Assembly: GCA_017303475.1 (NCBI GenBank)
Contig: JAFLBO010000014.1
Coordinates: 76,782 to 140,781 of the forward strand
Direction of reading: 5' to 3'
Origin: Chitinophagales bacterium
GTDB lineage: Bacteria > Bacteroidota > Bacteroidia > Chitinophagales > Saprospiraceae
Length of the DNA stretch: 64,000 nt
Shown here: positions 1-64,000 of the stretch, piece by piece
Layout: each line of letters starts with the position of its first letter
Position numbering within the stretch: the first letter of the stretch is position 1
Notes under the pieces: generated by a model
Told to the model about the DNA's origin: nothing
Databases searched by the model: none
What the model saw: only the letters and a program-made list of their open reading frames with translations
Program-made: the position numbers and the translations under genes

Positions 1-1360
1 CGATAATAATAAGCGTCGCATTCAGGATAGAGGCACGAATTTCTTTGGAGGCTTCGTACACCACCACGAGTGAAGACCGCTTTTCGGCAGCAGGACGTAA
101 GGCGTTCTCTTTCAGGCGTTTCAGTACGTTGTCTACATCAATGATAGCATCGTCTACAAGTGCGCCGATGGCGATGGCCATACCGCCGAGGCTCATGGTA
201 TTGATGGTTAGACCGAGCCATTTTAGTGCCAAAATTGCTACTAAAAGCGACAGTGGTATTGCCAGCAACGAAATGATTGTAGTACGATAGTTCATCAAAA
301 ACAGGAACAGTACCGCCACTACGAAAAACGAACCTTCGAGCAGCGAGCGATTTACATTGTTGACAGATGCCTGTATAAAATCGCTTTGCCTGAAAATGTC
401 GGAGCGAACATGAATGTGTGCAGGTAGATTTTTCTGGATGTCAGTCAGCGCAGCATCCAAACGTTTTGTCAATTCGAGTGTGTTGGTGTTGGGTTGTTTC
501 GACACCGTAAGAATGACTGCCGGGTTGCCACTTAACGCCCCGTCACCGATTTTGGGCGAGGCAGCAATTTTCAGTTCAGCAACGTCGCTGATTTTAACAG
601 GAAATCCGCCGAGGGTTTTGACCACTACATTGCCCAATTCCTCTAAATTACCGGTGCGTACCATGCCACGCACAATGTATTCGTTGCCATGGTCATTGAT
701 AAAACCGCCCGACGCATTTTGATTGGACGATTCACAGGCATGAAGCAATTCATTGAGCGTCACGCCAAAATATTTCATCTTGATCGGATCGGCAAGTGCC
801 TGATACTGTTTGTATTCACCACCTATGACCACTACGTTTGCTACACCAGCCGTAGAAAGCAGGCGAGGACGGATATTCCAATCGGCCACAGTGCGCATTT
901 CCATGAAATCGTTGCTATCTGAAGTGACTGCGATGAGCATGATTTCACCCATAATAGATGCTTGCGGGGCGAGCGTTGGGTTACCGACCCCTGCTGGCAG
1001 ACCTGCCGAGATCGCAGATAGTTTTTCTGTCACGATTTGACGGGCCTGAAAAATATCCGTACCCCACTCGAATTCGATCCAGACGATGCTGATGCCTGCC
1101 GACGAGGAAGAGCGTACACGGCGCACGTTTGTTGCACCGTTGAGTGCCGATTCAATCGGGAATGAGACGAGTTTTTCCACTTCTTCCGGGGCCATGCCGT
1201 GCGATTCGGTCAACACTACCACGGTCGGAGCGGTGAGGTCGGGGAATACATCCACATCCATGCGGGAAGCGGTATAGCTTCCCCAAAAGAGAAGCAATAT
1301 GGCCGCTGCTACAATCATCAACCGATTGTGCAGGGCGTATTGAATTATGTTGTTCAACAT
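1..1360 (-). CDS. CusA/CzcA-family heavy-metal RND efflux pump, N-terminal ~453 codons (the rest lies beyond the left window edge)
   Basis: Not in the ORF track because there is no stop inside the window. My minus-strand translation from ATG 1360-1358 reads MLNNIIQYALHNRLMIVAAAILLLFWGSYTASRMDVDVFPDLTAPTVVVLTESHGMAPEEVEKLVSFPIESALNG... and stays open to position 1. This is a typical CusA/CzcA N-terminus. It starts 23 nt after the adaptor gene. Confidence 0.85.
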   Translation of the reverse strand, partial: MLNNIIQYALHNRLMIVAAAILLLFWGSYTASRMDVDVFPDLTAPTVVVLTESHGMAPEEVEKLVSFPIESALNGATNVRRVRSSSSAGISIVWIEFEWGTDIFQARQIVTEKLSAISAGLPAGVGNPTLAPQASIMGEIMLIAVTSDSNDFMEMRTVADWNIRPRLLSTAGVANVVVIGGEYKQYQALADPIKMKYFGVTLNELLHACESSNQNASGGFINDHGNEYIVRGMVRTGNLEELGNVVVKTLGGFPVKISDVAELKIAASPKIGDGALSGNPAVILTVSKQPNTNTLELTKRLDAALTDIQKNLPAHIHVRSDIFRQSDFIQASVNNVNRSLLEGSFFVVAVLFLFLMNYRTTIISLLAIPLSLLVAILALKWLGLTINTMSLGGMAIAIGALVDDAIIDVDNVLKRLKENALRPAAEKRSSLVVVYEASKEIRASILNATLIII

Positions 1361-1383
1361 TTTTCTGCTATTTAGTTGATGAT

Positions 1384-2907
1384 TTAGTGTTCGTGACCAT
1401 GCGCTGGAAGTGTACCTGCGGCTGTACTTAGTTTGATGTTGTAAGCACCTTTAGTCACTACACGCTCACCCTCAACTACACCGGAAAACACCTGCACGTT
1501 TTGACCGTCACTACCACCAATTTTCAGTTCGCGCTTTTGGAAAGATTCACCTTCTGTCTGGACATAACAGAAGTAACTGCCCTGCTCTTCCAGCACCGCT
1601 GAAGCCGGAATCACCAATGCCGCTGATTGTGCATTCGTTTTCAAAAACACTTCGATAAATGCCCCTGGAATAATGCCCTCCTTGTTGTCAACCTCGAAAA
1701 AAACAGGGATGAAAAGCGTGTTTTCCGCCGATTTTCCAATGGAAACCAAGCGGCCATTCAGTTGGGAGAGTGAATACACTTTGCCATTGCCCGTCCTAAA
1801 ATTCGCTGATGTGATGCCGTTGATTTTAGTAAAAGCCGTTTGAGATACTTCGGCTTTTACTACTAATTTTTTGCTTTTGGAAATTACTGCTAATGGTGCG
1901 CCCGTCTCAACAAACTGTCCGTCAGTAACTAACAGCGACTTGACAAAACCGGCCCGATTGGTGCGGATACTTTGGCCATCCTGTCCATAGTTGGTCGACA
2001 GGGAAGCGACCAGCGTTTGGGCATTTTCGTAGATATTTTTTGCTTGCAGAAAATCCTTTTCCACCAGAAGCCGGTCGTTGTAAAGTTTTTGACTGCGCTC
2101 GAAATCAGCTTTGGCTTTGGCCAGGTTGTTACGCGCTTCCTGGATTTGGAGGGGCGCGTTGCGGTCGGTCAATCCCTGGCTCGATACGGTGAACAGCACT
2201 GCGCCAGCCCCAACGGATGAACCCTCAAACAATCCTTGTTTGTTGATGCGAACAATACCTGCCGTTTTGGCCGAAACCGTTTCCTCATCGCCGGGTGCGG
2301 TAATAACCACGCCCGAAGTTTTCACCACATTGGCGAATGCAGCTCGTTGGACTGGTTGATTGGCAAAGTCAATTTTCCAGGCTTGCTCTTTCAGATAAGT
2401 TATATTGTTGCCGCTGCCGGATTCGGGTTCCTGTTGGGCGATAGCAGTTTTTTCATCCGGGAAAACCGTCACACTGTCCAGTACCACCTGGTCTGTATAA
2501 GCAGGTGTTTTGATGTCGAATGTGAGTTTGTAAAGCCCTGGCTTTTCAGGGGTCATACGCAGACGGAAAATGCCCGGTACCTGGGGTTCGTTCGCGGTGA
2601 TGCTTTGAGTGCCTGCCGCGCTACTCATAGTCAGCGAGACACTGCCCTCGCCAACGGCTTTGAACGACTCGTCGAGCATGGTAAAGTGCGCCGCAAAGCG
2701 GCTTTCCTGACCCACCACGAGCGGTTTGAATTCAACAAAAAGTTCGCTCTTGTCGGTATAAAGGGTGAAAGCGAGCGCTTCGAGCGCGGATTCAGATGAA
2801 TGGCTCCCGTTTGCGTTGTGAGCGTGCCCAGACTCGGAATCGTGGCTATGCGAATGGCAGGCGGCGACTAACAGCGTCGCCAACAAGCCAATGAATATAA
2901 TTTTCAT
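1384..2907 (-). CDS. RND efflux periplasmic adaptor (membrane fusion protein), CusB/CzcB-like, His-rich at both ends
   Basis: Track ORF 1384..2952; the probable start is ATG 2907 (MKIIFIGLLATLLVAACHS, a lipoprotein-type signal). HSHSHDSESGHAHNANGSH follows the signal and PAHGHEH ends the protein. The coiled-coil hairpin NLAKAKADFERSQKLYNDRLLVEKDFLQAKN is typical of HlyD/MFP adaptors. It lies directly upstream of the pump gene. Confidence 0.85.
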   Translation of the reverse strand: MKIIFIGLLATLLVAACHSHSHDSESGHAHNANGSHSSESALEALAFTLYTDKSELFVEFKPLVVGQESRFAAHFTMLDESFKAVGEGSVSLTMSSAAGTQSITANEPQVPGIFRLRMTPEKPGLYKLTFDIKTPAYTDQVVLDSVTVFPDEKTAIAQQEPESGSGNNITYLKEQAWKIDFANQPVQRAAFANVVKTSGVVITAPGDEETVSAKTAGIVRINKQGLFEGSSVGAGAVLFTVSSQGLTDRNAPLQIQEARNNLAKAKADFERSQKLYNDRLLVEKDFLQAKNIYENAQTLVASLSTNYGQDGQSIRTNRAGFVKSLLVTDGQFVETGAPLAVISKSKKLVVKAEVSQTAFTKINGITSANFRTGNGKVYSLSQLNGRLVSIGKSAENTLFIPVFFEVDNKEGIIPGAFIEVFLKTNAQSAALVIPASAVLEEQGSYFCYVQTEGESFQKRELKIGGSDGQNVQVFSGVVEGERVVTKGAYNIKLSTAAGTLPAHGHEH

Positions 2908-3025
2908 TGCTGATGCGTTGATAATGAAATGTATAGGAGAGAAACAAGGCATTGGAATAGGAGTTATACAATGGCACCGTCAAGGTCCATAATATAGAAA
3001 TCCAACTCCAAAAAGCTAAAACGGC

Positions 3026-3427
3026 TCAACCAAGCGGAGGCCGGAAGATGTCCTGTACAAACAGACGTGAACAGTAATCAATGCTTCCGAAAGCATCCTT
3101 TGACAGGAATTCCTGAGCATTATTCAGGTTAACTATCGGAACATCAGAAGGTGGCAATATGATTAGTGCAACAGATGAAGCATCGGCACATCGGAAAGGT
3201 AAATCTGAATGATCCTGACTTGCATCATCGTGATGCACGCGTCCGCCATAGTGCTGAGCAAGAAAATTGAAAAAAGTCAGATGTTCACCATGTTCGTTGT
3301 GCGCATGATCATGGTGAGCATAAAAATGAGAAAGCAGTGCTGGTAGCTTCGTCAATTGTTCCAACAAAGGTGACATCCCCTGGGCAAGCAGAACAAATGC
3401 AAAGAATATAGCAATATAGTTTCTCAT
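3026..3427 (-). CDS. Small secreted His-rich protein of unknown function
   Basis: Signal peptide MRNYIAIFFAFVLLAQG; His clusters HFYAHHDHAHNEHGEH and VHHDDASQDHSDLPF; C-terminus ...DIFRPPLG. It sits just upstream of the adaptor-pump pair. Confidence 0.6.
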   Translation of the reverse strand: MRNYIAIFFAFVLLAQGMSPLLEQLTKLPALLSHFYAHHDHAHNEHGEHLTFFNFLAQHYGGRVHHDDASQDHSDLPFRCADASSVALIILPPSDVPIVNLNNAQEFLSKDAFGSIDYCSRLFVQDIFRPPLG

Positions 3428-3452
3428 ACGGGCGTAAAAATAGTAAAAAACC

Positions 3453-6170
3453 TCAATAAATTAAGGTAATGCCCGCTCCCAGCCCCATATCACTGTCGTA
3501 ATGTGTGGACAAAGCAAAGTATCTGGTGAGGATGTATCGAAACCCGGCCATATACTCCTTGTCCGTATTTACCATAAAATTGAATCTGAGCCGCTTTCCA
3601 ACAGGAACATCCTCTCTTCCCAGCTGAAAACGGAACTTGCCCTCACTATCAACTCGCGCATCGGCGACCAGCAACATCGGCAATGTGTACGCGATGCCCA
3701 CAACGGCGGCACGGCGGTGATTCTTATTGCTTGTTTGCCCGAACATGGTCTTTGCTTCGTTGCCGAAAATGTTGCGCGGGCTGCCTTCCAAATCAAAAAA
3801 TCCGTCCTGCGATTTGCCTTCCTTTTTATAGTGGTAGTCAAAACCGGCATATGGATAAAGCCATTGCATTTTGCCCAAATACCGCCCGAACATCGTCTCG
3901 CTTTCGTAGCCATGGTAGCTGTGGTAGCCGAGATGCCATAACGTCCCCAATTTCCAGCGCGTGTTCATCAACCCAGCCTCGCCGTCCGAGCCGTTGCTTT
4001 CAAGACCGACCCGCGCCATCGAGTGAAACCGTCGGTCGTCGGCAAACAACTTGCGCTGAGCCAGTTTTGGGTTCGGGATTAAGGGGTTGGCCTCCTGGTT
4101 TTCGTAAGAGAAAACCCGCCCCATGCCGCTCATCATGTGATATAAAATATGGCAATGGAAAAACCAATCGCCCTCGACGTTGGCGTTGAATTCGAGCGTG
4201 TCAGTTTCCATCGGCATAATGTCCACGATATTTTTGAGCGGCGCGTAGTCGCCCTGCCCATTTAGCAAGCGGAAATCGTGGCCGTGCAGGTGCATCGGGT
4301 GGCGCATCATTGAACCATTATGTAGGACGATACGGACGTTCTGCCCCTTTTTTATCAAAATCTTGTCCGTCTCCGAAACCACACGGTTGTCCAAACTCCA
4401 AACGTAGCGGTTCATGTTGCCGGTCAGTTCAAAGTGCAGCTCTTTAACGGGAGCTTTTTTGGGCAGCGTGGTCGGGGTCGTCGATTTGAGCATCGCGTAG
4501 TTTAGCGTCACGATGTCCGAAAGGGCGTTTGCGTCGTACTGTTCCGCGCCCATGTTCATGTTATCCATGTTGTGTTGTCCGCCGTCGGCTGCACCCGTGA
4601 TTTCGGGGTACATCACCACGTTCATGTCCATTTGGTTGAGGCTCATGTTCATACCCATGTCGTCGAGGTCGCCGTTCATTTTCGTCATGCCGTTCATCAT
4701 CTTCATGCCCTCGAAATATTTCAATTTGGGCATCGGTATCGAGACCTGCTTCACACCCGCACCCAAAAACAATGAAGCCGACTTAGTGCGGTCTTCCGGT
4801 GTTGCCAAAAATTCGGCAGCCGTTCCGTCGGCGGGAATCGTCACGACGACATCGTAAGTTTCCGAAACGGCGATAATCAATCTGTCTACTTCAACCGGTT
4901 CGATATCATTGCCATCGTTCGCCACAACGGTCATTTTGCCGCCGCCATATTTCAGCCAAAAATAGGACGACGCGCCGCCATTCGACACCCGGAGCCGCAC
5001 CCTTTCTCCCGCGCGGAACTGAGGAAGTTGGCTTTCGTTCTTTCCATTAATTAAAAACTTATTGTAGTACACATCGCTCACATCCATCGCATTCATACGT
5101 TTCCATTCGTTGGAAACCTTTGTTTTGAAATAACCCTGCCGAATGGCCTCAGCGTAACTCTGAGTTGTACCTTTCTTGATGGCAAACCAATCGGTCGCGT
5201 TATGCAGCATACGGTGGACTTGCTTGGGGTTCATATCCGTCCATTCGCTCAAAACGAGTGGGATTTCGGGTAAATCATCAATGCCCGGCCTGAAACCCTC
5301 CCTTTTCTTCATAATAAACGAGCCGTACATCCCGATTTGCTCTTGTAAACCGGAATGGCTGTGATACCAATGTGTACCGTGCTGGATGATTGGAAATTTG
5401 TACAGATGGACCATGTGCGGCGGGATTGGCATTTGGGTCAAATTGGGCACACCATCCTCTTTGTTGGGCAAAAACAGACCGTGCCAGTGCAGCGATGTTC
5501 CTTCGTCTAATTCATTGTGTACGTAAATTTCGGCAGTGTCTCCTTCTGTAAAACTGAGCGTAGGCATTGGTATTTGCCCGTTCACGGCAATGGCGCGTCT
5601 GGCTTTGCCGGTAAAATTGACTGTTGTATCCCGGACATATAGGTCATATCGGACCGTTCGGGGCGGTGCTGCAACAATGGCTGGCGTTTTTTTTTCCTCG
5701 GTTGCCTTGGGCGTTTTGCCCATTTTCAAAGGGTCTTTGCCGCCGTCCAATTCAATAGGTTTTGTCGTGGAGGTATCCGTTTTCGGCGCAGGTTTGATCA
5801 GGTTTCCCATGTCCATGCCCGGCATTTTTGCCGTGTCCTTTTGTACCGGTATGTTTTCGTGGGCTTCATGTTCGGGCTTGGGTTTTGGTTTTACTTTTTT
5901 GCCCTTCACTTTGACCAAAGTCATGCCGCAGACTGGGCAGGTGCCGGGCTTATCGTTGTGGATCTTCGGGTCCATCGTGCAAGTGTAATACGAGCCGTCA
6001 GCTTGTGATTTGCCATTGTTTTGGGCAAAAACTGTGGAAGTAGCGAAGAAGGACAACACAAAAGCCAGTAAGATCAATTTCGCTTTTTTTAGTTGTAGGA
6101 AAGCACAAAACCCACCAAGATGCGACATCAATGGCAGCACTTTTTGATAAATATTTTTTTGAAAAGCCAT
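3453..6170 (-). CDS. Triple fusion: N-terminal heavy-metal-binding domain + CopA/PcoA-like multicopper oxidase + CopB/PcoB-like C-terminal barrel domain
   Basis: HMBD motif YTCTMDPKIHNDKPGTCPVCGMTLV. Cupredoxin copper-ligand motifs HWHGLF, HWYHSHSG, HPMHLHGH and HCHILYHMMSGM. Met-rich insert MKMMNGMTKMNGDLDDMGMNMSLNQMDMN. The last ~245 aa (ESETMFGRYLGKMQWLYPYAGFDYHY ... AAVVGIAYTLPMLLVADARVDSEGKFRFQLG ... GAGITLIY) follow the CopB pattern. An alternative start is ATG 6128 (MSHLGGF...). Confidence 0.8.
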   Translation of the reverse strand: MAFQKNIYQKVLPLMSHLGGFCAFLQLKKAKLILLAFVLSFFATSTVFAQNNGKSQADGSYYTCTMDPKIHNDKPGTCPVCGMTLVKVKGKKVKPKPKPEHEAHENIPVQKDTAKMPGMDMGNLIKPAPKTDTSTTKPIELDGGKDPLKMGKTPKATEEKKTPAIVAAPPRTVRYDLYVRDTTVNFTGKARRAIAVNGQIPMPTLSFTEGDTAEIYVHNELDEGTSLHWHGLFLPNKEDGVPNLTQMPIPPHMVHLYKFPIIQHGTHWYHSHSGLQEQIGMYGSFIMKKREGFRPGIDDLPEIPLVLSEWTDMNPKQVHRMLHNATDWFAIKKGTTQSYAEAIRQGYFKTKVSNEWKRMNAMDVSDVYYNKFLINGKNESQLPQFRAGERVRLRVSNGGASSYFWLKYGGGKMTVVANDGNDIEPVEVDRLIIAVSETYDVVVTIPADGTAAEFLATPEDRTKSASLFLGAGVKQVSIPMPKLKYFEGMKMMNGMTKMNGDLDDMGMNMSLNQMDMNVVMYPEITGAADGGQHNMDNMNMGAEQYDANALSDIVTLNYAMLKSTTPTTLPKKAPVKELHFELTGNMNRYVWSLDNRVVSETDKILIKKGQNVRIVLHNGSMMRHPMHLHGHDFRLLNGQGDYAPLKNIVDIMPMETDTLEFNANVEGDWFFHCHILYHMMSGMGRVFSYENQEANPLIPNPKLAQRKLFADDRRFHSMARVGLESNGSDGEAGLMNTRWKLGTLWHLGYHSYHGYESETMFGRYLGKMQWLYPYAGFDYHYKKEGKSQDGFFDLEGSPRNIFGNEAKTMFGQTSNKNHRRAAVVGIAYTLPMLLVADARVDSEGKFRFQLGREDVPVGKRLRFNFMVNTDKEYMAGFRYILTRYFALSTHYDSDMGLGAGITLIY

Positions 6171-6188
6171 TTTAGGAATTTCATTTTT

Positions 6189-6656
6189 TTAGTGATTAGT
6201 GGCGAGACTGTCCCTCGAATCGGTTGCCCAATTGATGAGCAACTCCTTTTCCGAAGGCGACAGCACCGCATTTCCGTGAAGCAAAAGATAGGACGGCAGA
6301 GGCATTGCACCGGTTTCAATCTGTTTGCCAATTGATTCCAGTTTGCTCCCTTGCCGCCGTTTAGAGTATGCGCCGAACTCGCTGAAATTCAATTTATCCT
6401 TTCCATTACGGACGTGGTAGGCCATGAACCAACCACTTGGCTGAATATAGGTGTACCATGGATAATGCGTGTTGTTGCTGTGGCAGTCGAAGCATGACCT
6501 TGCCAAAATACCCTGCACCCGCTCCGGCACATCTAATGCCTTGGAAATATCCGAGTCCAAAACCTGCCCGCTTTCGTTGCGGGCAGGCTGTATAAACTGG
6601 ATAAGCACGAAAACCGTGGCTGCGGCCAAAACAGTTTCTTTCATTCGTGCTTTCAT
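6189..6656 (-). CDS. Haem-binding-domain protein (Haem_bd/PF14376-like)
   Basis: CFDCHSNNTHYPWYTYIQPSGWFMAYHVRNGKDKLNFSEF and IETGAMPLPSYLLLH match my memory of this family. There is an N-terminal TM/signal segment. Confidence 0.7.
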   Translation of the reverse strand: MKARMKETVLAAATVFVLIQFIQPARNESGQVLDSDISKALDVPERVQGILARSCFDCHSNNTHYPWYTYIQPSGWFMAYHVRNGKDKLNFSEFGAYSKRRQGSKLESIGKQIETGAMPLPSYLLLHGNAVLSPSEKELLINWATDSRDSLATNH

Positions 6657-6659
6657 CTT

Positions 6660-7361
6660 TTATTTGATTTCCTCTTTTGCCTGGCCACAGGTAAGCATTT
6701 TTTTGCCGTAATAAGGGTTAGCAATTTCTTTGGTTTCGCTCAACCAAATAGCTCCCTTCCCTTTGTCGTACATGGGGCAGAAATCCTGATACAAGGTTTG
6801 ACCACCGCCAAAGTCCTTTACCAAATCGTATACGTCCTTACTAAGCATGGCAAAGTGCTCCCGCTGATGCTCGATTTTTCCAGCATTTGCTCCAATGTGT
6901 TCGGCATGCTCAATAGCTGCATCCACTATTTCATCAAACGACTTTTTTTGTTCACCTGTCAAAGTGCCCTTGTCAAAGTCCTGAAAAGTCTTTTCCAGCG
7001 CTTTTCCTGCCGCTGCCGCATCCTGGCTTTTGTCGGCAGTTAACGCATTTTTCAAGACCAGGTAGCTATCTACGATTGCTTTGATAGAAGTACTACCTGC
7101 TGCTTGATTGTTAGTCGTTGTGCTGCTTGTAGTGGACGAATGATTCATGGATTTAACTTCGGTCAATTCCATCCCACATTTTGAGCACTTGTCACCTTGC
7201 TTACCGGTTATCTCCGGGTGCATCGGGCAAGCGTACACAGTTTCCATTCCGGAAACAGGTTGCCCGGAATCTTGATCCTTATTCTCCTTTTGCGACGGAT
7301 TGTTTTTACAAGCTGCAAGCCCCAGAAACAATGCGCAAAGAATTATTATTGAATTTTTCAT
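6660..7361 (-). CDS. Lipoprotein: heavy-metal-binding domain + DUF3347
   Basis: Signal LGLAAC; HMBD motif YACPMHPEITGKQGDKCSKCGMELT. DUF3347-type C-terminus YQDFCPMYDKGKGAIWLSETKEIANPYYGKKMLTCG. Confidence 0.8.
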   Translation of the reverse strand: MKNSIIILCALFLGLAACKNNPSQKENKDQDSGQPVSGMETVYACPMHPEITGKQGDKCSKCGMELTEVKSMNHSSTTSSTTTNNQAAGSTSIKAIVDSYLVLKNALTADKSQDAAAAGKALEKTFQDFDKGTLTGEQKKSFDEIVDAAIEHAEHIGANAGKIEHQREHFAMLSKDVYDLVKDFGGGQTLYQDFCPMYDKGKGAIWLSETKEIANPYYGKKMLTCGQAKEEIK

Positions 7362-7398
7362 TGTTTGAAATTTGTAAGTGAAATAATAAAAGCAATAT

Positions 7399-8295
7399 TC
7401 AATTCAATGTCTCCGTCACGCTTCCACAGGTGAGCATTTGGTTTCCGTAATATGGGTTTTTGATCGCCTTTTCCGTGCTTAGCCAATTGCCACCTTTCCC
7501 ATCATTATACATGGGACAATGGTCGTAATAGACAGGCGTTTCGGGCTTGACGACCTTCATTACCTCGTACATATTTTTGGAAAGCGAAGCAAAATACTCG
7601 CGTTGCTGCTTGATCTTCTGCGTGTTTTTGATCTTCTCCGCGTCCGCGCTCAGTTTTTGCTCATACTTCATCCAAGCAGTATGCTGGGTGGCATTCATCA
7701 CTTCCATTTTTACGTTTGCAACCGCGTCGAATAAGATTTTAGCTTGCATTGCAGCAGTGGATACATCAGAAGCCACCAATGCATTTTTTAAAGCAAAATA
7801 GACTGAGTAAACTTCTGACAATGGGTTTCCATTAGATTGAGTAGAAGCATGTTTTTTGACCATCCCTTCATTCGACGAAATCGCTACGGCCGTAGCAGGG
7901 CCTGGTTTTTCAATTACTCCTGATTCAATTGTTCCAGCAGGCACCTCTATTTTTTTCGGGCGCTCATATTGGCAGCATCCATGAAGGTTCGCATAGACAT
8001 CATCAGGAGCTGTGAATTTTTCACTGTCGTAGCCAGCAGCGGCAATGCGTTGTAGCACTGCGTCAGCGTTGGTTTTGCTGGCATCAAAAGTGATTTGTGC
8101 CATCTTGGTGTCCTGGTCCCAGTCGACTTTGGCCTCACCTTTTTTGAAGGCAGCCTTTTCGATGGTCTTTTCGCACATGCCGCAATTCCCATAGACCATA
8201 ACAACCTCAGTCTTTGCGTTCGGAATTTGAGCAGTACAACTGGAAAAAATGAACAATGCCGTCAGGGACATTGTGATATTTTTGAGCAATTTCAT
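7399..8295 (-). CDS. Lipoprotein: HMA (heavy-metal-associated) domain + DUF3347
   Basis: HMA motif YGNCGMCEKTIEKAA, followed by HGCCQYERP. C-terminus YYDHCPMYNDGKGGNWLSTEKAIKNPYYGNQMLTCG is paralogous to 6660..7361. Confidence 0.8.
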   Translation of the reverse strand: MKLLKNITMSLTALFIFSSCTAQIPNAKTEVVMVYGNCGMCEKTIEKAAFKKGEAKVDWDQDTKMAQITFDASKTNADAVLQRIAAAGYDSEKFTAPDDVYANLHGCCQYERPKKIEVPAGTIESGVIEKPGPATAVAISSNEGMVKKHASTQSNGNPLSEVYSVYFALKNALVASDVSTAAMQAKILFDAVANVKMEVMNATQHTAWMKYEQKLSADAEKIKNTQKIKQQREYFASLSKNMYEVMKVVKPETPVYYDHCPMYNDGKGGNWLSTEKAIKNPYYGNQMLTCGSVTETLN

Positions 8296-8452
8296 TTTTT
8301 AAAATTTAAAGCAATTAATCATTGAAAACAATGCCAGGCATTGCGTTCTGCAATACCTGATTGGAACTTTCTCAAGTTTATTACTTGGGAAAGTTCGTTC
8401 TATTAGCCTTGAAATTAAGAGGAAAATAGGCACACGTCGGGCTGACGTGGCA

Positions 8453-8860
8453 TTATGCGCCAATCTTTGGAGGCTGCCAAATGGAGAGATAAACGCTTTC
8501 TGGCAGGTGTCCGGCAAAGTAGAAAGCCAGTTTTTGCGCAGAAGAGCTAAAGGAGGATATGATAAAGAACATCGGAGGCGTTTCCTCCGCAAATGAGCCA
8601 GAGCAACTTATCATGCCGCAACCGGAACAGTGACAACCATCATTTTTATGGTCGCAAGGACAGTCGTGGCCGGAATGTCGGTGTTCGGAATTGCTATTTT
8701 GGTGCGTTTGCACCACACCTTTAGAACAACATGCGTTCGAAGATTTTTGATCACATTTTTCCATGTGAACGGCATCACCATTCCCACATGCCGATAGTGC
8801 GCCTATGGGCAACACAAGGAGGCAAAAAAGCGGGAATAATATACCTGAGTAAAATCTCAT
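8453..8860 (-). CDS. Small secreted Cys/His-rich protein (unknown function)
   Basis: Signal/lipobox LPIGALSAC. Cys/His cluster CDQKSSNACCSKGVVQTHQNSNSEHRHSGHDCPCDHKNDGCHCSGCGMISCSG. C-terminus ...SIWQPPKIGA. Confidence 0.6.
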   Translation of the reverse strand: MRFYSGILFPLFCLLVLPIGALSACGNGDAVHMEKCDQKSSNACCSKGVVQTHQNSNSEHRHSGHDCPCDHKNDGCHCSGCGMISCSGSFAEETPPMFFIISSFSSSAQKLAFYFAGHLPESVYLSIWQPPKIGA

Positions 8861-8913
8861 AGTTCGCTGGCAAAAAGATAATTAAAACACTGATCAGAGA
8901 TAAAAGTTGTTTT

Positions 8914-11022
8914 TCAAGATTGCATTGAGTGGATTAATTTAGCAGTCAAATCTTTTCTCAACAATTGCGCATTTAGCGCTACCACGATGGTACTTAAACT
9001 CATCAATACTGCCCCCATAGCCGGGCTGAGTACAAATTGCGGATATAATACGCCTGCGGCCAGTGGAATAGCCACCACATTATATCCCGTTGCCCACCAA
9101 AGGTTTTGAAGCATTTTGCGATAGGTCGCTTTGCCGAAATTGACCAACCCAAGCACATCTGAAGGCTTGCTGTCTGTCAAAATAATATCTGCTGTTTCGG
9201 CAGCCACATCGGTGCCAGAGCCAACGGCAATGCCTACATCTGCTTGTGCAAGTGCTGGAGCGTCATTCACGCCATCACCAGTCATGGCTACATACTCCCC
9301 TTTGGCTTGCAGGTCTTTCACGATTTCAACTTTTTGGTGGGGCAACACCTCAGCAAAATAGCCATCGAGTCCCAACTGTTCAGCGACGGCTTTCCCGACA
9401 GTGGCATTGTCGCCTGTAGCCATAAAAACTTTGATCCCTTGACTTTTCAACTGCCGTACCGCTTCAGTGGCATCGGGTCGGATTTGGTCAGATAGCGCAA
9501 GGAATCCCACCAATTTATCATCCTCCAATACAAAAACCACTGTCTCGGCAGCTGAACCAGCATCATCGACGGGCAGTTCGATGTTCTTTTCCTTCAAATA
9601 TCCAGGACTGACAACGCTGATTTTTTTGCCTTTTACTTGACCAGTGACGCCTTTGCCAGTGATGGAAGTAAAATTGGATACCGCTGGCAGTGACAGCCCA
9701 GCGGTTTTGGCTGCTGCAACTATGCCCTGAGCAATCGGATGCTGGCTCTCCTGTTCGAGCGCGGCAATGGTAGCGAGCAGGGTGTTTTTATCAAAATCTT
9801 GGGAAAGCGTTTGAATACGCGATACACCAAACTTCCCTTCAGTGAGCGTTCCCGTTTTGTCAAATACCATCGCCGTGATGCGTCGTGCATTTTCAAAAGC
9901 AGTCCTATTTCGAATAAGCAACCCACGCCGAGCGGTTATAGCCGTAGAAATAGCGACCACAAGTGGTATTGCTACACCGAGCGCATGTGGACAAGAAGTA
10001 ACCATGACCGTAACCATACGTTCAAGCGCAAAGGCCAGCGTCTGCCCTTTGGCGAGCCAGATGGCCAGCGTCCCGAATCCTACACTCAACGCAATAAAAG
10101 TCAGCCATTTAGCAGCGCGATCTGCCAAGTGTTGAGTCTGCGATTTGGCAGCTTGGGCTTCTTGCACCAGGGTAATAACCTTGTTGAGGTAACTGTCCTT
10201 GCCCGATTTGTCCACCCGAATTTTCAGACTACCTTCGCCGTTGATGGCCCCGGCGATAACTTTTGCGCCTTCTGTTTTTTGAACCGGAACGCTTTCACCT
10301 GTTAGCATACTCTCGTTCACGGTACTGCTGCCCTCAGTTACAGTGCCATCCACCGGAATTTTTTCGCCAGGCTTCACCAGGACGAGGTCTCCTATTTTCA
10401 ATTCATCCACGCGCATATCGTGCAACATTTCGCCACCGTGATACATATGCGCCTCGGCGGGCATCATTTTGACAATCAATTCCAAGGCTTTCGAGGCACC
10501 GGCAACGGATTTCATTTCGAGCCAATGCCCCAATAGCATAATAACGATCAGCGTGGCGAGTTCCCAATAGAAATCCATGCCCTCTACCAACCTGAAAACC
10601 ACAGCCGTGCTGTACAAGAATGCTACTGTTACGGCTATCCCGATGAGGGTCATCATGCCGGGCTGACGACGTTTTAGTTCGTCCCAAAGCCCGGTCAAAA
10701 ATGGCCAACCCCCATAAAAATAAATGATGCTGCCAAGCACAACCGATACCCAATCACGACCAGTAAAGTCGAAATGGTATCCGACTGCCATTTGAAACAT
10801 AGGGGAAATAGCCACTACAGGTACAGTAAGCACCAGGCATATCCAGAACCGCCGCAGGAAATCTGCAATCATCGCTGAATGGTCATGACCGCCACCATGT
10901 CCCGAATGACCTTCATTGTGCATCTCGCCTTGCATAACCATTCCATTGGGCATAACGTGTGAACTATGCCCGGAGTGATCATTCTGTGCTGGTTTTGGGT
11001 GTTCAGAGTGATGATGTTTCAT
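8914..11022 (-). CDS. copB: Copper-translocating P1B-type ATPase, CPH (P1B-3/CopB-like) subgroup with His-rich N-terminus
   Basis: N-terminus MKHHHSEHPKPAQNDHSGHSSH...HNEGHSGHGGGHDHS. TM6 motif SCPHALGVAIP. Phosphorylation site DKTGTLT and hinge motif MTGDGVNDAPALAQADVGIA. Confidence 0.9.
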   Translation of the reverse strand: MKHHHSEHPKPAQNDHSGHSSHVMPNGMVMQGEMHNEGHSGHGGGHDHSAMIADFLRRFWICLVLTVPVVAISPMFQMAVGYHFDFTGRDWVSVVLGSIIYFYGGWPFLTGLWDELKRRQPGMMTLIGIAVTVAFLYSTAVVFRLVEGMDFYWELATLIVIMLLGHWLEMKSVAGASKALELIVKMMPAEAHMYHGGEMLHDMRVDELKIGDLVLVKPGEKIPVDGTVTEGSSTVNESMLTGESVPVQKTEGAKVIAGAINGEGSLKIRVDKSGKDSYLNKVITLVQEAQAAKSQTQHLADRAAKWLTFIALSVGFGTLAIWLAKGQTLAFALERMVTVMVTSCPHALGVAIPLVVAISTAITARRGLLIRNRTAFENARRITAMVFDKTGTLTEGKFGVSRIQTLSQDFDKNTLLATIAALEQESQHPIAQGIVAAAKTAGLSLPAVSNFTSITGKGVTGQVKGKKISVVSPGYLKEKNIELPVDDAGSAAETVVFVLEDDKLVGFLALSDQIRPDATEAVRQLKSQGIKVFMATGDNATVGKAVAEQLGLDGYFAEVLPHQKVEIVKDLQAKGEYVAMTGDGVNDAPALAQADVGIAVGSGTDVAAETADIILTDSKPSDVLGLVNFGKATYRKMLQNLWWATGYNVVAIPLAAGVLYPQFVLSPAMGAVLMSLSTIVVALNAQLLRKDLTAKLIHSMQS

Positions 11023-11029
11023 AGTGTTT

Positions 11030-13993
11030 TTATCTTAAAATCACTTTTTCAGTCCCCAAAATCACATCCTCCAAACGGGCCGTTAGTATGTAAACCCCTG
11101 CCTGAATCCCCGTTGTTTTGAGTGTAAAAATTTGCTTTTCATTCGTTTTATCAAATAAGGAATAGTTCCGAACTTGTTTGCCAGCCGCATCCGTCAATTC
11201 AAAACTCAGCTTACCTGTCTTTTTTAAACCTATCTCAACCGATAAGAAGCCACCCGAAGCCATTGGGTTTGGAAAGACCCGAAATGACTCTACCCGGCCT
11301 GGTTCAAAAATGTTAACCGTAATAATAGTAACCGCCTGGGTGAGGGATTCCGTGCCGCATGGTCCCGTGGATATGAGAGTAACAGTGTAAGTTCCGTCAT
11401 TGGCGTATGTGTGTGATGGATCGGTTTGCGTGCTTGTGTTACCATCGCCAAAATCCCAGAGATAGCTGTTGGCATCGGTTGAAGTATTGGTAAAAGTAGC
11501 TGTTGCACCGATTATGGAACTGGTGAAACCTGGAATTGGCGAAGGGTTTGCATTAATATAATTCAGCTGTGTTGCCGTACTGATGCCCGCACTGTTACTC
11601 GCAGTTAGGATCACGGTATAAGTGCCAGGGCTCGGATACAATACAGCCGGGTTCTCATCTGAAGAGGAACTGGGCACACCCCCAGGGAATTGCCAGTCAA
11701 AATTCGTTGCATTGGTCGAAGACGTGCTGCTGAACTGCACTGCCAGTGGCGCACAACCATTGCTCAGATTGGATGAGAATCCTGCGGTGGGGGGAGTCGT
11801 AACTGTCACGGTTTGGGTAGTCGTGTCCGCGTTGCAAAGTCCATTTGCGATGAGCGTCACGGTATAAGTCCCATCATTGGAAAAATCGTGTGAAGGATCA
11901 GTCTGTGTACTCATGCTGCCATCTCCAAAATCCCAGACATAGCTGGCGGCATTACTGGAAGTGTTTAAAAACGAAGCTGTGGTACCATTCAGCAAGCTAC
12001 TGAAACTGGCAGTAGTCAAGGGACTCACCGTAATATAGTTCGTCTGCGTTGCGGAATTGCTACCAGCACTGTTACTCACCGTAAGTGTGACAGAGTAGCT
12101 GCCAGAGTTCGAATACACCACAGTTGGATTTTGTGTAGTGGACGAATTGGGTGTTGCGCCAGAGAATTGCCAGTTGAAGCTTGTTGTATTAGAAGAAGAT
12201 GTGCTTGTAAATTGGATTGTCAGCGGAGCACAACCATTCGTCTGATTGACCGTAAAACCTGCCGTCGGCGGCGCAACAACCACCGGAGGTGGGCCTGGCA
12301 AAATTCGTATCATACGGGCAACCGAAGGAATATCGTCCACCATTGCCCATAGCATATACCAGCCCGGCATCGAGCGCAGCGAATCGTTTGGCACAATAGC
12401 TTCTATGGCCTGTCCCTGCTGCGAGAAGTTAAGATCGAGGAAGCGGTTTTCCCCACAGTTCATCATGTGTGTAATAGCAGTAATGCTTTGCAGCACCACA
12501 GCGGTGGGCTCATTGGTTCTCCCGACCTCAAAACGGATCGTATCACCACGGTGGTAGTCCGTTTTTTGAAGATTTAATATTTGTGGGCGCACTCCCCGGA
12601 ACAAGTAGGGTGGCTTATAAGCATCGATAATACTTTGTGGAGGTTCATTACCCGGAGCACCTTCGCCGCCCACCACGATTATACGACCGTCTGGAACGAG
12701 TGTTGCAAGCGCATGGTATTCTCTTTTACGGGGCATAGGCATGAGTCGCCTCCAGGTATCTGCGTAGGGGTCATAAAGGTCTGTCAAAGCCATGTGTCCC
12801 CATTGGTTAACAGGAGTCGGATCGGAAGGCTCTTCTTTGAAGCCTGCAAGGGTCAGTATATGGCGGTCAGGCAGCAACACAGTTTCCGGACGTGAGCGCA
12901 AGGGTGCAAAATTGGATCGCAGCGTCCAGGTATTGGTGATGGGATCGTAGCGTTCGACCAGGTTGCCACCGCTGCCAGCCGGAAAAGGTTTGAAACCGAT
13001 AGCAATAACGTCGCCTTCGGGTAAGTGTACGAGTTCATGGTCAACGTGATCTCCATTAGGCATCCGGTTGCCTTGGACAAAATCGGAGGCCAAACTCCAC
13101 TGTTTCGTTGTAGGATCAAAGAGTTGAGGTGGCCGAAAAGTCATCAATACTTTGCCACTGTAAAGCGTCAGGATGGGCGATTGTTCCATACGGATGGCAA
13201 CGGTATCAGCCCATTCGGTAATACCGGTGATCGGATTGTACAATTCGCTTGTATTCACACGAACCGGGTTGTTCAGTCCACCGCCGCCAACGATGAGCAG
13301 CCTTCCATCGGCCAGTTGCGTCATGGCAGGGTACCAGCGATAGTCTAACATGGAGGGCAGAGGCTCCCATGTTTTAGTGGAAGTATTGTACTGTTTAACT
13401 TTATTGGAACCAGGGCCATATATTTCCTGGTCAGTGCCACCAGCCATGATGACCTTGCCATTCCAAAGCAGTTTCGGGGCAACGCAACCCTGTACTTTAG
13501 TATCTCCTGGGACAGTAACCGTATCATTGGCCGCCGGATCGAATGCAAAGGGGTCTTTAGTACTGTGGCAGTAATAAATAGTACCATTGGGCAACAGCAC
13601 TCCCAAGTCTGTGCCCCCGAGCGGTTCAGGAGAAACCATGATTATGTTCCATTGGCCTTGCTCTGTCTCAAGAGCGAGTTGCGCATTCTGAGTGATTGTG
13701 CCGATAATATTGGGAATTGCGTTTTGAAAATAAGCAAAACCAGGTTTGGCAGCACCAAATGACAAGGGTATACCGCTGGGGAGATTTGCAATCAAATATT
13801 GTCCTGAAGCATTGGTTCGGGTTTCCCAAAATTGAGAAGTATCAGCGTTGAACAATGTGATTCGAACATTTCCGACAGGTGCCCCGAGTGGATCAGTGAC
13901 AGTCCCAATCAGTGTTTGAGCCGACAAGGCGAGGGGCAGAAAGCAAAAAGCAAGCACTATTAACCGCATCATTTGTTCTTGTCGTGTAAGCAT
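11030..13993 (-). CDS. T9SS cargo: carboxypeptidase-regulatory-like domain + Kelch/glyoxal- or galactose-oxidase-like (copper radical oxidase, DUF1929) + 4 PKD domains + T9SS sorting domain
   Basis: YRWYPAMTQLADGRLLIVGG, REYHALATLVPDGRIIVVGGEG, PPYLFRGVRPQI, ITHMMNCGENRFLDL and MPGWYMLWAMVDDIPSVARMIRI resemble glyoxal/galactose oxidase. PKD signatures are WDFGDGSMSTQTDPSHDF and WDFGDGNTSTQTDPSHTY. The C-terminus FRVFPNPMASGG...GVYILTARL is a T9SS sorting domain. Confidence 0.75.
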   Translation of the reverse strand: MLTRQEQMMRLIVLAFCFLPLALSAQTLIGTVTDPLGAPVGNVRITLFNADTSQFWETRTNASGQYLIANLPSGIPLSFGAAKPGFAYFQNAIPNIIGTITQNAQLALETEQGQWNIIMVSPEPLGGTDLGVLLPNGTIYYCHSTKDPFAFDPAANDTVTVPGDTKVQGCVAPKLLWNGKVIMAGGTDQEIYGPGSNKVKQYNTSTKTWEPLPSMLDYRWYPAMTQLADGRLLIVGGGGLNNPVRVNTSELYNPITGITEWADTVAIRMEQSPILTLYSGKVLMTFRPPQLFDPTTKQWSLASDFVQGNRMPNGDHVDHELVHLPEGDVIAIGFKPFPAGSGGNLVERYDPITNTWTLRSNFAPLRSRPETVLLPDRHILTLAGFKEEPSDPTPVNQWGHMALTDLYDPYADTWRRLMPMPRKREYHALATLVPDGRIIVVGGEGAPGNEPPQSIIDAYKPPYLFRGVRPQILNLQKTDYHRGDTIRFEVGRTNEPTAVVLQSITAITHMMNCGENRFLDLNFSQQGQAIEAIVPNDSLRSMPGWYMLWAMVDDIPSVARMIRILPGPPPVVVAPPTAGFTVNQTNGCAPLTIQFTSTSSSNTTSFNWQFSGATPNSSTTQNPTVVYSNSGSYSVTLTVSNSAGSNSATQTNYITVSPLTTASFSSLLNGTTASFLNTSSNAASYVWDFGDGSMSTQTDPSHDFSNDGTYTVTLIANGLCNADTTTQTVTVTTPPTAGFSSNLSNGCAPLAVQFSSTSSTNATNFDWQFPGGVPSSSSDENPAVLYPSPGTYTVILTASNSAGISTATQLNYINANPSPIPGFTSSIIGATATFTNTSTDANSYLWDFGDGNTSTQTDPSHTYANDGTYTVTLISTGPCGTESLTQAVTIITVNIFEPGRVESFRVFPNPMASGGFLSVEIGLKKTGKLSFELTDAAGKQVRNYSLFDKTNEKQIFTLKTTGIQAGVYILTARLEDVILGTEKVILR
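11320..12277 (-). repeat. Tandem duplication of a two-PKD-domain unit (about 2 x 480 nt) inside the oxidase-like gene
   Basis: Protein units PPTAGFTVNQTNGCAPLTIQF...TQTVTVTT and PPTAGFSSNLSNGCAPLAVQF...TQAVTIIT align end to end. Boundaries are approximate. Confidence 0.7.
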
Positions 13994-14020
13994 AAGATAT
14001 CTCTTGGAAATAAAAATTAC

Positions 14021-14458
14021 TCAGCAGCAGTTCGTTTTACCTGCCTGCATCGGTGGGCAAACTACTGTCCCGTAACTACAAAAGACGCAACAATCGCCCT
14101 TCTTCGGTTTCAACAACGCGTGGCAGTTTTCGCATTCATAAAAAAACTGGCAGGCATCGGTCGGCATGGTTTCCTCTTTGGAAAAACCACATGCAGGACA
14201 GGTGATAAGGGATTGCAAAACAACTGCCTCAGCTTTTTCTTTTCGTTTTCCTTTTTTCCAGGAAGAATACCCTGCATAGCCAACCAACCCCACGCTTAGG
14301 ACCATAAGTGGCCCGCTGAAGGCCTCCAGTTTTCCAGACACAGCCGAAGCGCTGAAGATGGAGCCACCGACCGCGACGGCCAGCCAGGGGAGCCAGCAGC
14401 AAGCGGTGGCGAGCAGAAATGCGAAGAGGCTGCCGAGCAGCGCAGTGATGGTTTTCAT
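14021..14458 (-). CDS. Membrane protein: MerT/MerC-like N-terminal TM pair with CC motif + C-terminal GDCCVxC zinc-ribbon-like domain
   Basis: LLATACCWLPWLAVAVGG lies in TM1, followed by a second TM segment and a KKGKRKEK linker. Then CPACG...CQFFYECENCHALLKPKKGDCCVFCSYGTVVCPP...NCC. Confidence 0.7.
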   Translation of the reverse strand: MKTITALLGSLFAFLLATACCWLPWLAVAVGGSIFSASAVSGKLEAFSGPLMVLSVGLVGYAGYSSWKKGKRKEKAEAVVLQSLITCPACGFSKEETMPTDACQFFYECENCHALLKPKKGDCCVFCSYGTVVCPPMQAGKTNCC

Positions 14459-14496
14459 GTATTATTAAACAAGGCCTTTTTTTAAAAGTTGAGCAT

Positions 14497-15954
14497 TCAA
14501 CGCCACTTCACAATCCTGCCCGTTTTCCAAATCCCTCCCACATTTATCTGAATAAAATAAACCCCGGCGGGGTAAAGCGACAAGTCTAAAACTATGTTGC
14601 CAGCAAACAGGCCGTTGTTGGTATGCCACAGTGTATTGCCATGAACATCCGTGAGACGTGCTGTTGTGACCTCGCCCTGGAGTATTTCGAGGATAACTTC
14701 TCCTTTGGTCGGGTTTGGGAATAGCAAAATGTCTGCTGTTTTATTGCTTTCAGGCGCATTTGTGGAGCTGTTTTTGCTGAGTATGCCACGTCTGTACAAG
14801 ACATGGCCAGCCGTAGCATCTACGTAAACCAAATGGAAAATCCCGTCTCGGAATGCAATTGAAGGCAATTGTAATGTATGGTCCGGCACGGCAAAACGTT
14901 CGCTCTGGTTGTTTAAGCCCGACGCACCTTTCGTAGAAAAATCGAACAAAATTTCATTTCCATTTTCCACAAAAACTACCCCAATTGTGTCGCCTAATGA
15001 TGTCACGTCTGCTTGGCTCTGACTGATTTGATCGCCTGAAGCTGTGGGAAAATCCAACTGTTGACCTTTTTTCATTGTGCCTGCGTGAAGCGTACTAAGA
15101 TAAACGCGCGGCGTACCACTCGCTCCGCTCATCCAGACTGTAATTAGGCTATCTCCTGAACGCGCCATGCGTGGTCCCGCGACCGGGCAAAAATTTAGTT
15201 GCCAATCTGTTGCGTCTACGTCCGTTGCGGCATCAAAGGTAGCGGCTAAATCGGTTGACCGACTTACCCAGATGTCGCGCAGGTCTTGGTTGTTGTTGCG
15301 GAAAAGTAGCCAAACAGAATCGCCCGAAGCCAGCAAGTCAGACGTGCAACATTCGCAGACGGCACCACCAGGTGCGGGTGCATTTGCTATAACCGGATCG
15401 TCGTTAAAGGAAAAACCGCCATCTGTTGATCGCCGAACCAAGTAATCGGTATCATTGTTTTTATGCAAAATATAGCTTACTACCGGATTGCCTGTTCCAT
15501 CTACTGTAACCGCTGCTAAAATAGCGTAGCCACCAGCAACACTTCCTTGTACCGATGTGGGCGATCCAAAAGTGAGGCCACCATCTTTAGAACCTGCCAA
15601 GAAGATGCCCTGTTGTTCAAACACGATGAAAACCTGGCTGTCCGACAACGCAACATCATATCCCCCAAAACCATACAAAAGCGGCTCATCAGGCTCCTGT
15701 ACCACGCCGATTGGAGTTGTGAATGCCCCATTCTCGAATCGGGAACACCAGATTTGAGAAGTGAAGTTGACAAAGTCGCCGTTAATGCCCCAGGTTACCA
15801 AAGGAGTGCCATCGGGAAGCAGCGCGATGCGTGGTGATGTGATTGGCCTCGTAGTAGAGTCCACTACGATTGAATCCGACCATTGAACGGTGGTCTGTGC
15901 TGCTACAGTGAAACCTAAGAAGAGGAGTACGAAATAAACCAGCGTAATTTTCAT
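14497..15954 (-). CDS. T9SS cargo with BNR/sialidase-like beta-propeller
   Basis: BNR-like repeats SKDGGLTF and STDGGFSF. T9SS C-terminus LLFPNPTKGEV...GVYFIQINV. Confidence 0.55.
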   Translation of the reverse strand: MKITLVYFVLLFLGFTVAAQTTVQWSDSIVVDSTTRPITSPRIALLPDGTPLVTWGINGDFVNFTSQIWCSRFENGAFTTPIGVVQEPDEPLLYGFGGYDVALSDSQVFIVFEQQGIFLAGSKDGGLTFGSPTSVQGSVAGGYAILAAVTVDGTGNPVVSYILHKNNDTDYLVRRSTDGGFSFNDDPVIANAPAPGGAVCECCTSDLLASGDSVWLLFRNNNQDLRDIWVSRSTDLAATFDAATDVDATDWQLNFCPVAGPRMARSGDSLITVWMSGASGTPRVYLSTLHAGTMKKGQQLDFPTASGDQISQSQADVTSLGDTIGVVFVENGNEILFDFSTKGASGLNNQSERFAVPDHTLQLPSIAFRDGIFHLVYVDATAGHVLYRRGILSKNSSTNAPESNKTADILLFPNPTKGEVILEILQGEVTTARLTDVHGNTLWHTNNGLFAGNIVLDLSLYPAGVYFIQINVGGIWKTGRIVKWR

Positions 15955-15993
15955 AGTGCTTTAATTGAAAAACATTGATGGAGTTGCACATTC

Positions 15994-16031
15994 TGATCCC
16001 GGCCTTGCCTGTTTAGGCAAAGCCGGGATCA
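15994..16031 (-). terminator. 17-bp stem-loop (one mismatch) between the PKD gene stop and the next gene start; a possible terminator or processing site without a clear U-tract
   Basis: tgatcccggccttgcct gttt aggcaaagccgggatca, read directly from the sequence. It lies 20 nt downstream of the stop at 16051. Confidence 0.4.
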
Positions 16032-16050
16032 TCAATAAATTTTTAGCCTT

Positions 16051-17259
16051 TTATCGTTGGACCACGATTTGTTTGATGTACGGCGCACCATCCACCGTCA
16101 TTTTCAGGATATAAACTCCTGACATAAGATTAGCTACTGAAAAGACTTGAGTGTAATCTCCTTCTGCCTGAACACTTTCTGGCAACGCTGCCACCTTAGC
16201 ACCAGTCAGACTATAAATCTCAAACTTAACTTTTGCAGAACCCCGAATTTGATAAACAATTTTGACAAAGTCCACCGCCGGATTGGGATGAATGGTCATT
16301 AATTCAGTTGTGGAAATGGTGTGTACTGTCGCCGATTCATCATTTAAAGCAGATACTGCTTTAACCTCTTGATGGTGTGGGTTATGGAAATGCTGATGAC
16401 CATTATGGTGGACATTGATGGCATGACAGATATGCGAAGCACATCCTATTGTCAAGTCCTCAATAAAAAGACAAACGGTATAATGGCCTGCATGCGCATA
16501 GGCATGATGGGGGTCTTCCTCCGTGGAAGTAGTTCCATCACCAAAATCCCAGAAGTAGGTGGTGTGGGCAGTCGTCCCAGTAGAAGTGTTGGTAAATTGA
16601 ACTCCAAAGCCGCTGGCATCAAGATTGAAAATGAAAGCAGCATGGCAATCACCCGCAGGTGGATGATTCACCTGAATATGGTGGCACACATGACTGGTGC
16701 AGCCTCCATCATCATCATAGATCGTCAGACAAACCAGGTACGTGCCCGGAGCTGCATAAGTATGCGTTGGGTTTTGCTCTGTTGAGGTGCTGCCATCGCC
16801 AAAATCCCATTCCCAAGACACAATAACCCCGTCAGCAGTGGATTGGTCGGTGAAATCAATAGCCGGTTGGTTCAGGTCAGGCTGGTTTGCAATAAAAGAG
16901 GCATGACACTCATGTGGAGGGTGTGTTACCACCACATGATGACAAAAAGTAGCTGAACAATTTGGATTGTGCGCAGTAATGGTCAGACAGACATTGTAAG
17001 TACCAGGAGATGCGTAAGTATGGGTGGGATTTTGTTCTGTGCTTGTATTACCATCTCCAAAATCCCAATGATAGGAAGTGATATTTCCATCAGCCGTAGA
17101 TACATCTTCAAAGACTACCGTGCTTCCATTCACGGTAAAATGAAAACCCGGATGGCAGTGTTGCGCATTTCCCTGTTGGAAAGAAAACAATATACCGAGC
17201 AAGAGAATCAAAAAACGAGGAATTTGGGAAGTGGCAAAACTTGTTAAGGTCTGATTCAT
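16051..17259 (-). CDS. T9SS cargo: three PKD domains, each framed by conserved Cys/His motifs
   Basis: WDFGDGNTSTEQNPTHTY occurs twice and WDFGDGTTSTEEDPHHAY once. Framing motifs are HCHPGF/HECHASF/GDCHAAF at the start and CSATFCHHVVVTHPP/CTSHVCHHIQVNHPP/CASHICHAINVHHNGHQHFHNPHH at the end. T9SS C-terminus IHPNPAVDF...GVYILKMTV. Confidence 0.8.
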   Translation of the reverse strand: MNQTLTSFATSQIPRFLILLLGILFSFQQGNAQHCHPGFHFTVNGSTVVFEDVSTADGNITSYHWDFGDGNTSTEQNPTHTYASPGTYNVCLTITAHNPNCSATFCHHVVVTHPPHECHASFIANQPDLNQPAIDFTDQSTADGVIVSWEWDFGDGSTSTEQNPTHTYAAPGTYLVCLTIYDDDGGCTSHVCHHIQVNHPPAGDCHAAFIFNLDASGFGVQFTNTSTGTTAHTTYFWDFGDGTTSTEEDPHHAYAHAGHYTVCLFIEDLTIGCASHICHAINVHHNGHQHFHNPHHQEVKAVSALNDESATVHTISTTELMTIHPNPAVDFVKIVYQIRGSAKVKFEIYSLTGAKVAALPESVQAEGDYTQVFSVANLMSGVYILKMTVDGAPYIKQIVVQR

Positions 17260-17350
17260 GCGAAAAAGTGGTGATTATGACGAAGTGAAAGTGGTGAAAT
17301 ATTTTTGTGCCTCGAAGAAGTTTTTCGGACATGTACATAATGCCACGCAC

Positions 17351-17746
17351 TTAGTGGTTATGATTGCCGTGGTTATCACTGCCCTGCGGGCTTTCAATAT
17401 AGTGCATTCGCTCATACTGGCAGCAGCCGGGAAGATTGTTGTATGGTTTAGCCTTTGCCTCTACGAAAGTAGTATCATGACCTGCTTTGGCAATACGTTT
17501 TTGTACCGCAAGCGCTGAAGTTTTAGCAGCGTCGTATTCCAGAGTCATTTTTTTGGTCGTCACATCCCAGTCAGCTTTGATAACCCCTTTGCCCAGAGCG
17601 GCTGTTTCGATGCGTTTTTCGCACATTCCGCAGTTGCCACCTACCTCGAAAATAGTGGTTAAGAGGGTAGGGGTATTTTGAGAAAAAGCACTTAGCATTA
17701 GGGAAAAATAAAAGCCAAGGGTTAAGAAAAAATGTTTGAACGGCAT
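17351..17746 (-). CDS. Secreted HMA-domain metallochaperone-like protein with CCQYER motif and His-rich tail
   Basis: GGNCGMCEKRIETAA, PGCCQYERMH and C-terminal DNHGNHNH. It is paralogous to the N-terminal half of 7399..8295. Confidence 0.8.
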   Translation of the reverse strand: MPFKHFFLTLGFYFSLMLSAFSQNTPTLLTTIFEVGGNCGMCEKRIETAALGKGVIKADWDVTTKKMTLEYDAAKTSALAVQKRIAKAGHDTTFVEAKAKPYNNLPGCCQYERMHYIESPQGSDNHGNHNH

Positions 17747-17749
17747 GGT

Positions 17750-18448
17750 TTAGTTATTTTGAATATTAAAGGGATGATTTTGATGGGTTAGACTCTTATC
17801 CCCATAAACAGAGTAAATACGCATCGTCCCGAAAACCGTGTCCACTTTGGCTGATTCCTTGACACTTAGGAATCCTGCTTCCTGAAAAATCTGTGGCAGC
17901 TGCCCCTGCACGTTTTCGGTGGTCGTTTTGAAGCCATCAAGCAGTTGCACCACATAGAAAGCTAAACGCATCCGCCAGTTGGAGGGTTTGCCCCAGTCGG
18001 CTACATGTAGGCTTCCATCAAGTTTCAATACCCTACGAATCTCGCGCAGACTTTGCCGTTTCTGTTCAGGGTCGAGATGATGAAGCACAAGGCAGGTGAC
18101 TACTCGGTCGAAGCTGTGGTCAGAAAAAGGCAGGACACTCCCATCGTATTGCTCGACCTCCATTAACACACCAGATTTCTCAATTTTCTGCCGCGCTATA
18201 CGCAACACTTCCGGGTCTACATCCACTCCGATGACTTCCGGTAAACGGTGGATTTGTTTTAATAAAATGGAAAGCGAGGCAGTGCCAACTCCAAATTCGA
18301 GGACACGATGGCCTTTTTGGATATTGGCACTATCTATGAGTGCACGACGCACCCTGACTTCCGGGAATACTTTTGCCATGACTAAGTCATACCAACGGGT
18401 CAACCATCGGTAACGCAGAGCCGGTATGTAATTTTGAGTTGCACTCAT
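17750..18448 (-). CDS. Class I SAM-dependent methyltransferase
   Basis: Motif I VLEFGVGTASLS, followed by DRVVTCLVLHHL and LKLDGSLHVADWG. It lies 3 nt upstream of the HMA gene. Confidence 0.8.
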   Translation of the reverse strand: MSATQNYIPALRYRWLTRWYDLVMAKVFPEVRVRRALIDSANIQKGHRVLEFGVGTASLSILLKQIHRLPEVIGVDVDPEVLRIARQKIEKSGVLMEVEQYDGSVLPFSDHSFDRVVTCLVLHHLDPEQKRQSLREIRRVLKLDGSLHVADWGKPSNWRMRLAFYVVQLLDGFKTTTENVQGQLPQIFQEAGFLSVKESAKVDTVFGTMRIYSVYGDKSLTHQNHPFNIQNN

Positions 18449-18502
18449 TTTTTAATAAAAAACATTAATTGAATTAACCTCTATCAGCAGGCAATTCAGG
18501 CT

Positions 18503-18865
18503 TTATTTAGCAAAATCAATTTGGAAGTAGTCGTTCCCTAAATTGTTGTCCAACCGCATCGTACCGGTTGCTATATGGTGAATACACCACTTTTTCTCTC
18601 CTAAATTTAGTTTTAATTTGGCTTCATCCACCGTCCATACCCCAACCAGAGGTTGGTTAAAGGGTATAATATTCGTAGTGATTTTGAAAGTCATATCACT
18701 TTTCAAAATCAGATTCATCGTTGCATTGGAAGGCGTTGCCCCATCAATTCTTACTTCAGTTGACTTCCATTCACCAATAAAGTTTTCTTCATATGGCATC
18801 TTTTCGCGAGTGCATGCATGGAGTCCGATTATGCCAGCCAATAGTATTAAGCAAAGTAATTTCAT
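18503..18865 (-). CDS. Small lipoprotein, lipocalin-like (hypothetical)
   Basis: Lipobox GLHAC. Pattern WKSTEVRIDG...VGVWTVDEAKLKLNLGEKKWCIHHIATGTMRL. It is a paralogue of 19021..19395. Confidence 0.5.
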   Translation of the reverse strand: MKLLCLILLAGIIGLHACTREKMPYEENFIGEWKSTEVRIDGATPSNATMNLILKSDMTFKITTNIIPFNQPLVGVWTVDEAKLKLNLGEKKWCIHHIATGTMRLDNNLGNDYFQIDFAK

Positions 18866-19020
18866 GGCATTTTTTTTGCAAATGAAAGGGTTGTTACACC
18901 AGATTTCAGGTTCTACTCATTGGCAGCATTTTTTGACAAAAAGGGGTTTGAATAGCCATTGAAATAAACGGAATGCCCTTTTTGGAATCGTGTCAATCGT
19001 CATTTTAAGCCCATTTTTTT

Positions 19021-19395
19021 CTATTTATTCAAGTCAATTTCCATCTCTTTGCCATCCACCGTATTGGCTATACGCAAAGTATTGCCTTCGAGGTGGTGTA
19101 TCGTCCAGACATTGCCGGACAAAGTGAGTTTGGAGTTGGCCTCATCAGCACTCCATTTCCCAGAAGTAGGATGGGTAAAGGGCGTGATATTGGTGGCGAT
19201 TTCAAAGTTGTCGCCAGTTTGCAGGTGTAGGAACATGGTTGTGGTAGAAGGTGCTGCTACACCGTCGATTTTCACAGCAGTGGAGTTCCACTCGGCGGTG
19301 AGTTGCTCGGTATAAGTTGCTTTGTCTTTTTTACAGGCAATGAATGCCACGGCGACGAAAGAAAGGGAGAATAGAATGCTATTGAAACGGTTCAT
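19021..19395 (-). CDS. Small lipoprotein, lipocalin-like (hypothetical), paralogue of 18503..18865
   Basis: Lipobox AFIAC; WNSTAVKIDG...SGKWSADEANSKLTLSGNVWTIHHLEGNTLRI. Confidence 0.5.
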   Translation of the reverse strand: MNRFNSILFSLSFVAVAFIACKKDKATYTEQLTAEWNSTAVKIDGVAAPSTTTMFLHLQTGDNFEIATNITPFTHPTSGKWSADEANSKLTLSGNVWTIHHLEGNTLRIANTVDGKEMEIDLNK

Positions 19396-19587
19396 TTTTG
19401 TAAGAAATTTAAGTTTGAGTGTTAAATTTTAGATTCATTTGAAAAAACAGCCTCGACCAGGCAAATGGCTGGTTACTGGATTTCGCAATTGAGTTTTTGT
19501 TGGTGGGAATGAGTATTGTGCTCAAATAGGGTGTTGTTAGTCTATTCAAGAAAAACAGACTGACGGTTGCTAACCCGGAGATATTTT

Positions 19588-20227
19588 TCACAAATACATC
19601 AACTGCATTGGCCCAGACATCGCTACCATCAACACATCTTCAAACAATGTCATTTTGCTCATAGGCAATTTGAATACTGCGCCGAGACAGGCGCATTGAA
19701 GCTTACGTTTTGTGAGCAGGCTTTGCACCACACCTATTTTACTCATACCCATAACGGCAAATGTCAAACAGTTCGTGACCGATGGGTTGTAATCCAGCAG
19801 GCACAAAACACCCAGAGCAAGCTCTACGAAAGGATAAGTATATCCCAGCCCAACCAACACCGTGCTACGACATCGAAACTTCTGTATGAAACAGTAAAAG
19901 CCGGAACATCAGGCATTTTGAAAGAGAGAACCCGAGAAAAAATCCAACCATAAAATGGCGCATCCTTCGCATCCAATCAAAGGCTCCGGCTGCTGCTTCA
20001 ACCAACAGCGTAGCTCCGAGGATGTAGCTGAACACCAACAGAATGGGCTTGTACGTCTCCAAAAATGTGCGCGAGGCCTCTACATCCGCCAAGTTCGCGG
20101 TGGGTGCTACCTGGGCGTCCAGCGTCTTCCTTCCATACCACCGATGTTCAGCTTTGAACTGTGTTAGGGTAATTCCAGTGACTTGCCGAAACTGTTTGCT
20201 CAAATGTTGTGTGCTGGTGTATACAGT
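19588..20227 (-). pseudogene. Decayed locus: 3' remnant of an AraC-type HTH fused in frame to a MauE/DoxX-like membrane protein gene that carries two apparent 1-nt deletions
   Basis: The track splits it into 19865..20203 (TTG start) and 19588..19860 (GTG start). Frame A reads ...AFDWMRRMRHFMVGFFLGFSLSK. Frame B, after the 4-nt homopolymer at 19916-19919, reads MPDVPAFTVSYRSFDVVAR. Frame C, from about 19860, reads VLVGLGYTYPFVELALGVLCLL...KLQCACLGAVFKLPMSKMTLFEDVLMV. The first ~35 codons (TVYTSTQHLSKQFRQVTGITLTQFKAEHR) look like the last HTH of an AraC regulator, cut off by the adaptor stop at 20233. Confidence 0.55.
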
Positions 20228-20232
20228 CTAAA

Positions 20233-21474
20233 TCACATTTTGTGCCCAGCCATTGGGTCTGACCCTTTTTTAAACACCAATTCGCTGTTCAGCAGGTAAG
20301 CTCCTGATACGACCACGATTTCCCCGGATTGCAACCCCTCAACGATTTCAGTATAATCTTCATTGGCAATGCCGATGCGCACCATACGGCCTTCGAAGCC
20401 TCCATTGGCATTTTTTATCCAAACAGTAGTGCCACGACTTTCCTGGATCAGTGCGTTGGTCGGCACTGCAAGCGTCCGACGGGTTTTGCCTTTCAAGGTA
20501 ATCCAGGCCTGCATACCCGGCTGATATTCACCGCTTGGGTTGGGTATTTCCACGCGGGTCAGAATGATTTTGGAAGCGGCTTCGAGGTTGGGGTTGACAA
20601 AACTGACCTTGCCGCTGAGAATGCGCCCTGGGTAATACGGCAAAGTAACCGAGGCTTCGCGGGTTTGGGCAAGAAAGGGCAAATCGCTGACGTAAAGTTG
20701 CGCTTCTGCCCAGAGGGTGCGCAAGTCGGCAAGTTTCAGCACGGTCGAGCCTTCTGTCACATAGCTGCCTTCGGCGGGCGGGGATTCCATGACATAACCA
20801 GAGTATCTGCTATAAAACGTGACCGTGTTTTTGGGTGCGCCGGACTGTTCGATTTCCTGCAACTGCGCTTCGGTCATACCCCAGAGTAGCAGTTTGTTAC
20901 GGGCTGCATCCGCAATGCGGGAAAAATCGAGATCGGTGCTGCCATAGCGATTTTTGCTTTTCAACGCCAGCAAATAATCCTGCTGTGCAGAGGCGAGTTC
21001 TTCGCTGTACAATTCAAAAACGGCTTGGCCTGCCCGCACGTATTCGCCTACATTGCGCACGAAAAGTCGGTCAATCCTACCGGTAAGCCTAGCGGTCACA
21101 GAGTTAATGCGATTTTGATTTTCGCGCAGCGTTGCAGCAAGGGAGATTTCTTCGCCCAACGCTTGCTGCCACACCGTGTCGGTCTGGATGTTGGCGAGCC
21201 GGATTTGTTCGGCACTGAGTTTTATCTCGTTCTCTTTTTTATCGGCGGCAATTTCTACCCGAACCAAAGGCATTTTGCAGATCGGGCAAGGTCCGGGCTT
21301 TTGTTCAACTACCTGCGGATCCATGGAGCAGGTGTAGTAAACGTTTTCCTCCACCGGGACGGGGGTGGGCTTGTTGCAGGCGACCAGTAAAAGTGTCACG
21401 ACGAACAGGCTACGTTTACGAAACTTAAAAAGTTTCGTAAACGTCACTTCTCCTTTTATTCTCAAAGTATTCAT
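20233..21474 (-). CDS. RND efflux periplasmic adaptor (CusB-like) with N-terminal heavy-metal-binding domain, copy 2
   Basis: HMBD motif YYTCSMDPQVVEQKPGPCPICKMPLV. MFP hairpin/barrel regions LASAQQDYLLALKSK and LLWGMTEAQLQEIEQSG. Confidence 0.85.
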   Translation of the reverse strand: MNTLRIKGEVTFTKLFKFRKRSLFVVTLLLVACNKPTPVPVEENVYYTCSMDPQVVEQKPGPCPICKMPLVRVEIAADKKENEIKLSAEQIRLANIQTDTVWQQALGEEISLAATLRENQNRINSVTARLTGRIDRLFVRNVGEYVRAGQAVFELYSEELASAQQDYLLALKSKNRYGSTDLDFSRIADAARNKLLLWGMTEAQLQEIEQSGAPKNTVTFYSRYSGYVMESPPAEGSYVTEGSTVLKLADLRTLWAEAQLYVSDLPFLAQTREASVTLPYYPGRILSGKVSFVNPNLEAASKIILTRVEIPNPSGEYQPGMQAWITLKGKTRRTLAVPTNALIQESRGTTVWIKNANGGFEGRMVRIGIANEDYTEIVEGLQSGEIVVVSGAYLLNSELVFKKGSDPMAGHKM

Positions 21475-21480
21475 TGTCAG

Positions 21481-22815
21481 TTAGTTTGCTTTGACAAAAC
21501 TCTCGCTGTCCATGAGCAGTTGCGCGTTTTGAGCGATTTCATTGTCAGTTGAAAGCCCTGTTGTCACTTCAAGCATTTGGCCGGAGCGGCGACCTGTACC
21601 GATTTTCCGCGACCGGAAGCCTTCCGATGTTTTTATAAAGACGATCTTGTTCCTACCCAAATCAATAGCCGCTGTTGCCGGAATCCAGAGAGCAGATCGG
21701 CTTTCCACATATACATTAGCGGTGAGTAAAGTACCGGGTTTGAACCTTTCGCCGGGATTTGACAAATATACCCGAACCCGAAGGTTTTTGCTCCCTGATC
21801 CATACCACGGTTCGATGTAGTTGATTTTCCCCTGGAACGGTTCTATAAATGTTTCTATGTGCAATTCTACTTTTTGGCCGACTTTCAACGACTGCACTGC
21901 GGAGGGGTAAAATTCGAGTATGGCCCACACAGTCGTCAGGTCTTGCAAACCGAACAGCCGCTGGCCAGGTTGGACGTACATGCCCTCTTTTAGTGAAAGT
22001 TCGGAGGAAGCAGCGGCTGAAGGCAAGGAAGGAGAGGGATTTTGCAGAGTTTTATCATCATTCATGTCACCGCCGGGCATAGTTCCAGGTAAGCCTGAAC
22101 CTGAGTTTTCAATAAGTAATCCGCTGAAGGGGCTAAATACCGGCAATGAAAGGAACGGTTTGCGACTGCCTTCCATGTCGCTGATTTGCCCGGAGGTCAT
22201 GCCAAGCAGGGAAAGGCGGCGACGGGCATTTTCGAGGAGTGTCGCATTGTCCGGGTCCTTTTCTTTCAAAAAAATCAGGTCCTGCTGCGCGGTGGCGAGG
22301 TCGGGGCTGTAAATATCGAGCAGACGTTGCCCTTTTTGCACGGGCTGAAAGGGGTAACGGACGTAGAGTCGCTCAATGCGTCCGCCGTAACGAGCCGATA
22401 CCGCTTTGATCTTTCGGGCATCGTAGCTCAGGTAGCCGGGTACTTTTAGCGTGTCAGAAATGGATTTGCGCTCCGGTCGGATCGTCGCCGTGGCGCTCAG
22501 CACATACTCATATGTTGGCTTTAATAGAATGCCGCTGCTGTCCGGTCCCGCAATGTGGTCGGCGTGGTCGCTTTCTTTTTTGACTAAGTCCATGCCGCAA
22601 ATCGGGCAGCTTCCAGGTGCATCGCGTAGGATTTCCGGATGCATCGGACAGATGTAAACGGATTTTTCTTCAACATTGTGGCTTTCGTGCCCGGTTTTTT
22701 CTTCCAGGGTGTGGCCTTCATGTCCGGCGTTTTTTTGCCGACAAGCCACAACCGTCAACGCAAGCACGAGCAGTCCAAGGGTTATCTGTTTAACGTTGTT
22801 CCAATTCTTTTTCAT
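21481..22815 (-). CDS. RND efflux periplasmic adaptor (CusB-like) with N-terminal heavy-metal-binding domain, copy 1
   Basis: Lipobox VVAC, a His-rich stretch [15 protein letters not shown], and HMBD motif [28 protein letters not shown] regions [14 protein letters not shown] and [17 protein letters not shown]. Confidence 0.85.
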
Positions 22816-24025
22816 ATTCGGTACGGGCTTGCAAGAGTTGTTGCAGGAGGTCGAGTTGGCTAAGGCGGCTCATTTTGAGTTCTAACCAGGCATCGATAGT
22901 CATAAAAAGTTCGTCGGTGTTTTGTTCCCAAGCCAGCAGGGTACTTTGAAAGCGTTTACGCTGGTTGGGGATGATGTCGCGCTCGTAGCGGTCTATTTGT
23001 TCCTGTAGCGTCTGCATCATCACAAGTCGGTCAGCGAGGTTGCCCCGGATTTGGTTGATGAAGTCGGCTTTTTGGTACTCGAAAGCGGTAAGTCGGTGGT
23101 CAATTCCCTCAATGCGGGCTTTGATATCTTTGTTTGCCCAAGGGGCTAACGGCACTGTCACCATACCCATAAGCGAAAACTGCCATGGTGTACCGCCAAA
23201 AGCAAACATATGATCGAAGCGCAACCCGTATTCAGGTTTCAATTTCGAGCGTTGCCATTCCTGTTCAAGGCGGGCGATTTGGAGATTGGTCTCGATTGCG
23301 CGAAAATCACTGCGGGCAGCAATCCGTGCAGAATCAGCTTGCACGGGAATTGGCGACAATCGCCATCGGGCGCTGTCAATCTCGAAAGCGGTTGCGGGAT
23401 CGCGTTGCATCAGAGCGTTGAGCATAATGCGTTGCTGGCGAATTTCGCCTGCGTACATGGCCTGCATCCGTTCGAGGTTGGCCAATTCGGTTTGGGCTTT
23501 ATAGACGCTGCCGAGTTTCTCACGGTTATACTGGAACCGCTGTTCGGCACTTTCGATGAGCAGGCGTAGGGCATTTTTACTCTCTTCAAGCACGGCAATT
23601 TTTTTTCCCAGAACCAGCCAACTATAATATGCGGTTTTTGCTTCGGCAAACAACATATTTTGCATCACCCCTCGTTCGGCGACTTCCATGCCAGACATAG
23701 CACCCATATATCGTTGCTCAGCTCGTTGCATGTTGCGATTGGGGAACATCTGCTCTCCCGTTATCATGAATGCGCCCATACCTTCGCTCCACCGGGCAGG
23801 GTTGTATGGGGTCATCCAAAAACCACCGCCGATCTGGGGTGAGGGCATGGTAATAGCGCCTTTAGCGTAAGTGTCAAGCTCGCGAATGCGCGCGTCGGTG
23901 GCTTGTAGACGCGGGTGCACGGTCTCGATGCGGGTCAGGATGCTGTCGAGGGAGAGCGTAGTTTGACCGCCTAAATCGAAGGCTGCAAGCAGCAGCAAGA
24001 TGATAAATTTTAATCTGTTCTTCAT
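22790..24025 (-). CDS. TolC-family outer membrane efflux protein (CusC-like)
   Basis: 411 aa with a signal peptide and two repeated coiled-coil/barrel halves (...[23 protein letters not shown]..., ...[18 protein letters not shown]). It starts 1 nt after the pump stop, and its own stop overlaps the adaptor start by 26 nt. Confidence 0.8.
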
Positions 24026-24026
24026 C

Positions 24027-25937
24027 TCAATCGTTGAATTGAACGAGTTTCAGTGTTCCGGTTTCCCTCAATTCGTATTCCCTTACGATGGCAAACAGCA
24101 CCGGCAGCACAATCAGCACAAAAAGCGTAGAGGTAATCAGACCGAACACAAAGGGTATAACAATGGGTTTCATCACATCGCTGCCCGTCCCGGTAGCCAG
24201 CAGCACGGGCAAGAGGCCAATAATATCTACCATGACTGTCATCAGTTTGGGGCGCAAACGAAGAACAGCGCCGTCGTAAATAGCGTCTTCGACATCCTGA
24301 TTGGTGAAAGATCTGCTTTCTGCTTTCAGTTTGGATGATTTATCGTACAGCGAATTGTTCATATAAACAAGCATCAGGATACCCGTTTCCACGGCCACAC
24401 CAAACAGTGCAATGAACCCGACAGCCACAGCGACCGAAAAATTGACATCAAAAAAATGAAGGGAATACGCGCCGCCAACGAGCGCGACGGGTATGCCAGT
24501 GAGGACAATCAGTGTTTCGCGAAAAGATTTAAAAGTGAAATACAGGATCATCATAATGATGACAAGCACAATCGGCATGATAATCGTCAGACGCTCGTTC
24601 GCACGCACCTGGTTTTCGTATTGGCCGCTCCATTCTAAGAAATACCCCTTCGGTAGTTTCTGTACGGCGGTTTCCAACTTCTTTTTTGCATCAGCCACGG
24701 TGCTTCCCAAATCGCGGTCGCGTACATTGAACAAAAGCGTTCCGCGCAGCAATGCATTTTCGGAATTGATCATTGGGGGGCCGTCTGAAACACTTACATC
24801 GGCTACTGCTGAAAGCGGAATAGGCCCATATTCCATCGTTTGCATTTGCAACCGTTTCAATTTTTCAATTTTATCCCTGAAATCCTGCGCGAAGCGGACG
24901 TTCACTGAAAAACGTTGCCGCCCTTCAATCGTTGTAGTGACGTTCATGCCACCCAACGCCGTCTCGATAAACATATTCACATCGTCTATAGTCAGCCCGT
25001 AGCGCCCAATTTCATCTTTTCGAATTTTTATGTCAACATACATTCCTCCGGTAATCGGCTCGGCATACAAATCCTTCACACCATCAACGCCCTGCAACTC
25101 TAGCCTGAACTGTTGCGCCAATTTGTTGATGGTATCAAGGTTCTGACCATATATTTTTACCCCTACATCCGTCCGGATCCCGGTGGAAAGCATATTGATC
25201 CGGTTGATGATGGGCTGCGTCCAGCCATTCACTACGCCGGGAATTTGAAGTTTGGCGTTGAGTTGGTCAATGATGTCGTTTTTTGTCATCCCGTCTCGCC
25301 ACTGCGATTGTGGTTTGAGCAGAATGATCGTTTCAATCATGCTCACGGGTGCGTTGTCGGTGGCGGAGTTCGCTCTGCCCGCTTTACCCAGCACATTTTC
25401 CACTTCGGGAAAATCTTTGATGATTTTGTCCTGCACCTGCATGATGCGTTTGATTTCGGAGTTGGAAACGCTGGGCAAGGTGACCGGCATAAACAAAAGC
25501 GAACCTTCGTCCAACGGGGGCATAAACTCCGTACCGAGATTCAGTACCAGGGGAATACTGCCCAGCACAAGTGCAACGCTCAACACAACGGTTGTTTTTT
25601 TCCACCGCATACACAAAAGGATGATGGGCGAATAAATCCACTTGAAAAAACGAGAAACGGGGTGCTTGCTTTCCGGGCGAATTTTTCCTTTCAAAAGCAT
25701 GACCATCAAAACCGGGACGAGGAACACTACGACAAAGGCAGAGCCTATCATGGCAAAAGTCTTTGTCCATACGAGCGGAGAAAACAGTTTGTGCTCCTGC
25801 CCGGTGAGGAACAAAATCGGACTGAATGACACCAACGTGATGAGGATGGAGCTCACGATGGCACCTCCAATCAGTTTGGATGATTTTTCAATCCGGGATT
25901 CTCTTTCTTCGTTGCTGAGCATATTATTCTGTTTCAT
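24027..25937 (-). CDS. CusA/CzcA-family RND pump, C-terminal fragment (TM5 to TM12) of a frameshift-split gene
   Basis: LIGGAIVSSILITLVSFSPILFLTGQEHKLFSPLVWTKTFAMIGSAFVVVFLVPVLM..., through the second large periplasmic loop and the TM8-12 region. It overlaps the N-terminal fragment by 14 nt in another frame. Confidence 0.85.
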   Translation of the reverse strand: MKQNNMLSNEERESRIEKSSKLIGGAIVSSILITLVSFSPILFLTGQEHKLFSPLVWTKTFAMIGSAFVVVFLVPVLMVMLLKGKIRPESKHPVSRFFKWIYSPIILLCMRWKKTTVVLSVALVLGSIPLVLNLGTEFMPPLDEGSLLFMPVTLPSVSNSEIKRIMQVQDKIIKDFPEVENVLGKAGRANSATDNAPVSMIETIILLKPQSQWRDGMTKNDIIDQLNAKLQIPGVVNGWTQPIINRINMLSTGIRTDVGVKIYGQNLDTINKLAQQFRLELQGVDGVKDLYAEPITGGMYVDIKIRKDEIGRYGLTIDDVNMFIETALGGMNVTTTIEGRQRFSVNVRFAQDFRDKIEKLKRLQMQTMEYGPIPLSAVADVSVSDGPPMINSENALLRGTLLFNVRDRDLGSTVADAKKKLETAVQKLPKGYFLEWSGQYENQVRANERLTIIMPIVLVIIMMILYFTFKSFRETLIVLTGIPVALVGGAYSLHFFDVNFSVAVAVGFIALFGVAVETGILMLVYMNNSLYDKSSKLKAESRSFTNQDVEDAIYDGAVLRLRPKLMTVMVDIIGLLPVLLATGTGSDVMKPIVIPFVFGLITSTLFVLIVLPVLFAIVREYELRETGTLKLVQFND

Positions 25938-27186
25938 TTACAAGAGATTTCATTGCGTTTTCAACCATAACAATACCGGCATCTACCAAATCGCCCACGG
26001 CCAGGGCGATGCCTGCCAGCGACATGATGTTGGAGGTAATCCCAAACCAACTCATCAGGATGAATGAAATAAGCACCGAAATCGGGATAGTAATGACCAC
26101 AATCAGGGTGCTCCTAACGTGTAGCAGGAAAATAAAAAGCACGATGCACACCACGATGATTTCTTCGATGACAGCTTCTTTCAACGTGGCGATGGTGGCT
26201 TCTATCAGATCGGAGCGGTCGTAAGCCATTTTGAATTTAACGCCAGGCGGCAGGCCTTTTTCTACGTCTTTTAGTTTTTCTTTCAAGCGGTCAATCACAT
26301 CCTTTGCGTTTTCTCCGTACCGCATCACGACGATGCCGCCTACTTTTTCGCCTTCGCCGTTTTCTTCGACAATGCCTAAACGGAGTTCGCCGCCCATTTG
26401 CACTGCTGCCACATCGCGTACTTTTATCGGGATGCTATTCAGGGTTTTGAGTGTGATGTTTTCAATTTCACGCATGTCTTTGATATAGCCCAATCCCCGG
26501 ATGATGTAGCCAATGTCAGATTGCTCGAACTTCCTGCCGCCCACGTCGTTGTTGTTCGCCTTTATTTTTTCGGCGACCTCCATAATGCTGATGCCGTAAT
26601 AATTGAGTTTCAAGGGATCCACCACCACCTGGTATTGTTTCTGGAAACCGCCATACGAGGCAACCTCGCTCACCCCTTTCACGGTTTGCAGCGCGAATCG
26701 GATGTACCAATCCTGCAATGCCCGCAACTCCCCCAGATCATAGCCGGGCGCATCAAGCGTGTACCAATAAATATGTCCCAACCCTGTTCCGTCTGGTCCG
26801 AGTGTCGGGACAACCCCTTCAGGAAGAAGGCGTTGCGCATAATTCAAACGTTCCAGTACACGGGTGCGAGCCCAATAAATATCCACGTCGTCTTCAAAAA
26901 CCACGAATACAAAACTCATCCCGAACATACTGTTCGCGCGGATATTTTTCACCTTTGGGATACCCTGCAAATTACTTACAAGTGGATACGTGACCTGGTC
27001 TTCCATGATTTGGGGGCTTCGCCCCATCCACTCGGTGAAAATGATGACCTGATTTTCCGACAAATCGGGAATGGCATCAACAGGCGTATTCTTCACTGCG
27101 AAAATCCCATACGCGGCAACAGCCGCAGACATCAACAAAACGACGATGCGGTTTTTAAGCGACCAAGTGATTAGAGCATCAATCAT
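25924..27186 (-). CDS. CusA/CzcA-family RND pump, N-terminal fragment (TM1 to TM4) of a frameshift-split gene
   Basis: Real start is ATG 27186 (MIDALITWSLKNRIVVLLMSAAVAAYGIFAVKNTPVDAIPDLSENQVIIFTEWMGRSPQIMEDQVTYPL...). It ends ...GDLVDAGIVMVENAMKSLVNETE*. The start overlaps the upstream ATPase stop in ATGA. Confidence 0.85.
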   Translation of the reverse strand: MIDALITWSLKNRIVVLLMSAAVAAYGIFAVKNTPVDAIPDLSENQVIIFTEWMGRSPQIMEDQVTYPLVSNLQGIPKVKNIRANSMFGMSFVFVVFEDDVDIYWARTRVLERLNYAQRLLPEGVVPTLGPDGTGLGHIYWYTLDAPGYDLGELRALQDWYIRFALQTVKGVSEVASYGGFQKQYQVVVDPLKLNYYGISIMEVAEKIKANNNDVGGRKFEQSDIGYIIRGLGYIKDMREIENITLKTLNSIPIKVRDVAAVQMGGELRLGIVEENGEGEKVGGIVVMRYGENAKDVIDRLKEKLKDVEKGLPPGVKFKMAYDRSDLIEATIATLKEAVIEEIIVVCIVLFIFLLHVRSTLIVVITIPISVLISFILMSWFGITSNIMSLAGIALAVGDLVDAGIVMVENAMKSLVNETE

Positions 27187-29891
27187 AGTTTTCCATTTTG
27201 AAAAAATGCTAAATGTTTGCCCAGCCGGATGATAATCATCGTCAGCAGACCTGCTCCTATGCACACTACCCAATCGGCTGGCGACATAGGCGCGACGGAA
27301 AGCGCCGTCCGTACTGGTCCAATTTGATACAACCCTATGATAATGCATATACAAGCAGCAATGGCATACCAAACGTATTGATTGCGGACAACCTCGGTGC
27401 GCCAAAACGGAACGGCAATCGAACCCATATTGAAAACATGGAACAACTGACTGAAAATCAGTGTAAAAAACAGAATGTTGTTACAGCGTTGCACCAACCA
27501 ATCATCACTATTATGGATAAAAAAGTGACTGAAATATACGGCTCCGATAGTGCCTGCTGACAAAACAATCGAATAAAAAACAATCCTTCGCCAACGCGCC
27601 CGATCTATGATCGGCTCGTCCGGGTTTCGGGGCCGATGTGCCATAACACCTGGACTGCCAGCAGTAACACCCAATGCCAGCGCGGGCAGTACGTCCGTGA
27701 TAAGATTAATGAATAGAATTTGAAGAGGTTTCAATTGGAAATGCAAAAAGAGCAGCGAAACGGAAGATATTACAAGCAATTCGCTCAAATTACAGGACAA
27801 CAGAAAGACCACAAATTTTCGTATATTGTCGAAAATGACCCGTCCCTGCCGAATGGCAGTAATGATGCTGGCAAAGCTATCGTCACGCAGTACCATGTCG
27901 GCAACTTCTTGCGCCACCTGGGTACCACGTTGCCCCATGGCAATACCAATATCTGCTTTTTTGAGTGCGGGCGCATCGTTTACACCATCACCAGTCATAC
28001 CTACTATGGCTTTTCGTTCCTGGAAAACGCGTACCAAATCGAGTTTTTGTTTAGGACTGACACGTGCGAAGATTTTGGTTGTCGCCCAACGCGATTTATC
28101 CTCGGCGCTGAGGTTTTCAAAGTCTGGCATCTCTTTTCCCAACACCACCTCGGTGTTATCGGAGTCAATGATGCCCAACTGCCTGCCGATGGCTTTTGCG
28201 GTGGCTGGATGGTCTCCAGTAACCATCACCACTTCAATGCCTGCTTTTCGGCATTCGCTTATGGCGGCTGGAATTTCCTTTCTCGGCGGATCAATCAATC
28301 CGAAAAGCCCGGCAAAAACTAATTTTTCAGTCAAGTTCTCCGAATCGTAAGTATCGAGTTTAAATGCGCCCGCAATTACTTTTAACCCCGAAGAAGCCAT
28401 TTTTTCCGCTTCGACGAGCCATGCTTTGTGGTGCAATGGAGACATCGGGATGTATTTACCGGCATCGATTAGAAAGGAGCAACATTCCAATAAATCTTCG
28501 GCAGCACCTTTAGCAAAAACCATATTGCCTTCCGGTGTCTGATGCTGAGTCGCCATGATTTTAGTTTCGGAAGAAAAGGGTATTTCCGACAGCTTTGGGC
28601 ATTGAAGGCGAATGCGATTAATATCCTCACCCTGACGAAGTGCAAATTTGAGGAGTCCGGTTTCGAGTGGGTCGCCGATTTCGAGAAAATCTCCTTTTTG
28701 GGCAGAAATGTCAGCGTTGTTGCACAAGATGCCGATTTGCAGGAGGCGGCCATACTCCGCTTTTGGCAAGCTGTCTGCTGGAAGAGATTTTTCATCATCA
28801 CGCTTTTTCCATGCGCCACCAGGGGAAACCAGCGCTTCGACCTCCATTTTGTTTTGCGTGAGCGTTCCGGTTTTGTCTGTACAAATAACCGTGGTTCCTC
28901 CCAGGGTCTCCACCGCCGAAAGTTTGCGCACAATCACATTGTGGTGAGCCAGTCTGAGCATCCCTTGGGCCAGGGCAAGAGTAGCGACAATTGGCAATCC
29001 TTCAGGGACTGCGGCTACGCCAAGCGCAATCGCGGTTTCGAGCATTTCTACAATGGGTTTTCCGCCAATGACTCCTATACCGAAAATAACGACCACTAAG
29101 CCTACCGTAATTTTAATAAGCCGACCACTGAATGCTTCCAATTTACGCTCTAAAGGCGTGACGGCTTGATCAGATGTGCCCACAAGATGTGCGATTTTTC
29201 CTAATTCGGTATTCATGCCAGTCCCTGTGACCACGGCCCATCCGTTTCCTTTGGTGATGAAAGTCCCTTTGAAAAGCAGGTTCGACTGTTCTGCCAATGG
29301 CGTGTCGGTAGGTAATATGGCTGGCGCTTTTTCGACCGGTACACTCTCACCCGTAAGAGAGGCTTCGTCTACCTGCATTTGGGCACTGTTGAAGAGTCGG
29401 GCATCGGCAGGTGTCATATCTCCCGCTTCGAGGTAAATCACATCGCCAGGTACGAGTATTTCGCTGTTGATTTCCGACAGACTTCCATCGCGTAGCACTT
29501 TGACAGAGATGGAAACCATTTTTTTTAAAGCCTCCATGCTGCGCCCGGCCTGAAATTCCATGTAGAATCCTATAATGGCGTTGATGAAAATCACTACCAA
29601 TATGGCTATCCCGTCCAGCCATTCCTGGAAAGCGAAGGACAATCCCGCTGCAACGAACAACAGCAATACGATTGGGCTTTTAAATTGCCTTAAAAAAATG
29701 ACCCAGGCAGGTGTTTGCTCCCCTTGGGAAATGGCGTTGGGACCAACCAATTCCAAACGTGCAGCTGCTTCTGTTGCTGTAAGGCCATGCACAGTATCTG
29801 TGCTTATGCGGGAAATCAACTCATCCTCCCCTAAAGACCAGATAGGGATGTCTGATTTGCTCAGTATGTTGTTTTTATTACTTTTTACCAT
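27183..29891 (-). CDS. P2-type (Ca2+/Mg2+/Na+-K+-like) cation-transporting P-type ATPase; not a P1B heavy-metal pump
   Basis: Cation_ATPase_N-like GLTATEAAARLELVGPNAI. Motifs TGESVPVEK, ICTDKTGTLTQNKM, VMVTGDHPATA and MTGDGVNDAPALKKADIGIAMG. 902 aa, with no CPx motif and no HMA domain. Confidence 0.9.
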   Translation of the reverse strand: MVKSNKNNILSKSDIPIWSLGEDELISRISTDTVHGLTATEAAARLELVGPNAISQGEQTPAWVIFLRQFKSPIVLLLFVAAGLSFAFQEWLDGIAILVVIFINAIIGFYMEFQAGRSMEALKKMVSISVKVLRDGSLSEINSEILVPGDVIYLEAGDMTPADARLFNSAQMQVDEASLTGESVPVEKAPAILPTDTPLAEQSNLLFKGTFITKGNGWAVVTGTGMNTELGKIAHLVGTSDQAVTPLERKLEAFSGRLIKITVGLVVVIFGIGVIGGKPIVEMLETAIALGVAAVPEGLPIVATLALAQGMLRLAHHNVIVRKLSAVETLGGTTVICTDKTGTLTQNKMEVEALVSPGGAWKKRDDEKSLPADSLPKAEYGRLLQIGILCNNADISAQKGDFLEIGDPLETGLLKFALRQGEDINRIRLQCPKLSEIPFSSETKIMATQHQTPEGNMVFAKGAAEDLLECCSFLIDAGKYIPMSPLHHKAWLVEAEKMASSGLKVIAGAFKLDTYDSENLTEKLVFAGLFGLIDPPRKEIPAAISECRKAGIEVVMVTGDHPATAKAIGRQLGIIDSDNTEVVLGKEMPDFENLSAEDKSRWATTKIFARVSPKQKLDLVRVFQERKAIVGMTGDGVNDAPALKKADIGIAMGQRGTQVAQEVADMVLRDDSFASIITAIRQGRVIFDNIRKFVVFLLSCNLSELLVISSVSLLFLHFQLKPLQILFINLITDVLPALALGVTAGSPGVMAHRPRNPDEPIIDRARWRRIVFYSIVLSAGTIGAVYFSHFFIHNSDDWLVQRCNNILFFTLIFSQLFHVFNMGSIAVPFWRTEVVRNQYVWYAIAACICIIIGLYQIGPVRTALSVAPMSPADWVVCIGAGLLTMIIIRLGKHLAFFQNGKL

Positions 29892-29910
29892 TGTAAATTA
29901 TGGTTGGGCA

Positions 29911-30783
29911 CTATTCTGATATGGCCGTCGCCAGCAGACCCGCGACGTCAATGCGATTAGATGGGTGTTGAATTGTATTGCAACTAATAACCTGGGCAGC
30001 CCCCGCGACAACTAAGTCGTCGTAAGCATTGCCTGCGAAAACCGGGTGTACACCGATACAGACCGGCGCAACCATACCCGATACATGGAGATGCCCTACC
30101 GTTTCTATCATGGTATGGGCGGTCGAAATGATGTCGTCCACCAAAACCGGGGTGCGTCCATGGTATGCCGCCACAGCAGGTTTTGAGACTTCCACCTCGT
30201 GGTCGCTATGACGAACTTTTTCAAGTACAAGAAAAGGCGATTCCGCTGCTGCTGCTACTTTCGATACCCATTGCTCACTTTCACTATCAGGCCCTATGAT
30301 AATGGGGTTGACCACATTTTGCCGAATCCAGTCAGACACTAACGGCGCGGCGTGGATGGCTTTGCAAGGGATGGCATAGAGTTCCGACATAGAACCATGC
30401 CGGTGTAAGTGGGGGTCAATGGTGATAAGCCGGTCCACAAAAGAGGAAAGCAGTGCGGCAAAATAATTGCTTGTAACCGCTTCGCCCGGATTGAACACCT
30501 TGTCCTGTCGCATATAAGCTAAGTAAGGTGCTATTAGTGTGACAGATTTTGCACCACTGTCTTTGAGTAATTTCGTTAAGTAATATAGGGGTAAAATCTT
30601 ATCGTCAGGTTGAAACAAGGTGCAGACGATGACCGTTTGCTGCTCCTTAACTTCGCAAAGCAGCCTGACATAGCTTTCCCCGTCCGGGAAACGGTGAACC
30701 GTAAAAATGCCCAATTCGGCATCCAAATGGCGCGATATGCCGCGTGCCAGAACCGTATTTCCGGGCAATGCAAATATCTTCAT
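29911..30783 (-). CDS. Ribose-phosphate pyrophosphokinase (PRPP synthetase) family protein
   Basis: MKIFALPGNTVLARGISRHLDAELGIFTVHRFPDGESYVRL and PRPP-binding loop PVLVDDIISTAHTM. ATGA overlap with the upstream gene. Confidence 0.8.
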   Translation of the reverse strand: MKIFALPGNTVLARGISRHLDAELGIFTVHRFPDGESYVRLLCEVKEQQTVIVCTLFQPDDKILPLYYLTKLLKDSGAKSVTLIAPYLAYMRQDKVFNPGEAVTSNYFAALLSSFVDRLITIDPHLHRHGSMSELYAIPCKAIHAAPLVSDWIRQNVVNPIIIGPDSESEQWVSKVAAAAESPFLVLEKVRHSDHEVEVSKPAVAAYHGRTPVLVDDIISTAHTMIETVGHLHVSGMVAPVCIGVHPVFAGNAYDDLVVAGAAQVISCNTIQHPSNRIDVAGLLATAISE

Positions 30784-32360
30784 GATGAAAGTATTAAAAG
30801 TTCAGGTGCAATCGAGCGGAGGAATTCTTTGGCGTAGTCCAGCTCACCGGCGGATTCAGCAAAAACTGAAAGTAACAGATCGCGTCGGGCAATGGACGTG
30901 CCTAATGGTGCATAAAATCGCAAACCTGCTCCCGGCGACTTGGGAGCACCAGCAAGTTTGGCAAGACGAGCCAGTTGACGATTGTCAATTTTCTCGACCC
31001 GACCAGCTCTATCACTAAACCAATCGTAACGAAATTGGGCGCGCATTGGCTCTTTTATTGAACCCTGTGCGTGGCAAATCGCCACGAACTTTTCAAATGC
31101 TTTCCCACTTTCCAGCAGCTTCGTGGCTTGCTTTAATGATTCATTTTCTGTGAAATGCCCGGATATTTCCAACAGATTTGCAGCCAGGCTCATTGCACGT
31201 TGTTTTAGATCCTCAGGAGCATATTGGTCATTTCGTAACACCGCCAGTACGTCCAAGGCTTCCAGTGCCGGGCCAATGCCCACCCCAACTGGCTGTGTAC
31301 CATCGGTAATGACCGTTTTCACCTGCAAACCAATGGCCTGACCAACGGTATTAAAGCGAATCGCAAGGTTTTTAGCCTCTTCTGCTGTGCGAACCTTGGC
31401 CGTTTCACCAACCGGAATGTCAATGATCACATGAGTGGAACCAGCGGCGGCTTTTTTGGAAAGCACTGAAGCAATCATTTGACCTTCGCTGTCGATATCG
31501 AGTGCTTTTTCCACTGAAATGATGACATCGTCCGCCGGGCTTAACTGCATGGCACCGCCCCAGGCGAAGCACCCGCCTTCTTTTTCCACTACTTTGCGCA
31601 TTTCACTTAGTGTCAAATCTACCCGTGTAAGTGTTTCCATCGTGTCTGCGGTGCCTGCGGGGGAGGTGATGGCACGGGAAGAAGTCTTGGGGATGGTCAG
31701 CCCGGCGGCAGCTACGATGCTGACCACAATGGGCGTGGTGCGGTTGCCTGGCAAACCACCGATACAGTGTTTGTCCAGAATGATGGCTTTATTCCAATAC
31801 AGTTTTTCGCCTTTTTTAATCATCGCTCGGGTGAGGCTGATAATTTCCGGATCGGACAGGTTTTTACCGGAACAAGCTGTGATAAAGGCGGCGAGTTCGA
31901 CGTTGGAATAGCGTCCATCTGCTATGTCGTTTATGATGGCCTCAAATGCCGCACTTTCAAGTACATGACCATACATTTTTGAGCGAACCAACTTGAATGA
32001 TTCCATGGGTTTCAAATGCCCGACTTGAATCAGGTAGCCTTCCTGCACCTGCAAACGCTTCAGTGCCTCGTTGGAAAGCCCTGCTTCACCGTGGCCGACC
32101 AAATCGGACACCACATTCAGGGTTGCGATGATGCTTCGCTCGCCATAATACACCACAATTCTGGTAAGCGCAGAAAAACCCTCTGACTTACAGATAGGAC
32201 AGTCCCCTCGCATATAAATGATGTTCTCGCGGTAAGTGTCAATGTTTACAGACCGTACTTTAAGCGAATTGGAGGGTACATGCTCTCTGTCCATCTTAGC
32301 ATTGTCAGTGTCATGGTCAGCTGACTCATGTTTAAATGTAGTGGTTAACGCGTCTTCCAT
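30780..32360 (-). CDS. Thymidine phosphorylase / AMP phosphorylase family protein (long ~500-aa type)
   Basis: DKHCIGGLPGNRTTPIVVSIVAAAGLTIPKTSSRAITSPAGTADTME plus a glycosyl-transferase family 3 core. 526 aa. Confidence 0.8.
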   Translation of the reverse strand: MEDALTTTFKHESADHDTDNAKMDREHVPSNSLKVRSVNIDTYRENIIYMRGDCPICKSEGFSALTRIVVYYGERSIIATLNVVSDLVGHGEAGLSNEALKRLQVQEGYLIQVGHLKPMESFKLVRSKMYGHVLESAAFEAIINDIADGRYSNVELAAFITACSGKNLSDPEIISLTRAMIKKGEKLYWNKAIILDKHCIGGLPGNRTTPIVVSIVAAAGLTIPKTSSRAITSPAGTADTMETLTRVDLTLSEMRKVVEKEGGCFAWGGAMQLSPADDVIISVEKALDIDSEGQMIASVLSKKAAAGSTHVIIDIPVGETAKVRTAEEAKNLAIRFNTVGQAIGLQVKTVITDGTQPVGVGIGPALEALDVLAVLRNDQYAPEDLKQRAMSLAANLLEISGHFTENESLKQATKLLESGKAFEKFVAICHAQGSIKEPMRAQFRYDWFSDRAGRVEKIDNRQLARLAKLAGAPKSPGAGLRFYAPLGTSIARRDLLLSVFAESAGELDYAKEFLRSIAPELLILSS

Positions 32361-32389
32361 ATGGATACAATTTTTACGACATCTTTATT

Positions 32390-33775
32390 TTACAAATTGA
32401 ACAGCGTAATTTCTTCATCCTCTTTTGCTATTTGAGCAGGGATATGTAAGTCCTGTTCGATTTTGGCGCGGAAAATTTCTTGAGCAGGACTTTCCCCGTG
32501 TACGAGTATCACTTTCTGAACGGACTGACCCATCTGGCCGAGCCATTGCAGAAGTTCGGACTGGTCAGCATGACCCGACAAACCGGAAATTTCTTCAACA
32601 CTGGCTTTCACCGGCACGAATTGACCATGGATTTTTAATTCTGGTTCGCCGTTTTTCAAGCGTCGGCCACGTGTGCCCTCAGCTTGATACCCGATAAGCA
32701 GGATAGCATTTTTCGGGTCGGGGGCTAGGTATTTGAGATATTCGAGAACACGCCCCCCAGTGAGCATCCCGCTGGCAGAAATGACAATTTTTGACCCTGG
32801 CGTGGCGATGATTTTTTTGGTCTCGCGAAATTCGCGATTGATGACCACATCGTTACATACACTCATGCATTCATCATGTTTGAGTTTGTGCCACTGAGTG
32901 TGTCGGCACAAAATCTGGGTTGCATTGGCAGCCATAGGACTGTCGAGAAAAACGGGGAGACTGGCAGGAATACGCTCTTCGTGCTTGAGGGTATTCACGA
33001 GGTGCATGATTTCCTGGGCGCGCCCCACAGCGAAACTTGGAATGACAAGGCTTCCATGCCGCTTTATCACCCGATTGATGACCTCGGCCAATTCGTCCAA
33101 GGGATCATTGTCACCATGCAGTCGGTCGCCGTATGTGGACTCCATTACAACCAAATCGGCTTCGGGGATGGAGGAGGGTGGGAGCAGAAAACGCGATTCA
33201 TAACGTCCGATATCGCCGGAGAAAACAATTTTCTTGCCATAGCAACTTATCACAGCGGAGGCCGCGCCGAGTATATGTCCGTTTTTTCGGAAATGAAAAC
33301 TGAGATTGGGCGAAAGATGATACTCGATGCTGTGTTCGACAGTTTGAAACAGTGGAATTGCTTCGTCCACGTCCTTCTCATCGTACAGCGGTAGAGCGGG
33401 ATGGTGTTTGGAAAAGCCCATTCGGTTGGCTCTTTCGGCATCTTCTACCTGTATTTTGGCGCTGTCGTAAAGGATAAGTTCGGCCAGATCTGACGTCGGC
33501 GGGGTCATATAAATTTTTCCTCGGAACCCCCTTTTTACAAACAAAGGAATGTAGCCGCAGTGGTCGAGGTGGGCGTGGGTCAGTATCAGAGCATCCACCT
33601 CGGCTGGGTTGACGGGAATATCTTCCCAGTTCTTTTCGCGCAGGGTTTTTATGCCTTGGAACAGTCCGCAGTCCACTAGCAGAGTTAGTTCCGGGGTGCG
33701 GAGCAGGTGCTTGGAGCCGGTTACGGTTTGTGCCGCGCCCAATGATTGCATTGTGATTTTATGTGCGTCGTTCAT
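32390..33775 (-). CDS. MBL-fold metallo-hydrolase of the beta-CASP (RNA-metabolising) type
   Basis: LLVDCGLFQG and DALILTHAHLDHCGYIPLF (HxHxDH), followed by beta-CASP and C-terminal RNA-specificity-like regions (GLSGHADQSELLQW). Confidence 0.8.
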   Translation of the reverse strand: MNDAHKITMQSLGAAQTVTGSKHLLRTPELTLLVDCGLFQGIKTLREKNWEDIPVNPAEVDALILTHAHLDHCGYIPLFVKRGFRGKIYMTPPTSDLAELILYDSAKIQVEDAERANRMGFSKHHPALPLYDEKDVDEAIPLFQTVEHSIEYHLSPNLSFHFRKNGHILGAASAVISCYGKKIVFSGDIGRYESRFLLPPSSIPEADLVVMESTYGDRLHGDNDPLDELAEVINRVIKRHGSLVIPSFAVGRAQEIMHLVNTLKHEERIPASLPVFLDSPMAANATQILCRHTQWHKLKHDECMSVCNDVVINREFRETKKIIATPGSKIVISASGMLTGGRVLEYLKYLAPDPKNAILLIGYQAEGTRGRRLKNGEPELKIHGQFVPVKASVEEISGLSGHADQSELLQWLGQMGQSVQKVILVHGESPAQEIFRAKIEQDLHIPAQIAKEDEEITLFNL

Positions 33776-33851
33776 GTCATTTTACAAATAAATTGGCATA
33801 ATGCAGTAGTTGTAGCAAGCTTGCATTCAACTTTTGTTTGCCGAGTGGTGA

Positions 33852-34493
33852 TCAATGTTGTTTTTCTACTGTGGCAGTGTGATTTCTGCGCCTTTCTCTT
33901 AACTGCGTCTTAATTGGAAATTTTTTCAAAATACGATACACTGCCGGGTGCAAATTATCGGCCATAAAGGCAGGGTCGTACAGGTCGCCCTTGGCAGTTC
34001 CTGTCCACACAAGCCGTTTTAGGTGGCAATCATAAACATTCAGAGTGATCGTACTTTCGGCATAATCGTATCGCTCCGTGACATGGGTAGTGCGACCGTT
34101 TAGAAAGGGTGAGGGATAAAAATAATTATTCGGGTTTGGGTAGTAGTACGGATTACCCCTGACGCCAGAAACCGAGCCCTGATGTACAGTAGAGGTAATG
34201 GTCATTTGTTTAGGCATACTGCGGACTACTAATTGGAGTAGTATGTCCGGGGAATCTGGCTCTGCCTGTAACCCACGCTCGCCCATGCAGTGGGTGAAAT
34301 AATTGAGCGTGTTATTGCGGATGATTTGATTGTTGAATGTTGTGTTGGCGGTGTCGCGGTCGGGCAGCCAGGCAAATGTTTTGTATCGGGTGAAATTGGC
34401 CGTACGGTCGTAGTCGCTGTACACCTTGTTATAGGCAGTACAGTTGCTTAAAATTATCATCAGCGGGATGCACCAAAAAATGGTCCGATTCAT
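33852..34493 (-). CDS. DUF4136-like lipoprotein
   Basis: Lipobox ILSNC; YSDYDRTANFTRYKTFAWL matches my memory of the DUF4136 start. Confidence 0.55.
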   Translation of the reverse strand: MNRTIFWCIPLMIILSNCTAYNKVYSDYDRTANFTRYKTFAWLPDRDTANTTFNNQIIRNNTLNYFTHCMGERGLQAEPDSPDILLQLVVRSMPKQMTITSTVHQGSVSGVRGNPYYYPNPNNYFYPSPFLNGRTTHVTERYDYAESTITLNVYDCHLKRLVWTGTAKGDLYDPAFMADNLHPAVYRILKKFPIKTQLRERRRNHTATVEKQH

Positions 34494-34663
34494 GATTTTT
34501 TAATTTTTAGTGAATTGTCAAATTGATTTACACCAATTCAAAAAGGGCAGCCCCCCATTGGGAGAATGACGAAGAAGAATTATAACCTTTGGGAAGGCTG
34601 CCCAACCCCGAATCCTGCTTAAAATCCAGGGTGTTTTTTGATTGTTTTTTTGTATTTTGAACA

Positions 34664-36112
34664 TCACTGAATTTCAAAGTTGAGCATCATCCCACCGTCC
34701 TCGTGTTCGAGGTTATGACAGTGGAACACGAACTTGCCTTTGTTGCCGGGGAATCGAATAATGATGCTGACCTTTTCGCCTGGGAAAGCAAGCACAGTGT
34801 CTTTCCAACCTTTTTCCCAGACTTGCACAGCACTGCGTCCGCCGCTCCGATTGAGAACTTGAAATTGTACTCCGTGGATGTGCATCGGGTGCGTTTCTGT
34901 GCCTGTGGTATTATCGAACTCCCATATTTCGGTTGTACCGGCGTTCACCACCTCGTCGCGGCGATTCGCATCAAATAATTTTCCGTCGAGCGGATGCATA
35001 ACCATGGCGCTCATGCCGCCATGACTCATCATGTGCCCAATGTTAAAGGAGCGCGTTGCTACTGCCACTGAGGCAGAGATGACTTCGACCGGCATGAGTG
35101 CATTGGGCAAGATGGAATTGTCCGTTTCCTGTCTGGCGACTTTGAATTTAAGAATTTTAAAAGTTTGTTTCCCTTGTGATTCCGTTCCGCTGAATGTGTT
35201 GCTCTGTAAATACAGCTCCGAGCCGACGGCTTGGCCACCAAAATTGACCAGTACATCGGCACGTTCACCGGGGGAAAGAAGGATATTCGAAACTTCCACC
35301 GGCGCATCAAGCAACCCCCCGTCCGTGCCGATGAGATGGAATTTAGCTCCAGATGACAAAGCAAAATTGTAAATCCGGGCATTTGAGCCGTTGAGCAGTC
35401 TAAAACGGTATGTCCTGGTAGCTACTTCTAGCATGGCTCCCTGTGTACCATTGACCAGCACTGACTCGCCAAACATTCCAATAGTACGGTCATCAGTATT
35501 GGGGTTGTAGATCAACCCGGCATCGAGTCGCTTGTCCTGGACCACAAGGGGAACATCATAATCACCACCCGGTAAGCCCAGGGCTTCTTCATCAGGTGAA
35601 GAAATGATGAAAAAGCCAGCCAGTCCGCGATATGCCTGACTAGCCGTTGCAAGGTCGGGGTGTGGGTGATACCAATAAGTGCCAGGCCGGTTATTAACCG
35701 GAAAATTGTACTGAAAAGAACCGCCAGGCATTGTCACATCCGTTGGGTAACCATCTTGCGCAGCGGGCACCTCTAACCCATGCCAGTGAATATTGGTTGC
35801 TTCACTTAGGTTATTGCTGAATGCAAGATTCAAGGTCGAACCTTGCTGAATACGAAGCGTTGGCCCCAGAATTGCTGCCCCTCCATAGCCAAGGGTATTT
35901 ACCGTGGTTCCGCTACCGAGAGATGCAGTGTTTGACTTAGCATCAAGTGTAGCGTTCGCGGCATCCAGAATGGAAGGTATTGGAATCGGGTTGACAAAAG
36001 GGTTTTCCACGACATCGCGGGCGATGGCGTTTGTGCCCATGTCCATTTTGTGGCACATTGTACCGACAAGAGCAGCAAGCGTGCAAAAACTTATAATCTT
36101 TAGTGCGTTCAT
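34664..36112 (-). CDS. Three-domain multicopper oxidase (CueO/CotA-like) with a Met-rich loop
   Basis: HWHGLEVP, WYHPHP, HPMHIHGVQF and HCHNLEHEDGGMM. Met-rich loop GHMMSHGGMSAMVMHP. Confidence 0.9.
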   Translation of the reverse strand: MNALKIISFCTLAALVGTMCHKMDMGTNAIARDVVENPFVNPIPIPSILDAANATLDAKSNTASLGSGTTVNTLGYGGAAILGPTLRIQQGSTLNLAFSNNLSEATNIHWHGLEVPAAQDGYPTDVTMPGGSFQYNFPVNNRPGTYWYHPHPDLATASQAYRGLAGFFIISSPDEEALGLPGGDYDVPLVVQDKRLDAGLIYNPNTDDRTIGMFGESVLVNGTQGAMLEVATRTYRFRLLNGSNARIYNFALSSGAKFHLIGTDGGLLDAPVEVSNILLSPGERADVLVNFGGQAVGSELYLQSNTFSGTESQGKQTFKILKFKVARQETDNSILPNALMPVEVISASVAVATRSFNIGHMMSHGGMSAMVMHPLDGKLFDANRRDEVVNAGTTEIWEFDNTTGTETHPMHIHGVQFQVLNRSGGRSAVQVWEKGWKDTVLAFPGEKVSIIIRFPGNKGKFVFHCHNLEHEDGGMMLNFEIQ

Positions 36113-36116
36113 GATT

Positions 36117-36662
36117 TTAATTTTTTTCGTTAACTCGTTTCATCAATGTTTCATAAAGCTTCACTTCGACGCGGTCGTCGAATCCTTGTTGGAGCAGGGC
36201 AGGGTTGAAATCACTGAGCAAAAAGGAAAGGTTAGCCGACAACCTGCAAGCAACGGTGCTGGAAAAAAGATGCCGGATCGTAGCGGTGAGTGCGACGGGG
36301 CGTTCCTTGCCGTTCAGGTTGAGCATCCCTTCGATCTTGAAGTTTTGCACCGGATGGTCTTGGGTACTCACAAACGGTACATCCATTTTTCCTTTGAATA
36401 CAAGTTCCAGTTCCGGGTGGGCGCGGGCTAACAAGTTGAACGAGTCGCAGTTGCTTGTGAAGGTTTTCAATGGGGCCCGGAACTCGACTTCCGCAGTCTC
36501 GTAATTGAGTTTCATTTTTAACTCGTGGCTTTCAGCAACCAGCGCACTGTCCATGTGTTTGCCCCAGACTTGGATGTGTCCATCGCGAGCGCTCAAAAAT
36601 TGTTGGGACAAAGCTGCATGGCTCGCGAAAAGTAGGCTCATTATTATCCAGAAATTTTTCAT
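36117..36662 (-). CDS. Secreted protein, possibly YceI-like
   Basis: Signal peptide. KIEGMLNLNGKERPVALTATI resembles the YceI motif gxLtlhGvtkpV. This is a weak call. Confidence 0.35.
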   Translation of the reverse strand: MKNFWIIMSLLFASHAALSQQFLSARDGHIQVWGKHMDSALVAESHELKMKLNYETAEVEFRAPLKTFTSNCDSFNLLARAHPELELVFKGKMDVPFVSTQDHPVQNFKIEGMLNLNGKERPVALTATIRHLFSSTVACRLSANLSFLLSDFNPALLQQGFDDRVEVKLYETLMKRVNEKN

Positions 36663-38353
36663 GATGCGGTTTTTAAAATGACGAATTGCATAGGGTTCAG
36701 CGTCAGTTTCACATACCGGATATTACGTTCCGGTTCATCGTGACCTAGAATCGGCACGGTTTCCAACCCGCCGCCGTACAGGCATTCCATAGCCGTTTTC
36801 TTTTCATTCAATTCGAAGTCAATCAGGACGCATTCTTCTTTCGTCCTGGTCATGGACGAATTGAAAACCACCAAAATCTCATCCTTGAAAAGTATCCGGG
36901 AAAAAGCCAGGGTACATTCGTTGCATTCCGGCAGGTGGAAATGCTGCCCGCCGCCCGAGATCTCGCGGATGAACATCCGTCCGAATTTCAGCACCGGGTT
37001 TGATTTCCTGATTTGGGCGATAGCGGCGATGGATTGATAAATCTGGGAGTTCGGATTAAGCAGGTTGGTCTTTTTGTCTCGCGGGTCGAACAGACATTCC
37101 CGTACCGCCCAGTCGCCGTTCCCGCTGCCGTTCAATCCTTGCTCGGTGCCGTAGTATATGCACGGTGTGCCGATGGCACAAAGCAGGAAGCCCATGGCGG
37201 CCACGATTTGCTCCGGTGCCGCATCGCTGCCAAAACGGTGCTTGGGATCTTGGCCAACCTGGTCGTGGTTGTCCACAAAAGTTACGAGAAACTCGCCGTA
37301 TTCACCCCTATCCAAGGCATTGCGTTGCAGGGCGGTATAGCGCTCGATGAGCCTTTCCGGCGAAGCCGTGCCTTTTATCACGTCAGGGAGCGCACCGTGT
37401 AGCGGGAAATCCAGCACGGAGTTCAGCCCATAATACACGTTCTTGTCATTGACCGATATCGAAGTTTTCGGGCCGATGTAGTTGGTGCTGACTTCATCCG
37501 GGCCAATCAATTCACCGAACAGGAAGAAGTTTCTCTTACCCAATGTATAAGCGTATTCCCGCACGGCAGAACAAAAACGACTTATGTCAATTTCGCTCAT
37601 GTGCTTCGCGGCGTCCAAACGAAACCCGTCCACATCCGCTTCCCGAATCCAGTAGCAATGCAAATCAACCAGCAATTTGTGTACATATTCCGCTTCCGGC
37701 GAACCGTCGCTTCGATATGCTTTCAGGTTATTGAAATCGCCGTCCCGCGTTTCAGGGTAGGCGTCGTAATCGCGGATTTGCCCCTGACGATTGTATAGTT
37801 CCGGATCGCGCAACTCGACCGGTAAGGGACGGTTTTTGGACCTCCAACCGCCAAATGGGAACCGCTCGCCCTGAAAGTAAAAATAGTCGTGCCCATCAGC
37901 ATAAAACCAGTTGTCGCCCGAATGATCCAGTACAATGTCGAGGAAAACCCGCATATCGCGTTCATGCGCTGCTTCCACCAAGGTCTCAAGATCTTTTTTT
38001 GTACCCCAACGTTTGTCCACTTCTAAATAATTCTGGATAGCGTAGCCATGGTAAGCATCAGGGTTATTCTCAAAAACCGGGCTTAACCAAAGCGCCGTAC
38101 AACCCAGGTTTTGGATGTAATCAAGGTGCTGCGTAATGCCTCTCAGCGTACCGCCGCAACTTTTGACCAATTGTTCCTTGGTCCCGAACCCCGAATGTCG
38201 GTCGGTATATGCCGAAGGGTTTCGTTGGGCGTTGTCGTGAAACCGGTCCACCAGTAGGAAATAGATAAACTCCTCGCGCCATTCGCGATGGCAGTTTTTC
38301 CAATATTGTTTGCCAGGTTTGGGCGACAGGTTGATGTCTTGTATGGATTTCAT
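36659..38353 (-). CDS. Alpha-amylase family glycoside hydrolase (GH13)
   Basis: FLLVDRFHD, LWLSPVFEN, FLDIVLDHSG, DGFRLDAAKHM, FGELIG and FVDNHDQ. Confidence 0.85.
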   Translation of the reverse strand: MKSIQDINLSPKPGKQYWKNCHREWREEFIYFLLVDRFHDNAQRNPSAYTDRHSGFGTKEQLVKSCGGTLRGITQHLDYIQNLGCTALWLSPVFENNPDAYHGYAIQNYLEVDKRWGTKKDLETLVEAAHERDMRVFLDIVLDHSGDNWFYADGHDYFYFQGERFPFGGWRSKNRPLPVELRDPELYNRQGQIRDYDAYPETRDGDFNNLKAYRSDGSPEAEYVHKLLVDLHCYWIREADVDGFRLDAAKHMSEIDISRFCSAVREYAYTLGKRNFFLFGELIGPDEVSTNYIGPKTSISVNDKNVYYGLNSVLDFPLHGALPDVIKGTASPERLIERYTALQRNALDRGEYGEFLVTFVDNHDQVGQDPKHRFGSDAAPEQIVAAMGFLLCAIGTPCIYYGTEQGLNGSGNGDWAVRECLFDPRDKKTNLLNPNSQIYQSIAAIAQIRKSNPVLKFGRMFIREISGGGQHFHLPECNECTLAFSRILFKDEILVVFNSSMTRTKEECVLIDFELNEKKTAMECLYGGGLETVPILGHDEPERNIRYVKLTLNPMQFVILKTAS

Positions 38354-38360
38354 AGCTCCA

Positions 38361-38933
38361 TTACATTTTAGTGTTCAAGTATAACCTGTTGATGCGCATC
38401 ATTTTATGCACCATATCATATTTATTCAATTCGCTGTCGGCTTTGAATTCAGCTATGATGGCATCATGAAAGGCGTGATTGTCCGGAAAAGCGCCTGTCA
38501 AATTTGAAATGGTAAGGGACTGGATTGGGCTATTCGCATCTCTACTGAAATACCATCTTGTTTGAGCAGGCTGGTTTTTACCCATTGAAGGGATATAGAC
38601 TTTGTAAATCAATATGGATTCTTCCGGATTAACCATCAGGTACACCTTTCGCTGATAAAGCCGTTCAACGACCCCAGAGCAATATCGAACGGCGTACACG
38701 CTGTCTTTGTCAAGTTTATAAGTTTTTCCTTCGTGTTTGACCATCACCAGTTTTCGCTTGAATAGAGGGTCCGTGTTGATTTTTTGCGATTGGGAGTCGC
38801 ACTGGATGCCATATTCCAATTTGTTGTTTAAGAAATCTTTTGCGGTCCGAAAAATGCCACTGCTATTGGTTTGGGCGCAGACGGTTGCTGTAAAAAAAAC
38901 AGCAGTGAACGATACCAGAATTATATGTTTCAT
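38361..38933 (-). CDS. Secreted hypothetical protein
   Basis: 190-aa ORF with a signal peptide (FFTATVCAQ). No family recognised. Confidence 0.5.
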   Translation of the reverse strand: MKHIILVSFTAVFFTATVCAQTNSSGIFRTAKDFLNNKLEYGIQCDSQSQKINTDPLFKRKLVMVKHEGKTYKLDKDSVYAVRYCSGVVERLYQRKVYLMVNPEESILIYKVYIPSMGKNQPAQTRWYFSRDANSPIQSLTISNLTGAFPDNHAFHDAIIAEFKADSELNKYDMVHKMMRINRLYLNTKM

Positions 38934-38989
38934 AACATGCCAGTTTTGAAGATGGATTTAATACCAGAATTTACTGGATCATTGGAGGC

Positions 38990-39487
38990 TTAACCTGACT
39001 GCTCATTTTGCGGTTCCATGGCTTTTTTTGTGTCATTCAACATATTATTCAGACACCAATTACAGTACAACGGTCCAAAAAGGAAGGAAAGCAATCTAAA
39101 AAACCAAGCCTTCGGTGGTTCATAGGTGATAGACATCGAAACTATGGTTCCGTTTTCAGCAGGAGTAATTTTAAACCCCATACGGTACCAGCGCATGATG
39201 ATGATTTGAGCCTCTCCAATTGTCACCCATTCTTTCAGTTTGGGGGGCTCCCACTTGGTCACCTTCTCCTCAAAATCAATGGTCATGCCCATCATCTTTC
39301 CATACCACCGATACTTTGCACCAAGGCCGGATGAATTGGGGGATAGTTGTTCCAGCTTCAATTTGCTTCCCATCATCATCATGGAACTTTCACTCATGTG
39401 CATTCCCGTTTTTGAAAAGTCGTCCATCTGGGCAAAGACTATTTCAGGCGCGGCCTGAATAATTGCGGTTTTATGCCTGGATTTCAT
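38990..39487 (-). CDS. SRPBCC (START/polyketide-cyclase-like) family protein
   Basis: The ~160-aa length and pattern (IIQAAPEIVFAQMDDFSKTG...KWEPPKLKEWVTIG...) fit SRPBCC. Confidence 0.6.
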   Translation of the reverse strand: MKSRHKTAIIQAAPEIVFAQMDDFSKTGMHMSESSMMMMGSKLKLEQLSPNSSGLGAKYRWYGKMMGMTIDFEEKVTKWEPPKLKEWVTIGEAQIIIMRWYRMGFKITPAENGTIVSMSITYEPPKAWFFRLLSFLFGPLYCNWCLNNMLNDTKKAMEPQNEQSG

Positions 39488-39752
39488 AAAAAAAATATTT
39501 CAGTTGAAAATATGTAACCTCCAATATCGGCAGATACCCGTCCGATAGTTGCGATTAGACCCATAGCACATTTTAGGCTAGGAGCATGGCTACACGAGTA
39601 TCCCTATGACTGTACTACCAGGTCATAAATGCATCTCAGCAAGGTTGGAAACAATACCAACTGTTACCAAAAGCAGATGTATTGACTTAACCTGATTCAA
39701 AAAAGGGAAATTGCCGAGGCCAGTTCGCTCATGGCAATAGGAGAGAAATTAT

Positions 39753-40145
39753 CTAATTCCGTAGAACGAGATAGAGGAGAAAAAGGGGCACTTTTGTGCA
39801 ACTTCGCCAATAAGGAAGGTATGGTTTGGGCGAAGATTCAGCATTTAAAGGAGTAAATATGTAAAAGCCAGTTGGTGGCAAAACTGCTGCCACAAACTGC
39901 GAAAAAATGGGTTGTGCCAGTGTAGCAAGTGACGGCTTGTAGCCATCATCCGTTTTTGAGACAAGCACCTTATGCGTACAGCACCCGGATTTTTCCGACT
40001 TTTCTCCACATGGACAAGGGTTTTTTCGGGGACTATACAAATCCACCGAAGTCAGTTTTCCGCAACAGTAATGGTAGTGAACAGTCACTCCCGACACTGC
40101 TAACAAATAATAAGCAGAAAACAATATGATGGATATGCGTTTCAT
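39753..40145 (-). CDS. Small Cys-rich membrane/secreted protein, HYC_CC_PP-like
   Basis: VHYHYCCGKL, PCPCGEKSEKSGCCTH and AAVLPPTGF. N-terminal hydrophobic segment. Confidence 0.6.
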   Translation of the reverse strand: MKRISIILFSAYYLLAVSGVTVHYHYCCGKLTSVDLYSPRKNPCPCGEKSEKSGCCTHKVLVSKTDDGYKPSLATLAQPIFSQFVAAVLPPTGFYIFTPLNAESSPKPYLPYWRSCTKVPLFLLYLVLRN

Positions 40146-40351
40146 TATTAGTACAAAAGTAATCCGGCTCTTTTAACCGAAGATTGATTGAAGTCAGCTT
40201 ATGAGATGAGATTTGTCAACCTTTGAGCTTAAGTTGGAGCCAGTCTTTAACTGCTTTTACCTTCAATACATTTTACAGGAAATGAAGGCTGCAAATAGGT
40301 CAAGTCAATTGATTTACTGGCAAATTTCTCAAACTCACTTCTGCAAATAGT

Positions 40352-40381
40352 CGGCTCACAATTAAGGTAAATTGTGAGCCG
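40352..40381 (-). terminator. Perfect 12-bp stem / 6-nt loop hairpin, 21 nt downstream of the multicopper oxidase stop
   Basis: cggctcacaatt aaggta aattgtgagccg. The sequence following on the minus strand is ACTATTTGCAG, a weak U-tract. Confidence 0.5.
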
Positions 40382-40402
40382 GTCTTAATTTTGGAATAAG
40401 GA

Positions 40403-42094
40403 TCAGTTTTTTACAAAAATACCGCTGTAGGTTTTACTCCTTGACAAAACTCGAACAGCGTATGATCCAATAGACATAAATCCCGTTTCTATACTGCCCT
40501 TCCCATTTAAAACTTCTATTGATTGCTCCAAAACTACCTGCCCCAACGCGTCTATAACTTGGCAAATAACACCTTCAGAGGTGGAATTGTCCATCTCAAA
40601 AAATAATGTTTTACTCGAAGGGTTCGGATAAAACACCAACTTGTTGTTGACCAAATCTTCAGTATTACTCGAAGGTGCTGTAACGAGAAATTGCCCCATC
40701 ATTCCGTTGTCTTCATGGCTTAATATGTGACAGTGATACATGTATGGCATATCTGGATCACTGAAATCATCGTACTGTACCACAATTTTGATGTTGCCAT
40801 TCATGGGCGGCACCGTTATCACATCTTTTCGCCCCTTCATATTGGCTGAGGGGGCGCTCCCATTGACAGAAACTACCCAAAATGAATTGCCATGCAGGTG
40901 AAACGGGTGCGCCATCATGGTCTGGTTGGTTAAAGTCCAGACTTCTGTTTTTCCTTGTTCGACCGTGAAATTGATGTTTCCCATGTCGAATTTCAAGCCG
41001 TTTAGGAAAAAATTGGTCATGCTCATCATCGGCTGGGCAGTCATCGTGAGGCTCCGGGGTGTTGCTCCGGTTTGTGAAAGCGGAGCGTTTGAAACAAGGG
41101 TTGCCGGAATGTTTGTCACAGGATTGGAAGTTGGGGCCGTCACCGAAATGGTCATCAGATCAAAATCGGTATCGTCCAACGGACCCATCATATTGTTCCC
41201 ACCACCCATATTCATCATCATGCCGCCAGGGTAACCTTGTGGCAGTAGGCTTCCAAATTGCCGAAGGGTGAGTGTTTGTCCTTCTTTTCCAGTCAAATCC
41301 ACCAAAATTTCAGCGCGTTCACCGGGAGAGAGGATAAGTTTCGACATGGAGACAGGTACATCCAGAAGCCCCCCGTCACCGCCAATTTGGTTGAATATCA
41401 GGTTGTTGGCAAACCCAAAGTCAAAATACCGGTGGCTCGAACCATTCAACAACCGCAATCGCACCACTTGGGCGGGCAAGTTTAGCGTTGCTCCCCTAAG
41501 CACGCCATTTACTAACACCTCGTTGTCTAATTCATCCATTTCCACGATTTGCTTATCTGTGCCAAAGGTTTTCCATTGAAAAACGAGCGGCACATCATCT
41601 ACTCCATACGTTCGGGGCAAGTTGATGGCTGCTTCCTCCTCATCGCGGACGATGATAAAACCGGCTGCGCCTTTTACGACTTGGTTTAGTGTTTTGCCAT
41701 GAGGGTGCGGGTGATACCAGTATGTGGAGGCATGGTCAAGCACTTTAAAGGAAGGAGACCAATTTTCACCCGCCAAAATGGGATTGTGGGGGCTGCCATC
41801 ATTTGATGGAGCGATATGAAGTCCATGCCAATGTACAGTGGTGGTATCGCCCAATTGGTTGTGTACATTAAGCGTTACGGTTTCCCCTTTTTTCAAAATC
41901 AGCGTCGGGCCCAACTGTGTGCCATTATAGCCAATGGTGTTGGTTTGGATGCCGGGGAAAATCTCGCTCGTACCGTGTTGCACCATCAAATCAAAAGTGG
42001 TTCCTTCGAGTGAGAGCGGAATTGGAACGGTAGTTTGGCTCTGGGTGTTTCCCGCTGCTAAGAGTATGACAACGAGGGCTATGTTGAATTTCAT
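40403..42094 (-). CDS. Multicopper oxidase with T9SS C-terminal sorting domain
   Basis: HWHGLHIAP, WYHPHPHG, HPFHLHGNSF and HCHILSHEDNGMM. C-terminus LVFYPNPSSKTLFFEM...GSYAVRVLS. Confidence 0.9.
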   Translation of the reverse strand: MKFNIALVVILLAAGNTQSQTTVPIPLSLEGTTFDLMVQHGTSEIFPGIQTNTIGYNGTQLGPTLILKKGETVTLNVHNQLGDTTTVHWHGLHIAPSNDGSPHNPILAGENWSPSFKVLDHASTYWYHPHPHGKTLNQVVKGAAGFIIVRDEEEAAINLPRTYGVDDVPLVFQWKTFGTDKQIVEMDELDNEVLVNGVLRGATLNLPAQVVRLRLLNGSSHRYFDFGFANNLIFNQIGGDGGLLDVPVSMSKLILSPGERAEILVDLTGKEGQTLTLRQFGSLLPQGYPGGMMMNMGGGNNMMGPLDDTDFDLMTISVTAPTSNPVTNIPATLVSNAPLSQTGATPRSLTMTAQPMMSMTNFFLNGLKFDMGNINFTVEQGKTEVWTLTNQTMMAHPFHLHGNSFWVVSVNGSAPSANMKGRKDVITVPPMNGNIKIVVQYDDFSDPDMPYMYHCHILSHEDNGMMGQFLVTAPSSNTEDLVNNKLVFYPNPSSKTLFFEMDNSTSEGVICQVIDALGQVVLEQSIEVLNGKGSIETGFMSIGSYAVRVLSRSKTYSGIFVKN

Positions 42095-42215
42095 GGTGTT
42101 GAAAATTGAATTGGGAGCCTTGCGACTATGGATTCAATGCTTCGAATCGTCTTAAATCAGCAAGAGCACTATTTGTATATTCAGGAAAAACGCGCTGAAG
42201 GTTGCCTGTACAGGT

Positions 42216-43064
42216 TTATAGTTTCACAAAAGAGGCTTGGCCAAGCACCATACCCTCCTCGTCGGTTATGTTCAATCGATAAATACCTGCTTTCAAATCT
42301 GCTACCGGAACCTGATTTTGAGTCAATGCAGTACAGGACAGTAAGCGACCATCCGCTGCCCAGATTACCGCCTGACTAGCTAAACCAATGCCATCCACCG
42401 CATCAACTGAAATGTGTAGTAGATCGGAAACGGGATTCGGCCACACCCGCAGCCGATTCGCCGAAGCAGGGTCTTCTACGCCCAAGCCGATGGAGTCCGG
42501 CAAAAGATGCACCATCAAAGTGTATGTATCGTCGCCGCTCAGCGCATGGTTATGGTTGGAGGCAAGTCCAGCGAGGTACAGTGTGATGTTGCCCACATTG
42601 GTCGCTGGTGCTTTCCAATGGAAGGTCCAGGAAAGGCTGTCCGGCGGTGTAGCGTCTGCACCGCAAGGCGTGTGCGACACATATTTGCGCGGACCGTCAT
42701 TGTACGTGCGGGTGCGAACCGCGTCGTCAATCGTAAAGGTGCCGATGGTCGTATTGCCCGCGTCTTTCAATGCCAGCCCCACGAATCCGAATTTGTCAAG
42801 GCCCAGTTGTTTCATCGTAACTGTGGCATCGAACACTTCGCCAGGTGAATATAGCAACGTGGTGTCGCTGAGCGTCAGCACTAAGCTGCCAGGTCCGGTG
42901 TTAGCTGTGCCACCGTGACAGCCGGTGCAACTGGATTCGCCCGGCGCTCCGGTGTGCCCACCCACTACGGGCGAGTCGCAAGGACCATTCGGTGGGGGGG
43001 AGAAGTTCGCCAGCGCGAGCAGGGCGGCGGCGAGGATTGGAATGAGTAATAGTTTGATTGTCAT
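42216..43064 (-). CDS. T9SS cargo with [17 protein letters not shown] motif (Reeler/DOMON-like; possibly the NCBI choice-of-anchor V family)
   Basis: Signal peptide, a CTGCH (CxxCH) motif and T9SS C-terminus [16 protein letters not shown]...GIYRLNITD. The family name is from memory and uncertain. Confidence 0.55.
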
Positions 43065-44305
43065 GGCTTTTTTGCTATTTTATGCATGATATGGTGGCTG
43101 TCGCCGAACTTGCACAGCGCATCACAATGGGTGCGCAGGTCGGAGAACAGGATGTAGCGGATTTCCACGTTGTTGTTTTTGACTGCTGGCCGCAACAGTT
43201 GCAGCATCACGTCCTTTTCCCGTTTGTCGGGTATGACGATATAAAACACCTCGTCGCCATCGGCGATAGAGTAGGAGAGGTCGGTCAGCCGTAGGATACC
43301 GGAGTAAATGGAAGTGCTTTTTTCCACTTCAAAGGCCGCCACGACATTATTAGTGTTCTTCTGAAACCACAGTAAATCAATCAATTTTACCGTGTTCAGC
43401 GTGTCACGCTCAATAGGCACCGCCGGAAAGGGTTTGGGACAAAGAAAAGAAAAACTTTGCCCCGCGAAAGTGCGCGAACGGTCGTTGCTGGCTGGGAACA
43501 CATCGTAGCCAAGGGCGGTGCCAATCTTGATGAGGTGGTACTGCATTTCGGTGTGCAGGTTGTCCTCCACATGATCGGTGAGCACTTCGCGGCGGCGTTT
43601 TTCGATGGCTTTGGCAAATTTTTCCCGGTCCACATCGCTCAGGTATTCATCCGCGCCGGTCACCATTTTTTGTGCGCCGATCTCGAACAACAACCCAGCC
43701 AGGCAGCCGAGGTCGTTGGAGAGTTCGGCGCAGTGCTTCCGGTTGGTTTCTAACATTACCTCCCGCATGCTCAGGTACTCCGACCACGAGCCGAGTTTGC
43801 GTTTTTCGTGAAAAAGTGTGTTGAACCCATTTAGGATGGCCGTGTTGAAGGGCGGTATTAAGGTGGGATGCAGGAAGTATAAAATAGAGGCAACCGACGG
43901 CCCCAGCCCTTTGATTTTTCGGGCATCGAGCCGGATAATTTCGTCGAGAAGCGCCTTCTCCGACTTGGCGTGGAGGCAATTTTCCAAAAATTGACCGAAC
44001 GCCCGCTTGTTCTCTGCATTTTCATAAATGTCCGGAATGCGCAATTTGGGTTTCCAGTAAAATGGATGCGATGCGCCCTCGAAGACCTGCTTTTGCTCAG
44101 TAATGCAGGTCAATACAAACTCCAGTGAAGAGCCTTTGAAGTCGTTGGGAAACCGGCCTTCCCGAATATCAGCCACCACCTGCAATACGCCCCGACGGAT
44201 GCTGCGAAAGGCTTTCAGCCGCTCGTCGTTGTTAACGAACCAGGTGTTAAATACCGATACCGGGTCGGCCTTGTATTGCTGGATGAGGGTTTGGAGATGG
44301 TGCAT
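43061..44305 (-). CDS. Hypothetical: N-terminal HhH-like domain + C-terminal PD-(D/E)xK-like nuclease core
   Basis: [23 protein letters not shown] is HhH-like. [25 protein letters not shown] ... [37 protein letters not shown] has a restriction-endonuclease-like D...EVEK pattern. Confidence 0.4.
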
Positions 44306-44316
44306 GATTCAAAAAT

Positions 44317-44589
44317 TTAAACTAAGTACGCCGACCATCGGGCATACCACTGGTGCTCGTCATAAATCAATTGGGCCGCCGCGCTCACCATTTCCCTTTC
44401 GATTTGCGGATGTCGCCAAGCCGCAGCGAAATAAGCAGACGCATAGCCCAATACTGCAAAAATCAATATCGTATAGTGAAACCCTTTGTTTTTTACCCCA
44501 AACCCGATCAATTGCTGCACGGCGGCAAGCACCAACAGCACAATCGGAAAGTGAACAATCATGGGGTGATAGTTTGGAAAATCTTCCAT
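44317..44589 (-). CDS. Small membrane protein, DUF2231-like (short)
   Basis: YHPMIVHFPIVLLVLAAV plus a second TM segment. 90 aa. Confidence 0.45.
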   Translation of the reverse strand: MEDFPNYHPMIVHFPIVLLVLAAVQQLIGFGVKNKGFHYTILIFAVLGYASAYFAAAWRHPQIEREMVSAAAQLIYDEHQWYARWSAYLV

Positions 44590-44594
44590 ATCCG

Positions 44595-46655
44595 TTATTT
44601 TTCTTTCATCAACCGAAAGGACGCTATGCGACCTGCGGATTCTATTTTTACGAAAAGCAAGCCATTGGGCAGCCCTGCCAAGTCGAGCGTACTAGCAGCG
44701 TCAGCGCCGTAGTCGCGCAACAGTCGGCCCAAGTTGTCAAAAACGCGAATGTGCATCGGCACGTCCCAGACTCCGTCTGCCAGCACCAGTACGCGGTCAA
44801 AGGCCGGATTCGGAAACAACCGCAGCGGCAATCTGTATTGACCCGGTTCATCGGTAGCCGTCACCAAGCCGCCGTTGATTTGAATATCGTCGAGATACAG
44901 CCGGTTGCCGCCGTCCGTCACGTTCACGAAACGGATTTTTACATACTGCTCGGTTTTGTACTGGAAAAGGTTGACCGTCGCTTTTTTCCATTGCGCGGCG
45001 GTAGGTATAAACGGTGTGGTCTGGGTTGGGCCGGTCACGAGCGAGGAACCCGATCTGGTCATGATATTGGTGTAGTTTACCCCGCAGTCTTTGGATATCT
45101 GCACAATAAGTTCGTCCGAATAATTCGGGTCGGAGCGCGCGTAAGCCCACCAAAAAGTCAGCAACAGCGAAGAATCTGGGTTGGATGTGCTCAGATCGAG
45201 AAAAGGCAGCACGATTTCGTCGCGGGTGCCGTAGTTGATGTTCACTAAATTGTCAATGCGGGCAGAGTAGGGAGCCGAATGGGCTGCCGCAGAGTCCAAC
45301 TCCCAGGTGATGCCGAGGTCTGGGTTGTGTATTTCTACACCGGTCGGCGGGAAAATCCCATCGTCAAAGTTGGCTGAAAAAGGCAACGACTGGCCGATTC
45401 CAGGCTCTGTGACGCTGATGTAATTTTCTAAAAACAGTGTATCGCTGCCGTTGGCATTGGCGGCAACGAGCGTGACTGAAAATGTGCCCAGGCTGTCGTA
45501 AGTCACGGTCGGGTTTTGCAAAACGGAGGTTGCGGGCGTACCGCCGGGGAAAAACCACTGCCATGAAGTCGCCGAGTTCAGCGAGCGGTCAATAAAATAA
45601 ACCTTTCCACCGAGGCAAACCTGTGGCGTGAGTGTGACAAATTCTGCCGCAATCGGGCATACCGACGGCGTCACGTAGGCACTGTCGCAGCCGGTAGCTA
45701 CCAGATTGCCGGGCGACCAAATGAGCGTCCGAACCGTGTCGAGCGTGGCCGTGATGCGGTCTTTTTGCCCTTGGGTGAATATGTTTTTGCATCCGTCGGG
45801 CGTGTAGTCCATGTAGTTGCGCACCTGGTCGGGCAGGTTTGGACTGTCGTTGCCGCAGGAATTGGCGTTCAGGCTACAGGAGTAGTTGGGGTTGGATACC
45901 GGAGGCGTATCGCACACATAGTCGCCGTCAGCGCAGGTATCCTGACCGCAGCCGCCGTTGAACGTGTGGTATAACCCGAACCAGTGCCCTACCTCGTGCG
46001 TCGTCGTCCGTCCGCCGGATGCCGCAGCCGTTCCGTTATCTCCAAACAGGTCGTGCCGCACCACAAGGCCATCTTCATCAGGTGGGGAATACGGAAAAGA
46101 AGAATAACCGCCCACGTTGCCGCTGATGCTTTTTACCACGTACATATTCAGGTAGCGGGTGTTGTCCCAAAACGACAGATTCTTCAGCGTCGCCCTGTCC
46201 ACCGGCTGGTGCATCGTCAACGTCGTTTGAAGCCGCACGATGCCGTCCGTACAGCGCCCTTGCGGGTCGGTTTTCGCTAAGCAAAACCGCACCTGCGTGT
46301 CCACGCCCGCGCCGTCGCCTGGGGAGCCGGGCAGTTTACCGTAGTCCTCATTGAGAATTTCGATTTGTCGCTCGATCTGCGCCTTGCTGATGTTTTCGGA
46401 GCCGCTGTTGTGGATGACGTGTACCACCACAGGGATAATCCTGATGTCGTTGCTGTTTTCGGGCGCCTCGGCAACCTTCATTTGGCTGAGTGCCGCGCCG
46501 ATCCGCGCCTCGGCTGCCTGCAATCTGCCCGGCGGATACAAGGCATCGAAAAGGCAAGGCAGCTCGTCGGTCGGTGTTTGAGCTGGCAAACCGCCTCGCA
46601 CGAACACCAAGATTGCCAACAAGCAGTATTTCTTGAAAAAAGAGGTATGTAACAT
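44595..46655 (-). CDS. M43 (pappalysin/cytophagalysin-like) zinc metalloprotease + PKD + T9SS sorting domain
   Basis: The track ORF starts at TTG 46700; the probable start is ATG 46655 (MLHTSFFKKYCLLAILVF). Zinc-binding HEVGHWFGLYHTF; Cys-rich GCGQDTCADGDYVCDTPP. C-terminus LRLFPNPAFDRV...GLLFVKIES. Confidence 0.85.
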   Translation of the reverse strand: MLHTSFFKKYCLLAILVFVRGGLPAQTPTDELPCLFDALYPPGRLQAAEARIGAALSQMKVAEAPENSNDIRIIPVVVHVIHNSGSENISKAQIERQIEILNEDYGKLPGSPGDGAGVDTQVRFCLAKTDPQGRCTDGIVRLQTTLTMHQPVDRATLKNLSFWDNTRYLNMYVVKSISGNVGGYSSFPYSPPDEDGLVVRHDLFGDNGTAAASGGRTTTHEVGHWFGLYHTFNGGCGQDTCADGDYVCDTPPVSNPNYSCSLNANSCGNDSPNLPDQVRNYMDYTPDGCKNIFTQGQKDRITATLDTVRTLIWSPGNLVATGCDSAYVTPSVCPIAAEFVTLTPQVCLGGKVYFIDRSLNSATSWQWFFPGGTPATSVLQNPTVTYDSLGTFSVTLVAANANGSDTLFLENYISVTEPGIGQSLPFSANFDDGIFPPTGVEIHNPDLGITWELDSAAAHSAPYSARIDNLVNINYGTRDEIVLPFLDLSTSNPDSSLLLTFWWAYARSDPNYSDELIVQISKDCGVNYTNIMTRSGSSLVTGPTQTTPFIPTAAQWKKATVNLFQYKTEQYVKIRFVNVTDGGNRLYLDDIQINGGLVTATDEPGQYRLPLRLFPNPAFDRVLVLADGVWDVPMHIRVFDNLGRLLRDYGADAASTLDLAGLPNGLLFVKIESAGRIASFRLMKEK

Positions 46656-46696
46656 GGATTGTTCAGTATCGAATTTTAAAGAATATCTGGTGGCTG

Positions 46697-47383
46697 TCAA
46701 AGCAAATCCACTCGATAAATCACCAACCTCCGCCGCTGGTACCGGAGCAATCCTCGTTTTTCCAATTTTTGCAGCAGAATGGTAACCTGTTGCCTTGAAG
46801 TAGCGGTCATATCGCCGATTAAAGCCTGCGACAATGGAATTTTTATCTCAATATCACCTGTGGCAAGCTTCCGCGAATCGTACTGTGCCATTTCTTTCAA
46901 AAAAGTCCGAAGCCGTTGCTCAGTCCGATTGAATCGGTAATTGAGCATCCTTTCCTCTGCTCTTCGCAATCGGGCCAGCACCAATCGACTGAACTCCCAA
47001 CAAAATGCTGCATTCTCGCAGACAATCGAACGGATCACATATAGCCGTAGCGAAAGCACGAGGCTGTCATCAATAGTTGTAGCACAGTATCCATAGCGAC
47101 CTGGGTTATCCAATAAGTGTTCGCCTATGATTTCCCCATCGCGCATTAGGCACACGGCTACTTGCTTGTCATCATCTTCCGTTTTGGTTATTTTTAACCT
47201 GCCCGAAATTAGAATATGAAGAAAAACGCTTTCCTCGTGTTCGTCAAATAAAACGTGAAACTTGGGCAATGACTGCACCTTCGCAGATTGGAGAAGGGTG
47301 CTTTGCTCCAGTGGAGTAAGGTAATGCCACAAGCCCCACAATTGGGCAATTTCAGACGATGAGCGCTCTATCATATACTCCAA
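46697..47383 (-). CDS. Crp/Fnr-family transcriptional regulator
   Basis: cNMP-binding-like N-terminal barrel (FLHILISGRLKITK...GEIIGE) and C-terminal HTH SQALIGDMTATSRQQVTILLQKLEKRGLL. Confidence 0.8.
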   Translation of the reverse strand: MEYMIERSSSEIAQLWGLWHYLTPLEQSTLLQSAKVQSLPKFHVLFDEHEESVFLHILISGRLKITKTEDDDKQVAVCLMRDGEIIGEHLLDNPGRYGYCATTIDDSLVLSLRLYVIRSIVCENAAFCWEFSRLVLARLRRAEERMLNYRFNRTEQRLRTFLKEMAQYDSRKLATGDIEIKIPLSQALIGDMTATSRQQVTILLQKLEKRGLLRYQRRRLVIYRVDLL

Positions 47384-47471
47384 AACTTACAACAGCGATG
47401 GCCCCCTCCTTTTCCATTAGGGAACAGCCGTTTTAGACCATGTAAAACCTGTTTTTGGAATTCAGTCTGTA

Positions 47472-48554
47472 CTATTCAGGTTTAGTATAAGCCTGATTCG
47501 TCAAAAAATCGGTGTCCGTCAATGTTTTCAAAAACGCAATCAAATCTGCTTTGTCTTGTGCGGTTTTTTGAAGCCCTCCTGGCTGTAGATTGTATTGAAG
47601 GATAAACTCAACAGTTGCGGAGTTCTTTACACCATGATCGTAATGGTCAATCACTTCCTCCAAGGTGGCAAAACGCCCGTCGTGCATATAGGGTGGGGTC
47701 AGGGCGATGTTGCGCAGGCTCGGGACTTTGAACCTGCCCCGGTCAGCCGGGTCATTGGTCACTTTTTTGCGGCCTTCATCGGTCATGCTCGCGTCTGTAT
47801 CAAGGCCATTGTTCATAAATTCGTCATTCGTAAAGTTGTGCCCAGCATGGCAGTGGAAGCATTCTGCACCTTTTGTACTGCCAAATGGATCATATTCAGT
47901 GAAAAACAACACTCGACCACGTTCCTCTTCTGCTGTCAGTGTTGCTGTACCTCTCAAATACTGGTCATACTTCGAATTATAGGAAACCACGGAGAACATG
48001 AACTGCTCCAAGGCCAGGCTCACCCGTTCTGATGTTACGTTTATATCGCCAAAAGCACGGATGAACTGGTCCGTATATTTTTTATCTGCTGATAGTTTCG
48101 CCACCACATTCGGCAGCGTCTCATTCATTTCGAGCGGATTCTGAATAGGCCCAAGCGCTTGATCTCGCACATGAGGGGCTCGGCCATCCCAGAACAAGCC
48201 ATTTTGGTGCCAGGCCAAATTCATAACTGCCATTGCCTGGCGGTCGCCGGGCAGTTTTTCCACCCCAATGCTGAATTGCCTGATATCGGAAAAAGCGTCC
48301 GCTTGTTTGTGGCAATCAGCACAGGCTTGGGAACCGTCTTTCGAGAGCCTTTTTTCATAAAAAAGCATACGGCCTAATTGCACACCTGCTATCGTGAGTT
48401 TGTTGTCAGCTGGCAGGTCTGGCGTAGGGAAGTCGCCAATTTTTAGGTCGTATGGCGTGGGATCATAAGTAGCGGGTGGTTCGATAGGCTCTTTCGGGTC
48501 GCAAGCGGCAAAGAGGCAGGAAATTGCAAAAAAGACGAATAATATTTTTTTCAT
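47472..48554 (-). CDS. Di-haem cytochrome c peroxidase (CCP/MauG/MbnH family) lipoprotein
   Basis: Lipobox LFAAC. Two haem c motifs, CADCH and CFHCH. FKVPSLRNIALTPPYMHDGRFATLEEVIDHY. Confidence 0.85.
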   Translation of the reverse strand: MKKILFVFFAISCLFAACDPKEPIEPPATYDPTPYDLKIGDFPTPDLPADNKLTIAGVQLGRMLFYEKRLSKDGSQACADCHKQADAFSDIRQFSIGVEKLPGDRQAMAVMNLAWHQNGLFWDGRAPHVRDQALGPIQNPLEMNETLPNVVAKLSADKKYTDQFIRAFGDINVTSERVSLALEQFMFSVVSYNSKYDQYLRGTATLTAEEERGRVLFFTEYDPFGSTKGAECFHCHAGHNFTNDEFMNNGLDTDASMTDEGRKKVTNDPADRGRFKVPSLRNIALTPPYMHDGRFATLEEVIDHYDHGVKNSATVEFILQYNLQPGGLQKTAQDKADLIAFLKTLTDTDFLTNQAYTKPE

Positions 48555-48599
48555 AATCGAGTGATTATCATGTCAAAAATTGAAAAAAGGTAGGACAGT

Positions 48600-49673
48600 T
48601 CAGTTTCTGAATTCAGGGTTGGTAATAAATTTTTGGTCGGTCAGGCTATGCAAAAAGGCAAGCAAATCTGCCCGTTCCTGCGCAGTCAAACTGAACGGTT
48701 TGAGCAAGGGGCTTTTGTTCGGGTGCGACTTTCCCCCCGTTTGGTAATGTTCAATCACCGTCTCCAAAGTCGGCAAACTGCCATCGTGCATATAGGGTGC
48801 GGTTATAGCAACGTTGCGCAGGCTTGGCACTTTGAATACACCACGATCACTTTCCAATCCAGTCAACCGGATACGACCTGAATCGGGATAAACCTCATAA
48901 AGGCCGTTGTTTGTAAAGTCTTGATTGGTAAAAAGGAAACCGCCGTGACATTTCGAGCAGTTCAATCTTTCGCTTTGGAACAATTCAAGGCCGCGTTTTT
49001 CTGCGGCTGACAAAGCACTGTTTTTTGCTTGAAATGCGTATTGGTCATATGGAGAATCTCCGCTCAACAACGTCCGTTCAAAAGCTGCAATGGAACGCGT
49101 GATGACAAAGGCATCCAGCTCTCGTTCGTAGGCTTTTTTTGCCATTAGGACATATTCCGGCATTTTTTGTAAACGTTCGGCTACAAGCAAAATGTTGAAA
49201 TCAAATTCATTATGCTCTTGAATGGGCACAAGGATTTGCATTTCTAAAGTAGGTACGCCGCCCTCGCGCAGGAGTTTCTTTTGATAAGCTACATTGGCTA
49301 AGGTCGGTGCATTACGTGTGCCTGCCCGGTTATCAATCCCCAAACTCACTGCCGTACTGTCTGAAAAAGCAAGGTGTGGAGCATGACAAGAACCGCAGGA
49401 ACGGGTACTATCTGCCGAGAGCGCCGGATCGTAAAACAGCCGTTTTCCTAAGGCTATCCGGCTCTTGGTCAAAACGTTGTCTGCGGGAATATCCGGCGAA
49501 TAAAAACCCGCCGGAACGTGCAACACATACTCATCTGTCTCCAGCGGTATGACGGCTGGTTGATCTTCCTTTTGGCAGCGAGCCAAGAATAAGATCAGTA
49601 ACGAGCAAAAGGAGATAAAACGGCGCATTGCTGGTAGTGCAAGTGGTGCCACAACGTTAATTCGTGGCACCAC
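48600..49673 (-). CDS. Di-haem cytochrome c peroxidase (CCP/MauG/MbnH family) lipoprotein, paralogue
   Basis: Haem c motifs CGSCH and CSKCH. FKVPSLRNVAITAPYMHDGSLPTLETVIEHY. The track start at 49673 is GTG; an ATG at 49628 (MRRFISFCSLLILFLARC) is more likely. Confidence 0.85.
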   Translation of the reverse strand: MVPRINVVAPLALPAMRRFISFCSLLILFLARCQKEDQPAVIPLETDEYVLHVPAGFYSPDIPADNVLTKSRIALGKRLFYDPALSADSTRSCGSCHAPHLAFSDSTAVSLGIDNRAGTRNAPTLANVAYQKKLLREGGVPTLEMQILVPIQEHNEFDFNILLVAERLQKMPEYVLMAKKAYERELDAFVITRSIAAFERTLLSGDSPYDQYAFQAKNSALSAAEKRGLELFQSERLNCSKCHGGFLFTNQDFTNNGLYEVYPDSGRIRLTGLESDRGVFKVPSLRNVAITAPYMHDGSLPTLETVIEHYQTGGKSHPNKSPLLKPFSLTAQERADLLAFLHSLTDQKFITNPEFRN

Positions 49674-49685
49674 TATGAGAGCATA

Positions 49686-50684
49686 TTAATGTTTGACTAC
49701 CAACTGTTTACGCGCCAACAAATTACCATTTTCATAAAAAGCGTACTGATAGATGCCTTCTGGAAGTGTGGCGGTTTCTAAGCGTACTGAACCGTTAGCC
49801 GTCAGCCCAGTCAGGCTACGAACTGTTTGACCAAGTGTGTTAGTTAGTATCAGTGCGAGTCCGCTTGAAGCCGGAAGGGTGTATTCAATCATTGTCTCTA
49901 CATTGGCAGGGTTAGGGGATGCCTTAATATTGAGAGAGTTGGCTTCAACCTCATGCGTGGCAGATACCATAGGCAATACGACAAAATTCTGCGTGGCGGC
50001 ATTGTTCATCATATTGACGTTAGGTGCTGCGCTTCCGTGTTGGATAAGGTTGCCGGTCATTGCCATATTTTTGAACAGTTGAGCATAGTCTAATACAAAA
50101 TGAAGGTGTAACACCCCATTGGAGGCCTCTTCCATACCTGTCAGGTCTAAAGTCTTATAGAGTGCATCGCCGAGATTGTGAAACTCGAACGAGGTTTCAG
50201 GTATTCCGTCGCCGTTGTTGTCTACCTTACCCTCAATCGCCATGAATCGATAGCCTGCCGTCCAACCCCATTGCATTGAAGGGTTTTGCGGAGCAAGCGG
50301 ATGGTTGGCTGGATAGGAGGCTGGGTCGAGGTGGTTGACAGCCTGCGGAACACCAAGGTGCAGGGTCACGCCATGTGCTGCTTCGACTGGCCAGGCACCG
50401 AGATCAAATTCTGCCGTTGGATTTTTCGCATTCACCAACAGATACTGGTCAGTGAGTGGCATGACCATGCTATCTGGGTGGTGGATTTCCACTTCTGAGA
50501 TATAAAATTCAGCACGGGTTAGTTTTATTTTTTTGTTGTTCCAAATGCTGAAAACAGTCTCGTTAAGCACCAGAGGGTCGGACCCGACTTTGTGGTCAAA
50601 GGAGAACACGACTTGGTTGTTTTGTGAGAAGGCCGTCGCAGCAAAGGCGACAAAAAGCAGGAGTAGTGCGGATAAACGCTTCAT
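49686..50684 (-). CDS. MbnP-like protein fused to a T9SS sorting domain
   Basis: VVFSFDHKVGSDPLVLNETVFSIWNNKKIKLTRAEFYISEVEI and MQWGWTAGYRFMAIEGKVD fit my memory of MbnP-family motifs. C-terminus IKASPNPANVETMIEY...GIYQYAFYE. It lies directly upstream of the two MbnH-type peroxidases. Confidence 0.6.
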   Translation of the reverse strand: MKRLSALLLLFVAFAATAFSQNNQVVFSFDHKVGSDPLVLNETVFSIWNNKKIKLTRAEFYISEVEIHHPDSMVMPLTDQYLLVNAKNPTAEFDLGAWPVEAAHGVTLHLGVPQAVNHLDPASYPANHPLAPQNPSMQWGWTAGYRFMAIEGKVDNNGDGIPETSFEFHNLGDALYKTLDLTGMEEASNGVLHLHFVLDYAQLFKNMAMTGNLIQHGSAAPNVNMMNNAATQNFVVLPMVSATHEVEANSLNIKASPNPANVETMIEYTLPASSGLALILTNTLGQTVRSLTGLTANGSVRLETATLPEGIYQYAFYENGNLLARKQLVVKH

Positions 50685-50743
50685 GATGAAAAAATTAATT
50701 GATGAAAATTGTGTATTTTAACGGCTAAATGAATTTTGGCATA

Positions 50744-52924
50744 TTATTTTTCCAAAACAATCTTGCGGGTAGTCGAGAATGCTTTGCTGGAAATAGACAG
50801 CAGGTAAATACCATTGGGCAAGTCTCTCAGACTGAGTGATTGTGAATTGGAATTACCTTGGAAGTTGGCTAACTTTTCACCCAAAAGGTTTGTTAATTCA
50901 AGCGAAACTTCAGTGGAGGATTCAGGCAGTCGAACGAGCAAATTGCCTGAAGTTGGATTGGGCGATACTTGTACCTGAGCAGCCCAAGCCAATTCTTCCG
51001 TGTTAGACACTTCTCCAGGAACGATTTTTTTTAGCGTGTTTTGAGTACGGTTGGTGTACCAGATTTCTCCTTCAGGGCCTATTTTTATTCCAGTGATGCC
51101 TGCTTGACCGGTTGCAATGCGTCCCAATTCTGCAAAGCCATTTTCGATATCATAAACAATAATATCGCCATTAGCAAAGTCGCTCACCAATAGGCGGTTT
51201 CCGATGATTTCAATACCTGAAGGGCGACTGAGTCCTTGATTGATGATGACCTCCCAGGTGACATTGCCCATTTCTGAGTGCTCGGCAAGCGGCTCATTGA
51301 TCAGTGGCAAGGCATTCGCAACTGAGCCAGAATTGATGTTAAGGCGTAGTACACGGTCATTTCCATTGTCTACTACATAAAGCCAGCCACTGGTTTTATC
51401 CAATACCAAGTGGCTAGGCACAAATCCGTCTTTTTTCACAGGTATTTCCAAATAACGGCGCACAATGCCGTCAGCATGGTCATCATTTCCTGGGCCATGA
51501 TCCTTCCCGAAGTCATAGCGTACGATGGTTTCATTCCAGCCGTCGAATACCCAGAAAATATTGTCCGCCTCATGTGCAATACCCATGCTATATGGACTGC
51601 CGTGCAGCATATCAAGGTGGCTACCGTTGCCACCGGAGGGTTGGGCATATATGTTAGGGTCGCTTGACCATAACGCTGGACCTGTGAATGAGCCACCATT
51701 ATGATTGGCATCTTTGACACCTGGAGAGGTGGAAAAATTAAAATTGTCTTCGCTAAATGCAATCCCGGTAGGAAGCGACATGAAGTGCCAGGCATTTCCG
51801 TCCACCCGGTTCAGGAAAGTTTGACTGGGCTTACCAGCATCATAAATAGTGAGTGTACTGCCTCCCAAAGCTTCCGTGCGCTCATTGACGACCCAGAGTT
51901 CGTTCTTTGCCAGAATCGGGAAAAAATCCACATCGTTTGGCTTGCTAAGTTGATTGGCCGCAGTAGCTACCGTTGTGTAAATCGGAGCAGCTTGCAGAAA
52001 CTGGTCCACGATATTTGGCGGCACGATATCTGGGAAGATTTCAGTCTCGAACGATAGCACGTTGTTGCCAACATTTTCGTCGGCGATACCGTTAACTGAC
52101 ACAATGGAGACTTGAATATTGTGAATGCCTGCATCGATGGATGTCCAAGGAGTTGGGTGGTGGAACTCGTAATACGCGAAAGGTGCAATGCTCAAGCTGC
52201 TGACCACAGTGGCAACAGGAATGCCGCCGTCAACCATATAGGCAATCTCCAAGGATGTAATGGGAGTCACGCCATTGTTGAAAACCACACCGCTGACATG
52301 ATTTTCTACAATTTCTAATCCGTAAGGTTTAGCATGAAGATCTGTGAGTGCGGCATCAAGCGTAAAAGGAACTTCTATACTCACATTGTCAATGGCCATG
52401 CCGTATAGAAACCCTCCGTTATCATCATAATGGAATGCAACATAAACACTGTCTTTTCCGGCATAAGCGCTTAGGTCAACGAGATGTTGGTCCCAACCGC
52501 CGTGTCCGTGAAGCGTTGCCAATTCGGTCCAGTTCACTTTGTCGAGCGACACCTCAATAGTGCCACGCTCGGTGATGCCCTGATAATTACCCGCTCCAAA
52601 AAAGATATCTGCTTTCAGCACAGTCGATGTTACAGACGAAAGGTTGAGAGGAGGAGTGATGAGATAGTCCTTGCTCTTGTCGCAATTACATGCATCGTCA
52701 TTAGTGGCCACAGCACGCAGCGAACCATTGCTTGAAATGGTGAAATATTGACTGGAAAGGCCAGCAGGGGTGCCGATTTTCCAACCCCCATCGGTAGCCA
52801 AAGTACTGACCGACCAACCAGCCGGAAGACCGTTGGCTTCAAAATTCTCCTGATAAAGAACTTGCGCTGTCAACATACAGGCCCCACTAATTGTACAGAA
52901 AAAAGAAAGTAGAAAATACCTCAT
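50744..52924 (-). CDS. T9SS cargo: MAM/choice-of-anchor-J-like N-terminal domain + NHL-type beta-propeller
   Basis: YQENFEANGLPAGWSV...DGGWKIG. NHL-like repeats (WLYVVDNGNDRVLRL, RLLVSDFANGDIIVYD, EIWYTNRTQNTLKKI). C-terminus VQVSPNPTSGNLLVRL...GIYLLSISS. Confidence 0.6.
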   Translation of the reverse strand: MRYFLLSFFCTISGACMLTAQVLYQENFEANGLPAGWSVSTLATDGGWKIGTPAGLSSQYFTISSNGSLRAVATNDDACNCDKSKDYLITPPLNLSSVTSTVLKADIFFGAGNYQGITERGTIEVSLDKVNWTELATLHGHGGWDQHLVDLSAYAGKDSVYVAFHYDDNGGFLYGMAIDNVSIEVPFTLDAALTDLHAKPYGLEIVENHVSGVVFNNGVTPITSLEIAYMVDGGIPVATVVSSLSIAPFAYYEFHHPTPWTSIDAGIHNIQVSIVSVNGIADENVGNNVLSFETEIFPDIVPPNIVDQFLQAAPIYTTVATAANQLSKPNDVDFFPILAKNELWVVNERTEALGGSTLTIYDAGKPSQTFLNRVDGNAWHFMSLPTGIAFSEDNFNFSTSPGVKDANHNGGSFTGPALWSSDPNIYAQPSGGNGSHLDMLHGSPYSMGIAHEADNIFWVFDGWNETIVRYDFGKDHGPGNDDHADGIVRRYLEIPVKKDGFVPSHLVLDKTSGWLYVVDNGNDRVLRLNINSGSVANALPLINEPLAEHSEMGNVTWEVIINQGLSRPSGIEIIGNRLLVSDFANGDIIVYDIENGFAELGRIATGQAGITGIKIGPEGEIWYTNRTQNTLKKIVPGEVSNTEELAWAAQVQVSPNPTSGNLLVRLPESSTEVSLELTNLLGEKLANFQGNSNSQSLSLRDLPNGIYLLSISSKAFSTTRKIVLEK

Positions 52925-52956
52925 TGTAATATTGTTAAGTGACGAAAATTGATTTC

Positions 52957-52992
52957 AAAAAGGGGACGGCCCGCGTGCGGTGAGCCGCCCCC
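52957..52992 (-). terminator. Rho-independent terminator after the anti-sigma-like gene
   Basis: Minus strand reads GGGGGCGGC TCACCGCACGCGG GCCGTCCCC TTTTT. This is a 9-bp GC-rich stem (one G-U pair) followed by a T-tract, 38 nt downstream of the stop at 53030. Confidence 0.7.
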
Positions 52993-53029
52993 AGCCTATG
53001 AAAAAACTACCTTTGGGTAGTGAATTCCG

Positions 53030-54352
53030 TTAAAAAAGCAAGTTCATACCTGCCTGGATTCCTAAAAGGTCAGGTGTGATGCCACTCGGTTTTTTCCACG
53101 ACCGCTGATAAAAACCTTCCAAAGACAAGTCGAAGCGTGGGGAAAGCGGTATTACGACCCCTGCACTCAGGCCAAGGATATTCTTCATCCGCGTCCGGGT
53201 TGTGACCTCAAGAGTTTCTTTCTGAACGGTTCCGGTCGGTTCGTGCTGGATTTCGTATTCGATGGTGAATGGCAGAAGCGTTTGACCACCCCAGCCTAAA
53301 CCAAGGAAAGGGCGGGGCTTGCCTGGCTGAGCAAAAGTGTAGCGTAAACCGAGACTGAATTCATGGATTTTTTGCCCAGTCACGTCCATTTCCGTGAGGT
53401 GATGCTCCATGGATGGGAGCATGGGAAAATCCGGCGATCCCAAAATAGCTTCGGGCGTGTGAGCTTTGTAGTGCAACTGCCCCTTTCCAACGTTCGCCAT
53501 CACGCTCCAATGCCGCGAGAGCCCTATTTCGCCGTGTAAGTTGTACAAAAAACCACCTTCATGCATCAATCCCGTACTGTTGGCATACAACCAGCCGAGG
53601 TTCAATCCGACTTTGAAAAACTTAGGGCGAAGTGCATCCGTAAGCTTTTTGGAAAATGGTTTAGTTGGTATCTTTTCTTTTATGGGGAGTGCAAGGCTTT
53701 CTGGAGAGTGAAGTGCCGATTTTGAAGTATCTGGCAAGGTTAAGGCAGAGTGCTCCGCCAGAGCCAAATCAGCACCCTCCAAGATTGAATCTGACTCCGC
53801 CTGGGATTGCTTATCCAAGGAAATTATGTTGGAAGTCTTTTCTGAATATGAATGGGTTTTATCAGCAGATTCGTTGTCTAGCATGGGGAGGAAAGTCGTT
53901 ATGTACGATACTTGAAAGCTATCTTCTTGACTTGTCTTTGATACGGCTAACCTACTTTTTTCATTGCGAGCAGATTGCGCATACCCTACTTCATTTGGAC
54001 GAACGTAAACTGTCTGCCAAAGTGTATCATGTACCACTTTATATTGTAGCGCACCCGATCCCCCTCCTAACGCCGTAATGGATGCTTTCAAATCTAACAT
54101 CTGTACCTCCAGCCGAGTTAACGAAGCCTGATCGGTGCGGCTTGACTGCCACCACATTGCATTGCTTGATAGCAAAGCCGTTATAAGCAGCAGGGGTATT
54201 ACAATTGACCGCCTTTTTCCTTGCGGCTGTTGTGGCAGCGCAGCATTCAGACGCTCACCGAGAGAAGCCCAGTCGTCATCACGATGTTTTTCGGAAGGCC
54301 GCAATGCGGCCATTTTGTCCTTTAATAGGTCAAAAAAATTCTTGTCTGCCAT
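53030..54352 (-). CDS. Anti-sigma-like membrane protein with a C-terminal beta-barrel-like domain
   Basis: It starts 5 nt after the ECF sigma gene. Single TM segment SIVIPLLLITALLSS. C-terminal alternating beta pattern ending ...GIQAGMNLLF. Confidence 0.5.
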   Translation of the reverse strand: MADKNFFDLLKDKMAALRPSEKHRDDDWASLGERLNAALPQQPQGKRRSIVIPLLLITALLSSNAMWWQSSRTDQASLTRLEVQMLDLKASITALGGGSGALQYKVVHDTLWQTVYVRPNEVGYAQSARNEKSRLAVSKTSQEDSFQVSYITTFLPMLDNESADKTHSYSEKTSNIISLDKQSQAESDSILEGADLALAEHSALTLPDTSKSALHSPESLALPIKEKIPTKPFSKKLTDALRPKFFKVGLNLGWLYANSTGLMHEGGFLYNLHGEIGLSRHWSVMANVGKGQLHYKAHTPEAILGSPDFPMLPSMEHHLTEMDVTGQKIHEFSLGLRYTFAQPGKPRPFLGLGWGGQTLLPFTIEYEIQHEPTGTVQKETLEVTTRTRMKNILGLSAGVVIPLSPRFDLSLEGFYQRSWKKPSGITPDLLGIQAGMNLLF

Positions 54353-54357
54353 CTTTT

Positions 54358-54903
54358 TCAGTTGCCGTGTATTAATTCTATGGTCATCATTTGTTTAAGC
54401 TTAGCACGTGCTTTCGAGAGGTTCGACTTGGATGCACCGACCGAAATGCGGAGCATTTCTGCAATTTCGGAGTGTGTATGGCCTTCAAGTGCAAAAAGAC
54501 TTAGAGTCATTCTATAGGCTGGAGGAAGCTTTTGGATCAGGATTATCATATCTTCCGCAGCCATTTTGGACAGATAGTCATCTTCCACACTTAGATTCAA
54601 CTCTTCGGTCATGTCATGTATCACTATGTCCTTCAGGTGCTTATGATAATGGTTGATGGCTGTTCGAACTACGATAATGCGCAACCATGTCGTGAATGAG
54701 AGGTTCTCATTGTAGTTACCGATGCTGGTAAAAACTTTGAGGAAAGCATCATTCAAGACTTCGCGGGCTTCCGTTTCGAGGCTACAATAAGTTAACGCCA
54801 CGGACAGGGCATAACCGTAATAGCGGTCATACAGTGCTTTTTGACTTAGCCGGTCATTGTTCCGGCAGCCAGCCACGATATGCTTTAACCCTTCGTCTTT
54901 CAC
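54358..54903 (-). CDS. ECF-type RNA polymerase sigma-70 family factor
   Basis: Region 2 LYDRYYGYALSVALTYC...FLKVF. Region 4 EGHTHSEIAEMLRISVGASKSNLSKARAKLKQ. GTG start at 54903. Confidence 0.85.
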   Translation of the reverse strand: MKDEGLKHIVAGCRNNDRLSQKALYDRYYGYALSVALTYCSLETEAREVLNDAFLKVFTSIGNYNENLSFTTWLRIIVVRTAINHYHKHLKDIVIHDMTEELNLSVEDDYLSKMAAEDMIILIQKLPPAYRMTLSLFALEGHTHSEIAEMLRISVGASKSNLSKARAKLKQMMTIELIHGN

Positions 54904-55768
54904 CTTTGATTATCAATTCAGGAAAATTGACTTAGAGGTTGCCTGGCAGGGTGATTTTTTTTGAGGCTTCATATTTTCTTTTTGACCCATTGGGCTTCTA
55001 TGCTTGAGGCAGACAGGTGAAGCGTCTTTTGAAATTTTTTGAGTATAATGCAGAATGCAAAACCGCCACCTGGGTAGCAGAGGAACTCAGAGCAAGCTGT
55101 CAGGTTAGAGTTCGTGTACAGTTTTAAACTGGCACGGGATCGAATCGAGGTTGACCAGTTCGGCTCGTACAATGATTACTTCTGAGTAGTAAGCCATACT
55201 GTTCAAACTTGGCTTTTCAAAAATTCTTTAGCGCTTCAAGTAGATTTGGAGTTATTAACAGACTTCTTTGGATGAAAAAAAGTGTTCGCGAGTTGTGAAC
55301 AGGCTAAGGCATGATCTCATAATGCCGCCGCCTCCCCCTCCGAGTTATTTCTCCCCCTTCTTCTGTCATTTTGAATGCATTCCCCCTACAGGCTTAATAT
55401 GCATGGTATAGGAGCTAACTGTTCATGTTTTTAAGTGGGACCGATATGCATTAGCAATAAGGTATGCCACTCTTATAGCAATGATATCTCATTAAGTATG
55501 CGCTCTTCACTTCATTTCGTGCCGGATAACAAATGCTTCCAGGAATCATGGACGCAGGTCTGAAAGTAATGTGCGGAGCCTTCAGCACAGATGCTATGTT
55601 GTTAAATCCGTATGACCTGCGAAATTTTGCGGTGAAAGTTGGTAAGCAATAATGAACCTTGGATTCCCACAAATCAAGGCTGTATGAATTGAAAACCACC
55701 CAGTTGTACTTGAGACATAAACAACTGGATGGTTTTTGTATTGTAATTATTTTGATGTGTATAAGTGA

Positions 55769-56107
55769 TCAAACAAAGGTTCGAGACGAAACGCGATTGC
55801 CTTCGGATTCTTCCAACATACCTATAGTGGATAAGTCTGTCAGTACGATGTGTACGCTTAACATATGGTCTGTTATGACCAATTGGAACACCCAGACATT
55901 GGTAACCTCATCTATACCAACTGGCGGCAACTCATTGATGTCAGCGTCAAACGCTTCGGCAAATTGATGCACATCCAAGTCTTGAATGTAACGACCTGAC
56001 ACGATGTGATCTCTCCAATGGTGGCAAGCATCAAGTAGGCTATTTGCGGTTTGCTGGCTGATATAAGTGCCACCTTGATAGTCTGTGATAAAAGTGAAGG
56101 TTTTCAT
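55769..56107 (-). CDS. Hypothetical 112-aa acidic protein
   Basis: Probable start ATG 56107 (MKTFTFITDYQGGTYISQQTANSLLDACHHW...), 1 nt after the stop of the upstream ORF. The track ORF extends to 56257 in overlap. Confidence 0.45.
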   Translation of the reverse strand: MKTFTFITDYQGGTYISQQTANSLLDACHHWRDHIVSGRYIQDLDVHQFAEAFDADINELPPVGIDEVTNVWVFQLVITDHMLSVHIVLTDLSTIGMLEESEGNRVSSRTFV

Positions 56108-56108
56108 A

Positions 56109-56534
56109 TCAATTCCCTTTGTGTTTTTGAGAGTGATTCTCGCCGGTAAAATCTTTCTTCTTTCGTAAACGCTCCAGTTGCTTCCGGAGTTTCTCGATGA
56201 ATTTCTTGTCGTCTGGTGTTTTGTTCGGTTTCCGGTTCCAGTTTTGAAATTCTTCACGGATCTTTTCGTACTCCTGATTGGCTTTATCTCTGGCCTTCTG
56301 GTTTACATGCGGTTCATTGCGACCGCTACTCTTATCCATTCTTATGCGACCGGTCTCGGCATCGTTTGGTCGAGTTGTGTAATAATAGGAAGCCGTGAAT
56401 GTCGATCCAATGACTAAGGAAAACAGTAGGAGCAACCGACCGATAGGGAACTGTTTTGCAGAAGCGTTCGGATGTGGTGTCGTGAAGGTACTCATAAGTA
56501 AAGGTATTTTCAAGTAGCAAATATAGGGTCTCAT
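56109..56534 (-). CDS. Hypothetical protein with one TM segment and a Lys/Arg/Glu-rich tail
   Basis: TM segment FPIGRLLLLFSLVIGSTFTASYYY, then KARDKANQEYEKIREEFQNWNRKPNKTPDDKKFIEKLRKQLERLRKKKDFTGENHSQKHKGN. Confidence 0.45.
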   Translation of the reverse strand: MRPYICYLKIPLLMSTFTTPHPNASAKQFPIGRLLLLFSLVIGSTFTASYYYTTRPNDAETGRIRMDKSSGRNEPHVNQKARDKANQEYEKIREEFQNWNRKPNKTPDDKKFIEKLRKQLERLRKKKDFTGENHSQKHKGN

Positions 56535-56551
56535 ACCGAAAAATGAGAAGC

Positions 56552-58342
56552 TTACGGGATACCGTTAAATCTTCCGCCTTGAAGCCCTTCTACCCAAAGG
56601 TTCAATTGTTGATAGAACAACTGACAGCTATCATTGGGAGGCATGCTGATATAAAAGGTAGCCTCTTTCCCGACCGGTAGGATCTCCGGTACGATTTCAT
56701 CCGTTCGCATTACAGCTTCACCACTTGCATCTGTGATTTTCAGCCGGTAGTTGCCAAGTTCTTCGGTGAGTATTGACCTCACTTCCATCACTACATCCTC
56801 CAATTCAGACGCGATGCAAAGAATACTGTCATGCTTTGAAAATACCTTGTACCCTTTGTTCACAAGGCGGAGCAAAATCCGATCTATAAATATATGGCTC
56901 TCGCGTTGCTGAAGCAAAATGGCGAATTGCTCGTTTCCGTTGTTCTTTTTGTAAGCGTCGATGAGTCTTATCAAAGTAGGGAAAATTTTCTTCAATTGCC
57001 TTTTCCCTTCCCCTTGAGATTTATACTTGGCGAAGAAGATCTCAAATGCAAATAGCTTTGCATCTCTGACGTTTTGCAGGTTTAGTTTGTCCTTTATATA
57101 TTCATAGATTTTTCCGCTTTTTGCAAGTTGTATAAAGTGAAGTAAATCGCTGGGCAAACTATGCAAACTTCCAGAGAAAACGCCATAGTCACTTCTTTTT
57201 CGATTAATATCCACATCAGAATTGGCGGACATAAGTGCGGCGACTGGATGATGTTGGGTGGAGCCGTTTATGTATTGGATGACATACCTGGTAAATGTAT
57301 AGGATGAGTCTGAATTGGTTGAGAACATTAACTTTTGAGTTGTAGGTGTTTCCAATTTGAGAATTTGGTTTAGCTCATTTCGAAAGTGATCTTTTTCTAT
57401 AAGGTCAGCCAATATCGTAAACTGTGAATTGGCTAAGTCAATCGAATATAACGATTCATCATTAAGCCTTAGGTGTGGTAAGAGAAGTGAAGGAAATGAA
57501 GTAAGATTTGAATCCAGCCGATTATTAGTCTTATTCCTCTTAGCGTAAAATGACCTGTACTGAAACTGGGCTATACTATAACCGTAGCTTTGTCTTAGGT
57601 GGTATTTCTTCAGATCGTAATAAAGTTCTGGCTTTTCAATAACAAATTTGTTTTTGTCCTTGATCAGTGAATAACCTCTTTCGTTTGCTATTTGTCTTAC
57701 AAGCCAAGCCACGTGTTCAATCTTATCATCAAGAAAGTATGGCAACTCAGTGGAATCTGCTTTTACAAACCGGTCGTCCTGGATTTCGTAATCAATCTGA
57801 ATCTTCTCTTTGAACCCGCCTTCCTGGATATACGTATTCAGCTCAGTCTTTGCAGCCCGGACATTCAGTTTTAGTAATCTCATCATGCGCCTGGTATGCT
57901 TGGCAACTATGGAATTGTCCTTCCGTTTGTAGTTGACCTCGCTTATAATAGTCTCGTATTCTACGGTAGTTACATCTTCGCTCAAATGTTTTGGATTAAT
58001 ACGATAGGACTTACAAAACTTGTTGCCTTCAAAATTTGAGTAGCTTCTTGTGGATTGTATGATGCCGTGTTTTTTCATCAGGTTCAACGTGCGCTCGTAG
58101 TGCTCATCTATGGCTTTCTGCCAGTAAGTTGAAGGAATTTCGACATATTTTCCAGCAACCTGAGATGCCTTGTAGAGGATGTGAAGTGCATGGAGCATTT
58201 TGTCTCTTTGAACTTCTGATTTTACCGGAATTGTGTTGACAGCTTCGAGTACGCGTGTGTGTATCACGGTCAGTCTTTTTTTCTTCTTACTTTTCATGTT
58301 TGTTTTCTTAATAATCGTAGTGCCATCGAACCTTCCGGCCAC
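56552..58342 (-). CDS. Hypothetical protein with a divergent family-A (Pol I/T7-like) polymerase palm-fingers core in aa ~270-510
   Basis: Motif look-alikes in canonical order: TNNRLDSNLTSFP; LYSIDLANSQFTILADL; VRDAKLFAFEIFFAKY; LQQRESHIFIDRIL; KVFSKHDSILC. The track start at 58342 is GTG; the probable start is ATG 58297 (MKSKKKKRL). The CDS itself is solid; the functional call is tentative. Confidence 0.5.
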   Translation of the reverse strand: MAGRFDGTTIIKKTNMKSKKKKRLTVIHTRVLEAVNTIPVKSEVQRDKMLHALHILYKASQVAGKYVEIPSTYWQKAIDEHYERTLNLMKKHGIIQSTRSYSNFEGNKFCKSYRINPKHLSEDVTTVEYETIISEVNYKRKDNSIVAKHTRRMMRLLKLNVRAAKTELNTYIQEGGFKEKIQIDYEIQDDRFVKADSTELPYFLDDKIEHVAWLVRQIANERGYSLIKDKNKFVIEKPELYYDLKKYHLRQSYGYSIAQFQYRSFYAKRNKTNNRLDSNLTSFPSLLLPHLRLNDESLYSIDLANSQFTILADLIEKDHFRNELNQILKLETPTTQKLMFSTNSDSSYTFTRYVIQYINGSTQHHPVAALMSANSDVDINRKRSDYGVFSGSLHSLPSDLLHFIQLAKSGKIYEYIKDKLNLQNVRDAKLFAFEIFFAKYKSQGEGKRQLKKIFPTLIRLIDAYKKNNGNEQFAILLQQRESHIFIDRILLRLVNKGYKVFSKHDSILCIASELEDVVMEVRSILTEELGNYRLKITDASGEAVMRTDEIVPEILPVGKEATFYISMPPNDSCQLFYQQLNLWVEGLQGGRFNGIP

Positions 58343-58571
58343 GGCAATTACAATTGTTGAATGTGATAGAAATTATGGCAAAGCATGTCTGAACTCTTGT
58401 GAAGGGCACACTTATTTGCCCTTACAAAAGCCTACGCTTATTAAAGTTATGGGGAGTGAATTTACCGAGGCGTATCTCCATTGGTTATTCCGGAATGCTT
58501 ACCTGTTAGAGATTTTCCAGTGCCGCAAAACCTTCGACACTTTTGAATCGCATTCGTCGGGTGCGGGAGCC

Positions 58572-58826
58572 TTAGACTTTTATCTCGCCTTCACGGTACA
58601 TTCTCCTTAATGGCGACTCCGACACCTGGAGTACTTTAGCAGCCTCGGTGCAAGTAAGGATTTTATCAGGTAATGGCTTTGAGGTAAGTGTACTATTCTG
58701 CGATAGTAACGGCTTGATCTTATCAACAACGTGTTCGGCAATTTTTCCTGCGCCACGTTCAATAACTTTGTCTCCAACCTTGTTGGTAAACTCCTCGATG
58801 CCCATCTTGGTGAAATAATCTGTCAT
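58572..58826 (-). CDS. Excisionase/MerR-type helix-turn-helix protein
   Basis: C-terminal LTCTEAAKVLQVSESPLRRMYREGEIKV. Confidence 0.6.
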   Translation of the reverse strand: MTDYFTKMGIEEFTNKVGDKVIERGAGKIAEHVVDKIKPLLSQNSTLTSKPLPDKILTCTEAAKVLQVSESPLRRMYREGEIKV

Positions 58827-59461
58827 GCGTCTGCGACCGTGAAAGAATGGTATGTTTAGATTGTTCCAGCATTGAACACACTAAGGGCGTTTGAACCTGT
58901 ACACCGCGTCCAGCCGGATATTGCAGCAAAGTTATTGGTGACAACTTCGAAAAACCAAAAGGATTTTAAAGAAAATTCCGCAAAGGTGGATTTTTGTGTA
59001 AAAAAAATTTTAATAGAGCAAGATAATCAAAATATAATATCAAACAATCTTAGTTTTGACGTCAATCAGTCCTGGATGATTAACCTGGGATCGACTATTC
59101 TGCGACCGAATTAATTGTGCATTTTCCTCTCCTTCAACACACACATACTTTAGGAATTCTTTATGTGTGCGGTGTCCTGCGTCGCTTCAAATACCAACGT
59201 TTGATAAGCTACCTCGATGACCGTTTTGGTTTGAAGGTACTCCATATAGATGTCAAGATCGTTGAGCATATCGCAGAATTGGTTAAATCAAACACGCCCG
59301 TTCAGGTGTCATTTTTATAACAGGGTAGGTATAATTTCATTGGTGAGACTATCAGGGTAAGGGTTTCAAGGCAAAATTACTATGCATCAAGAATTAAACC
59401 GGTTATGCAAAGACAGGAAGATGTTTGCCCAATTGTGCGGCTTATCATTTTGTTGTTATTG

Positions 59462-59494
59462 TTGATGTTTTGCTATGATTTTATGCTACCTTTG
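59462..59494 (+). promoter_or_regulatory. Bacteroidota-type sigma-A promoter candidate for 59523..60224
   Basis: TACCTTTG at 59487-59494 matches the -7 consensus TAnnTTTG. A TTG at 59462-59464 lies 22 nt upstream. The element ends 28 nt before the ATG. Confidence 0.4.
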
Positions 59495-59522
59495 TTTTAT
59501 AAATAAAAGGGAGTAGAGAGAG

Positions 59523-60224
59523 ATGATGAATACCACAGAAGGTTTTGTTAGGAACCTTTTTCGCAGTGAAAAGCCTTCGGTCAGCACGGTAAACTTTGAT
59601 GATCCTGATGTTTGGGTATGTGACTTGCTCAACGAAAGTGCTGAACTCGCGAATGAATATATCAGATACCGGTTGGACAACGCTCATTCCAATGATAACA
59701 GGCTTTCCTTCCTCTATGATTGTCGGCATTGTTTTAAATGCGCCTTGGATGAACTGAGGTTTTATAAAGAAAACCCGGATTTTGTGATTGCCCCAACTTG
59801 CTGCGGTAACCCATACTATCATTCACCTGATGAGGGGATTTTGATTTATGAGCATGCTCTGAATAAAGTTGAACATGCCATTTGCCATTATCAGGACTGC
59901 GAAAAATTGGCATGTAGTGAAAGCCCCTCTGATGAGAAGCCGGTGAAGAATCCTGGGAATACAACAACCCGGCAGGTTTTGGCTATGTACTATCTTGCTG
60001 AACATCTTGGAATCTGGGGTAGGATTGACAAATCAGGATTGGAATCCTTTACCGAATTTTTCACCGGAAAAAGCTCGTCTGAAATCCATAAGAAGTTCAT
60101 AAGACCTTTGGACAATAAACAAGACGTTAAAGAAAGGAAGAAGGATTTCATGTTTGTCAAGGGGCATTTCGAAAGGTTGGGGCTCCGTGATGTAGTCGAA
60201 CAAATAAAAAGGGATATGGGGTGA
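59523..60224 (+). CDS. Hypothetical Cys-rich protein
   Basis: 233 aa with CRHCFKC, PTCCGNPYYH and ICHYQDCEKLAC. No family recognised. Confidence 0.5.
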   Translation: MMNTTEGFVRNLFRSEKPSVSTVNFDDPDVWVCDLLNESAELANEYIRYRLDNAHSNDNRLSFLYDCRHCFKCALDELRFYKENPDFVIAPTCCGNPYYHSPDEGILIYEHALNKVEHAICHYQDCEKLACSESPSDEKPVKNPGNTTTRQVLAMYYLAEHLGIWGRIDKSGLESFTEFFTGKSSSEIHKKFIRPLDNKQDVKERKKDFMFVKGHFERLGLRDVVEQIKRDMG

Positions 60225-60306
60225 TATTTGGGTGCACTCAAGGGTGCACCCATGCCTCTTTTTCATTAAAACCTTTGTGCCAACGATTATAAAAAAGAGT
60301 TGGCGT

Positions 60307-60639
60307 ATGCAAAACCCATTTTCAGAGCTTGACCAAAGGCTCACTTCGATAGAAAGCATTTTGCTTCAACTCCAAGCCAGTCTTTCCCAGCCCAAAGTCG
60401 ACGCCAGTCGGCTTCCGATAAATATTGACCGCGTGAGCGAGATGTCCAACCTTGCCAAACCCACCATCTACAGTCTGGTTGGAGCCAAAAAAATCCCGCA
60501 TGCCAAGCAGGGCAAAAAACTGTATTTTTTCGAGGATGAAATCATAGATTGGATTCGTCAAGGGAAGCGAAAGACACTGAGTGAAATCGAAGCGGAAGCG
60601 GCTACGCACCTCGAAAACCGCCGCCAAAAGAAAACCTGA
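60307..60639 (+). CDS. Excisionase-type helix-turn-helix DNA-binding protein
   Basis: Probable start ATG 60307 (MQNPFSELDQRL...). MSNLAKPTIYSLVGAKKIPHAKQGKKLYFFEDEIIDWIRQGK is typical of Bacteroidota mobile-element excisionase-like HTH proteins. Confidence 0.65.
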   Translation: MQNPFSELDQRLTSIESILLQLQASLSQPKVDASRLPINIDRVSEMSNLAKPTIYSLVGAKKIPHAKQGKKLYFFEDEIIDWIRQGKRKTLSEIEAEAATHLENRRQKKT

Positions 60640-60908
60640 TTCTTTCATATATCCTGGAGCATTGGAATCATGATTGACGGAATCACAGGCAAAATCACAG
60701 GTATATCAAATGAAGCATTCAGTCGGCGCTTGGATATCAATACAGCTGTCAATGACAACGCGTTGCCTGTCGTCATCGCTGAATGCCTGAAAGTATGCGG
60801 CCTGGCATTCAGAACCAACTCAGGGAATTGTTTGAAGGGCCCGCCAGTCCTTAAGCATTTCGGTTATTGTCAGGGAAAAACGACAGCAATGTAAACCATG
60901 CTGTAAAC

Positions 60909-60945
60909 CAAAAAAATAAGGGGTCACGTTTCTCAACGTAACCCC
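60909..60945 (-). terminator. Rho-independent terminator downstream of tRNA-Pro
   Basis: Minus strand reads GGGGTTACGTT GAGA AACGTGACCCC TTATTTTTTT. The stem is 11 positions with one mismatch, followed by a T-run. Confidence 0.6.
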
Positions 60946-60958
60946 TTGATAATGAATG

Positions 60959-61032
60959 TCGGGATACCAGGATTCGAACCTGGGACCCCCTGCTCCCAAA
61001 GCAGGTGCGCTACCGGACTGCGCTACATCCCG
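60959..61032 (-). tRNA. tRNA-Pro (anticodon TGG)
   Basis: Minus strand reads CGGGATGTAGCGCAGTCCGGTAGCGCACCTGCTTTGGGAGCAGGGGGTCCCAGGTTCGAATCCTGGTATCCCGA. It folds as a cloverleaf with anticodon loop TTTGGGA and T-loop GGTTCGAATCC. No encoded CCA. Confidence 0.95.
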
Positions 61033-61052
61033 AAATATTTCTTTCAATCCAG

Positions 61053-61141
61053 CGGATAGGCCGGGATTCGAACCCGGGGTACGGGGTTACCCGTACGTCG
61101 GTTTAGCAAACCGGTGGTTTCAGCCACTCACCCACCTATCC
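61053..61141 (-). tRNA. tRNA-Ser (anticodon GCT), class II with a long variable arm
   Basis: Minus strand reads GGATAGGTGGGTGAGTGGCTGAAACCACCGGTTTGCTAAACCGACGTACGGGTAACCCGTACCCCGGGTTCGAATCCCGGCCTATCCG. Anticodon loop TTGCTAA; variable stem-loop GTACGGGTAACCCGTAC. Confidence 0.95.
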
Positions 61142-61312
61142 AAATCGGGCCGCAAATATATGATGGGCCTTTTTAAATCTCAAAATCATTTTGAAACATT
61201 TTTTTAATTTCTTTAAAAAGAACCCAAAACAGGTGTTTTTGCCGCTTCTTTGAACCGTTTTCAACTTTTTGTCGGGGCAACACTACCTGTGTCACCCCGA
61301 CAAAAAGCTGCA

Positions 61313-64000
61313 CTATCTCTCTACAACAAACCTGCTCGTATATCGCTCGCCAGCTTCCGTACGCATCTCCAGGATGTACAAGCCGCTCACCATGCGTTCC
61401 GGCAAGTCAAACAACTGAATCTCCTCCGTTGCTGGTATCCCACGTTGCAATATTTGCCGGCCCTGGGCATCCAATACCCGTACCTGCAATACCTGCCCCG
61501 CCCAGGCAGAAAAATCAACGTACAACTCCCCGCCGGTCGGATTGGGGAACAACATCAATTCCGGTGTCTCCCGCACGATATCCCCCAATACCTGATCCCG
61601 CTCCTCGCCCGGCTGCTGACTGTTACCCGTAGGCGTTACACCAATCGGACAATAGAATGTGTTGAGGTGCGCCGCCAGGAAAATGTTGGGCGACAACTTG
61701 GAAATCACATGAATGTAGGTCACATTCGCTTGCGCCGGCAAGGTGTATTTGAATATGTCCGACTCCCCGTTGTGGATACCATCTGATACCGAAGAATACC
61801 GGATGGAGTACTGTGGTGAGAAGTTCGGGCTGCGCACCTTATACGCATTGCCCGAGGGTGCTGTGTAAATGGCGTCGTTGGCTGGTTCCATGGCCACAAG
61901 GCCGCTCGGAATTTGTATGGCTGTGTAAATGAGCCTGTTGTCGCAATTGTTTGTTACCCGTATCCGGTACGTGCGGTTTTTGCCGGCATCTTCCGTAATG
62001 GTCAGCAGCTCATACTTAACGCATCCCGCCACCTTGGTGTCGCATGGTTCATCCTCACCCACCGTTATGGTGAAACAACAGGACGCAGATTGGCCGCAGG
62101 CATCCTTAGCCTCAAAACAAACGCTGGTGGCTCCTTCCGGGAACAAAGCGCCTGAAACCGGGCCACTGGTGCGCACCACATCAAGCCCCGGACAAACACA
62201 GTTTGTGCCCGCCACCGGATCCTGATAGTTGACAACCACGCCGTTGACGCCGTTGGGCAATGCCACTACCTGCGGACTCGGACACAAAATGGTCACCTGA
62301 GATGGCGCCGGTGTGCTGAATACCAGCGTAAAAGTTGCCATGGTGTCGCATCCGCCGTTGGCTGCCGGAAATACAAGCTGTACAACCCCTGGCTGGGTGT
62401 ACACATTTCCGCCCAATACAATGCTCTCGCCCGGACAAAACTCAATGGTTTCATTGCGCACCGGCTGAGGCAGCTGAGTCAGTGTATAGGTTACAATTGT
62501 ATCGCAGGCCGTTGCAGAGCTCAGGGTGTCTATCACCACCGCCGACTGCGTATATACCTGTCCGCCAATGGTCACGGAACTTCCCGCGCAGAAGCTAATG
62601 GATTCTGTGCGTATCTGAAATGGCTGTTTAACCAGGGTAAAAGTGGCAATCGTATCGCAGCCAATGCTGGCCGGCAAGGTGTCAACCACTACGCCGGGCT
62701 GCGTATACACTTGTCCGTTTATGGTTACAGATCCACCTTCACAAAATACGATGGTCGCATTTTTGGTAGGGTAGGGATGCGCTGCAATGGTATAACTGCG
62801 CAGGGTATCGCAACCGCCAATCCCTTCAATAAACACAGTAAAGGTGGTGTCCTGCGTGTATTCCACGCCTTCAATGGTTAGGCTTTCTCCTGGACAAAGC
62901 TCCACGGCCAATTGTTCCTCCACCAATACCTCGCATTGGTTCTCCAGCGCCAAAGGCGCGGTCGGATGAAAGTCCTCAATTTTCAAGCTGAATTCTTCTG
63001 TGAATGCCAACTGCTGCATGGCTACCAGCAGGTTCACCGGATTTGAAATAATACTGGTTCCGGAAACAGCCGGTTGAATCAGGTCGCAATTGCCATCTAC
63101 AGTGGCAAACAGGGAGGTTTTGGCAATCAGCATCTGGCTGGGGCCGGTTTGCTGGCGGGTGGAAGCCACCAAAAACAGGTGATTGCCCTGTACAAGGATT
63201 TGCGACTGCACATTGGACAGGTTCGCCAAAAAGTCGTCAAAACCTAAATCTACTTTACGGGTCCAGGCCAGAGAACCGTTTTTATCGGTTTTGATCAGGT
63301 ATATATTGCCTGGTCCCACCAAATCGTGCGCTAAAATCAAAAAGCCGTCTGGCAAACTGATTAATTCGTCTGCTGCGATGCTGAGGGCTTCCGGAAAGTT
63401 GAAACGTTTGGCCCATTGCAGGTTGCCGCCCAGCCCGTGTTTGTACAGGAAAATAAGGCTGTTGGACAGGTTGTCGTCTTGTTCGCTGCCGTAACCTACC
63501 GAGTAAATGCTGTTGTCTTCAATCAGCAGGTCCATGCCATACAGTCGGGCTGGTTCGCCGGGCGCCACATGCCCCAGCCTTGCCCAGTCTACGTTTCCGG
63601 TTGCCAGGTCTATGCGCGACAGGGCGTGTCGCATGTCGGTAAAATCAACGCCGTTGGTATACCGGCCCACGCCAAACAGTTTGCCGTTATGGATCACTGC
63701 TGCGTTGAAATTATCTGCGCTGCCCAGATGAAGTTTCTGGTTCATTGCGCCAGCTACATCCACAGTGCCGTCAGAACGGGTAATCTCCATCAGCCGGTTG
63801 TCGTTGGTAGGACTGTGTGGATTGTCGTACACCAAATAGTTGCCATTGGGTAGTTCCAGCAATCCCATCGTATAGGCCGATTCGAAGCCGTACTCGCTCA
63901 GCCACAGGATATTGCCTGTATTGGGGTTGTACCGCAGGATGAAGCCTTTGGCGCCGGGCTGGAAGGGACCGCTTTGGCCAAGGCCGGCAATCATACCCTC
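61313..64000 (-). CDS. Large T9SS cargo protein (N-terminus probably beyond the right window edge): propeller-like region, 4-5 tandem Cys-framed ~46-aa repeats, HYR-like domain, T9SS sorting domain
   Basis: Repeats CDT(L/I/M)..(Y/F)T(I/L)......(N/T)(A/E)(T/S)I.FC.G.S(V/I).(I/L).G(Q/N)VYTQ... The HYR-like domain is CPSPQVVALPNG...SVCFEAKDACGQSASCCFTITV. C-terminus LMLFPNPTGGELYVDF...GLYILEMRT. Confidence 0.8.
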   Translation of the reverse strand, partial: EGMIAGLGQSGPFQPGAKGFILRYNPNTGNILWLSEYGFESAYTMGLLELPNGNYLVYDNPHSPTNDNRLMEITRSDGTVDVAGAMNQKLHLGSADNFNAAVIHNGKLFGVGRYTNGVDFTDMRHALSRIDLATGNVDWARLGHVAPGEPARLYGMDLLIEDNSIYSVGYGSEQDDNLSNSLIFLYKHGLGGNLQWAKRFNFPEALSIAADELISLPDGFLILAHDLVGPGNIYLIKTDKNGSLAWTRKVDLGFDDFLANLSNVQSQILVQGNHLFLVASTRQQTGPSQMLIAKTSLFATVDGNCDLIQPAVSGTSIISNPVNLLVAMQQLAFTEEFSLKIEDFHPTAPLALENQCEVLVEEQLAVELCPGESLTIEGVEYTQDTTFTVFIEGIGGCDTLRSYTIAAHPYPTKNATIVFCEGGSVTINGQVYTQPGVVVDTLPASIGCDTIATFTLVKQPFQIRTESISFCAGSSVTIGGQVYTQSAVVIDTLSSATACDTIVTYTLTQLPQPVRNETIEFCPGESIVLGGNVYTQPGVVQLVFPAANGGCDTMATFTLVFSTPAPSQVTILCPSPQVVALPNGVNGVVVNYQDPVAGTNCVCPGLDVVRTSGPVSGALFPEGATSVCFEAKDACGQSASCCFTITVGEDEPCDTKVAGCVKYELLTITEDAGKNRTYRIRVTNNCDNRLIYTAIQIPSGLVAMEPANDAIYTAPSGNAYKVRSPNFSPQYSIRYSSVSDGIHNGESDIFKYTLPAQANVTYIHVISKLSPNIFLAAHLNTFYCPIGVTPTGNSQQPGEERDQVLGDIVRETPELMLFPNPTGGELYVDFSAWAGQVLQVRVLDAQGRQILQRGIPATEEIQLFDLPERMVSGLYILEMRTEAGERYTSRFVVER

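Follow-up and report, generated by a model that had tools for sequence, protein, structure and literature searches.

A histidine-decorated PKD protein in a Bacteroidota copper island: a candidate copper buffer outside the cell

The gene, its protein and the surrounding island

The window analyzed here is a stretch of 64,000 nucleotides from a Chitinophagales contig, and all of its genes from ∼1.4 kb to 34 kb lie on the minus strand. Within this run, the open reading frame 16051..17259 (−) encodes a protein of 402 aa, P0001, which comprises a signal peptide, three PKD domains, a His-rich tail, a linker, and a type A T9SS CTD. The original prediction, which read the PKD repeats as a Cys- and His-studded metal array on the cell surface, was placed at 16369..17160 (−), corresponding to residues 34–297 of this frame. 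The parts of the gene are as follows.

16051..17259, minus strand: whole gene for P0001 (ORF list and translation, Pfam, NCBIfam)
17164..17259, minus strand: signal peptide, residues 1–32 (orthologue alignment; predicted helix 13–29)
16915..17163, minus strand: PKD repeat 1, residues 33–115; Cys 35, 91, 101, and 106; 9 His
16657..16914, minus strand: PKD repeat 2, residues 116–201; Cys 118, 177, 187, and 192
16405..16656, minus strand: PKD repeat 3, residues 202–285; Cys 205, 263, 273, and 278; 10 His
16372..16404, minus strand: His-rich tail NGHQHFHNPHH, residues 286–296, right after H284-H285 (translation; predicted disordered)
16294..16371, minus strand: flexible linker, residues 297–322 (low pLDDT)
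16054..16293, minus strand: T9SS type A sorting domain, residues 323–402 (PF18962, TIGR04183; β-sandwich strands predicted)

The PKD domains were assigned with models PF18911 and PF00801. Pfam recognizes three PKD stretches in P0001 (PKD_4, E 8e-54; 180 bits against a cut-off of 27), and the PF00801 profile scores 123 bits against a cut-off of 23.5, likewise over three stretches. In an AlphaFold model based on 16 orthologues, the three PKD domains reach a pLDDT of 80–96 with a seven-strand pattern per repeat, and the CTD folds as a β-sandwich; residues 286–318 have a pLDDT below 50 and are modeled as disordered. With a pTM of 0.33, the mutual arrangement of the domains is without confident prediction. 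The WDFGDG/NPxHxY core, together with an Ig-like β-sandwich and its F-G hairpin in both the model and the residue couplings, places the repeats among PKD domains. Tandem Repeats Finder detected no DNA-level tandem repeats within 16000–17300, so the three PKD repeats are presumably old duplicates. A sigma-70 and terminator scan of 13900–20300 returned fewer sites than shuffled sequences, with models that do not cover Bacteroidota promoters.

Several features bear on export. The sorting domain matches Por_Secre_tail PF18962 (E 7.5e-10, 39.4 bits against a cut-off of 27) and NCBIfam TIGR04183 (39.8 bits against a cut-off of 23), with no more specific NCBIfam family. Cleavage is predicted at GNA/QHC, which we take to be the signal-peptidase site from the −3/−1 rule and the Bacteroidota habit of Gln at +1; A32 and Q33 are invariant in the alignment of 16 orthologues. 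Of the T9SS machinery, the core protein GldM is encoded in the same genome (291 bits; cut-off 180). The CTD, the A/Q site, and GldM together support the prediction that P0001 is a T9SS type A cargo, as had been proposed. It had also been suggested that P0001 might be a sensor, a role at odds with the absence of any signaling or membrane part from the protein.

Pfam and NCBIfam assignments of the neighboring genes confirm the proposed copper island setting. Listed in order, the genes are first a multicopper oxidase with HMBD, a Haem_bd protein, and two DUF3347 proteins (HMBD or HMA). Next are a P1B copper ATPase, a galactose-oxidase-like Kelch protein, a GDCCVxC membrane protein, a BNR-like CTD protein, and P0001 itself. 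After P0001 come a secreted HMA protein, a methyltransferase, two CusB-like adaptors, an outer-membrane factor, and a CusA-like RND pump. Four of these neighbors are referred to below.

8914..11022, minus strand: copper P1B-type ATPase with a His-rich N-terminus and a CPH motif
11030..13993, minus strand: galactose-oxidase-like Kelch protein with 4 ordinary PKD domains and a CTD; internal low-His comparison
14497..15954, minus strand: BNR-like T9SS cargo of 485 aa, immediately downstream of P0001
17351..17746, minus strand: secreted HMA-domain protein with a His-rich C-terminus, immediately upstream of P0001

Parts of this arrangement recur elsewhere. A 68%-identical BNR-like gene follows the PKD gene with no gap at two other loci (L001 and L002), and relatives of the P1B ATPase with 58–62% identity lie near the PKD gene at four (L003, L013, L014, and L019).

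A common cysteine scaffold under a family-specific histidine layer

The translation contains the opening motifs originally quoted for the three repeats (HCHPGF, ECHASF, and DCHAAF) as well as the closing motifs of repeats 1–3 (CSATFCHHVVVTHPP, CTSHVCHHIQVNHPP, and CASHICHAINVHHNGHQHFHNPHH). Each repeat thus follows the pattern of an opening xCH(P/A)xF, then VCL, then a closing CxxxxCH(H/A)x.V.H, and the stretch after repeat 3 reads HHNGHQHFHNPHH. There are 4 Cys in every repeat and 9, 7, and 10 His in repeats 1, 2, and 3. Residues 284–297 hold 7 His in 14 residues, of which H284 and H285 are already counted in repeat 3. The mature array (residues 33–297) has 31 His, 12 Cys, and 27 Asp/Glu, with 0 Met and 0 Lys/Arg. 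At 8.2%, the His content of P0001 lies above the 99th percentile of raw ORFs of ≥200 aa in its own genome. Among the PKD ORFs of that genome, it alone exceeds 3% His and it alone has four-Cys repeats. The contrast originally drawn with the neighbor at 11030..13993 holds: in that protein, the 335 residues of the PKD region (566–900) include 2 His and 4 Cys.

The cysteines look different when set against PKD domains at large. With a profile made from 64 seed repeats, 4842 PKD repeats were cut from 270 retrieved proteins, leaving 2884 unique repeats after filtering. The four Cys of each P0001 repeat fall in columns 3 (C1), 61 (C2), 70 (C3), and 75 (C4). All four occur together in 586 of the 2884 unique repeats, a set biased toward relatives of the query P0001, and 255 of the 586 come from proteins with <3% His. 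Thus, the statement that ordinary PKD domains lack these four Cys does not stand. C3 corresponds to the “GC” cysteine of PKD domains in general and occurs in 87% of the 2884 repeats.

The way in which the cysteines occur together indicates how they pair. C2 and C4 are both present in 830 repeats and occur alone in only 4 and 31, respectively (phi 0.97). Among repeats with exactly two of the four Cys, the combination is C1+C3 in 81 and C2+C4 in 129, and any other pair is found at most 3 times. In a mean-field direct-coupling analysis of 2483 PKD repeats, columns 61-75 (C2-C4) rank first by a wide margin and columns 3-70 (C1-C3) rank ninth. The F-G coupling ladder (i+j=136) sets C2 directly opposite C4, and the C-F and B-E ladders were also recovered. 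A PDB sequence search found no solved PKD structure with the four Cys. The four Cys per repeat are most simply read as two structural disulfides, C1-C3 and C2-C4, rather than as thiolate ligands, because the cysteines pair in this way by both co-occurrence and direct coupling. The C1-C3 staple would connect the N-terminal strand with strand G where the latter starts, and the C2-C4 staple would lie across the F-G hairpin.

This scaffold is, we conclude, inherited from a common Bacteroidota PKD subclass. Four-Cys PKD proteins that are T9SS cargo in Bacteroidota (P0097, P0049, and P0118) share with P0001 the fold, the WDFGDG/NPxHxY core, and the positions and spacing of the four Cys, as well as the layout of signal peptide, PKD array, and type A CTD. 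A typical low-His four-Cys repeat reads nCQADF...VCLTI...GCxDTYCDTVxV, and none of three low-His four-Cys PKD proteins (0/3) lies beside copper genes. These relatives have Gln/Asn, Thr, Asp/Gln, and Thr in place of the His of the P0001 family, and they contain Lys/Arg; the His tail is absent, and copper genes are not adjacent.

These observations bear on two ways in which the cysteines might serve metal directly. First, reduced Cys thiolates together with His could bind a Cu(I)-type or Zn-type metal in each repeat, as the original prediction implied in treating the Cys as ligands. The CH, CxxxxCHH, and C-x4-C spacings do set His beside Cys, and other island proteins (HMA, HMBD, and GDCCVxC) use Cys motifs. 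However, the same scaffold is common to low-His PKD proteins in nonmetal contexts, and its cysteines form two exclusive, coupled pairs, of which C2 and C4 directly face each other across the hairpin. Moreover, export is predicted to an oxidizing compartment, and the array has zero Met, which is unusual for extracytoplasmic Cu(I) sites. We therefore regard Cys/His sites as distinctly improbable. Second, the CTSHVCH motif could be a CX4CH variant of the c-type heme motif, making the array an extracellular multiheme wire. The CX4CH spacing is present in each repeat, and a Haem_bd protein is encoded in the island. Against this, C3 pairs with C1 and C4 with C2, which separates P0001 from the c-type cytochromes; in low-His relatives, the residue after CX4C is Asp or Gln, and His follows C4 in only 75% of family repeats. 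The motif also lies in a β strand of the modeled Ig-like fold, and Pfam gives no cytochrome family match. Covalent heme attachment through CX4CH was rejected on the Cys pairing, and we give the wire almost no credence.

The histidines behave otherwise. We defined family repeats as those from proteins with ≥5% His, which yielded 303 unique repeats from 68 proteins. These carry 7.6 His per repeat, compared with 1.4 in both the low-His four-Cys repeats and the generic repeats. The excess is concentrated in a few columns.

Column 4 (C1+1): His in 58% of family repeats
Column 10 (end of strand A): His in 40%
Column 54: His in 37%
Column 73 (C3+3): His in 52%
Column 76 (C4+1): His in 75%
Column 77 (C4+2): His in 39%
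Column 81 (end of strand G): His in 48%
Column 82 (end of strand G): His in 55%

At these columns, the two comparison sets have His in 0–7% of repeats and usually carry Gln/Asn, Thr, Asp/Lys/Gln, or Thr. The His of column 50 (NPxHxY) is generic and is read as structural, since it couples with the Asp of WDFGDG. The family His positions are fixed and are kept down to 37–45% identity; among 16 three-repeat orthologues, with identity down to 45%, several family-specific His are invariant or >90% conserved. In P0001, H34, H40, and H97 of repeat 1 are specific to first repeats. Repeat 2 has its His at 116, 119, 166, 190, 193, 194, and 199. Repeat 3 is of the last-repeat type, with extra His at family columns 30, 54, and 57. 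At least 5 His occur within 25 residues after the last PKD Cys in 42 of 65 family proteins. Unlike the cysteines, the His decoration is, by this comparison of repeats, a special and family-specific layer. The claim of an unusual Cys/His decoration relative to PKD alignments is thus borne out for the His, whose enrichment is specific and conserved, and fails for the four-Cys scaffold, which is common.

A recurrent family beside copper genes

At least 65 family proteins were retrieved, mostly from metagenome assemblies of Saprospiraceae and Chitinophagales. We examined the genomic setting of twelve homologues on their contigs and scanned species-representative genomes, where the His-rich family is represented by just two loci, L019 and the short L020. 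The loci were tested by tblastn with the copper proteins of the window. Copper genes are adjacent in 9 of the 10 family loci that have usable flanks, and they include P1B ATPases, multicopper oxidases (some with a CTD), CusA/CusB, HMA, HMBD, and DUF3347 proteins, galactose-oxidase-like proteins, and MbnP/MauG. Gene orders vary among these loci, and the underlying assemblies are assigned to Saprospiraceae, Ferruginibacter, and Bacteroidota. The exception, L099 (encoding P0064), has sulfur-transport neighbors and no copper gene in the available flank. By comparison, only 2 of 57 control PKD loci were positive, both through weak P-type ATPase matches; the controls were 54 generic PKD loci of ≥10 kb plus the three low-His four-Cys proteins. 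The difference between 9/10 and 2/57 gives a Fisher p of ∼1e-8, which is overstated since relatives are not independent. Efflux genes are the most constant neighbors, occurring at 10 of 11 loci including the window.

Within its own lineage, the P0001 gene is accessory and island-borne, given that 15 genomes of the same genus contain no close homologue (E ≤ 1e-60). The DNA pattern C-T-x-H-[VIM]-C-H-H occurs in its own genome only among 401 genomes of the order, although this pattern is too strict and would miss L019 and L020. A search of representative proteins returned mostly giant generic PKD proteins, which served as the background set. A full-text literature search found nothing on His-rich PKD proteins or T9SS copper-binding proteins. 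The gene thus represents an undescribed family that is found almost only beside copper-resistance genes, and the suggestion that the array was specific to this island gives way to a recurrent family.

Could the histidines have no metal role at all? The protein might be an ordinary PKD spacer or adhesin whose His provide pH-dependent charge switching, or have arisen by drift while hitch-hiking in a mobile island. Most PKD arrays act as stalks or adhesins, the fold search returned generic Ig-like rods alone (such as GhpA, fibronectin, and titin), and L099 lacks copper neighbors. On the other hand, the His stay at fixed positions down to 37–45% identity, and Lys, Arg, and Met are excluded from the array. 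The copper context of nine out of ten loci, over varied gene orders and taxa, is also hard to square with hitch-hiking. We consider a role without metal unlikely.

The neighborhoods also allow a more active role, in which the array would be a hand-off scaffold that metallates, or receives copper from, co-exported T9SS cuproenzymes rather than simply sequestering the metal. In 6 of 11 loci, the surroundings of the PKD gene include a cuproenzyme with a T9SS tag: a galactose-oxidase-like protein with a CTD in the window, L012, and L019, and a multicopper oxidase with a CTD in L011, L013, and L100. In addition, MbnP/MauG genes of the copper-acquisition type occur near the PKD gene in L013 and L014. 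However, an exported cuproenzyme is absent from the flank in 5 of 11 loci, and the efflux partner is steadier. T9SS cargo is generally thought to fold prior to export; if so, metallation at the surface may be needless. Copper hand-off is thus conceivable, though we think it rather unlikely.

A possible copper buffer outside the outer membrane

The reading that we favor, with a rough probability of 0.55, is that P0001 serves as an extracellular or surface buffer or trap for divalent copper, accessory to the efflux and oxidase genes with which it travels. After Sec export and cleavage at the A/Q site, the domains would fold and form their disulfides in the periplasm. The T9SS would then carry the protein across the outer membrane and its CTD would be removed, both of which are known for the T9SS cargo family. 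The product, three PKD domains arranged as a short rod, would reside on the outer membrane or outside it. In evolutionary terms, the family has exchanged polar residues (Gln/Asn, Thr, and Asp/Lys) for His at fixed positions of an unchanged scaffold, namely, at C1+1, column 10, C3+3, C4+1, C4+2, and the final two residues of strand G. The family has also removed all Lys, Arg, and Met from the array and added the His-rich tail. The resulting Lys/Arg-free rod would be anionic, with ∼31 imidazoles as its only nitrogen ligands. These imidazoles and the many carboxylates could bind divalent metal, most likely Cu(II), at domain ends or junctions. Cu(II), or Zn or Ni, is favored over Cu(I) because Met is absent and the predicted location is oxidizing. 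The neighborhood points to copper, but such His/carboxylate sites would also bind Zn or Ni. The rod could lessen copper re-entry by capturing the metal extracellularly, including Cu(II) that the oxidases produce or the pumps expel.

It is useful to compare this proposed buffer with known systems. PcoE and SilE, the metal “sponge” proteins of copper and silver resistance islands, are small, rich in His and Met, and largely disordered, and they reside in the periplasm. Like them, P0001 is an accessory, nonenzymatic, His-rich exported protein inside a copper island, and the same buffering role is proposed for it. It differs in being a folded Ig-like array with predicted disulfide staples, no Met, and predicted T9SS export beyond the outer membrane; Pfam and NCBIfam searches found no sequence similarity between P0001 and PcoE/SilE. 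CopC/PcoC and YcnI are Ig-like β-sandwich proteins encoded in copper loci that bind Cu(II) via His and use a mature N-terminal His as an amino-terminal Cu site. P0001 resembles them in having β-sandwich domains in a copper locus, whereas its predicted mature N-terminus is Gln and its His occupy strands A and G and the domain ends. A histidine brace at the mature N-terminus was ruled out, since the conserved A/Q cleavage leaves Gln at position 1. More generally, no known copper-binding domain (CopC PF04234, PCuAC, YcnI/DUF1775, cupredoxins, HMA, or HMBD) was found in P0001 at Pfam E ≤ 0.01 or NCBIfam E ≤ 0.001. The closest solved structures by sequence are the PKD domains of collagenases ColH/ColG (PDB 9LQJ, 4U6T, and 2Y72; E 2e-23 to 4e-11). 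These have none of the four Cys or the family-specific His, and they bind Ca2+ or collagen, not transition metals.

Strand topology offers a view of where the histidines may gather. In PKD domains, strands A and G both start at the “top” end beside the F-G loop, and strand G runs to the “bottom,” from which the next repeat sets out. Through the C1-C3 link, column 4 is tied to the place where strand G starts, and a coupling connects columns 6 and 76, so that His4, His73, and His76 would share one neighborhood at the top. Couplings 73-82 and 68-82 are impossible within a domain and thus are consistent with a contact that joins the bottom end of a repeat to the top end of its successor; they derive from the whole repeat set, which is mostly generic and does not exclude family repeats. 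Within the family, His73 covaries with His81 and His82 (phi 0.66) and with His10 (phi 0.49), although this covariation is confounded by repeat class (first, middle, or last). First repeats lack a domain ahead of them and have a separate His set instead, at columns 2, 8, and 67 (mutual phi 0.58–0.67), and the His tail comes after the last repeats. From strand topology and covariation, we hypothesize one His cluster per domain end or junction. In P0001, the candidate clusters would be H34/H36/H97/H107; H113/H116/H119/H190/H193; H199/H206/H276/H279; and H284/H285 with the tail.

This arrangement leads to a more speculative proposal, which we advance tentatively and hold to be possible rather than probable. 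Stapled PKD domains might form a new kind of module, in which the bottom His of one repeat (columns 10, 81, and 82) and the top His of the next (columns 4, 73, and 76) make one Cu(II) site per junction. Copper capacity would then be set by the number of repeats, which is 3–7 in relatives, along a rigid, T9SS-exported surface rod. If true, such a rod would be an extracellular tier of copper defense in Bacteroidota with no described counterpart.

The proposed buffer has several implications. First, to our knowledge, copper handling in Bacteroidota is poorly studied, and the bacterial copper defenses that we know of act in the cytoplasm and periplasm. If the favored reading is true, a T9SS-exported, His-decorated PKD array would add a copper-handling step outside the outer membrane. 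Second, a few fixed substitutions would then suffice to turn a common structural domain into a metal binder on an unchanged disulfide scaffold, for which the low-His relatives provide a natural control set. Finally, databases label all family members just “PKD domain-containing protein,” and yet the family is recognizable from its sequence by the four Cys plus His at columns 4, 73, 76, 81, and 82, without Lys, Arg, or Met. With this signature, the family could be annotated in metagenomes.

Composition and residue coupling of the PKD array

The mature PKD array, about 265 residues long (residues 33-296 of the encoded protein; window 16372-17163), contains no Lys, Arg or Met at any position by residue count. 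Within the repeats, the Asp of the WDFGDG motif (column 39) and the His of NPxHxY (column 50) form the pair ranked second for coupling across the entire PKD repeat alignment. An extra pair of cysteines, at columns 15 and 82, occurs in ~5% of the repeats in this alignment. From sequence, this pair is a possible candidate for a third staple, in addition to the two probable disulfide staples read from the pairs C1-C3 and C2-C4.

Recurrent neighbors of the PKD gene

In the window, the genes downstream of the PKD gene on the same strand include these two:

14497-15954, minus strand: BNR-like protein with a C-terminal T9SS sorting domain (CTD), just downstream of the PKD gene
14021-14458, minus strand: GDCCVxC protein

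Two other contig loci of His-rich PKD homologues, L001 and L002, carry a counterpart of this BNR-like CTD protein, 68% identical and directly after the PKD gene (L001 11693-13168), and L001 also encodes a GDCCVxC protein 62% identical to that of the window. The BNR-like partnership was not observed in the remaining His-rich PKD family loci surveyed. In both L012 (11554-11934) and L100 (12079-12465), the gene immediately after the one for the His-rich PKD protein encodes a small DUF8199 protein of 126-128 amino acids; these two copper loci are arranged differently apart from this shared adjacency.

In L013 (9329-12399) and L014 (14823-17929), MbnP and two MauG/CCP-type di-haem peroxidase genes lie a few kilobases from the PKD gene; this set is a copper-acquisition-type cassette. 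Beside the PKD gene in L003, L011 and L098 there is a gene for an AraC-type regulator, and after it one for an HMA-MauE fusion protein.

Other open reading frames in the window

Three further reading frames in the window are of interest:

8453-8860, minus strand: small lipoprotein-like ORF, packed with Cys and His
24027-25937 and 25924-27405, minus strand: CusA-like RND pump in two overlapping ORFs, matched by the ACR_tran profile

Pfam and NCBIfam profile searches returned no matches for the small ORF. A 2026 PNAS paper (PMC13056109) reportedly deals with metal-binding, lipidated macrocyclic peptides of Bacteroidota, and that work may be relevant to this ORF. As for the pump, one ORF spans positions 2-415 of the ACR_tran profile and its partner spans 417-1021. 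The split may stem from a frameshift or from faulty assembly, or the gene may be a pseudogene.

What the first reader, a model, noticed from the sequence alone, without database searches (positions are those of the whole stretch)
27183..33775. Four-gene nucleotide/ribose-phosphate + P2-ATPase module translationally spliced onto a copper RND operon
Four co-directional genes make up the module:
- A beta-CASP MBL nuclease-like gene (32390..33775).
- A 526-aa thymidine/AMP-phosphorylase-family gene (30780..32360).
- A PRPP-synthetase-family gene (29911..30783).
- A P2-type ATPase, not a P1B type (27183..29891).

The junctions are a 29-nt gap, an ATGA overlap at 30780-30783, a 19-nt gap, and a second ATGA overlap at 27183-27186. 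In that second overlap the ATPase stop is embedded in the cusA-like start. The module is therefore physically, and probably translationally, joined to the pump-OMF-adaptor-adaptor operon.

None of the four is a known Cus/Cop component. From memory (unverified), the same families co-occur in low-oxygen or dormancy-type loci of proteobacteria and actinobacteria, and no biochemical role for the set is established.

One speculation is stress-triggered RNA/nucleotide breakdown to ribose-1,5-bisphosphate/PRPP, coupled to divalent-cation pumping.
Basis: partly seen in the sequence, partly recalled or inferred. Interest (0 to 1): 0.7.

Follow-up and report, generated by a model that had tools for sequence, protein, structure and literature searches.

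The report
Nucleotide-recycling genes wired into copper pumps
Four genes for RNA and nucleotide recycling plus a calcium-type ion pump really are fused onto a copper-efflux operon here, and the same gene set recurs inside copper-resistance islands across several bacterial phyla, which suggests an unrecognised metabolic back-up that keeps the building block PRPP available during copper stress.

Summary
**Observation: confirmed.** All four ORFs, both gaps and both ATGA overlaps are exactly as described.

**What the four genes are**
- A beta-CASP RNase (nearest solved relative: TTHA0252).
- An AMP/NMP-phosphorylase-like "thymidine phosphorylase family" protein (NF003338).
- A PRK07199-type PRPP synthase.
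- A P2A, Ca-type ATPase.

**Context in the window.** They sit in a roughly 55-kb, single-strand copper island. The downstream cusA is a natural two-gene split, not one gene.

**Comparative evidence**
- The phosphorylase-synthase pair (TP-PRS) is an invariant core in 83 genome loci from at least five phyla.
- It is usually accompanied by the RNase, an ATP-cone/Mrr nuclease (absent here) and a P-type ATPase, which is either P2 or copper P1B.
- Of 57 loci with full flanks, 32 carry a heavy-metal transporter within 10 kb.
- 13 of 16 sampled plasmid loci carry copper or other metal genes.
- A Variovorax protein fuses the ribose-1,5-bisphosphate kinase PhnN to the same phosphorylase family. This ties the family to ribose-1,5-bisphosphate/PRPP chemistry.

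**Published support**
- Cu(I) inhibits PRPP synthase, and extra prs raises copper tolerance in S. aureus.
- The trio is induced by low oxygen in Bradyrhizobium.

**Best reading (about 0.45).** This is a PRPP-supply and nucleotide-recycling arm of copper defence, co-expressed with Cu(I) efflux.

**Verdict.** I found no literature on this link. I rate it a new variant of a known kind, with moderately high interest.

The parts
32390..33775 (-). beta-CASP metallo-beta-lactamase-fold RNase (461 aa), first gene of the module
   Evidence: Pfam Beta-Casp 2e-33, RMMBL and Lactamase_B. HAHLDH motif at residue 67. Best solved relative is RNase TTHA0252 (2DKF), 261.7 bits. A homologue lies directly upstream of TP in 47 of 83 loci.
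30780..32360 (-). AMP/NMP-phosphorylase-like 'thymidine phosphorylase family' protein (526 aa) with an N-terminal extension domain
   Evidence: NF003338 657.9 bits (cut-off 434). TIGR02645 590.5 bits (cut-off 434.6). TIGR03327 AMP_phos 491.5 bits, below its 535 cut-off. Best solved relative is T. kodakarensis AMP phosphorylase 4GA5/4GA6, 344.6 bits, against about 126 bits for true pyrimidine-nucleoside phosphorylases. The motif KTSSRAITSPAGTAD at residue 225 almost matches the AMP phosphorylase KTSSRAITSAAGTAD.
29911..30783 (-). PRK07199-type (archaeal class III-like) PRPP synthase homologue (290 aa); its start overlaps the TP stop (ATGA)
   Evidence: NF005537 391.3 bits (cut-off 322); the canonical class I model NF002320 scores only 136.8 (cut-off 297). 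Best solved relative is M. jannaschii PRPP synthase 1U9Y, 159 bits. FPDGE, RQDK, DPH, EKVR and DDIISTAHT are conserved. Adjacent to TP in 73 of 83 loci.
27183..29891 (-). P2A-type (Ca2+/Mn2+-type) P-type ATPase (902 aa); its stop overlaps the start of the CusA N-half gene (ATGA)
   Evidence: Pfam Cation_ATPase_N, E1-E2_ATPase, Cation_ATPase and Cation_ATPase_C. Best NCBIfam model is the PMR1-type Ca ATPase, 633 bits, below the 798 cut-off. Best solved relative is Listeria Ca2+-ATPase LMCA1 (6ZHF), 558 bits. Has PEGL, DKTGT, NLITD and SCNLSE; no CPx motif. P2 ATPases lie next to the module in 17 loci.
25924..27186 (-). CusA/CzcA-family RND pump, N-terminal half gene (420 aa: TM1, periplasmic domains, TM2-TM4)
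   Evidence: ACR_tran profile positions 2-415; TIGR00914 positions 1-423. The end aligns to E. coli CusA chain residue about 425. All 120 best database hits are 418-439 aa long.
24027..25937 (-). CusA/CzcA-family RND pump, C-terminal half gene (636 aa from the ATG at 25937, or 631 aa from the ATG at 25922: TM5-TM12)
   Evidence: ACR_tran profile positions 417-1021. Aligns from CusA chain residue about 437. Called as a separate 631-aa gene in at least six independent assemblies. In L023 the halves are unlinked and in reverse order.
22790..24025 (-). Outer-membrane factor (CusC/TolC-like)
   Evidence: Pfam OEP 4.8e-22.
21481..22815 (-). CusB-like periplasmic adaptor 1 with heavy-metal-binding domain
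   Evidence: Pfam HlyD_D23, HMBD and HlyD_D4.
20233..21474 (-). CusB-like periplasmic adaptor 2 with heavy-metal-binding domain
   Evidence: Pfam HlyD_D23 and HMBD.
33852..34493 (-). DUF4136 lipoprotein-like gene directly upstream of the RNase (76-nt gap); conserved upstream neighbour in related genomes
   Evidence: Pfam DUF4136 2.8e-26. Same position in L100 and L101, where TP is 84% identical to the window's.
38990..39487 (-). SRPBCC-like 165-aa protein, a displaced accessory member of the extended module
   Evidence: 47-70% identical to genes lying beside or close to TP/PRS in 8 loci. Precomputed Polyketide_cyc2 hit, weak.

Best explanation
The four genes are the local copy of a widespread, horizontally mobile stress module. 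Its invariant core is an AMP/NMP-phosphorylase-like enzyme plus a divergent PRPP synthase. The core is usually joined by a beta-CASP RNase, and nearly always sits near a P-type ATPase.

**Proposed working**
1. The RNase (helped in other genomes by an ATP-cone/Mrr nuclease) releases 5'-NMPs from RNA.
2. The phosphorylase splits AMP/NMP with phosphate into free base plus ribose-1,5-bisphosphate.
3. The ribose phosphate is returned to PRPP. The PRK07199-type synthase provides a second route to PRPP, independent of the housekeeping enzyme.
4. The P2A ATPase exports Ca2+ or another divalent cation.

**Why it sits here.** The module is transcribed with the Cus-type Cu(I) efflux pump because PRPP synthesis is a copper-sensitive bottleneck. 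Efflux lowers the copper level, while the module keeps nucleotide, NAD and histidine precursor supply going. Both are most needed at low oxygen, when Cu(I) predominates.

**Shown**
- The gene identities by homology.
- The operon-like packing.
- The recurrence of the set.
- Its linkage to metal transporters.
- The PhnN fusion.

**Inferred**
- The substrates.
- The direction of flux.
- Copper tolerance of the second synthase.
- The ion pumped.
- Co-transcription.
For: **Anatomy**
- The junctions are -4, 19, -4 and 29 nt, and the genes are co-directional with the cus genes.
- The same ATPase/CusA-N 4-nt overlap is kept in relatives whose TP is only 84% identical.

**Homology**
- TP to AMP phosphorylase 4GA5, 345 bits.
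- PRS to class III PRPP synthase 1U9Y, with catalytic motifs kept.
- RNase to TTHA0252.
- ATPase to LMCA1.

**Recurrence in 83 genome loci**
- PRS in 73.
- ATP-cone/Mrr nuclease in 51.
- beta-CASP in 47.
- P2 or P1B ATPase in 44.
- Phyla covered: Bacteroidota, Pseudomonadota, Spirochaetota, Verrucomicrobiota, Acidobacteriota.

**Metal linkage**
- 32 of 57 full-flank loci have a P1B ATPase, CusA or CusB within 10 kb.
- P2 ATPase and CusA occur together in 7 further species.
- L004 has PRS followed by split CusA, overlapping by 4 nt in my ORF calls. L082 has CusA followed by TP-PRS. L054 embeds the module between the CusB genes and a P1B ATPase.
- 13 of 16 annotated plasmid loci carry copper or other metal genes. 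Among them are MBL-TP-PRS-CopA operons in Legionella, Roseibium and Celeribacter, a TP-PRS-CopA operon in Martelella (no MBL gene is listed there), and CueR/CopCD in Sphingobium SYK-6.

**Biochemical link**
- A Variovorax 717-aa protein fuses PhnN (TIGR02322, 179.7 bits, cut-off 156) to an NF003338 domain (604 bits), next to nadC.
- PhnN converts ribose-1,5-bisphosphate to PRPP and was identified in a screen for suppressors of an E. coli prs deletion (PMC9700705; PMC11452294).

**Copper rationale**
- In S. aureus, 2-5 uM Cu(I) inhibits Prs in vitro, PRPP falls under copper, and prs overexpression raises tolerance. Ca(II) inhibits Salmonella Prs (PMC10249872).

**Low oxygen**
- The Bradyrhizobium trio and a CusA homologue are both induced by microoxia.

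**Extra copy.** The pair occurs on 127 plasmids, 49 of them conjugative. It is therefore an additional copy, not the essential prs.
Against: - There are no expression or enzyme data for this organism. The promoter, terminator and FNR-box scans are at chance level.
- The phosphorylase misses the AMP phosphorylase equivalog cut-off (491.5 against 535). Its base-side motif differs from the archaeal enzyme (VEK against AER), so its substrates are unknown.
- The PRS homologue keeps every catalytic motif of an ordinary R5P-dependent synthase. Nothing shows that it is copper-tolerant or that it uses ribose-1,5-bisphosphate.
- Cu(I) inhibition of Prs has been shown only for the class I enzyme of S. 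aureus.
- 16 of 57 full-flank loci have no metal transporter or P2 ATPase nearby. Some contexts are purely stress or fermentation genes.
- The loci are phylogenetically non-independent, and they are the 80 closest relatives only.
- The window lacks the ATP-cone nuclease.
- The role of a Ca-type pump is the weakest link in the model.
Confidence: 0.45

Rival explanations
1. The module is primarily a low-oxygen or energy-starvation RNA and nucleotide turnover system, of the lxa/DosR type. It is switched on by hypoxia, feeds ribose phosphate into fermentation or salvage, and uses the P2 ATPase as a CtpF-like Ca pump. Its closeness to cus reflects only shared anaerobic regulation, not a copper-specific metabolic role.
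For: - bll3115-3117 are induced by microoxia.
- The lxa locus has a metal-dependent RNase and a cation ATPase.
- Universal stress proteins occur in 24 loci, 2-hydroxyacid dehydrogenase in 19, type II GAPDH in 12, class I aldolase in 11, and PFK and PPK2 in 8 each.
- The Sphingobium xenophagum plasmid locus has universal stress proteins, alcohol dehydrogenases and Pta.
- The ATP-cone domain implies sensing of nucleotide level.
- Crp/Fnr-family regulators lie in the window (46697-47383) and in L002.
Against: - Metal transporters are commoner neighbours than universal stress proteins (32 against 20 of 57 full-flank loci).
- 13 of 16 plasmid loci are copper or other metal contexts, several with CueR, CopCD or metal sensors and no hypoxia genes.
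- The window has no universal stress protein or fermentation genes near the module.
Confidence: 0.25
2. Hitch-hiking. The trio is selfish or neutral cargo that travels on the same plasmids, ICEs and islands as metal-resistance genes. The tight junction with cusA is just operon compaction, with no functional relation.
For: - The pair is on 127 plasmids, 65 of them conjugative or mobilizable.
- Transposase or Tn genes lie beside it.
- The CusA halves are 94-97% identical to relatives while TP is 84%. This shows different histories.
- tRNA genes and an HTH_17 gene lie at the island edge.
Against: - Many independent architectures place the core inside metal operons with overlapping stop/start codons. 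Examples are L004, L023, L054 and L082, MBL-TP-PRS-CopA in three alphaproteobacterial and gammaproteobacterial genera, TP-PRS-CopA in Martelella, and P1B-MFS-TP-PRS in pSinB.
- The same accessory set (PPK2, P1B, MFS, 2-hydroxyacid dehydrogenase, type II GAPDH) is kept in Flavobacteriaceae and in an Acidovorax plasmid.
Confidence: 0.15
3. The TP-like protein is not a phosphorylase. Instead it is a PRPP-dependent phosphoribosyltransferase, as its distant relative TrpD is. The adjacent PRS (or the fused PhnN) supplies PRPP, and the product is an unknown ribotide, possibly a precursor of a metal ligand.
For: - It shares the fold family with anthranilate phosphoribosyltransferase (TIGR01245 hit at 7.5e-13).
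- It is always paired with a PRPP-forming enzyme.
- nadC, another PRPP user, lies next to the fusion.
Against: - The protein is far closer to AMP phosphorylase (345 bits) than to TrpD, and has a near-identical phosphate-site motif.
- No other biosynthetic genes are conserved with the pair.
Confidence: 0.1
4. The module is an anti-phage nucleotide-depletion or nuclease defence system (nucleases plus a nucleotide-degrading enzyme).
For: It combines two nuclease-type proteins (beta-CASP, ATP-cone/Mrr) with a nucleotide phosphorylase. Weak Apyc1-like MBL hits are on record.
Against: - PADLOC gives no significant hit for any member.
- The neighbours are metabolic, stress and metal genes, not defence islands.
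- The trio is induced by microoxia in Bradyrhizobium.
Confidence: 0.03
5. The genes are simply the organism's housekeeping prs and deoA.
For: They belong to the same superfamilies.
Against: - The PRS fails the class I housekeeping models: NF002320 136.8 against 297, and NF002618 123 against 460.
- TP fails the true thymidine and pyrimidine phosphorylase equivalogs: TIGR02643 150.5 against 570.7, and NF004747 154.9 against 559.
- The pair is carried on conjugative plasmids and has a patchy distribution.
- The whole genome could not be scanned for a second prs.
Confidence: 0.02

Closest known systems
Archaeal AMP/NMP phosphorylase (T. kodakarensis TK0352/0353; PDB 4GA4-4GA6) of the pentose bisphosphate pathway
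   Same: - Same fold and the same N-terminal extension domain.
- Strong similarity: 345 bits, with a near-identical KTSSRAITS.AGTAD phosphate-site motif.
- The archaeal enzyme cleaves AMP, CMP and UMP to ribose-1,5-bisphosphate (PMC9700705).
   Different: - The window protein scores below the AMP_phos equivalog cut-off.
- No ribose-1,5-bisphosphate isomerase or type III RuBisCO was seen in the window or in any annotated locus.
- The constant partner is instead a PRPP synthase homologue (or a fused PhnN).
- The setting is bacterial metal and stress islands.
E. coli PhnN route (ribose-1,5-bisphosphate to PRPP), a known bypass of PRPP synthase
   Same: - It provides PRPP without the housekeeping Prs.
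- PhnN is physically fused to the same phosphorylase subfamily in Variovorax, next to nadC.
   Different: The window encodes a PRS homologue, not PhnN. Whether that homologue acts on ribose-5-phosphate or on the bisphosphate is unknown.
Bradyrhizobium diazoefficiens bll3115-bll3117 (MBL hydrolase, PRPP synthase, thymidine phosphorylase family)
   Same: The same three families lie adjacent, and are induced at both protein and transcript level in microoxia (PMC6515984).
   Different: - Its P-type ATPase or Cus linkage was not examined.
- The paper only lists the genes and proposes no function.
Low-oxygen loci: Burkholderia cenocepacia lxa locus and the M. tuberculosis DosR regulon
   Same: They contain a metal-dependent RNase (BCAM0300) and a cation-transporting P-type ATPase (BCAM0318; the paper likens it to a DosR-regulon gene), together with universal stress proteins and fermentation genes. 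The extended module has the same companions in Flavobacteriaceae and on a Sphingobium plasmid.
   Different: - No TP-PRS pair is listed in the lxa tables I could read.
- The window has no universal stress proteins, and its context is copper.
CusCFBA / CopA copper-efflux determinants
   Same: Physically one transcription-unit-like array with them here, and in many other genomes and plasmids.
   Different: None of the four proteins is homologous to any Cus or Cop component. They are cytoplasmic metabolic enzymes plus a non-copper P2 pump.
S. aureus Prs as a Cu(I) target (Norambuena et al. 2023)
   Same: It gives a tested reason why extra PRPP-forming capacity protects against copper.
   Different: It concerns a different organism and the class I enzyme. 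That work describes no island-borne spare synthase or phosphorylase.

Membership tests
AMP/NMP phosphorylase (TIGR03327 equivalog) | Thymidine-phosphorylase fold (Glycos_trans_3N + Glycos_transf_3) | tested here: met
   Pfam hits at 6.8e-11 and 1.8e-12.
AMP/NMP phosphorylase (TIGR03327 equivalog) | Extra N-terminal domain of about 80-100 residues, absent from TP and PyNP | tested here: met
   NF003338 aligns from residue 32. The 4GA5 alignment starts at chain residue 38, whereas true PyNP/TP chains align only from query residue about 120.
AMP/NMP phosphorylase (TIGR03327 equivalog) | Score above the curated equivalog cut-off | tested here: not met
   491.5 bits against a 535 cut-off. The protein passes NF003338 and TIGR02645 instead. 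It is therefore a sister subfamily and is not filed as an AMP phosphorylase.
AMP/NMP phosphorylase (TIGR03327 equivalog) | Phosphorolysis of AMP/CMP/UMP to ribose-1,5-bisphosphate | not testable with these tools
   Indirect support only, from the PhnN fusion.
AMP/NMP phosphorylase (TIGR03327 equivalog) | Genomic partnership with ribose-1,5-bisphosphate isomerase and type III RuBisCO | tested here: not met
   Neither was found among the Pfam-scanned ORFs of the window. Neither appears in any RefSeq-annotated locus.
PRPP synthase, PRK07199 subfamily (NF005537) | Pribosyltran_N + Pribosyltran domains and a score above the cut-off | tested here: met
   391.3 bits against 322.
PRPP synthase, PRK07199 subfamily (NF005537) | Catalytic and binding motifs: FxDGE, RQD[KR], active-site His, K-x-R flexible loop, DD..[ST]..T ribose-phosphate loop | tested here: met
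   FPDGE at 32, RQDK at 92, DPH at 123, EKVR at 188 and DDIISTAHT at 216. In the family consensus the fourth loop residue is R/H, where canonical enzymes have G.
PRPP synthase, PRK07199 subfamily (NF005537) | ATP + ribose-5-phosphate to PRPP + AMP activity | not testable with these tools
   An enzyme assay is needed.
Housekeeping class I Prs | Score above the class I models | tested here: not met
   NF002320 136.8 against 297, and NF002618 123.1 against 460.
beta-CASP ribonuclease (TTHA0252 / RNase J / CPSF73 type) | MBL HxHxDH motif plus Beta-Casp and RMMBL domains | tested here: met
   HAHLDH at 67. Beta-Casp 2e-33 and RMMBL 3.9e-17. 2DKF 261.7 bits.
beta-CASP ribonuclease (TTHA0252 / RNase J / CPSF73 type) | RNase activity releasing 5'-NMPs | not testable with these tools
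   Inferred from TTHA0252 homology only.
P2A Ca2+-ATPase (SERCA / PMR1 / LMCA1 type) | DKTGT, PEGL in TM4, N..E in TM5, N..TD in TM6, Cation_ATPase_N and _C domains; no CPx motif or HMA domain | tested here: met
   LMCA1 558 bits.
P2A Ca2+-ATPase (SERCA / PMR1 / LMCA1 type) | Score above a Ca-ATPase equivalog cut-off; Ca2+ transport | tested here: not met
   TIGR01522 633 against 798.3, and TIGR01116 560.5 against 703.4. The transported ion is therefore not established.
Cus/Cop copper-efflux system components | Homology to CusA/B/C/F, CopA/Z or a multicopper oxidase | tested here: not met
   None of the four proteins hits these families. They are neighbours, not members.
Known anti-phage defence systems (PADLOC) | Significant match to a defence-system model | tested here: not met
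   Only E = 7e-4 and 4e-4 fragment hits.

The most novel reading that the evidence does not exclude
Copper-resistance islands across Bacteroidota and Alpha-, Beta- and Gammaproteobacteria carry a dedicated 'target-bypass' metabolic arm.

- It consists of a Cu(I)-insensitive PRPP synthase isozyme working with a bacterial NMP phosphorylase and an RNase. Together they rebuild PRPP from RNA and AMP through ribose-1,5-bisphosphate when the housekeeping Prs is poisoned.
- In the larger versions it also includes spare type II GAPDH, class I aldolase and PPK2.
- If so, PRPP supply (and glycolysis) would be a general primary target of copper toxicity, not one specific to S. aureus.
- This window would then be a copy in which that arm is translationally chained to a two-piece CusA pump.
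Probability: 0.3. Interest if true: 0.8.

Novelty: new variant of a known kind. Interest (0 to 1): 0.66.

Why it matters
How copper actually stops bacterial growth is still debated. One recent study points to PRPP synthase in S. aureus. If mobile copper islands in several phyla have independently recruited a spare PRPP synthase, an NMP phosphorylase and an RNase, that is evolutionary evidence that nucleotide-precursor supply is a general weak point under copper stress.

It would also:
- define a bacterial use of the 'archaeal' ribose-1,5-bisphosphate chemistry;
- assign a role to thousands of genes now annotated only as 'thymidine phosphorylase family protein', 'ribose-phosphate pyrophosphokinase' or 'MBL fold metallo-hydrolase';
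- add a metabolic component to what are considered pure efflux and oxidase resistance determinants carried on conjugative plasmids, Legionella plasmids among them.

The idea is directly testable with three recombinant enzymes and one deletion mutant.

Tried and rejected
- **Promoter and terminator scans.** The sigma-70 promoter and terminator scan of 19600-39590 gave counts equal to shuffled sequence. The Bacteroidetes -33/-7 motif searches were also at chance, with no site in the gaps flanking the module. Operon boundaries therefore stay inferred from spacing.
- **FNR/CRP box (TTGAT-N4-ATCAA).** There were 4 hits against 3.9 expected. The hit at 34523-34536, upstream of DUF4136, lies in a spacer that relatives lack. 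I dropped it.
- **Rfam over the whole window.** Only two tRNAs were found, and no riboswitch.
- **PADLOC.** No hit, so the defence reading is rejected.
- **cusA frameshift as sequencing error or pseudogene.** Rejected. The same split occurs in at least six independent assemblies. It also occurs in many taxa with different spacers, and once with the halves unlinked.
- **Energy-conservation idea.** I considered that the 1-phosphate of ribose-1,5-bisphosphate is passed to AMP to make ADP or ATP. I rejected it on thermodynamic grounds (my own reasoning): a sugar-1-phosphate has a lower transfer potential than ADP.
- **Literature.** Searches linking thymidine-phosphorylase-family genes to copper, plasmids or P-type ATPases found nothing relevant. 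The Hove-Jensen reviews and the Aono 2012 paper are not held.

Full report
**1. The observation.** I read each junction directly.
- A 29-nt gap lies between the first two genes.
- An ATGA stop/start overlap lies at 30780-30783.
- A 19-nt gap follows.
- A second ATGA lies at 27183-27186, where the ATPase TGA sits inside the ATG of the RND pump gene.

The pump is followed by an outer-membrane factor and two CusB-like adaptors with heavy-metal-binding domains. One correction applies. The pump is encoded by two ORFs, 25924-27186 and 24027-25937, which together cover the AcrB/CusA profile positions 2-415 and 417-1021.

**2. What the four proteins are.**
- *Gene 1* has Lactamase_B, Beta-Casp and RMMBL domains and an HAHLDH motif. 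Its closest solved relative is the T. thermophilus RNase TTHA0252.
- *Gene 2* passes the NCBIfam models NF003338 and TIGR02645 but not the AMP-phosphorylase equivalog (491.5 against 535). It is far below the true thymidine and pyrimidine phosphorylase models. Its best solved relative by a wide margin is T. kodakarensis AMP phosphorylase (345 bits, against about 126 for PyNPs). The two share the N-terminal extra domain and an almost identical KTSSRAITS-AGTAD motif.
- *Gene 3* passes NF005537 (PRK07199) and fails the class I housekeeping Prs models. It is closest to the class III M. jannaschii enzyme and keeps the ATP, ribose-phosphate and flexible-loop motifs. In this family the fourth residue of the ribose-5-phosphate loop is R or H rather than G.
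- *Gene 4* is a P2A ATPase with PEGL, DKTGT, NLITD, Cation_ATPase_N and Cation_ATPase_C, and no CPx or HMA. It is closest to the Listeria Ca2+-ATPase LMCA1 but is below every equivalog cut-off, so the ion is not settled.

**3. The setting in the window.** The window matches a Chitinophagales MAG. From about 1 to 55 kb nearly every gene is on the minus strand and concerns copper. These genes include:
- three multicopper oxidases;
- HMBD/DUF3347 proteins;
- a P1B ATPase (8914-11022);
- an HMA protein;
- a galactose-oxidase-like protein;
- MbnP with two MauG-like peroxidases;
- a Crp/Fnr-family regulator (46697-47383) and an ECF sigma factor.

Two tRNA genes and an HTH_17 gene lie beyond a low-GC stretch at 54-61 kb. 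The scans for promoters, terminators and FNR boxes were uninformative.

**4. Related genomes.** A scan of one genome per species returned at least 590 relatives of gene 2, and I examined the best 80 plus three others. I used tblastn and all-against-all clustering of their ORFs. Counts out of 83 loci:

| Neighbour | Loci |
|---|---|
| PRS homologue next to the phosphorylase | 73 |
| 283-aa ATP-cone + Mrr-like nuclease (Pfam) | 51 |
| beta-CASP RNase | 47 |
| P2 or P1B ATPase | 44 (P2 in 17, copper-type P1B in 29) |
| Universal stress proteins | 24 |
| MFS transporter | 20 |
| 2-hydroxyacid dehydrogenase | 19 |
| CusA | 13 |
| Type II GAPDH | 12 |
| Class I aldolase | 11 |
| PFK | 8 |
| PPK2 | 8 |

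The lineages include Bacteroidota, Gamma- and Betaproteobacteria, Leptospira, a Verrucomicrobia MAG and an acidobacterium. Of 57 loci with at least 8 kb on both sides, 54 have PRS, and 32 have a heavy-metal transporter (P1B, CusA or CusB) within 10 kb. My rough expectation for a random gene is a few per cent. That figure comes from general knowledge of gene counts, not from a computed control.

The architectures differ:
- L004 runs ATP-cone, P2 ATPase, TP, PRS, then a split CusA that overlaps PRS by 4 nt in my ORF calls.
- L082 (Burkholderiales) runs OMF, adaptor, CusA, TP, PRS.
- L054 (Chryseolinea) runs CusA, OMF, two adaptors, ATP-cone, PRS, P2 ATPase, TP, P1B ATPase.
- L023 places the CusA N-half directly before TP.

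Relatives whose TP is 84% identical to the window's keep DUF4136, RNase, TP, (insert), PRS, ATPase and split CusA, with the same 4-nt ATPase/CusA overlap. The window lacks the ATP-cone gene. It does hold a displaced SRPBCC-like member at 38990-39487.

**5. Plasmids.** The phosphorylase is found on 127 PLSDB plasmids, 49 of them conjugative. I took 16 annotated loci at even steps down the ranking, and 13 carry copper or other metal genes. Examples:
- Legionella pneumophila pH3-D-14: MBL, TP, PRS, CopA, then TolC, adaptor, RND.
- Roseibium and Celeribacter: MBL, TP, PRS, CopA. In Roseibium the stop and start codons overlap.
- Martelella: TP, PRS, CopA with overlapping stop and start codons; no MBL gene is listed in that locus.
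- Sphingobium SYK-6: beta-CASP, TP, PRS beside CueR, a P1B ATPase and CopCD.
- Ralstonia, Acidovorax and Sinorhizobium pSinB: the recurring P1B-MFS pair. Acidovorax also has PPK2, hydroxyacid dehydrogenase and type II GAPDH, the same accessory set as Flavobacteriaceae.
- L. adelaidensis, Shinella, Pontibacter, Novosphingobium and Azospirillum.

The three exceptions are a Sphingobium xenophagum locus rich in universal stress proteins and alcohol dehydrogenases, a Niveispirillum TP-MBL-helicase locus, and Variovorax.

**6. A fusion that links the chemistry.** In Variovorax SRS16 the match lies in a 717-aa protein. Its first 180 residues pass the PhnN equivalog (ribose-1,5-bisphosphokinase, PRPP-forming; 179.7 against 156). 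The rest scores 604 bits on NF003338. The gene sits between nadC and a Bug-family binding protein. Others had noted the nadC-phnN-bug arrangement without mentioning the phosphorylase domain (PMC11452294). PhnN turns ribose-1,5-bisphosphate into PRPP and was identified in a screen for suppressors of an E. coli prs deletion. The archaeal homologue of gene 2 makes ribose-1,5-bisphosphate from AMP, CMP and UMP (PMC9700705). The fusion therefore argues that this bacterial subfamily works one step from PRPP formation.

**7. Literature on physiology.**
- In Bradyrhizobium the trio bll3115-3117 is induced in microoxia at transcript and protein level, as is a CusA homologue. The paper makes no comment on function (PMC6515984).
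- The Burkholderia lxa locus contains a metal-dependent RNase and a cation ATPase (PMC3721108).
- In S. aureus, Cu(I) at 2-5 uM inhibits purified Prs. PRPP falls by about half under copper, prs overexpression improves growth with copper and depletion worsens it. Ca(II) is cited there as a Prs inhibitor and GAPDH as another copper target (PMC10249872).
- I found no paper linking thymidine-phosphorylase-family genes to copper determinants.

**8. Most likely mechanism (confidence about 0.45).** The module is a nucleotide-recycling and PRPP-supply arm of copper defence.
1. The RNase yields NMPs.
2. The phosphorylase converts AMP/NMP plus Pi to base plus ribose-1,5-bisphosphate.
3. The divergent synthase gives PRPP-forming capacity additional to the copper-sensitive housekeeping enzyme.
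4. The P-type ATPase (Ca-type here, copper-type elsewhere) handles the cation.
5. The whole is expressed with Cu(I) efflux, which matters most when oxygen is low.

Homology, packing, recurrence, metal linkage and the fusion are shown. Substrates, flux direction, copper tolerance of the synthase, the pumped ion and co-transcription are inferred. The main weaknesses are these:
- There are no data from this organism.
- The AMP-phosphorylase equivalog test is failed.
- The PRS active site looks entirely ordinary.
- 16 of 57 full-flank loci have no nearby metal or P2 pump.
- The loci are not phylogenetically independent.

**9. Rivals.**
- *A purely hypoxia or energy-starvation role (0.25).* This fits the universal stress protein and fermentation neighbours and the Bradyrhizobium data. 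It fits the copper-only plasmid contexts less well.
- *Hitch-hiking on mobile metal islands (0.15).* This is weakened by the many independent in-operon insertions and by the conserved accessory set across phyla.
- *A PRPP-dependent transferase role for the TP-like protein (0.10).* This is possible but disfavoured by its closeness to AMP phosphorylase.
- *Anti-phage defence (0.03) and housekeeping prs/deoA (0.02).* These are rejected by PADLOC, the family cut-offs and plasmid carriage.

**10. Side finding: a two-gene CusA.**
- The break falls in the cytoplasmic loop between TM4 and TM5, at about residues 425-437 of the E. coli CusA chain.
- It is present in at least six independent short-read assemblies of this organism.
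- It recurs in L004 (twice), L018 and L020 with different spacers, and L021 also has a separate 636-aa C-half ORF. In L023 the halves are 4.4 kb apart and in reverse order.
- All 120 best database hits to the N-half are 418-439 aa long at 82-93% identity, and they include cultured Flavobacterium species.
- It is therefore a conserved natural split, not a pseudogene.

**11. Verdict.** The parts belong to known enzyme families, and the ribose-1,5-bisphosphate/PRPP logic has archaeal and E. coli precedents. The bacterial module, its interchangeable P-type ATPase partner and its recurrent insertion into copper determinants are not described in the literature I could search. I rate it a new variant of a known kind, with interest 0.66.

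Noticed in passing
window 24027-27186 (also L004, L018, L020, L021, L023, L100, L101): CusA is encoded as two genes: a 420-aa N-half and a 631/636-aa C-half. The break is in the TM4/TM5 cytoplasmic loop. The split is conserved in many Bacteroidota, and all 120 best hits to the N-half are 418-439 aa long. In L023 the halves are 4.4 kb apart and in reverse order. This is a natural split RND pump, annotated only as 'efflux RND transporter permease subunit'.
   Followed up: yes
L067:6597-7448 and 50 other loci; absent from the window: A conserved protein of about 283 aa combines an N-terminal ATP-cone (nucleotide-sensing) domain with an Mrr/PD-(D/E)xK nuclease-like domain. It lies at the head of most TP-PRS modules, and RefSeq names it 'ATP cone domain-containing protein'. 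It looks like a nucleotide-regulated nuclease of unknown function.
   Followed up: partly
L092:8242-10395 (Variovorax sp. SRS16 plasmid 4): A 717-aa fusion of PhnN (ribose-1,5-bisphosphokinase) with a thymidine-phosphorylase-family domain, next to nadC and a Bug/TctC binding protein. RefSeq annotates it simply as PhnN.
   Followed up: partly
L058:13347-17422, L095, L103, L105: A copper-type P1B ATPase followed by an MFS transporter recurs with TP-PRS in Flavobacteriaceae, Ralstonia, Acidovorax and Sinorhizobium. It is often accompanied by PPK2, a 2-hydroxyacid dehydrogenase and a type II (archaeal-type) GAPDH. This is a larger supermodule shared across phyla.
   Followed up: partly
window 38990-39487: An SRPBCC-like 165-aa protein is 47-70% identical to genes that lie beside or close to TP or PRS in 8 other loci. 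Here it lies 5 kb upstream in the same co-directional array.
   Followed up: partly
window 54000-61200: A GC drop to 0.41-0.44, an HTH_17 (excisionase-like) ORF at 60232-60639, and tRNA-Pro and tRNA-Ser at 60958-61141. This may be the boundary of the roughly 55-kb copper island. No integrase was identified.
   Followed up: partly
window 46697-54903: A Crp/Fnr-family regulator (46697-47383), two MauG/di-haem peroxidase genes, an MbnP-like copper-binding protein with a T9SS tail, and an ECF sigma factor (54358-54903) all lie in the same strand-biased island. The Crp/Fnr-family regulator and the ECF sigma factor are candidate regulators of the array. The peroxidase genes and MbnP point to copper acquisition.
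   Followed up: no
window 34523-34536: TTGATTTACACCAA, which is one mismatch from an FNR/CRP box, lies about 30 nt upstream of the DUF4136 start and next to a sigma-70-like hexamer pair. The window-wide count is at chance, and the spacer is missing in relatives.
   Followed up: yes
window 20233-22815: Two tandem CusB-like adaptors, each with an N-terminal heavy-metal-binding domain, serve one (split) pump. Paired adaptors also occur in L023 and L054.
   Followed up: no
L018:4043-4098: In Flavobacterium sp. UBA5153 the two CusA halves are separated by about 55 nt that contain a perfect palindrome, GAGACGCACTGCAGTGCGTCTC.
   Followed up: no
window 16051-17746 and 11030-13993: Three items: a His-rich PKD-repeat T9SS protein, a small HMA-domain protein with a C-terminal His-rich tail, and a galactose-oxidase-like Kelch/PKD T9SS protein. 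These are secreted copper-related proteins typical of the island.
   Followed up: no

Follow-up and report, generated by a model that had tools for sequence, protein, structure and literature searches.

Gene content of the locus

The stretch of DNA analyzed here (hereafter the window) comprises 64,000 nucleotides of contig JAFLBO010000014.1 from a Saprospiraceae genome (assembly GCA_017303475.1). On its minus strand lies a three-gene cassette within a copper-resistance island: an MbnP-family gene with a C-terminal type IX secretion system (T9SS) tail (mbnP, 49686..50684) followed by genes for two different di-haem enzymes of the MauG/MbnH type, H1 (48600..49628) and H2 (47472..48554). All three ORFs, which an initial annotation had placed here on the basis of the sequence alone, are real. 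The mbnP–H1 gap measures 12 nt with a GTG start of H1 (ORF spanning 48600-49673) or 57 nt with the likelier ATG at 49628, and 45 nt separate H1 from H2, the same values as those first reported.

The cassette belongs to a co-directional run on the minus strand. Its first gene (54358..54903) encodes a 181-aa ECF-type sigma-70 factor with Pfam matches to Sigma70_r2, r4_2 and ECF. The next one begins 5 nt further on (53030..54352) and encodes a 440-aa membrane protein with one transmembrane segment at approximately residues 49-67 and a weakly outer-membrane beta-barrel-like C-terminus; its single family match (OMP_b-brl, 20 bits) is weak and under the cut-off, and its position makes it a putative anti-sigma factor. 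mbnP is preceded by these two genes in about 14 related loci as well, and likewise in L005 and L008, where a P-type ATPase or an RND pump lies downstream. Between them and mbnP lies a gene for a 726-aa T9SS cargo protein (50744..52924) with choice-of-anchor-J (NF038128, 45.9 bits), Ig-like and beta-propeller-like regions and a type-A sorting domain (TIGR04183, 43.5 bits), the anchor and sorting domains being firmly assigned. Its earlier description as an NHL propeller falls below threshold (one repeat, 18.6 bits versus a cut-off of 20). An AlphaFold2 (AF2) model (pLDDT 72.7) displays four-strand blades repeated over residues 445 to 635, and a whole-chain Foldseek search was uninformative. Homologues of this gene, which have many invariant His and Asp residues, adjoin mbnP in 15 of 80 loci and in complete loci always occur with both H1 and H2 (14/14).

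The surroundings are rich in copper genes, as the term "copper island" in the initial annotation had implied. The window encodes three multicopper oxidases, two Cus-type RND sets, a copper P-type ATPase, and HMBD/DUF3347 and HMA proteins. One of the oxidases (40403..42094, minus strand) is CueO-like, with Cu-oxidase_3/_2 matches and a T9SS sorting-domain match, and is part of the context outside the conserved core. Among 79 related loci, 17 have a multicopper oxidase no more than 7 kb from the cassette, and 35 have a gene for a multicopper oxidase or for a Cus, Cu-ATPase, HMA or DUF3347 protein within that distance.

The cassette was detected in 314 species genomes, mainly of Saprospiraceae and Lewinellaceae. 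Synteny was counted over the 61 loci in which at least 2.4 kb of sequence extends downstream of mbnP. Both H1 and H2 followed in 37 of them, H1 alone in 14, H2 alone in four, and neither in six. H1 thus accompanies mbnP in 51 of the 61, usually starting a few nucleotides from the mbnP stop codon.

An MbnP-family protein with a conserved WxW motif

The product of mbnP has 332 residues and no Cys. Residues 23-212 (50049-50618) match the Pfam MbnP family PF20243 with 111.2 bits (cut-off 27), which bears out the initial assignment. The match to the NCBIfam MbnP equivalog TIGR04052 (MbnP_like_WxW / four-Cys motif protein) is restricted to residues 92-157 and reaches 50 bits versus the 140 required; all 76 orthologues match this model weakly. 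The four conserved Cys of the characterized MbnP type, for which the PDB entry 7L6G is titled "four-Cys motif protein", are absent. At the structural level, an AF2 model (pLDDT 83.5) retrieved chains of 7L6G as its six best Foldseek matches in the PDB (E 3e-7 to 8e-6, probability 1.0), with a superposition that is moderate rather than tight (TM 0.39-0.48 over about 250 columns). PDB-wide profile searches with the MbnP family sequences did not reach 7L6G, and a direct hhalign comparison of the 76-sequence family with the WxW segment of 7L6G gave 86% probability (E 5e-6).

In this alignment, SMQWGW (S-M137-Q-W139-G-W141; 50262..50279, minus strand) falls on GMAWNW of 7L6G. W139 thus occupies the position of the first Trp of the WxW motif, which according to the account of MbnP in PMC11951088 is the residue converted to Kyn174, and it is the predicted kynurenine precursor here. 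Likewise, VNHLDP aligns with VNHSN of 7L6G and contains the invariant block N117-H118-L-D120-P121 (50322..50336). The conserved Trp and His residues of the family could be listed from the 76 orthologues (27-91% identity): W139, W141, H118, H169 and H216 are invariant, as are M137, G140, N117, D120 and P121. Position 138 is Gln in the window versus His in at least 90% of orthologues. M137 would be a candidate copper ligand and H118 a candidate His of the same site. The protein is a probable copper binder.

A genuine sorting domain and T9SS machinery in the genome

The N-terminus of the protein is hydrophobic up to Q21, which is invariant in the 76 orthologues. Cleavage of the signal peptide (50625-50684) is expected before this residue, in agreement with the Q-rule for signal-peptidase cleavage in Bacteroidetes (PMC5837995). 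At the other end, residues 256-331 (49692-49919) match the type-A sorting domain TIGR04183 with 24.4 bits (cut-off 23), and the Pfam score on the same tail (PF18962, 24.2 bits) is slightly below its cut-off of 27. TIGR04183 is matched by 69 of 76 orthologues (best E 4e-12), the family profile matches solved T9SS tails such as 8glk_D (E 7e-5), and the C-terminus of the AF2 model superposes on the sorting domain of mirolase (8qb1, probability 1.0, TM 0.71). Residues P257, N258, P259, G285, Q286 and G310 of the tail are conserved among orthologues. The C-terminal domain, already recognized in the initial annotation, is a genuine T9SS type-A sorting domain. The genome encodes SprA (2311 bits), PorU (1202) and PorV (483), all above their cut-offs, and at least 150 sorting-domain matches. 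Our literature search found a connection between MbnP and the T9SS in no searchable paper.

Two distinct di-haem enzymes

H1 (342 aa from the ATG) and H2 (360 aa) match CCP_MauG (PF03150) with 163 and 188 bits, respectively. Their best NCBIfam family is MbnH (TIGR04039), yet at 298.7 and 244.7 bits both are under its cut-off of 362.85, and their best match in the PDB is the MbnH structure 6E1C (E 3e-50 and 3e-54). Each contains two haem motifs, CGSCH (49383-49397) and CSKCH (48945-48959) in H1, CADCH (48309-48323) and CFHCH (47847-47861) in H2. Y310 of H1 (48744-48746) and Y305 of H2 (47640-47642) fall on the Tyr of 6E1C and on the position occupied by Met in the canonical peroxidase 3O5C, and are predicted to be the distal ligand of the E haem in place of Met. 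Such His-Tyr ligation is the mark of MauG-type enzymes (PMC11892367).

The two enzymes differ at the position between the haems. H2 retains the inter-haem Trp in FWDGR (48180-48194). H1 has LLREGG instead (49257-49274), with Arg replacing the Trp, and this sequence is at least 90% conserved over the 67-member H1 clade; R, M, F, K or W occurs at the Trp position in H1-like enzymes from cassettes whose MbnP has no tail. The inter-haem Trp is credited with charge transfer from one haem to the other. H1 and H2 are 38% identical and form two clades, each conserved separately. Thus, two MauG/MbnH-type enzymes do follow mbnP, as initially annotated, but the paralogues do not stem from a recent duplication.

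Lipoprotein signals

Both enzymes had been labeled lipoproteins. This holds without difficulty for H2, with its clean lipobox FAAC (48501-48512), but the H1 lipobox reads LARC (49575-49586). A lipobox Cys is present in 66 of 67 H1 orthologues, and the window's protein is the only one of these 66 with Arg at -1, the others having A, S or G; this Arg may prevent lipidation. The predicted mature N-terminus (C-Q-K-E-D, 49560-49577) matches C-X-K-(D/E)2, but the Arg at -1 is atypical. The optimal export signal of Bacteroidota surface lipoproteins is C-X-K-(D/E)2-X (Lauber et al. 2016, PMC5080379). Among H1 orthologues, K occupies +3 in 83%, D/E occupies +4 in 79%, and C-x-K-[DE] occurs in 71%. The rule for this signal stems from Capnocytophaga, not from Saprospiraceae. 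In the same genome, C-x-K-[DE] was found in about 10% of 202 crudely predicted lipoproteins, and C-x-K-D in four of eight SusD-like surface lipoproteins. H2 has no K at +3 (C-D-P-K-E-P).

Since H1 orthologues conserve C-x-K-(D/E), H1 may act on the external side of the outer membrane, and MbnP may mature extracellularly instead of in the periplasm. MbnP relatives without a T9SS tail, from members of the same taxonomic order, are lipoproteins whose N-termini are acidic and resemble the export signal, and they are paired with H1-like lipoproteins. Because these tail-less proteins carry similar signals, surface routing looks normal in this lineage. The premise of a normally periplasmic MbnP/MbnH pair does not apply to it, given these relatives and the surface location of the copper proteins MopE and CorA.

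Comparison with known systems

MbnP/MbnH pairs are widespread outside methanobactin operons. The reference pair is that of Methylosinus trichosporium OB3b (7L6G and 6E1C; Manesis et al. 2021, as presented in PMC11951088). The window's MbnP protein shares with it a Pfam family, the placement of W139 on Kyn174 and the best fold match, and in both cases an adjoining MauG-type di-haem enzyme, whose best solved relative here is 6E1C, lies in copper-homeostasis gene surroundings. The differences are considerable. Identity to 7L6G is only about 18%, the four-Cys motif is missing and a T9SS tail is present, while the cut-offs of TIGR04052 and TIGR04039 were failed. Two distinct haem enzymes, both predicted lipoproteins, replace a single one, and H1 is without the inter-haem Trp. 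Moreover, neither methanobactin genes nor an MbnT-type transporter were seen here, and the host belongs to Bacteroidota.

A second point of comparison is provided by MopE of Methylococcus capsulatus and CorA of Methylomicrobium album, surface Cu(I) proteins with a Trp-derived kynurenine (PMC3912023, PMC3423442) that are co-transcribed with the di-haem peroxidase-like (MauG-like) proteins SACCP and CorB, respectively. SACCP is on the surface and CorB in the periplasm, so both sites of maturation have a precedent (PMC3912023). However, the fold of these copper proteins is unrelated to that of MbnP (PMC11951088), their hosts are proteobacterial and have no T9SS, and their genes are copper-repressed acquisition genes of methanotrophs, whereas the context here is mostly one of copper efflux and oxidation. 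As for the missing Trp, BthA of Burkholderia (6NX0) is a MauG-type enzyme that reportedly has no Trp between the haems, a feature shared with H1, and still forms bis-Fe(IV) (PMC11892367). BthA is a weak match to H1 (E 1e-13 over about 40 residues) and differs in being larger, in also lacking a Ca site and in having no MbnP partner.

The layout of a Sec signal, a passenger and a C-terminal Ig-like domain some 75 residues long is that of T9SS type-A cargo, as exemplified by RgpB, mirolase (8QB1) and the Flavobacterium johnsoniae sorting domains of 8GLK/8GLJ, although the passenger in this case is an MbnP domain. Finally, the predicted mature N-terminus C-Q-K-E-D of H1 fits the optimum for exported lipoproteins, and the positional frequencies among its orthologues mirror the published logo (PMC5080379). 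Its definition comes from work on Capnocytophaga, Bacteroides and Flavobacterium, whereas H1 is a c-type cytochrome of Saprospiraceae.

Proposed function and alternative explanations

Taken at the level of sequence, the cassette appears to be a surface-routed variant of the copper-protein maturation system known in methane-oxidizing bacteria. The reading that we prefer, at a probability of about 0.45, is that it yields a cell-surface copper-binding protein exported by the T9SS, with W139 converted to kynurenine by H1, by a narrow preference on the outside of the outer membrane. The MbnP-type protein would be exported by Sec, cut by signal peptidase I before Gln21, fold, and cross the outer membrane via its type-A domain; PorU would then take off the sorting domain and the protein would be anchored or released. 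A MauG/MbnH-type enzyme would use H2O2 to convert Trp139, the first Trp of M-x-W-G-W, into kynurenine, which would complete a Cu(I) site with the conserved Met (M137) and a His (H118, H169 or H216). The cognate enzyme would be H1, the gene of which directly follows mbnP. We narrowly favor maturation at the outer face because the predicted lipoprotein N-terminus of H1 carries the C-x-K-(D/E)2 surface-export signal; at that location, enzyme and substrate would both be tethered, with environmental H2O2 to hand. H2, with the canonical inter-haem Trp and no K at +3, would more likely face the periplasm in an auxiliary role. The system would serve surface copper homeostasis, by Cu(I) buffering or capture, probably under the control of the upstream ECF sigma pair. 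Several observations weigh against this reading: MbnP, H1 and H2 all score below their equivalog cut-offs, MbnP lacks the four Cys and superposes loosely on 7L6G, which profile searches of the PDB did not reach, H1 lacks the inter-haem Trp and has the unusual Arg at -1, Gln138 replaces the usual His, and six of the 61 loci have no haem enzyme beside mbnP.

The initial annotation had instead proposed maturation in the periplasm before export, and this stands as one of two options for the site, the conserved signal of H1 having opened the other. On this account, which we consider a serious if somewhat less probable contender, H1 and H2 are outer-membrane lipoproteins facing the periplasm, where W139 becomes kynurenine and copper is possibly loaded ahead of T9SS export. 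c-type haem is attached in the periplasm, which counts in its favor, and H2 without K at +3 and the atypical lipobox of the window's H1 also fit. T9SS cargo folds in the periplasm prior to translocation, glycosylation of Cel9A being a precedent for modification there (PMC11285876), and the di-haem protein CorB, which pairs with surface-located CorA, resides mostly in the periplasm (PMC3912023). The 71% occurrence of C-x-K-(D/E) in H1 orthologues versus about 10% in the background speaks against it, as do the export-like N-termini of the tail-less MbnP relatives with their H1-like partners and the surface location of SACCP, the partner of MopE (PMC3912023). At the opposite extreme is extracellular cofactor biogenesis: H1, devoid of the inter-haem Trp and flipped to the surface by the Bacteroidota lipoprotein export pathway, would use environmental H2O2 to convert Trp139 of the T9SS-displayed MbnP, H2 would be separate and face the periplasm, and the Bacteroidota MbnP clade as a whole would be a surface system, by lipid anchor or by T9SS tail. 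We regard this full version as less likely than not. Passage of a di-haem lipoprotein in its holo form through the outer membrane of Bacteroidota is not known to us.

It is improbable that the enzymes serve another substrate, such as the 726-aa propeller cargo or a nearby multicopper oxidase, or act in peroxide scavenging or electron transfer, with the MbnP-like domain as a non-catalytic binding module devoid of kynurenine. The sub-threshold MbnH scores of H1 and H2, the Trp missing from H1, the six of 61 mbnP loci without an adjoining haem enzyme, and the 726-aa gene with its strict co-occurrence with both enzymes and its invariant His and Asp would agree with this. However, H1 and H2 each carry Tyr, as in MauG, at the position of Met and are without a distal His (PMC11892367), M-x-W-G-W is strictly invariant, and the tight linkage of H1 with mbnP (51 of 61 loci) compares with 15 of 80 for the 726-aa gene. 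Least credible by far is that the C-terminal domain has decayed or is non-functional, leaving a periplasmic protein like classical MbnP: the borderline scores of the window's own tail would permit it, but the matches in 69 of 76 orthologues, the agreement of the family profile and of the model with solved sorting domains, and the conserved tail residues argue strongly otherwise.

Under the preferred reading of a T9SS-exported copper protein matured by H1, the cassette puts an MbnP/MbnH pair in another phylum, with a copper protein bound for the surface by a defined and genetically tractable route, and it offers two natural enzyme variants, with and without the inter-haem Trp. This makes it possible to address where kynurenine is formed, whether the inter-haem Trp is needed, and whether kynurenine-copper sites at the surface serve capture or defence. 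The T9SS repertoire would gain a cargo that depends on a redox cofactor. If maturation is indeed extracellular, formation of the copper site would be gated by extracellular peroxide.

Gene order and copper-related surroundings

Every gene between 40.4 and 54.9 kb of the window lies on the minus strand, and the spacers are short. In transcription order, an ECF sigma factor (54358-54903) and a 440-aa single-pass membrane protein (53030-54352) are followed by a 726-aa T9SS cargo (50744-52924), the MbnP-like gene (mbnP, 49686-50684), and the genes of two MauG/MbnH-type di-haem enzymes, both predicted lipoproteins, H1 (48600-49673, probable ATG start at 49628) and H2 (47472-48554); mbnP together with H1 and H2 is termed the cassette. 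Downstream of H2 come a Crp-type regulator, an M43 peptidase with a sorting domain, a 414-aa protein of unknown function, a choice-of-anchor-V T9SS cargo with a sorting domain (42216-43064) and, last, a CueO-like multicopper oxidase that also carries a sorting domain. The choice-of-anchor-V cargo contains a CTGCH motif, and its homologues were found near the cassette in six related loci.

The initial annotation had placed these genes beside a copper island, and the gene content bears this out: elsewhere in the window we identified two further multicopper oxidases, two Cus-type RND sets, a copper P-type ATPase, HMBD/DUF3347 and HMA proteins, and a galactose-oxidase-like T9SS cargo. Copper-type genes occur within 7 kb of the cassette in 35 of 79 loci from related, non-independent genomes. 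One CusA-like ORF (24027-25937, minus strand) aligns only to positions 417-1021 of the ACR_tran model, and its N-terminal half is absent from the same frame upstream; this gene may be split or broken.

An MbnP-like protein with a T9SS tail

The assignment of the 332-aa protein to MbnP was upheld by its score against the Pfam MbnP profile (111 bits, cut-off 27) and by the location of the conserved WxW motif and His residues. The protein fails the NCBIfam equivalog TIGR04052 (50 versus 140 bits, with a match confined to the WxW region) and has no cysteines, in contrast to the "four-Cys motif" type. Given the broad-family score and the diagnostic WxW on the one hand and these two deviations on the other, the protein is an MbnP in the wide sense but falls into a separate subfamily. 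Neither the single protein nor two family profiles, when searched by sequence against the PDB, found the only solved MbnP, that of Methylosinus trichosporium OB3b (7L6G); the link to this structure comes from a fold search, from a paralogue in the window's genome that served as a bridge, and from hhalign of the WxW segment. Specifically, for the AlphaFold model, which drew on 15 homologues (pLDDT 83.5), the best six PDB fold matches were the six chains of 7L6G (E 3e-7, probability 1.0, TM 0.41-0.48), the tail-less MbnP paralogue matched 7L6G directly (E 6e-4), and alignment of the 76-sequence family to the 7L6G segment reached 86% probability, with VNHLDP placed on VNHSN and SMQWGW on GMAWNW. 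In MbnP, Kyn174 derives from the first Trp of WxW (PMC11951088), and because W139 aligns with this residue it is the predicted kynurenine precursor. Ten residues are invariant in all 76 orthologues, which share 27-91% identity (M137, W139, G140, W141, N117, H118, D120, P121, H169, and H216), and candidate copper-ligand His and Met residues were chosen by conservation. Directly before WxW (50271-50273, minus strand) the window encodes Gln138, whereas at least 90% of the 76 orthologues have His (M-H-W-G-W); this His could be an extra ligand that was lost by the window's strain.

Detection of the T9SS type-A sorting domain in the window's own protein was borderline (TIGR04183, 24.4 versus a cut-off of 23; PF18962, 24.2 versus 27). 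TIGR04183 was matched by 69 of the 76 orthologues (best E 4e-12), the family profile matched the solved sorting domains of Flavobacterium johnsoniae (8glk_D, 7e-5; 8glj_D) and mirolase (8qb1), and the C-terminus of the AlphaFold model fits that of mirolase with a TM of 0.71. SprA, PorU, and PorV are encoded in the genome, all far over their cut-offs, and T9SS tails are common in this organism, as the genome has at least 150 sorting-domain matches. Gln21, just after the signal peptide, is invariant among the orthologues, which accords with the Q-rule described for substrates of signal peptidase I in Bacteroidetes (PMC5837995).

Two distinct di-haem enzymes with lipoprotein signals

H1 and H2 each contain two CxxCH motifs, and the best solved relative of both is MbnH of M. 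trichosporium OB3b (6E1C). Both have Tyr at the position of the E-haem Met ligand of canonical peroxidases, a mark of MauG-type enzymes (PMC11892367). A recent tandem duplication as the origin of the pair was ruled out by their 38% identity and by a tree with 120 relatives, in which 67 H1 sequences formed one clade and 44 main H2 sequences another, the latter closer to other paralogues of the window's genome than to H1. Among 61 loci with enough downstream sequence (from related, non-independent genomes), H1 was followed by H2 in 37 and stood alone in 14, four had H2 only, and six had neither. H1 is the constant neighbour of mbnP. The H1 clade has LLREGG in place of FWDGR, the motif that holds the inter-haem Trp and that H2 retains; in H1-like enzymes from tail-less cassettes the Trp position is occupied by R, M, F, K, or W. 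Across the superfamily this Trp is described as highly conserved, and the known exception is BthA (PMC11892367).

A lipobox Cys was present in 66 of 67 H1 orthologues and in all 47 H2 orthologues. The surface-lipoprotein export signal was experimentally defined in Capnocytophaga, with an optimum of C-X-K-(D/E)2-X (PMC5080379). In the H1 orthologues, Cys is followed by K at +3 (83%), D/E at +4 (79%), and D/E at +5 (55%), and C-x-K-[DE] occurs in 71%, against a background of about 10% of 202 lipoproteins of the window's genome recognized by a crude regular-expression prediction; C-x-K-D is present in four of the eight SusD-like lipoproteins of this genome. The N-terminus of the window's H1 (LAR-C-Q-K-E-D) matches the signal perfectly. 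H2 N-termini, mostly C-D-P-K/D-E/D-P, have no K at +3. The window's H1 is also the sole case among 66 orthologues with Arg at -1 of the lipobox (LARC, 49575-49586, minus strand), a position taken by A, S, or G in the rest (LASC in the 89%-identical L040), and this substitution may affect its lipidation.

Distribution and tail-less relatives

The 332-aa architecture was found in 259 clusters of the protein collection, those with a named source being mostly from Saprospiraceae and Lewinellaceae MAGs, and a relative is encoded in 314 species-level genomes. In an order-wide sample of 201 genomes, 43 had a match at E <=1e-20, about 20 of which also span the tail, and the distribution across families was patchy (3 of 16 genomes in the window's own family). 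The window's genome encodes ten CCP_MauG genes in all and three more MbnP/MbnH modules that lack a T9SS tail, two with a lipoprotein MbnP and one with a soluble MbnP (contigs C5, 67.4-73.4 kb; C50, 208.7-210.4 kb; C13, 40.8-43.7 kb). In the MbnP of C13, W-A-G-W replaces WxW. Nearly all of 20 tail-less relatives from the order are lipoproteins with acidic N-termini, often C-x-K-D/E, and their genes are followed by H1-like, usually also H2-like, lipoproteins. Some of these N-termini are His-rich (C-S-K-D-H-D-H-D), and in several of these cassettes (L090, L101, L104, and L105, among L089-L108) two to three tandem MbnP lipoprotein genes precede one H1/H2 pair. The general layout in the lineage is an MbnP with two different MauG-type enzymes.

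The upstream cargo and possible regulatory sequences

At 15 of 80 loci from related, non-independent genomes the cassette is accompanied by the 726-aa cargo, too few for an obligatory partner; wherever the contig is complete, H1 and H2 are then both present. It is better conserved than MbnP (57-81% versus 31-81% identity) and has dense invariant His/Asp/Asn motifs at residues 376-444 and 475-483 (DANHNGG, GGNGSHLDMLHGSP, and DHGPGNDDH), in a stretch with AlphaFold pLDDT <50; these motifs may be part of a propeller and form its metal site or its active site. The matches from whole-chain Foldseek were all generic, namely jelly-roll, Ig, and multidomain proteins that contain a propeller (TM <=0.2).

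The closest clade and a second one have the ECF sigma and 440-aa genes upstream of the cassette. A scan for promoters and terminators yielded no more sites than shuffled sequence. A shared block, CAATTTTC followed by an (A/G)TCA(C/T)(C/T)TAA-like sequence, occurs 15-30 nt 5' of the 726-aa and mbnP start codons, and CAATTTTCC precedes the ECF gene (within 52925-53029, 50685-50743, and 54904-54935, minus strand). In about 15 related loci the block with CAATTTTC, a possible -7-type promoter element or leader element, likewise lies 5' of either mbnP or the 726-aa gene. Directly 3' of the 440-aa gene (52955-53025, minus strand) there are two hairpins with T-runs, ACTACCCAAAGGTAGT-TTTTT and GGGGGCGG...CCGTCCCC-TTTTT, which are kept in L010, L011, L016, and L017. 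These hairpins suggest separate transcription units for the sigma pair and for the cassette.

Possible sites of maturation and proposed role in copper handling

We consider it probable (roughly 80%) that the cassette encodes an MbnP-type protein that is exported by the T9SS, owes its maturation to a neighbouring MauG-type enzyme, and is linked with copper handling. The initial annotation had envisaged maturation in the periplasm followed by export through the T9SS. Haem attachment takes place in the periplasm, and CorA/CorB provide a precedent for the periplasmic model. T9SS cargo also folds in the periplasm (PMC11285876). We regard periplasmic maturation as only slightly less likely than maturation at the outer face of the outer membrane, which we tentatively favour because the export signal of H1 is conserved, the relatives are lipoproteins, and MopE/SACCP set a precedent (PMC3912023). 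For the role of the MbnP-like protein there are two candidates, namely copper buffering under stress, in line with the efflux and oxidation genes around the cassette, and, by analogy with MopE and CorA, copper capture.

MbnP/MbnH, MauG-type chemistry, T9SS tails, and the lipoprotein export signal are each known already, and members of the family are labelled in databases as "MbnP family protein" or "T9SS type A sorting domain-containing protein". Our literature search found no paper joining MbnP and T9SS, and the combination of these parts is not described in the literature searched. What this analysis adds is the division of H1 and H2 into clades, the finding that H1 has lost the inter-haem Trp, the evidence on the export signal, and the choice between lipoprotein and tail among relatives. 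Because nearly all of the tail-less relatives are lipoproteins, MbnP in this lineage appears to reach the outer membrane or the cell surface by way of either a lipid anchor or a T9SS tail.
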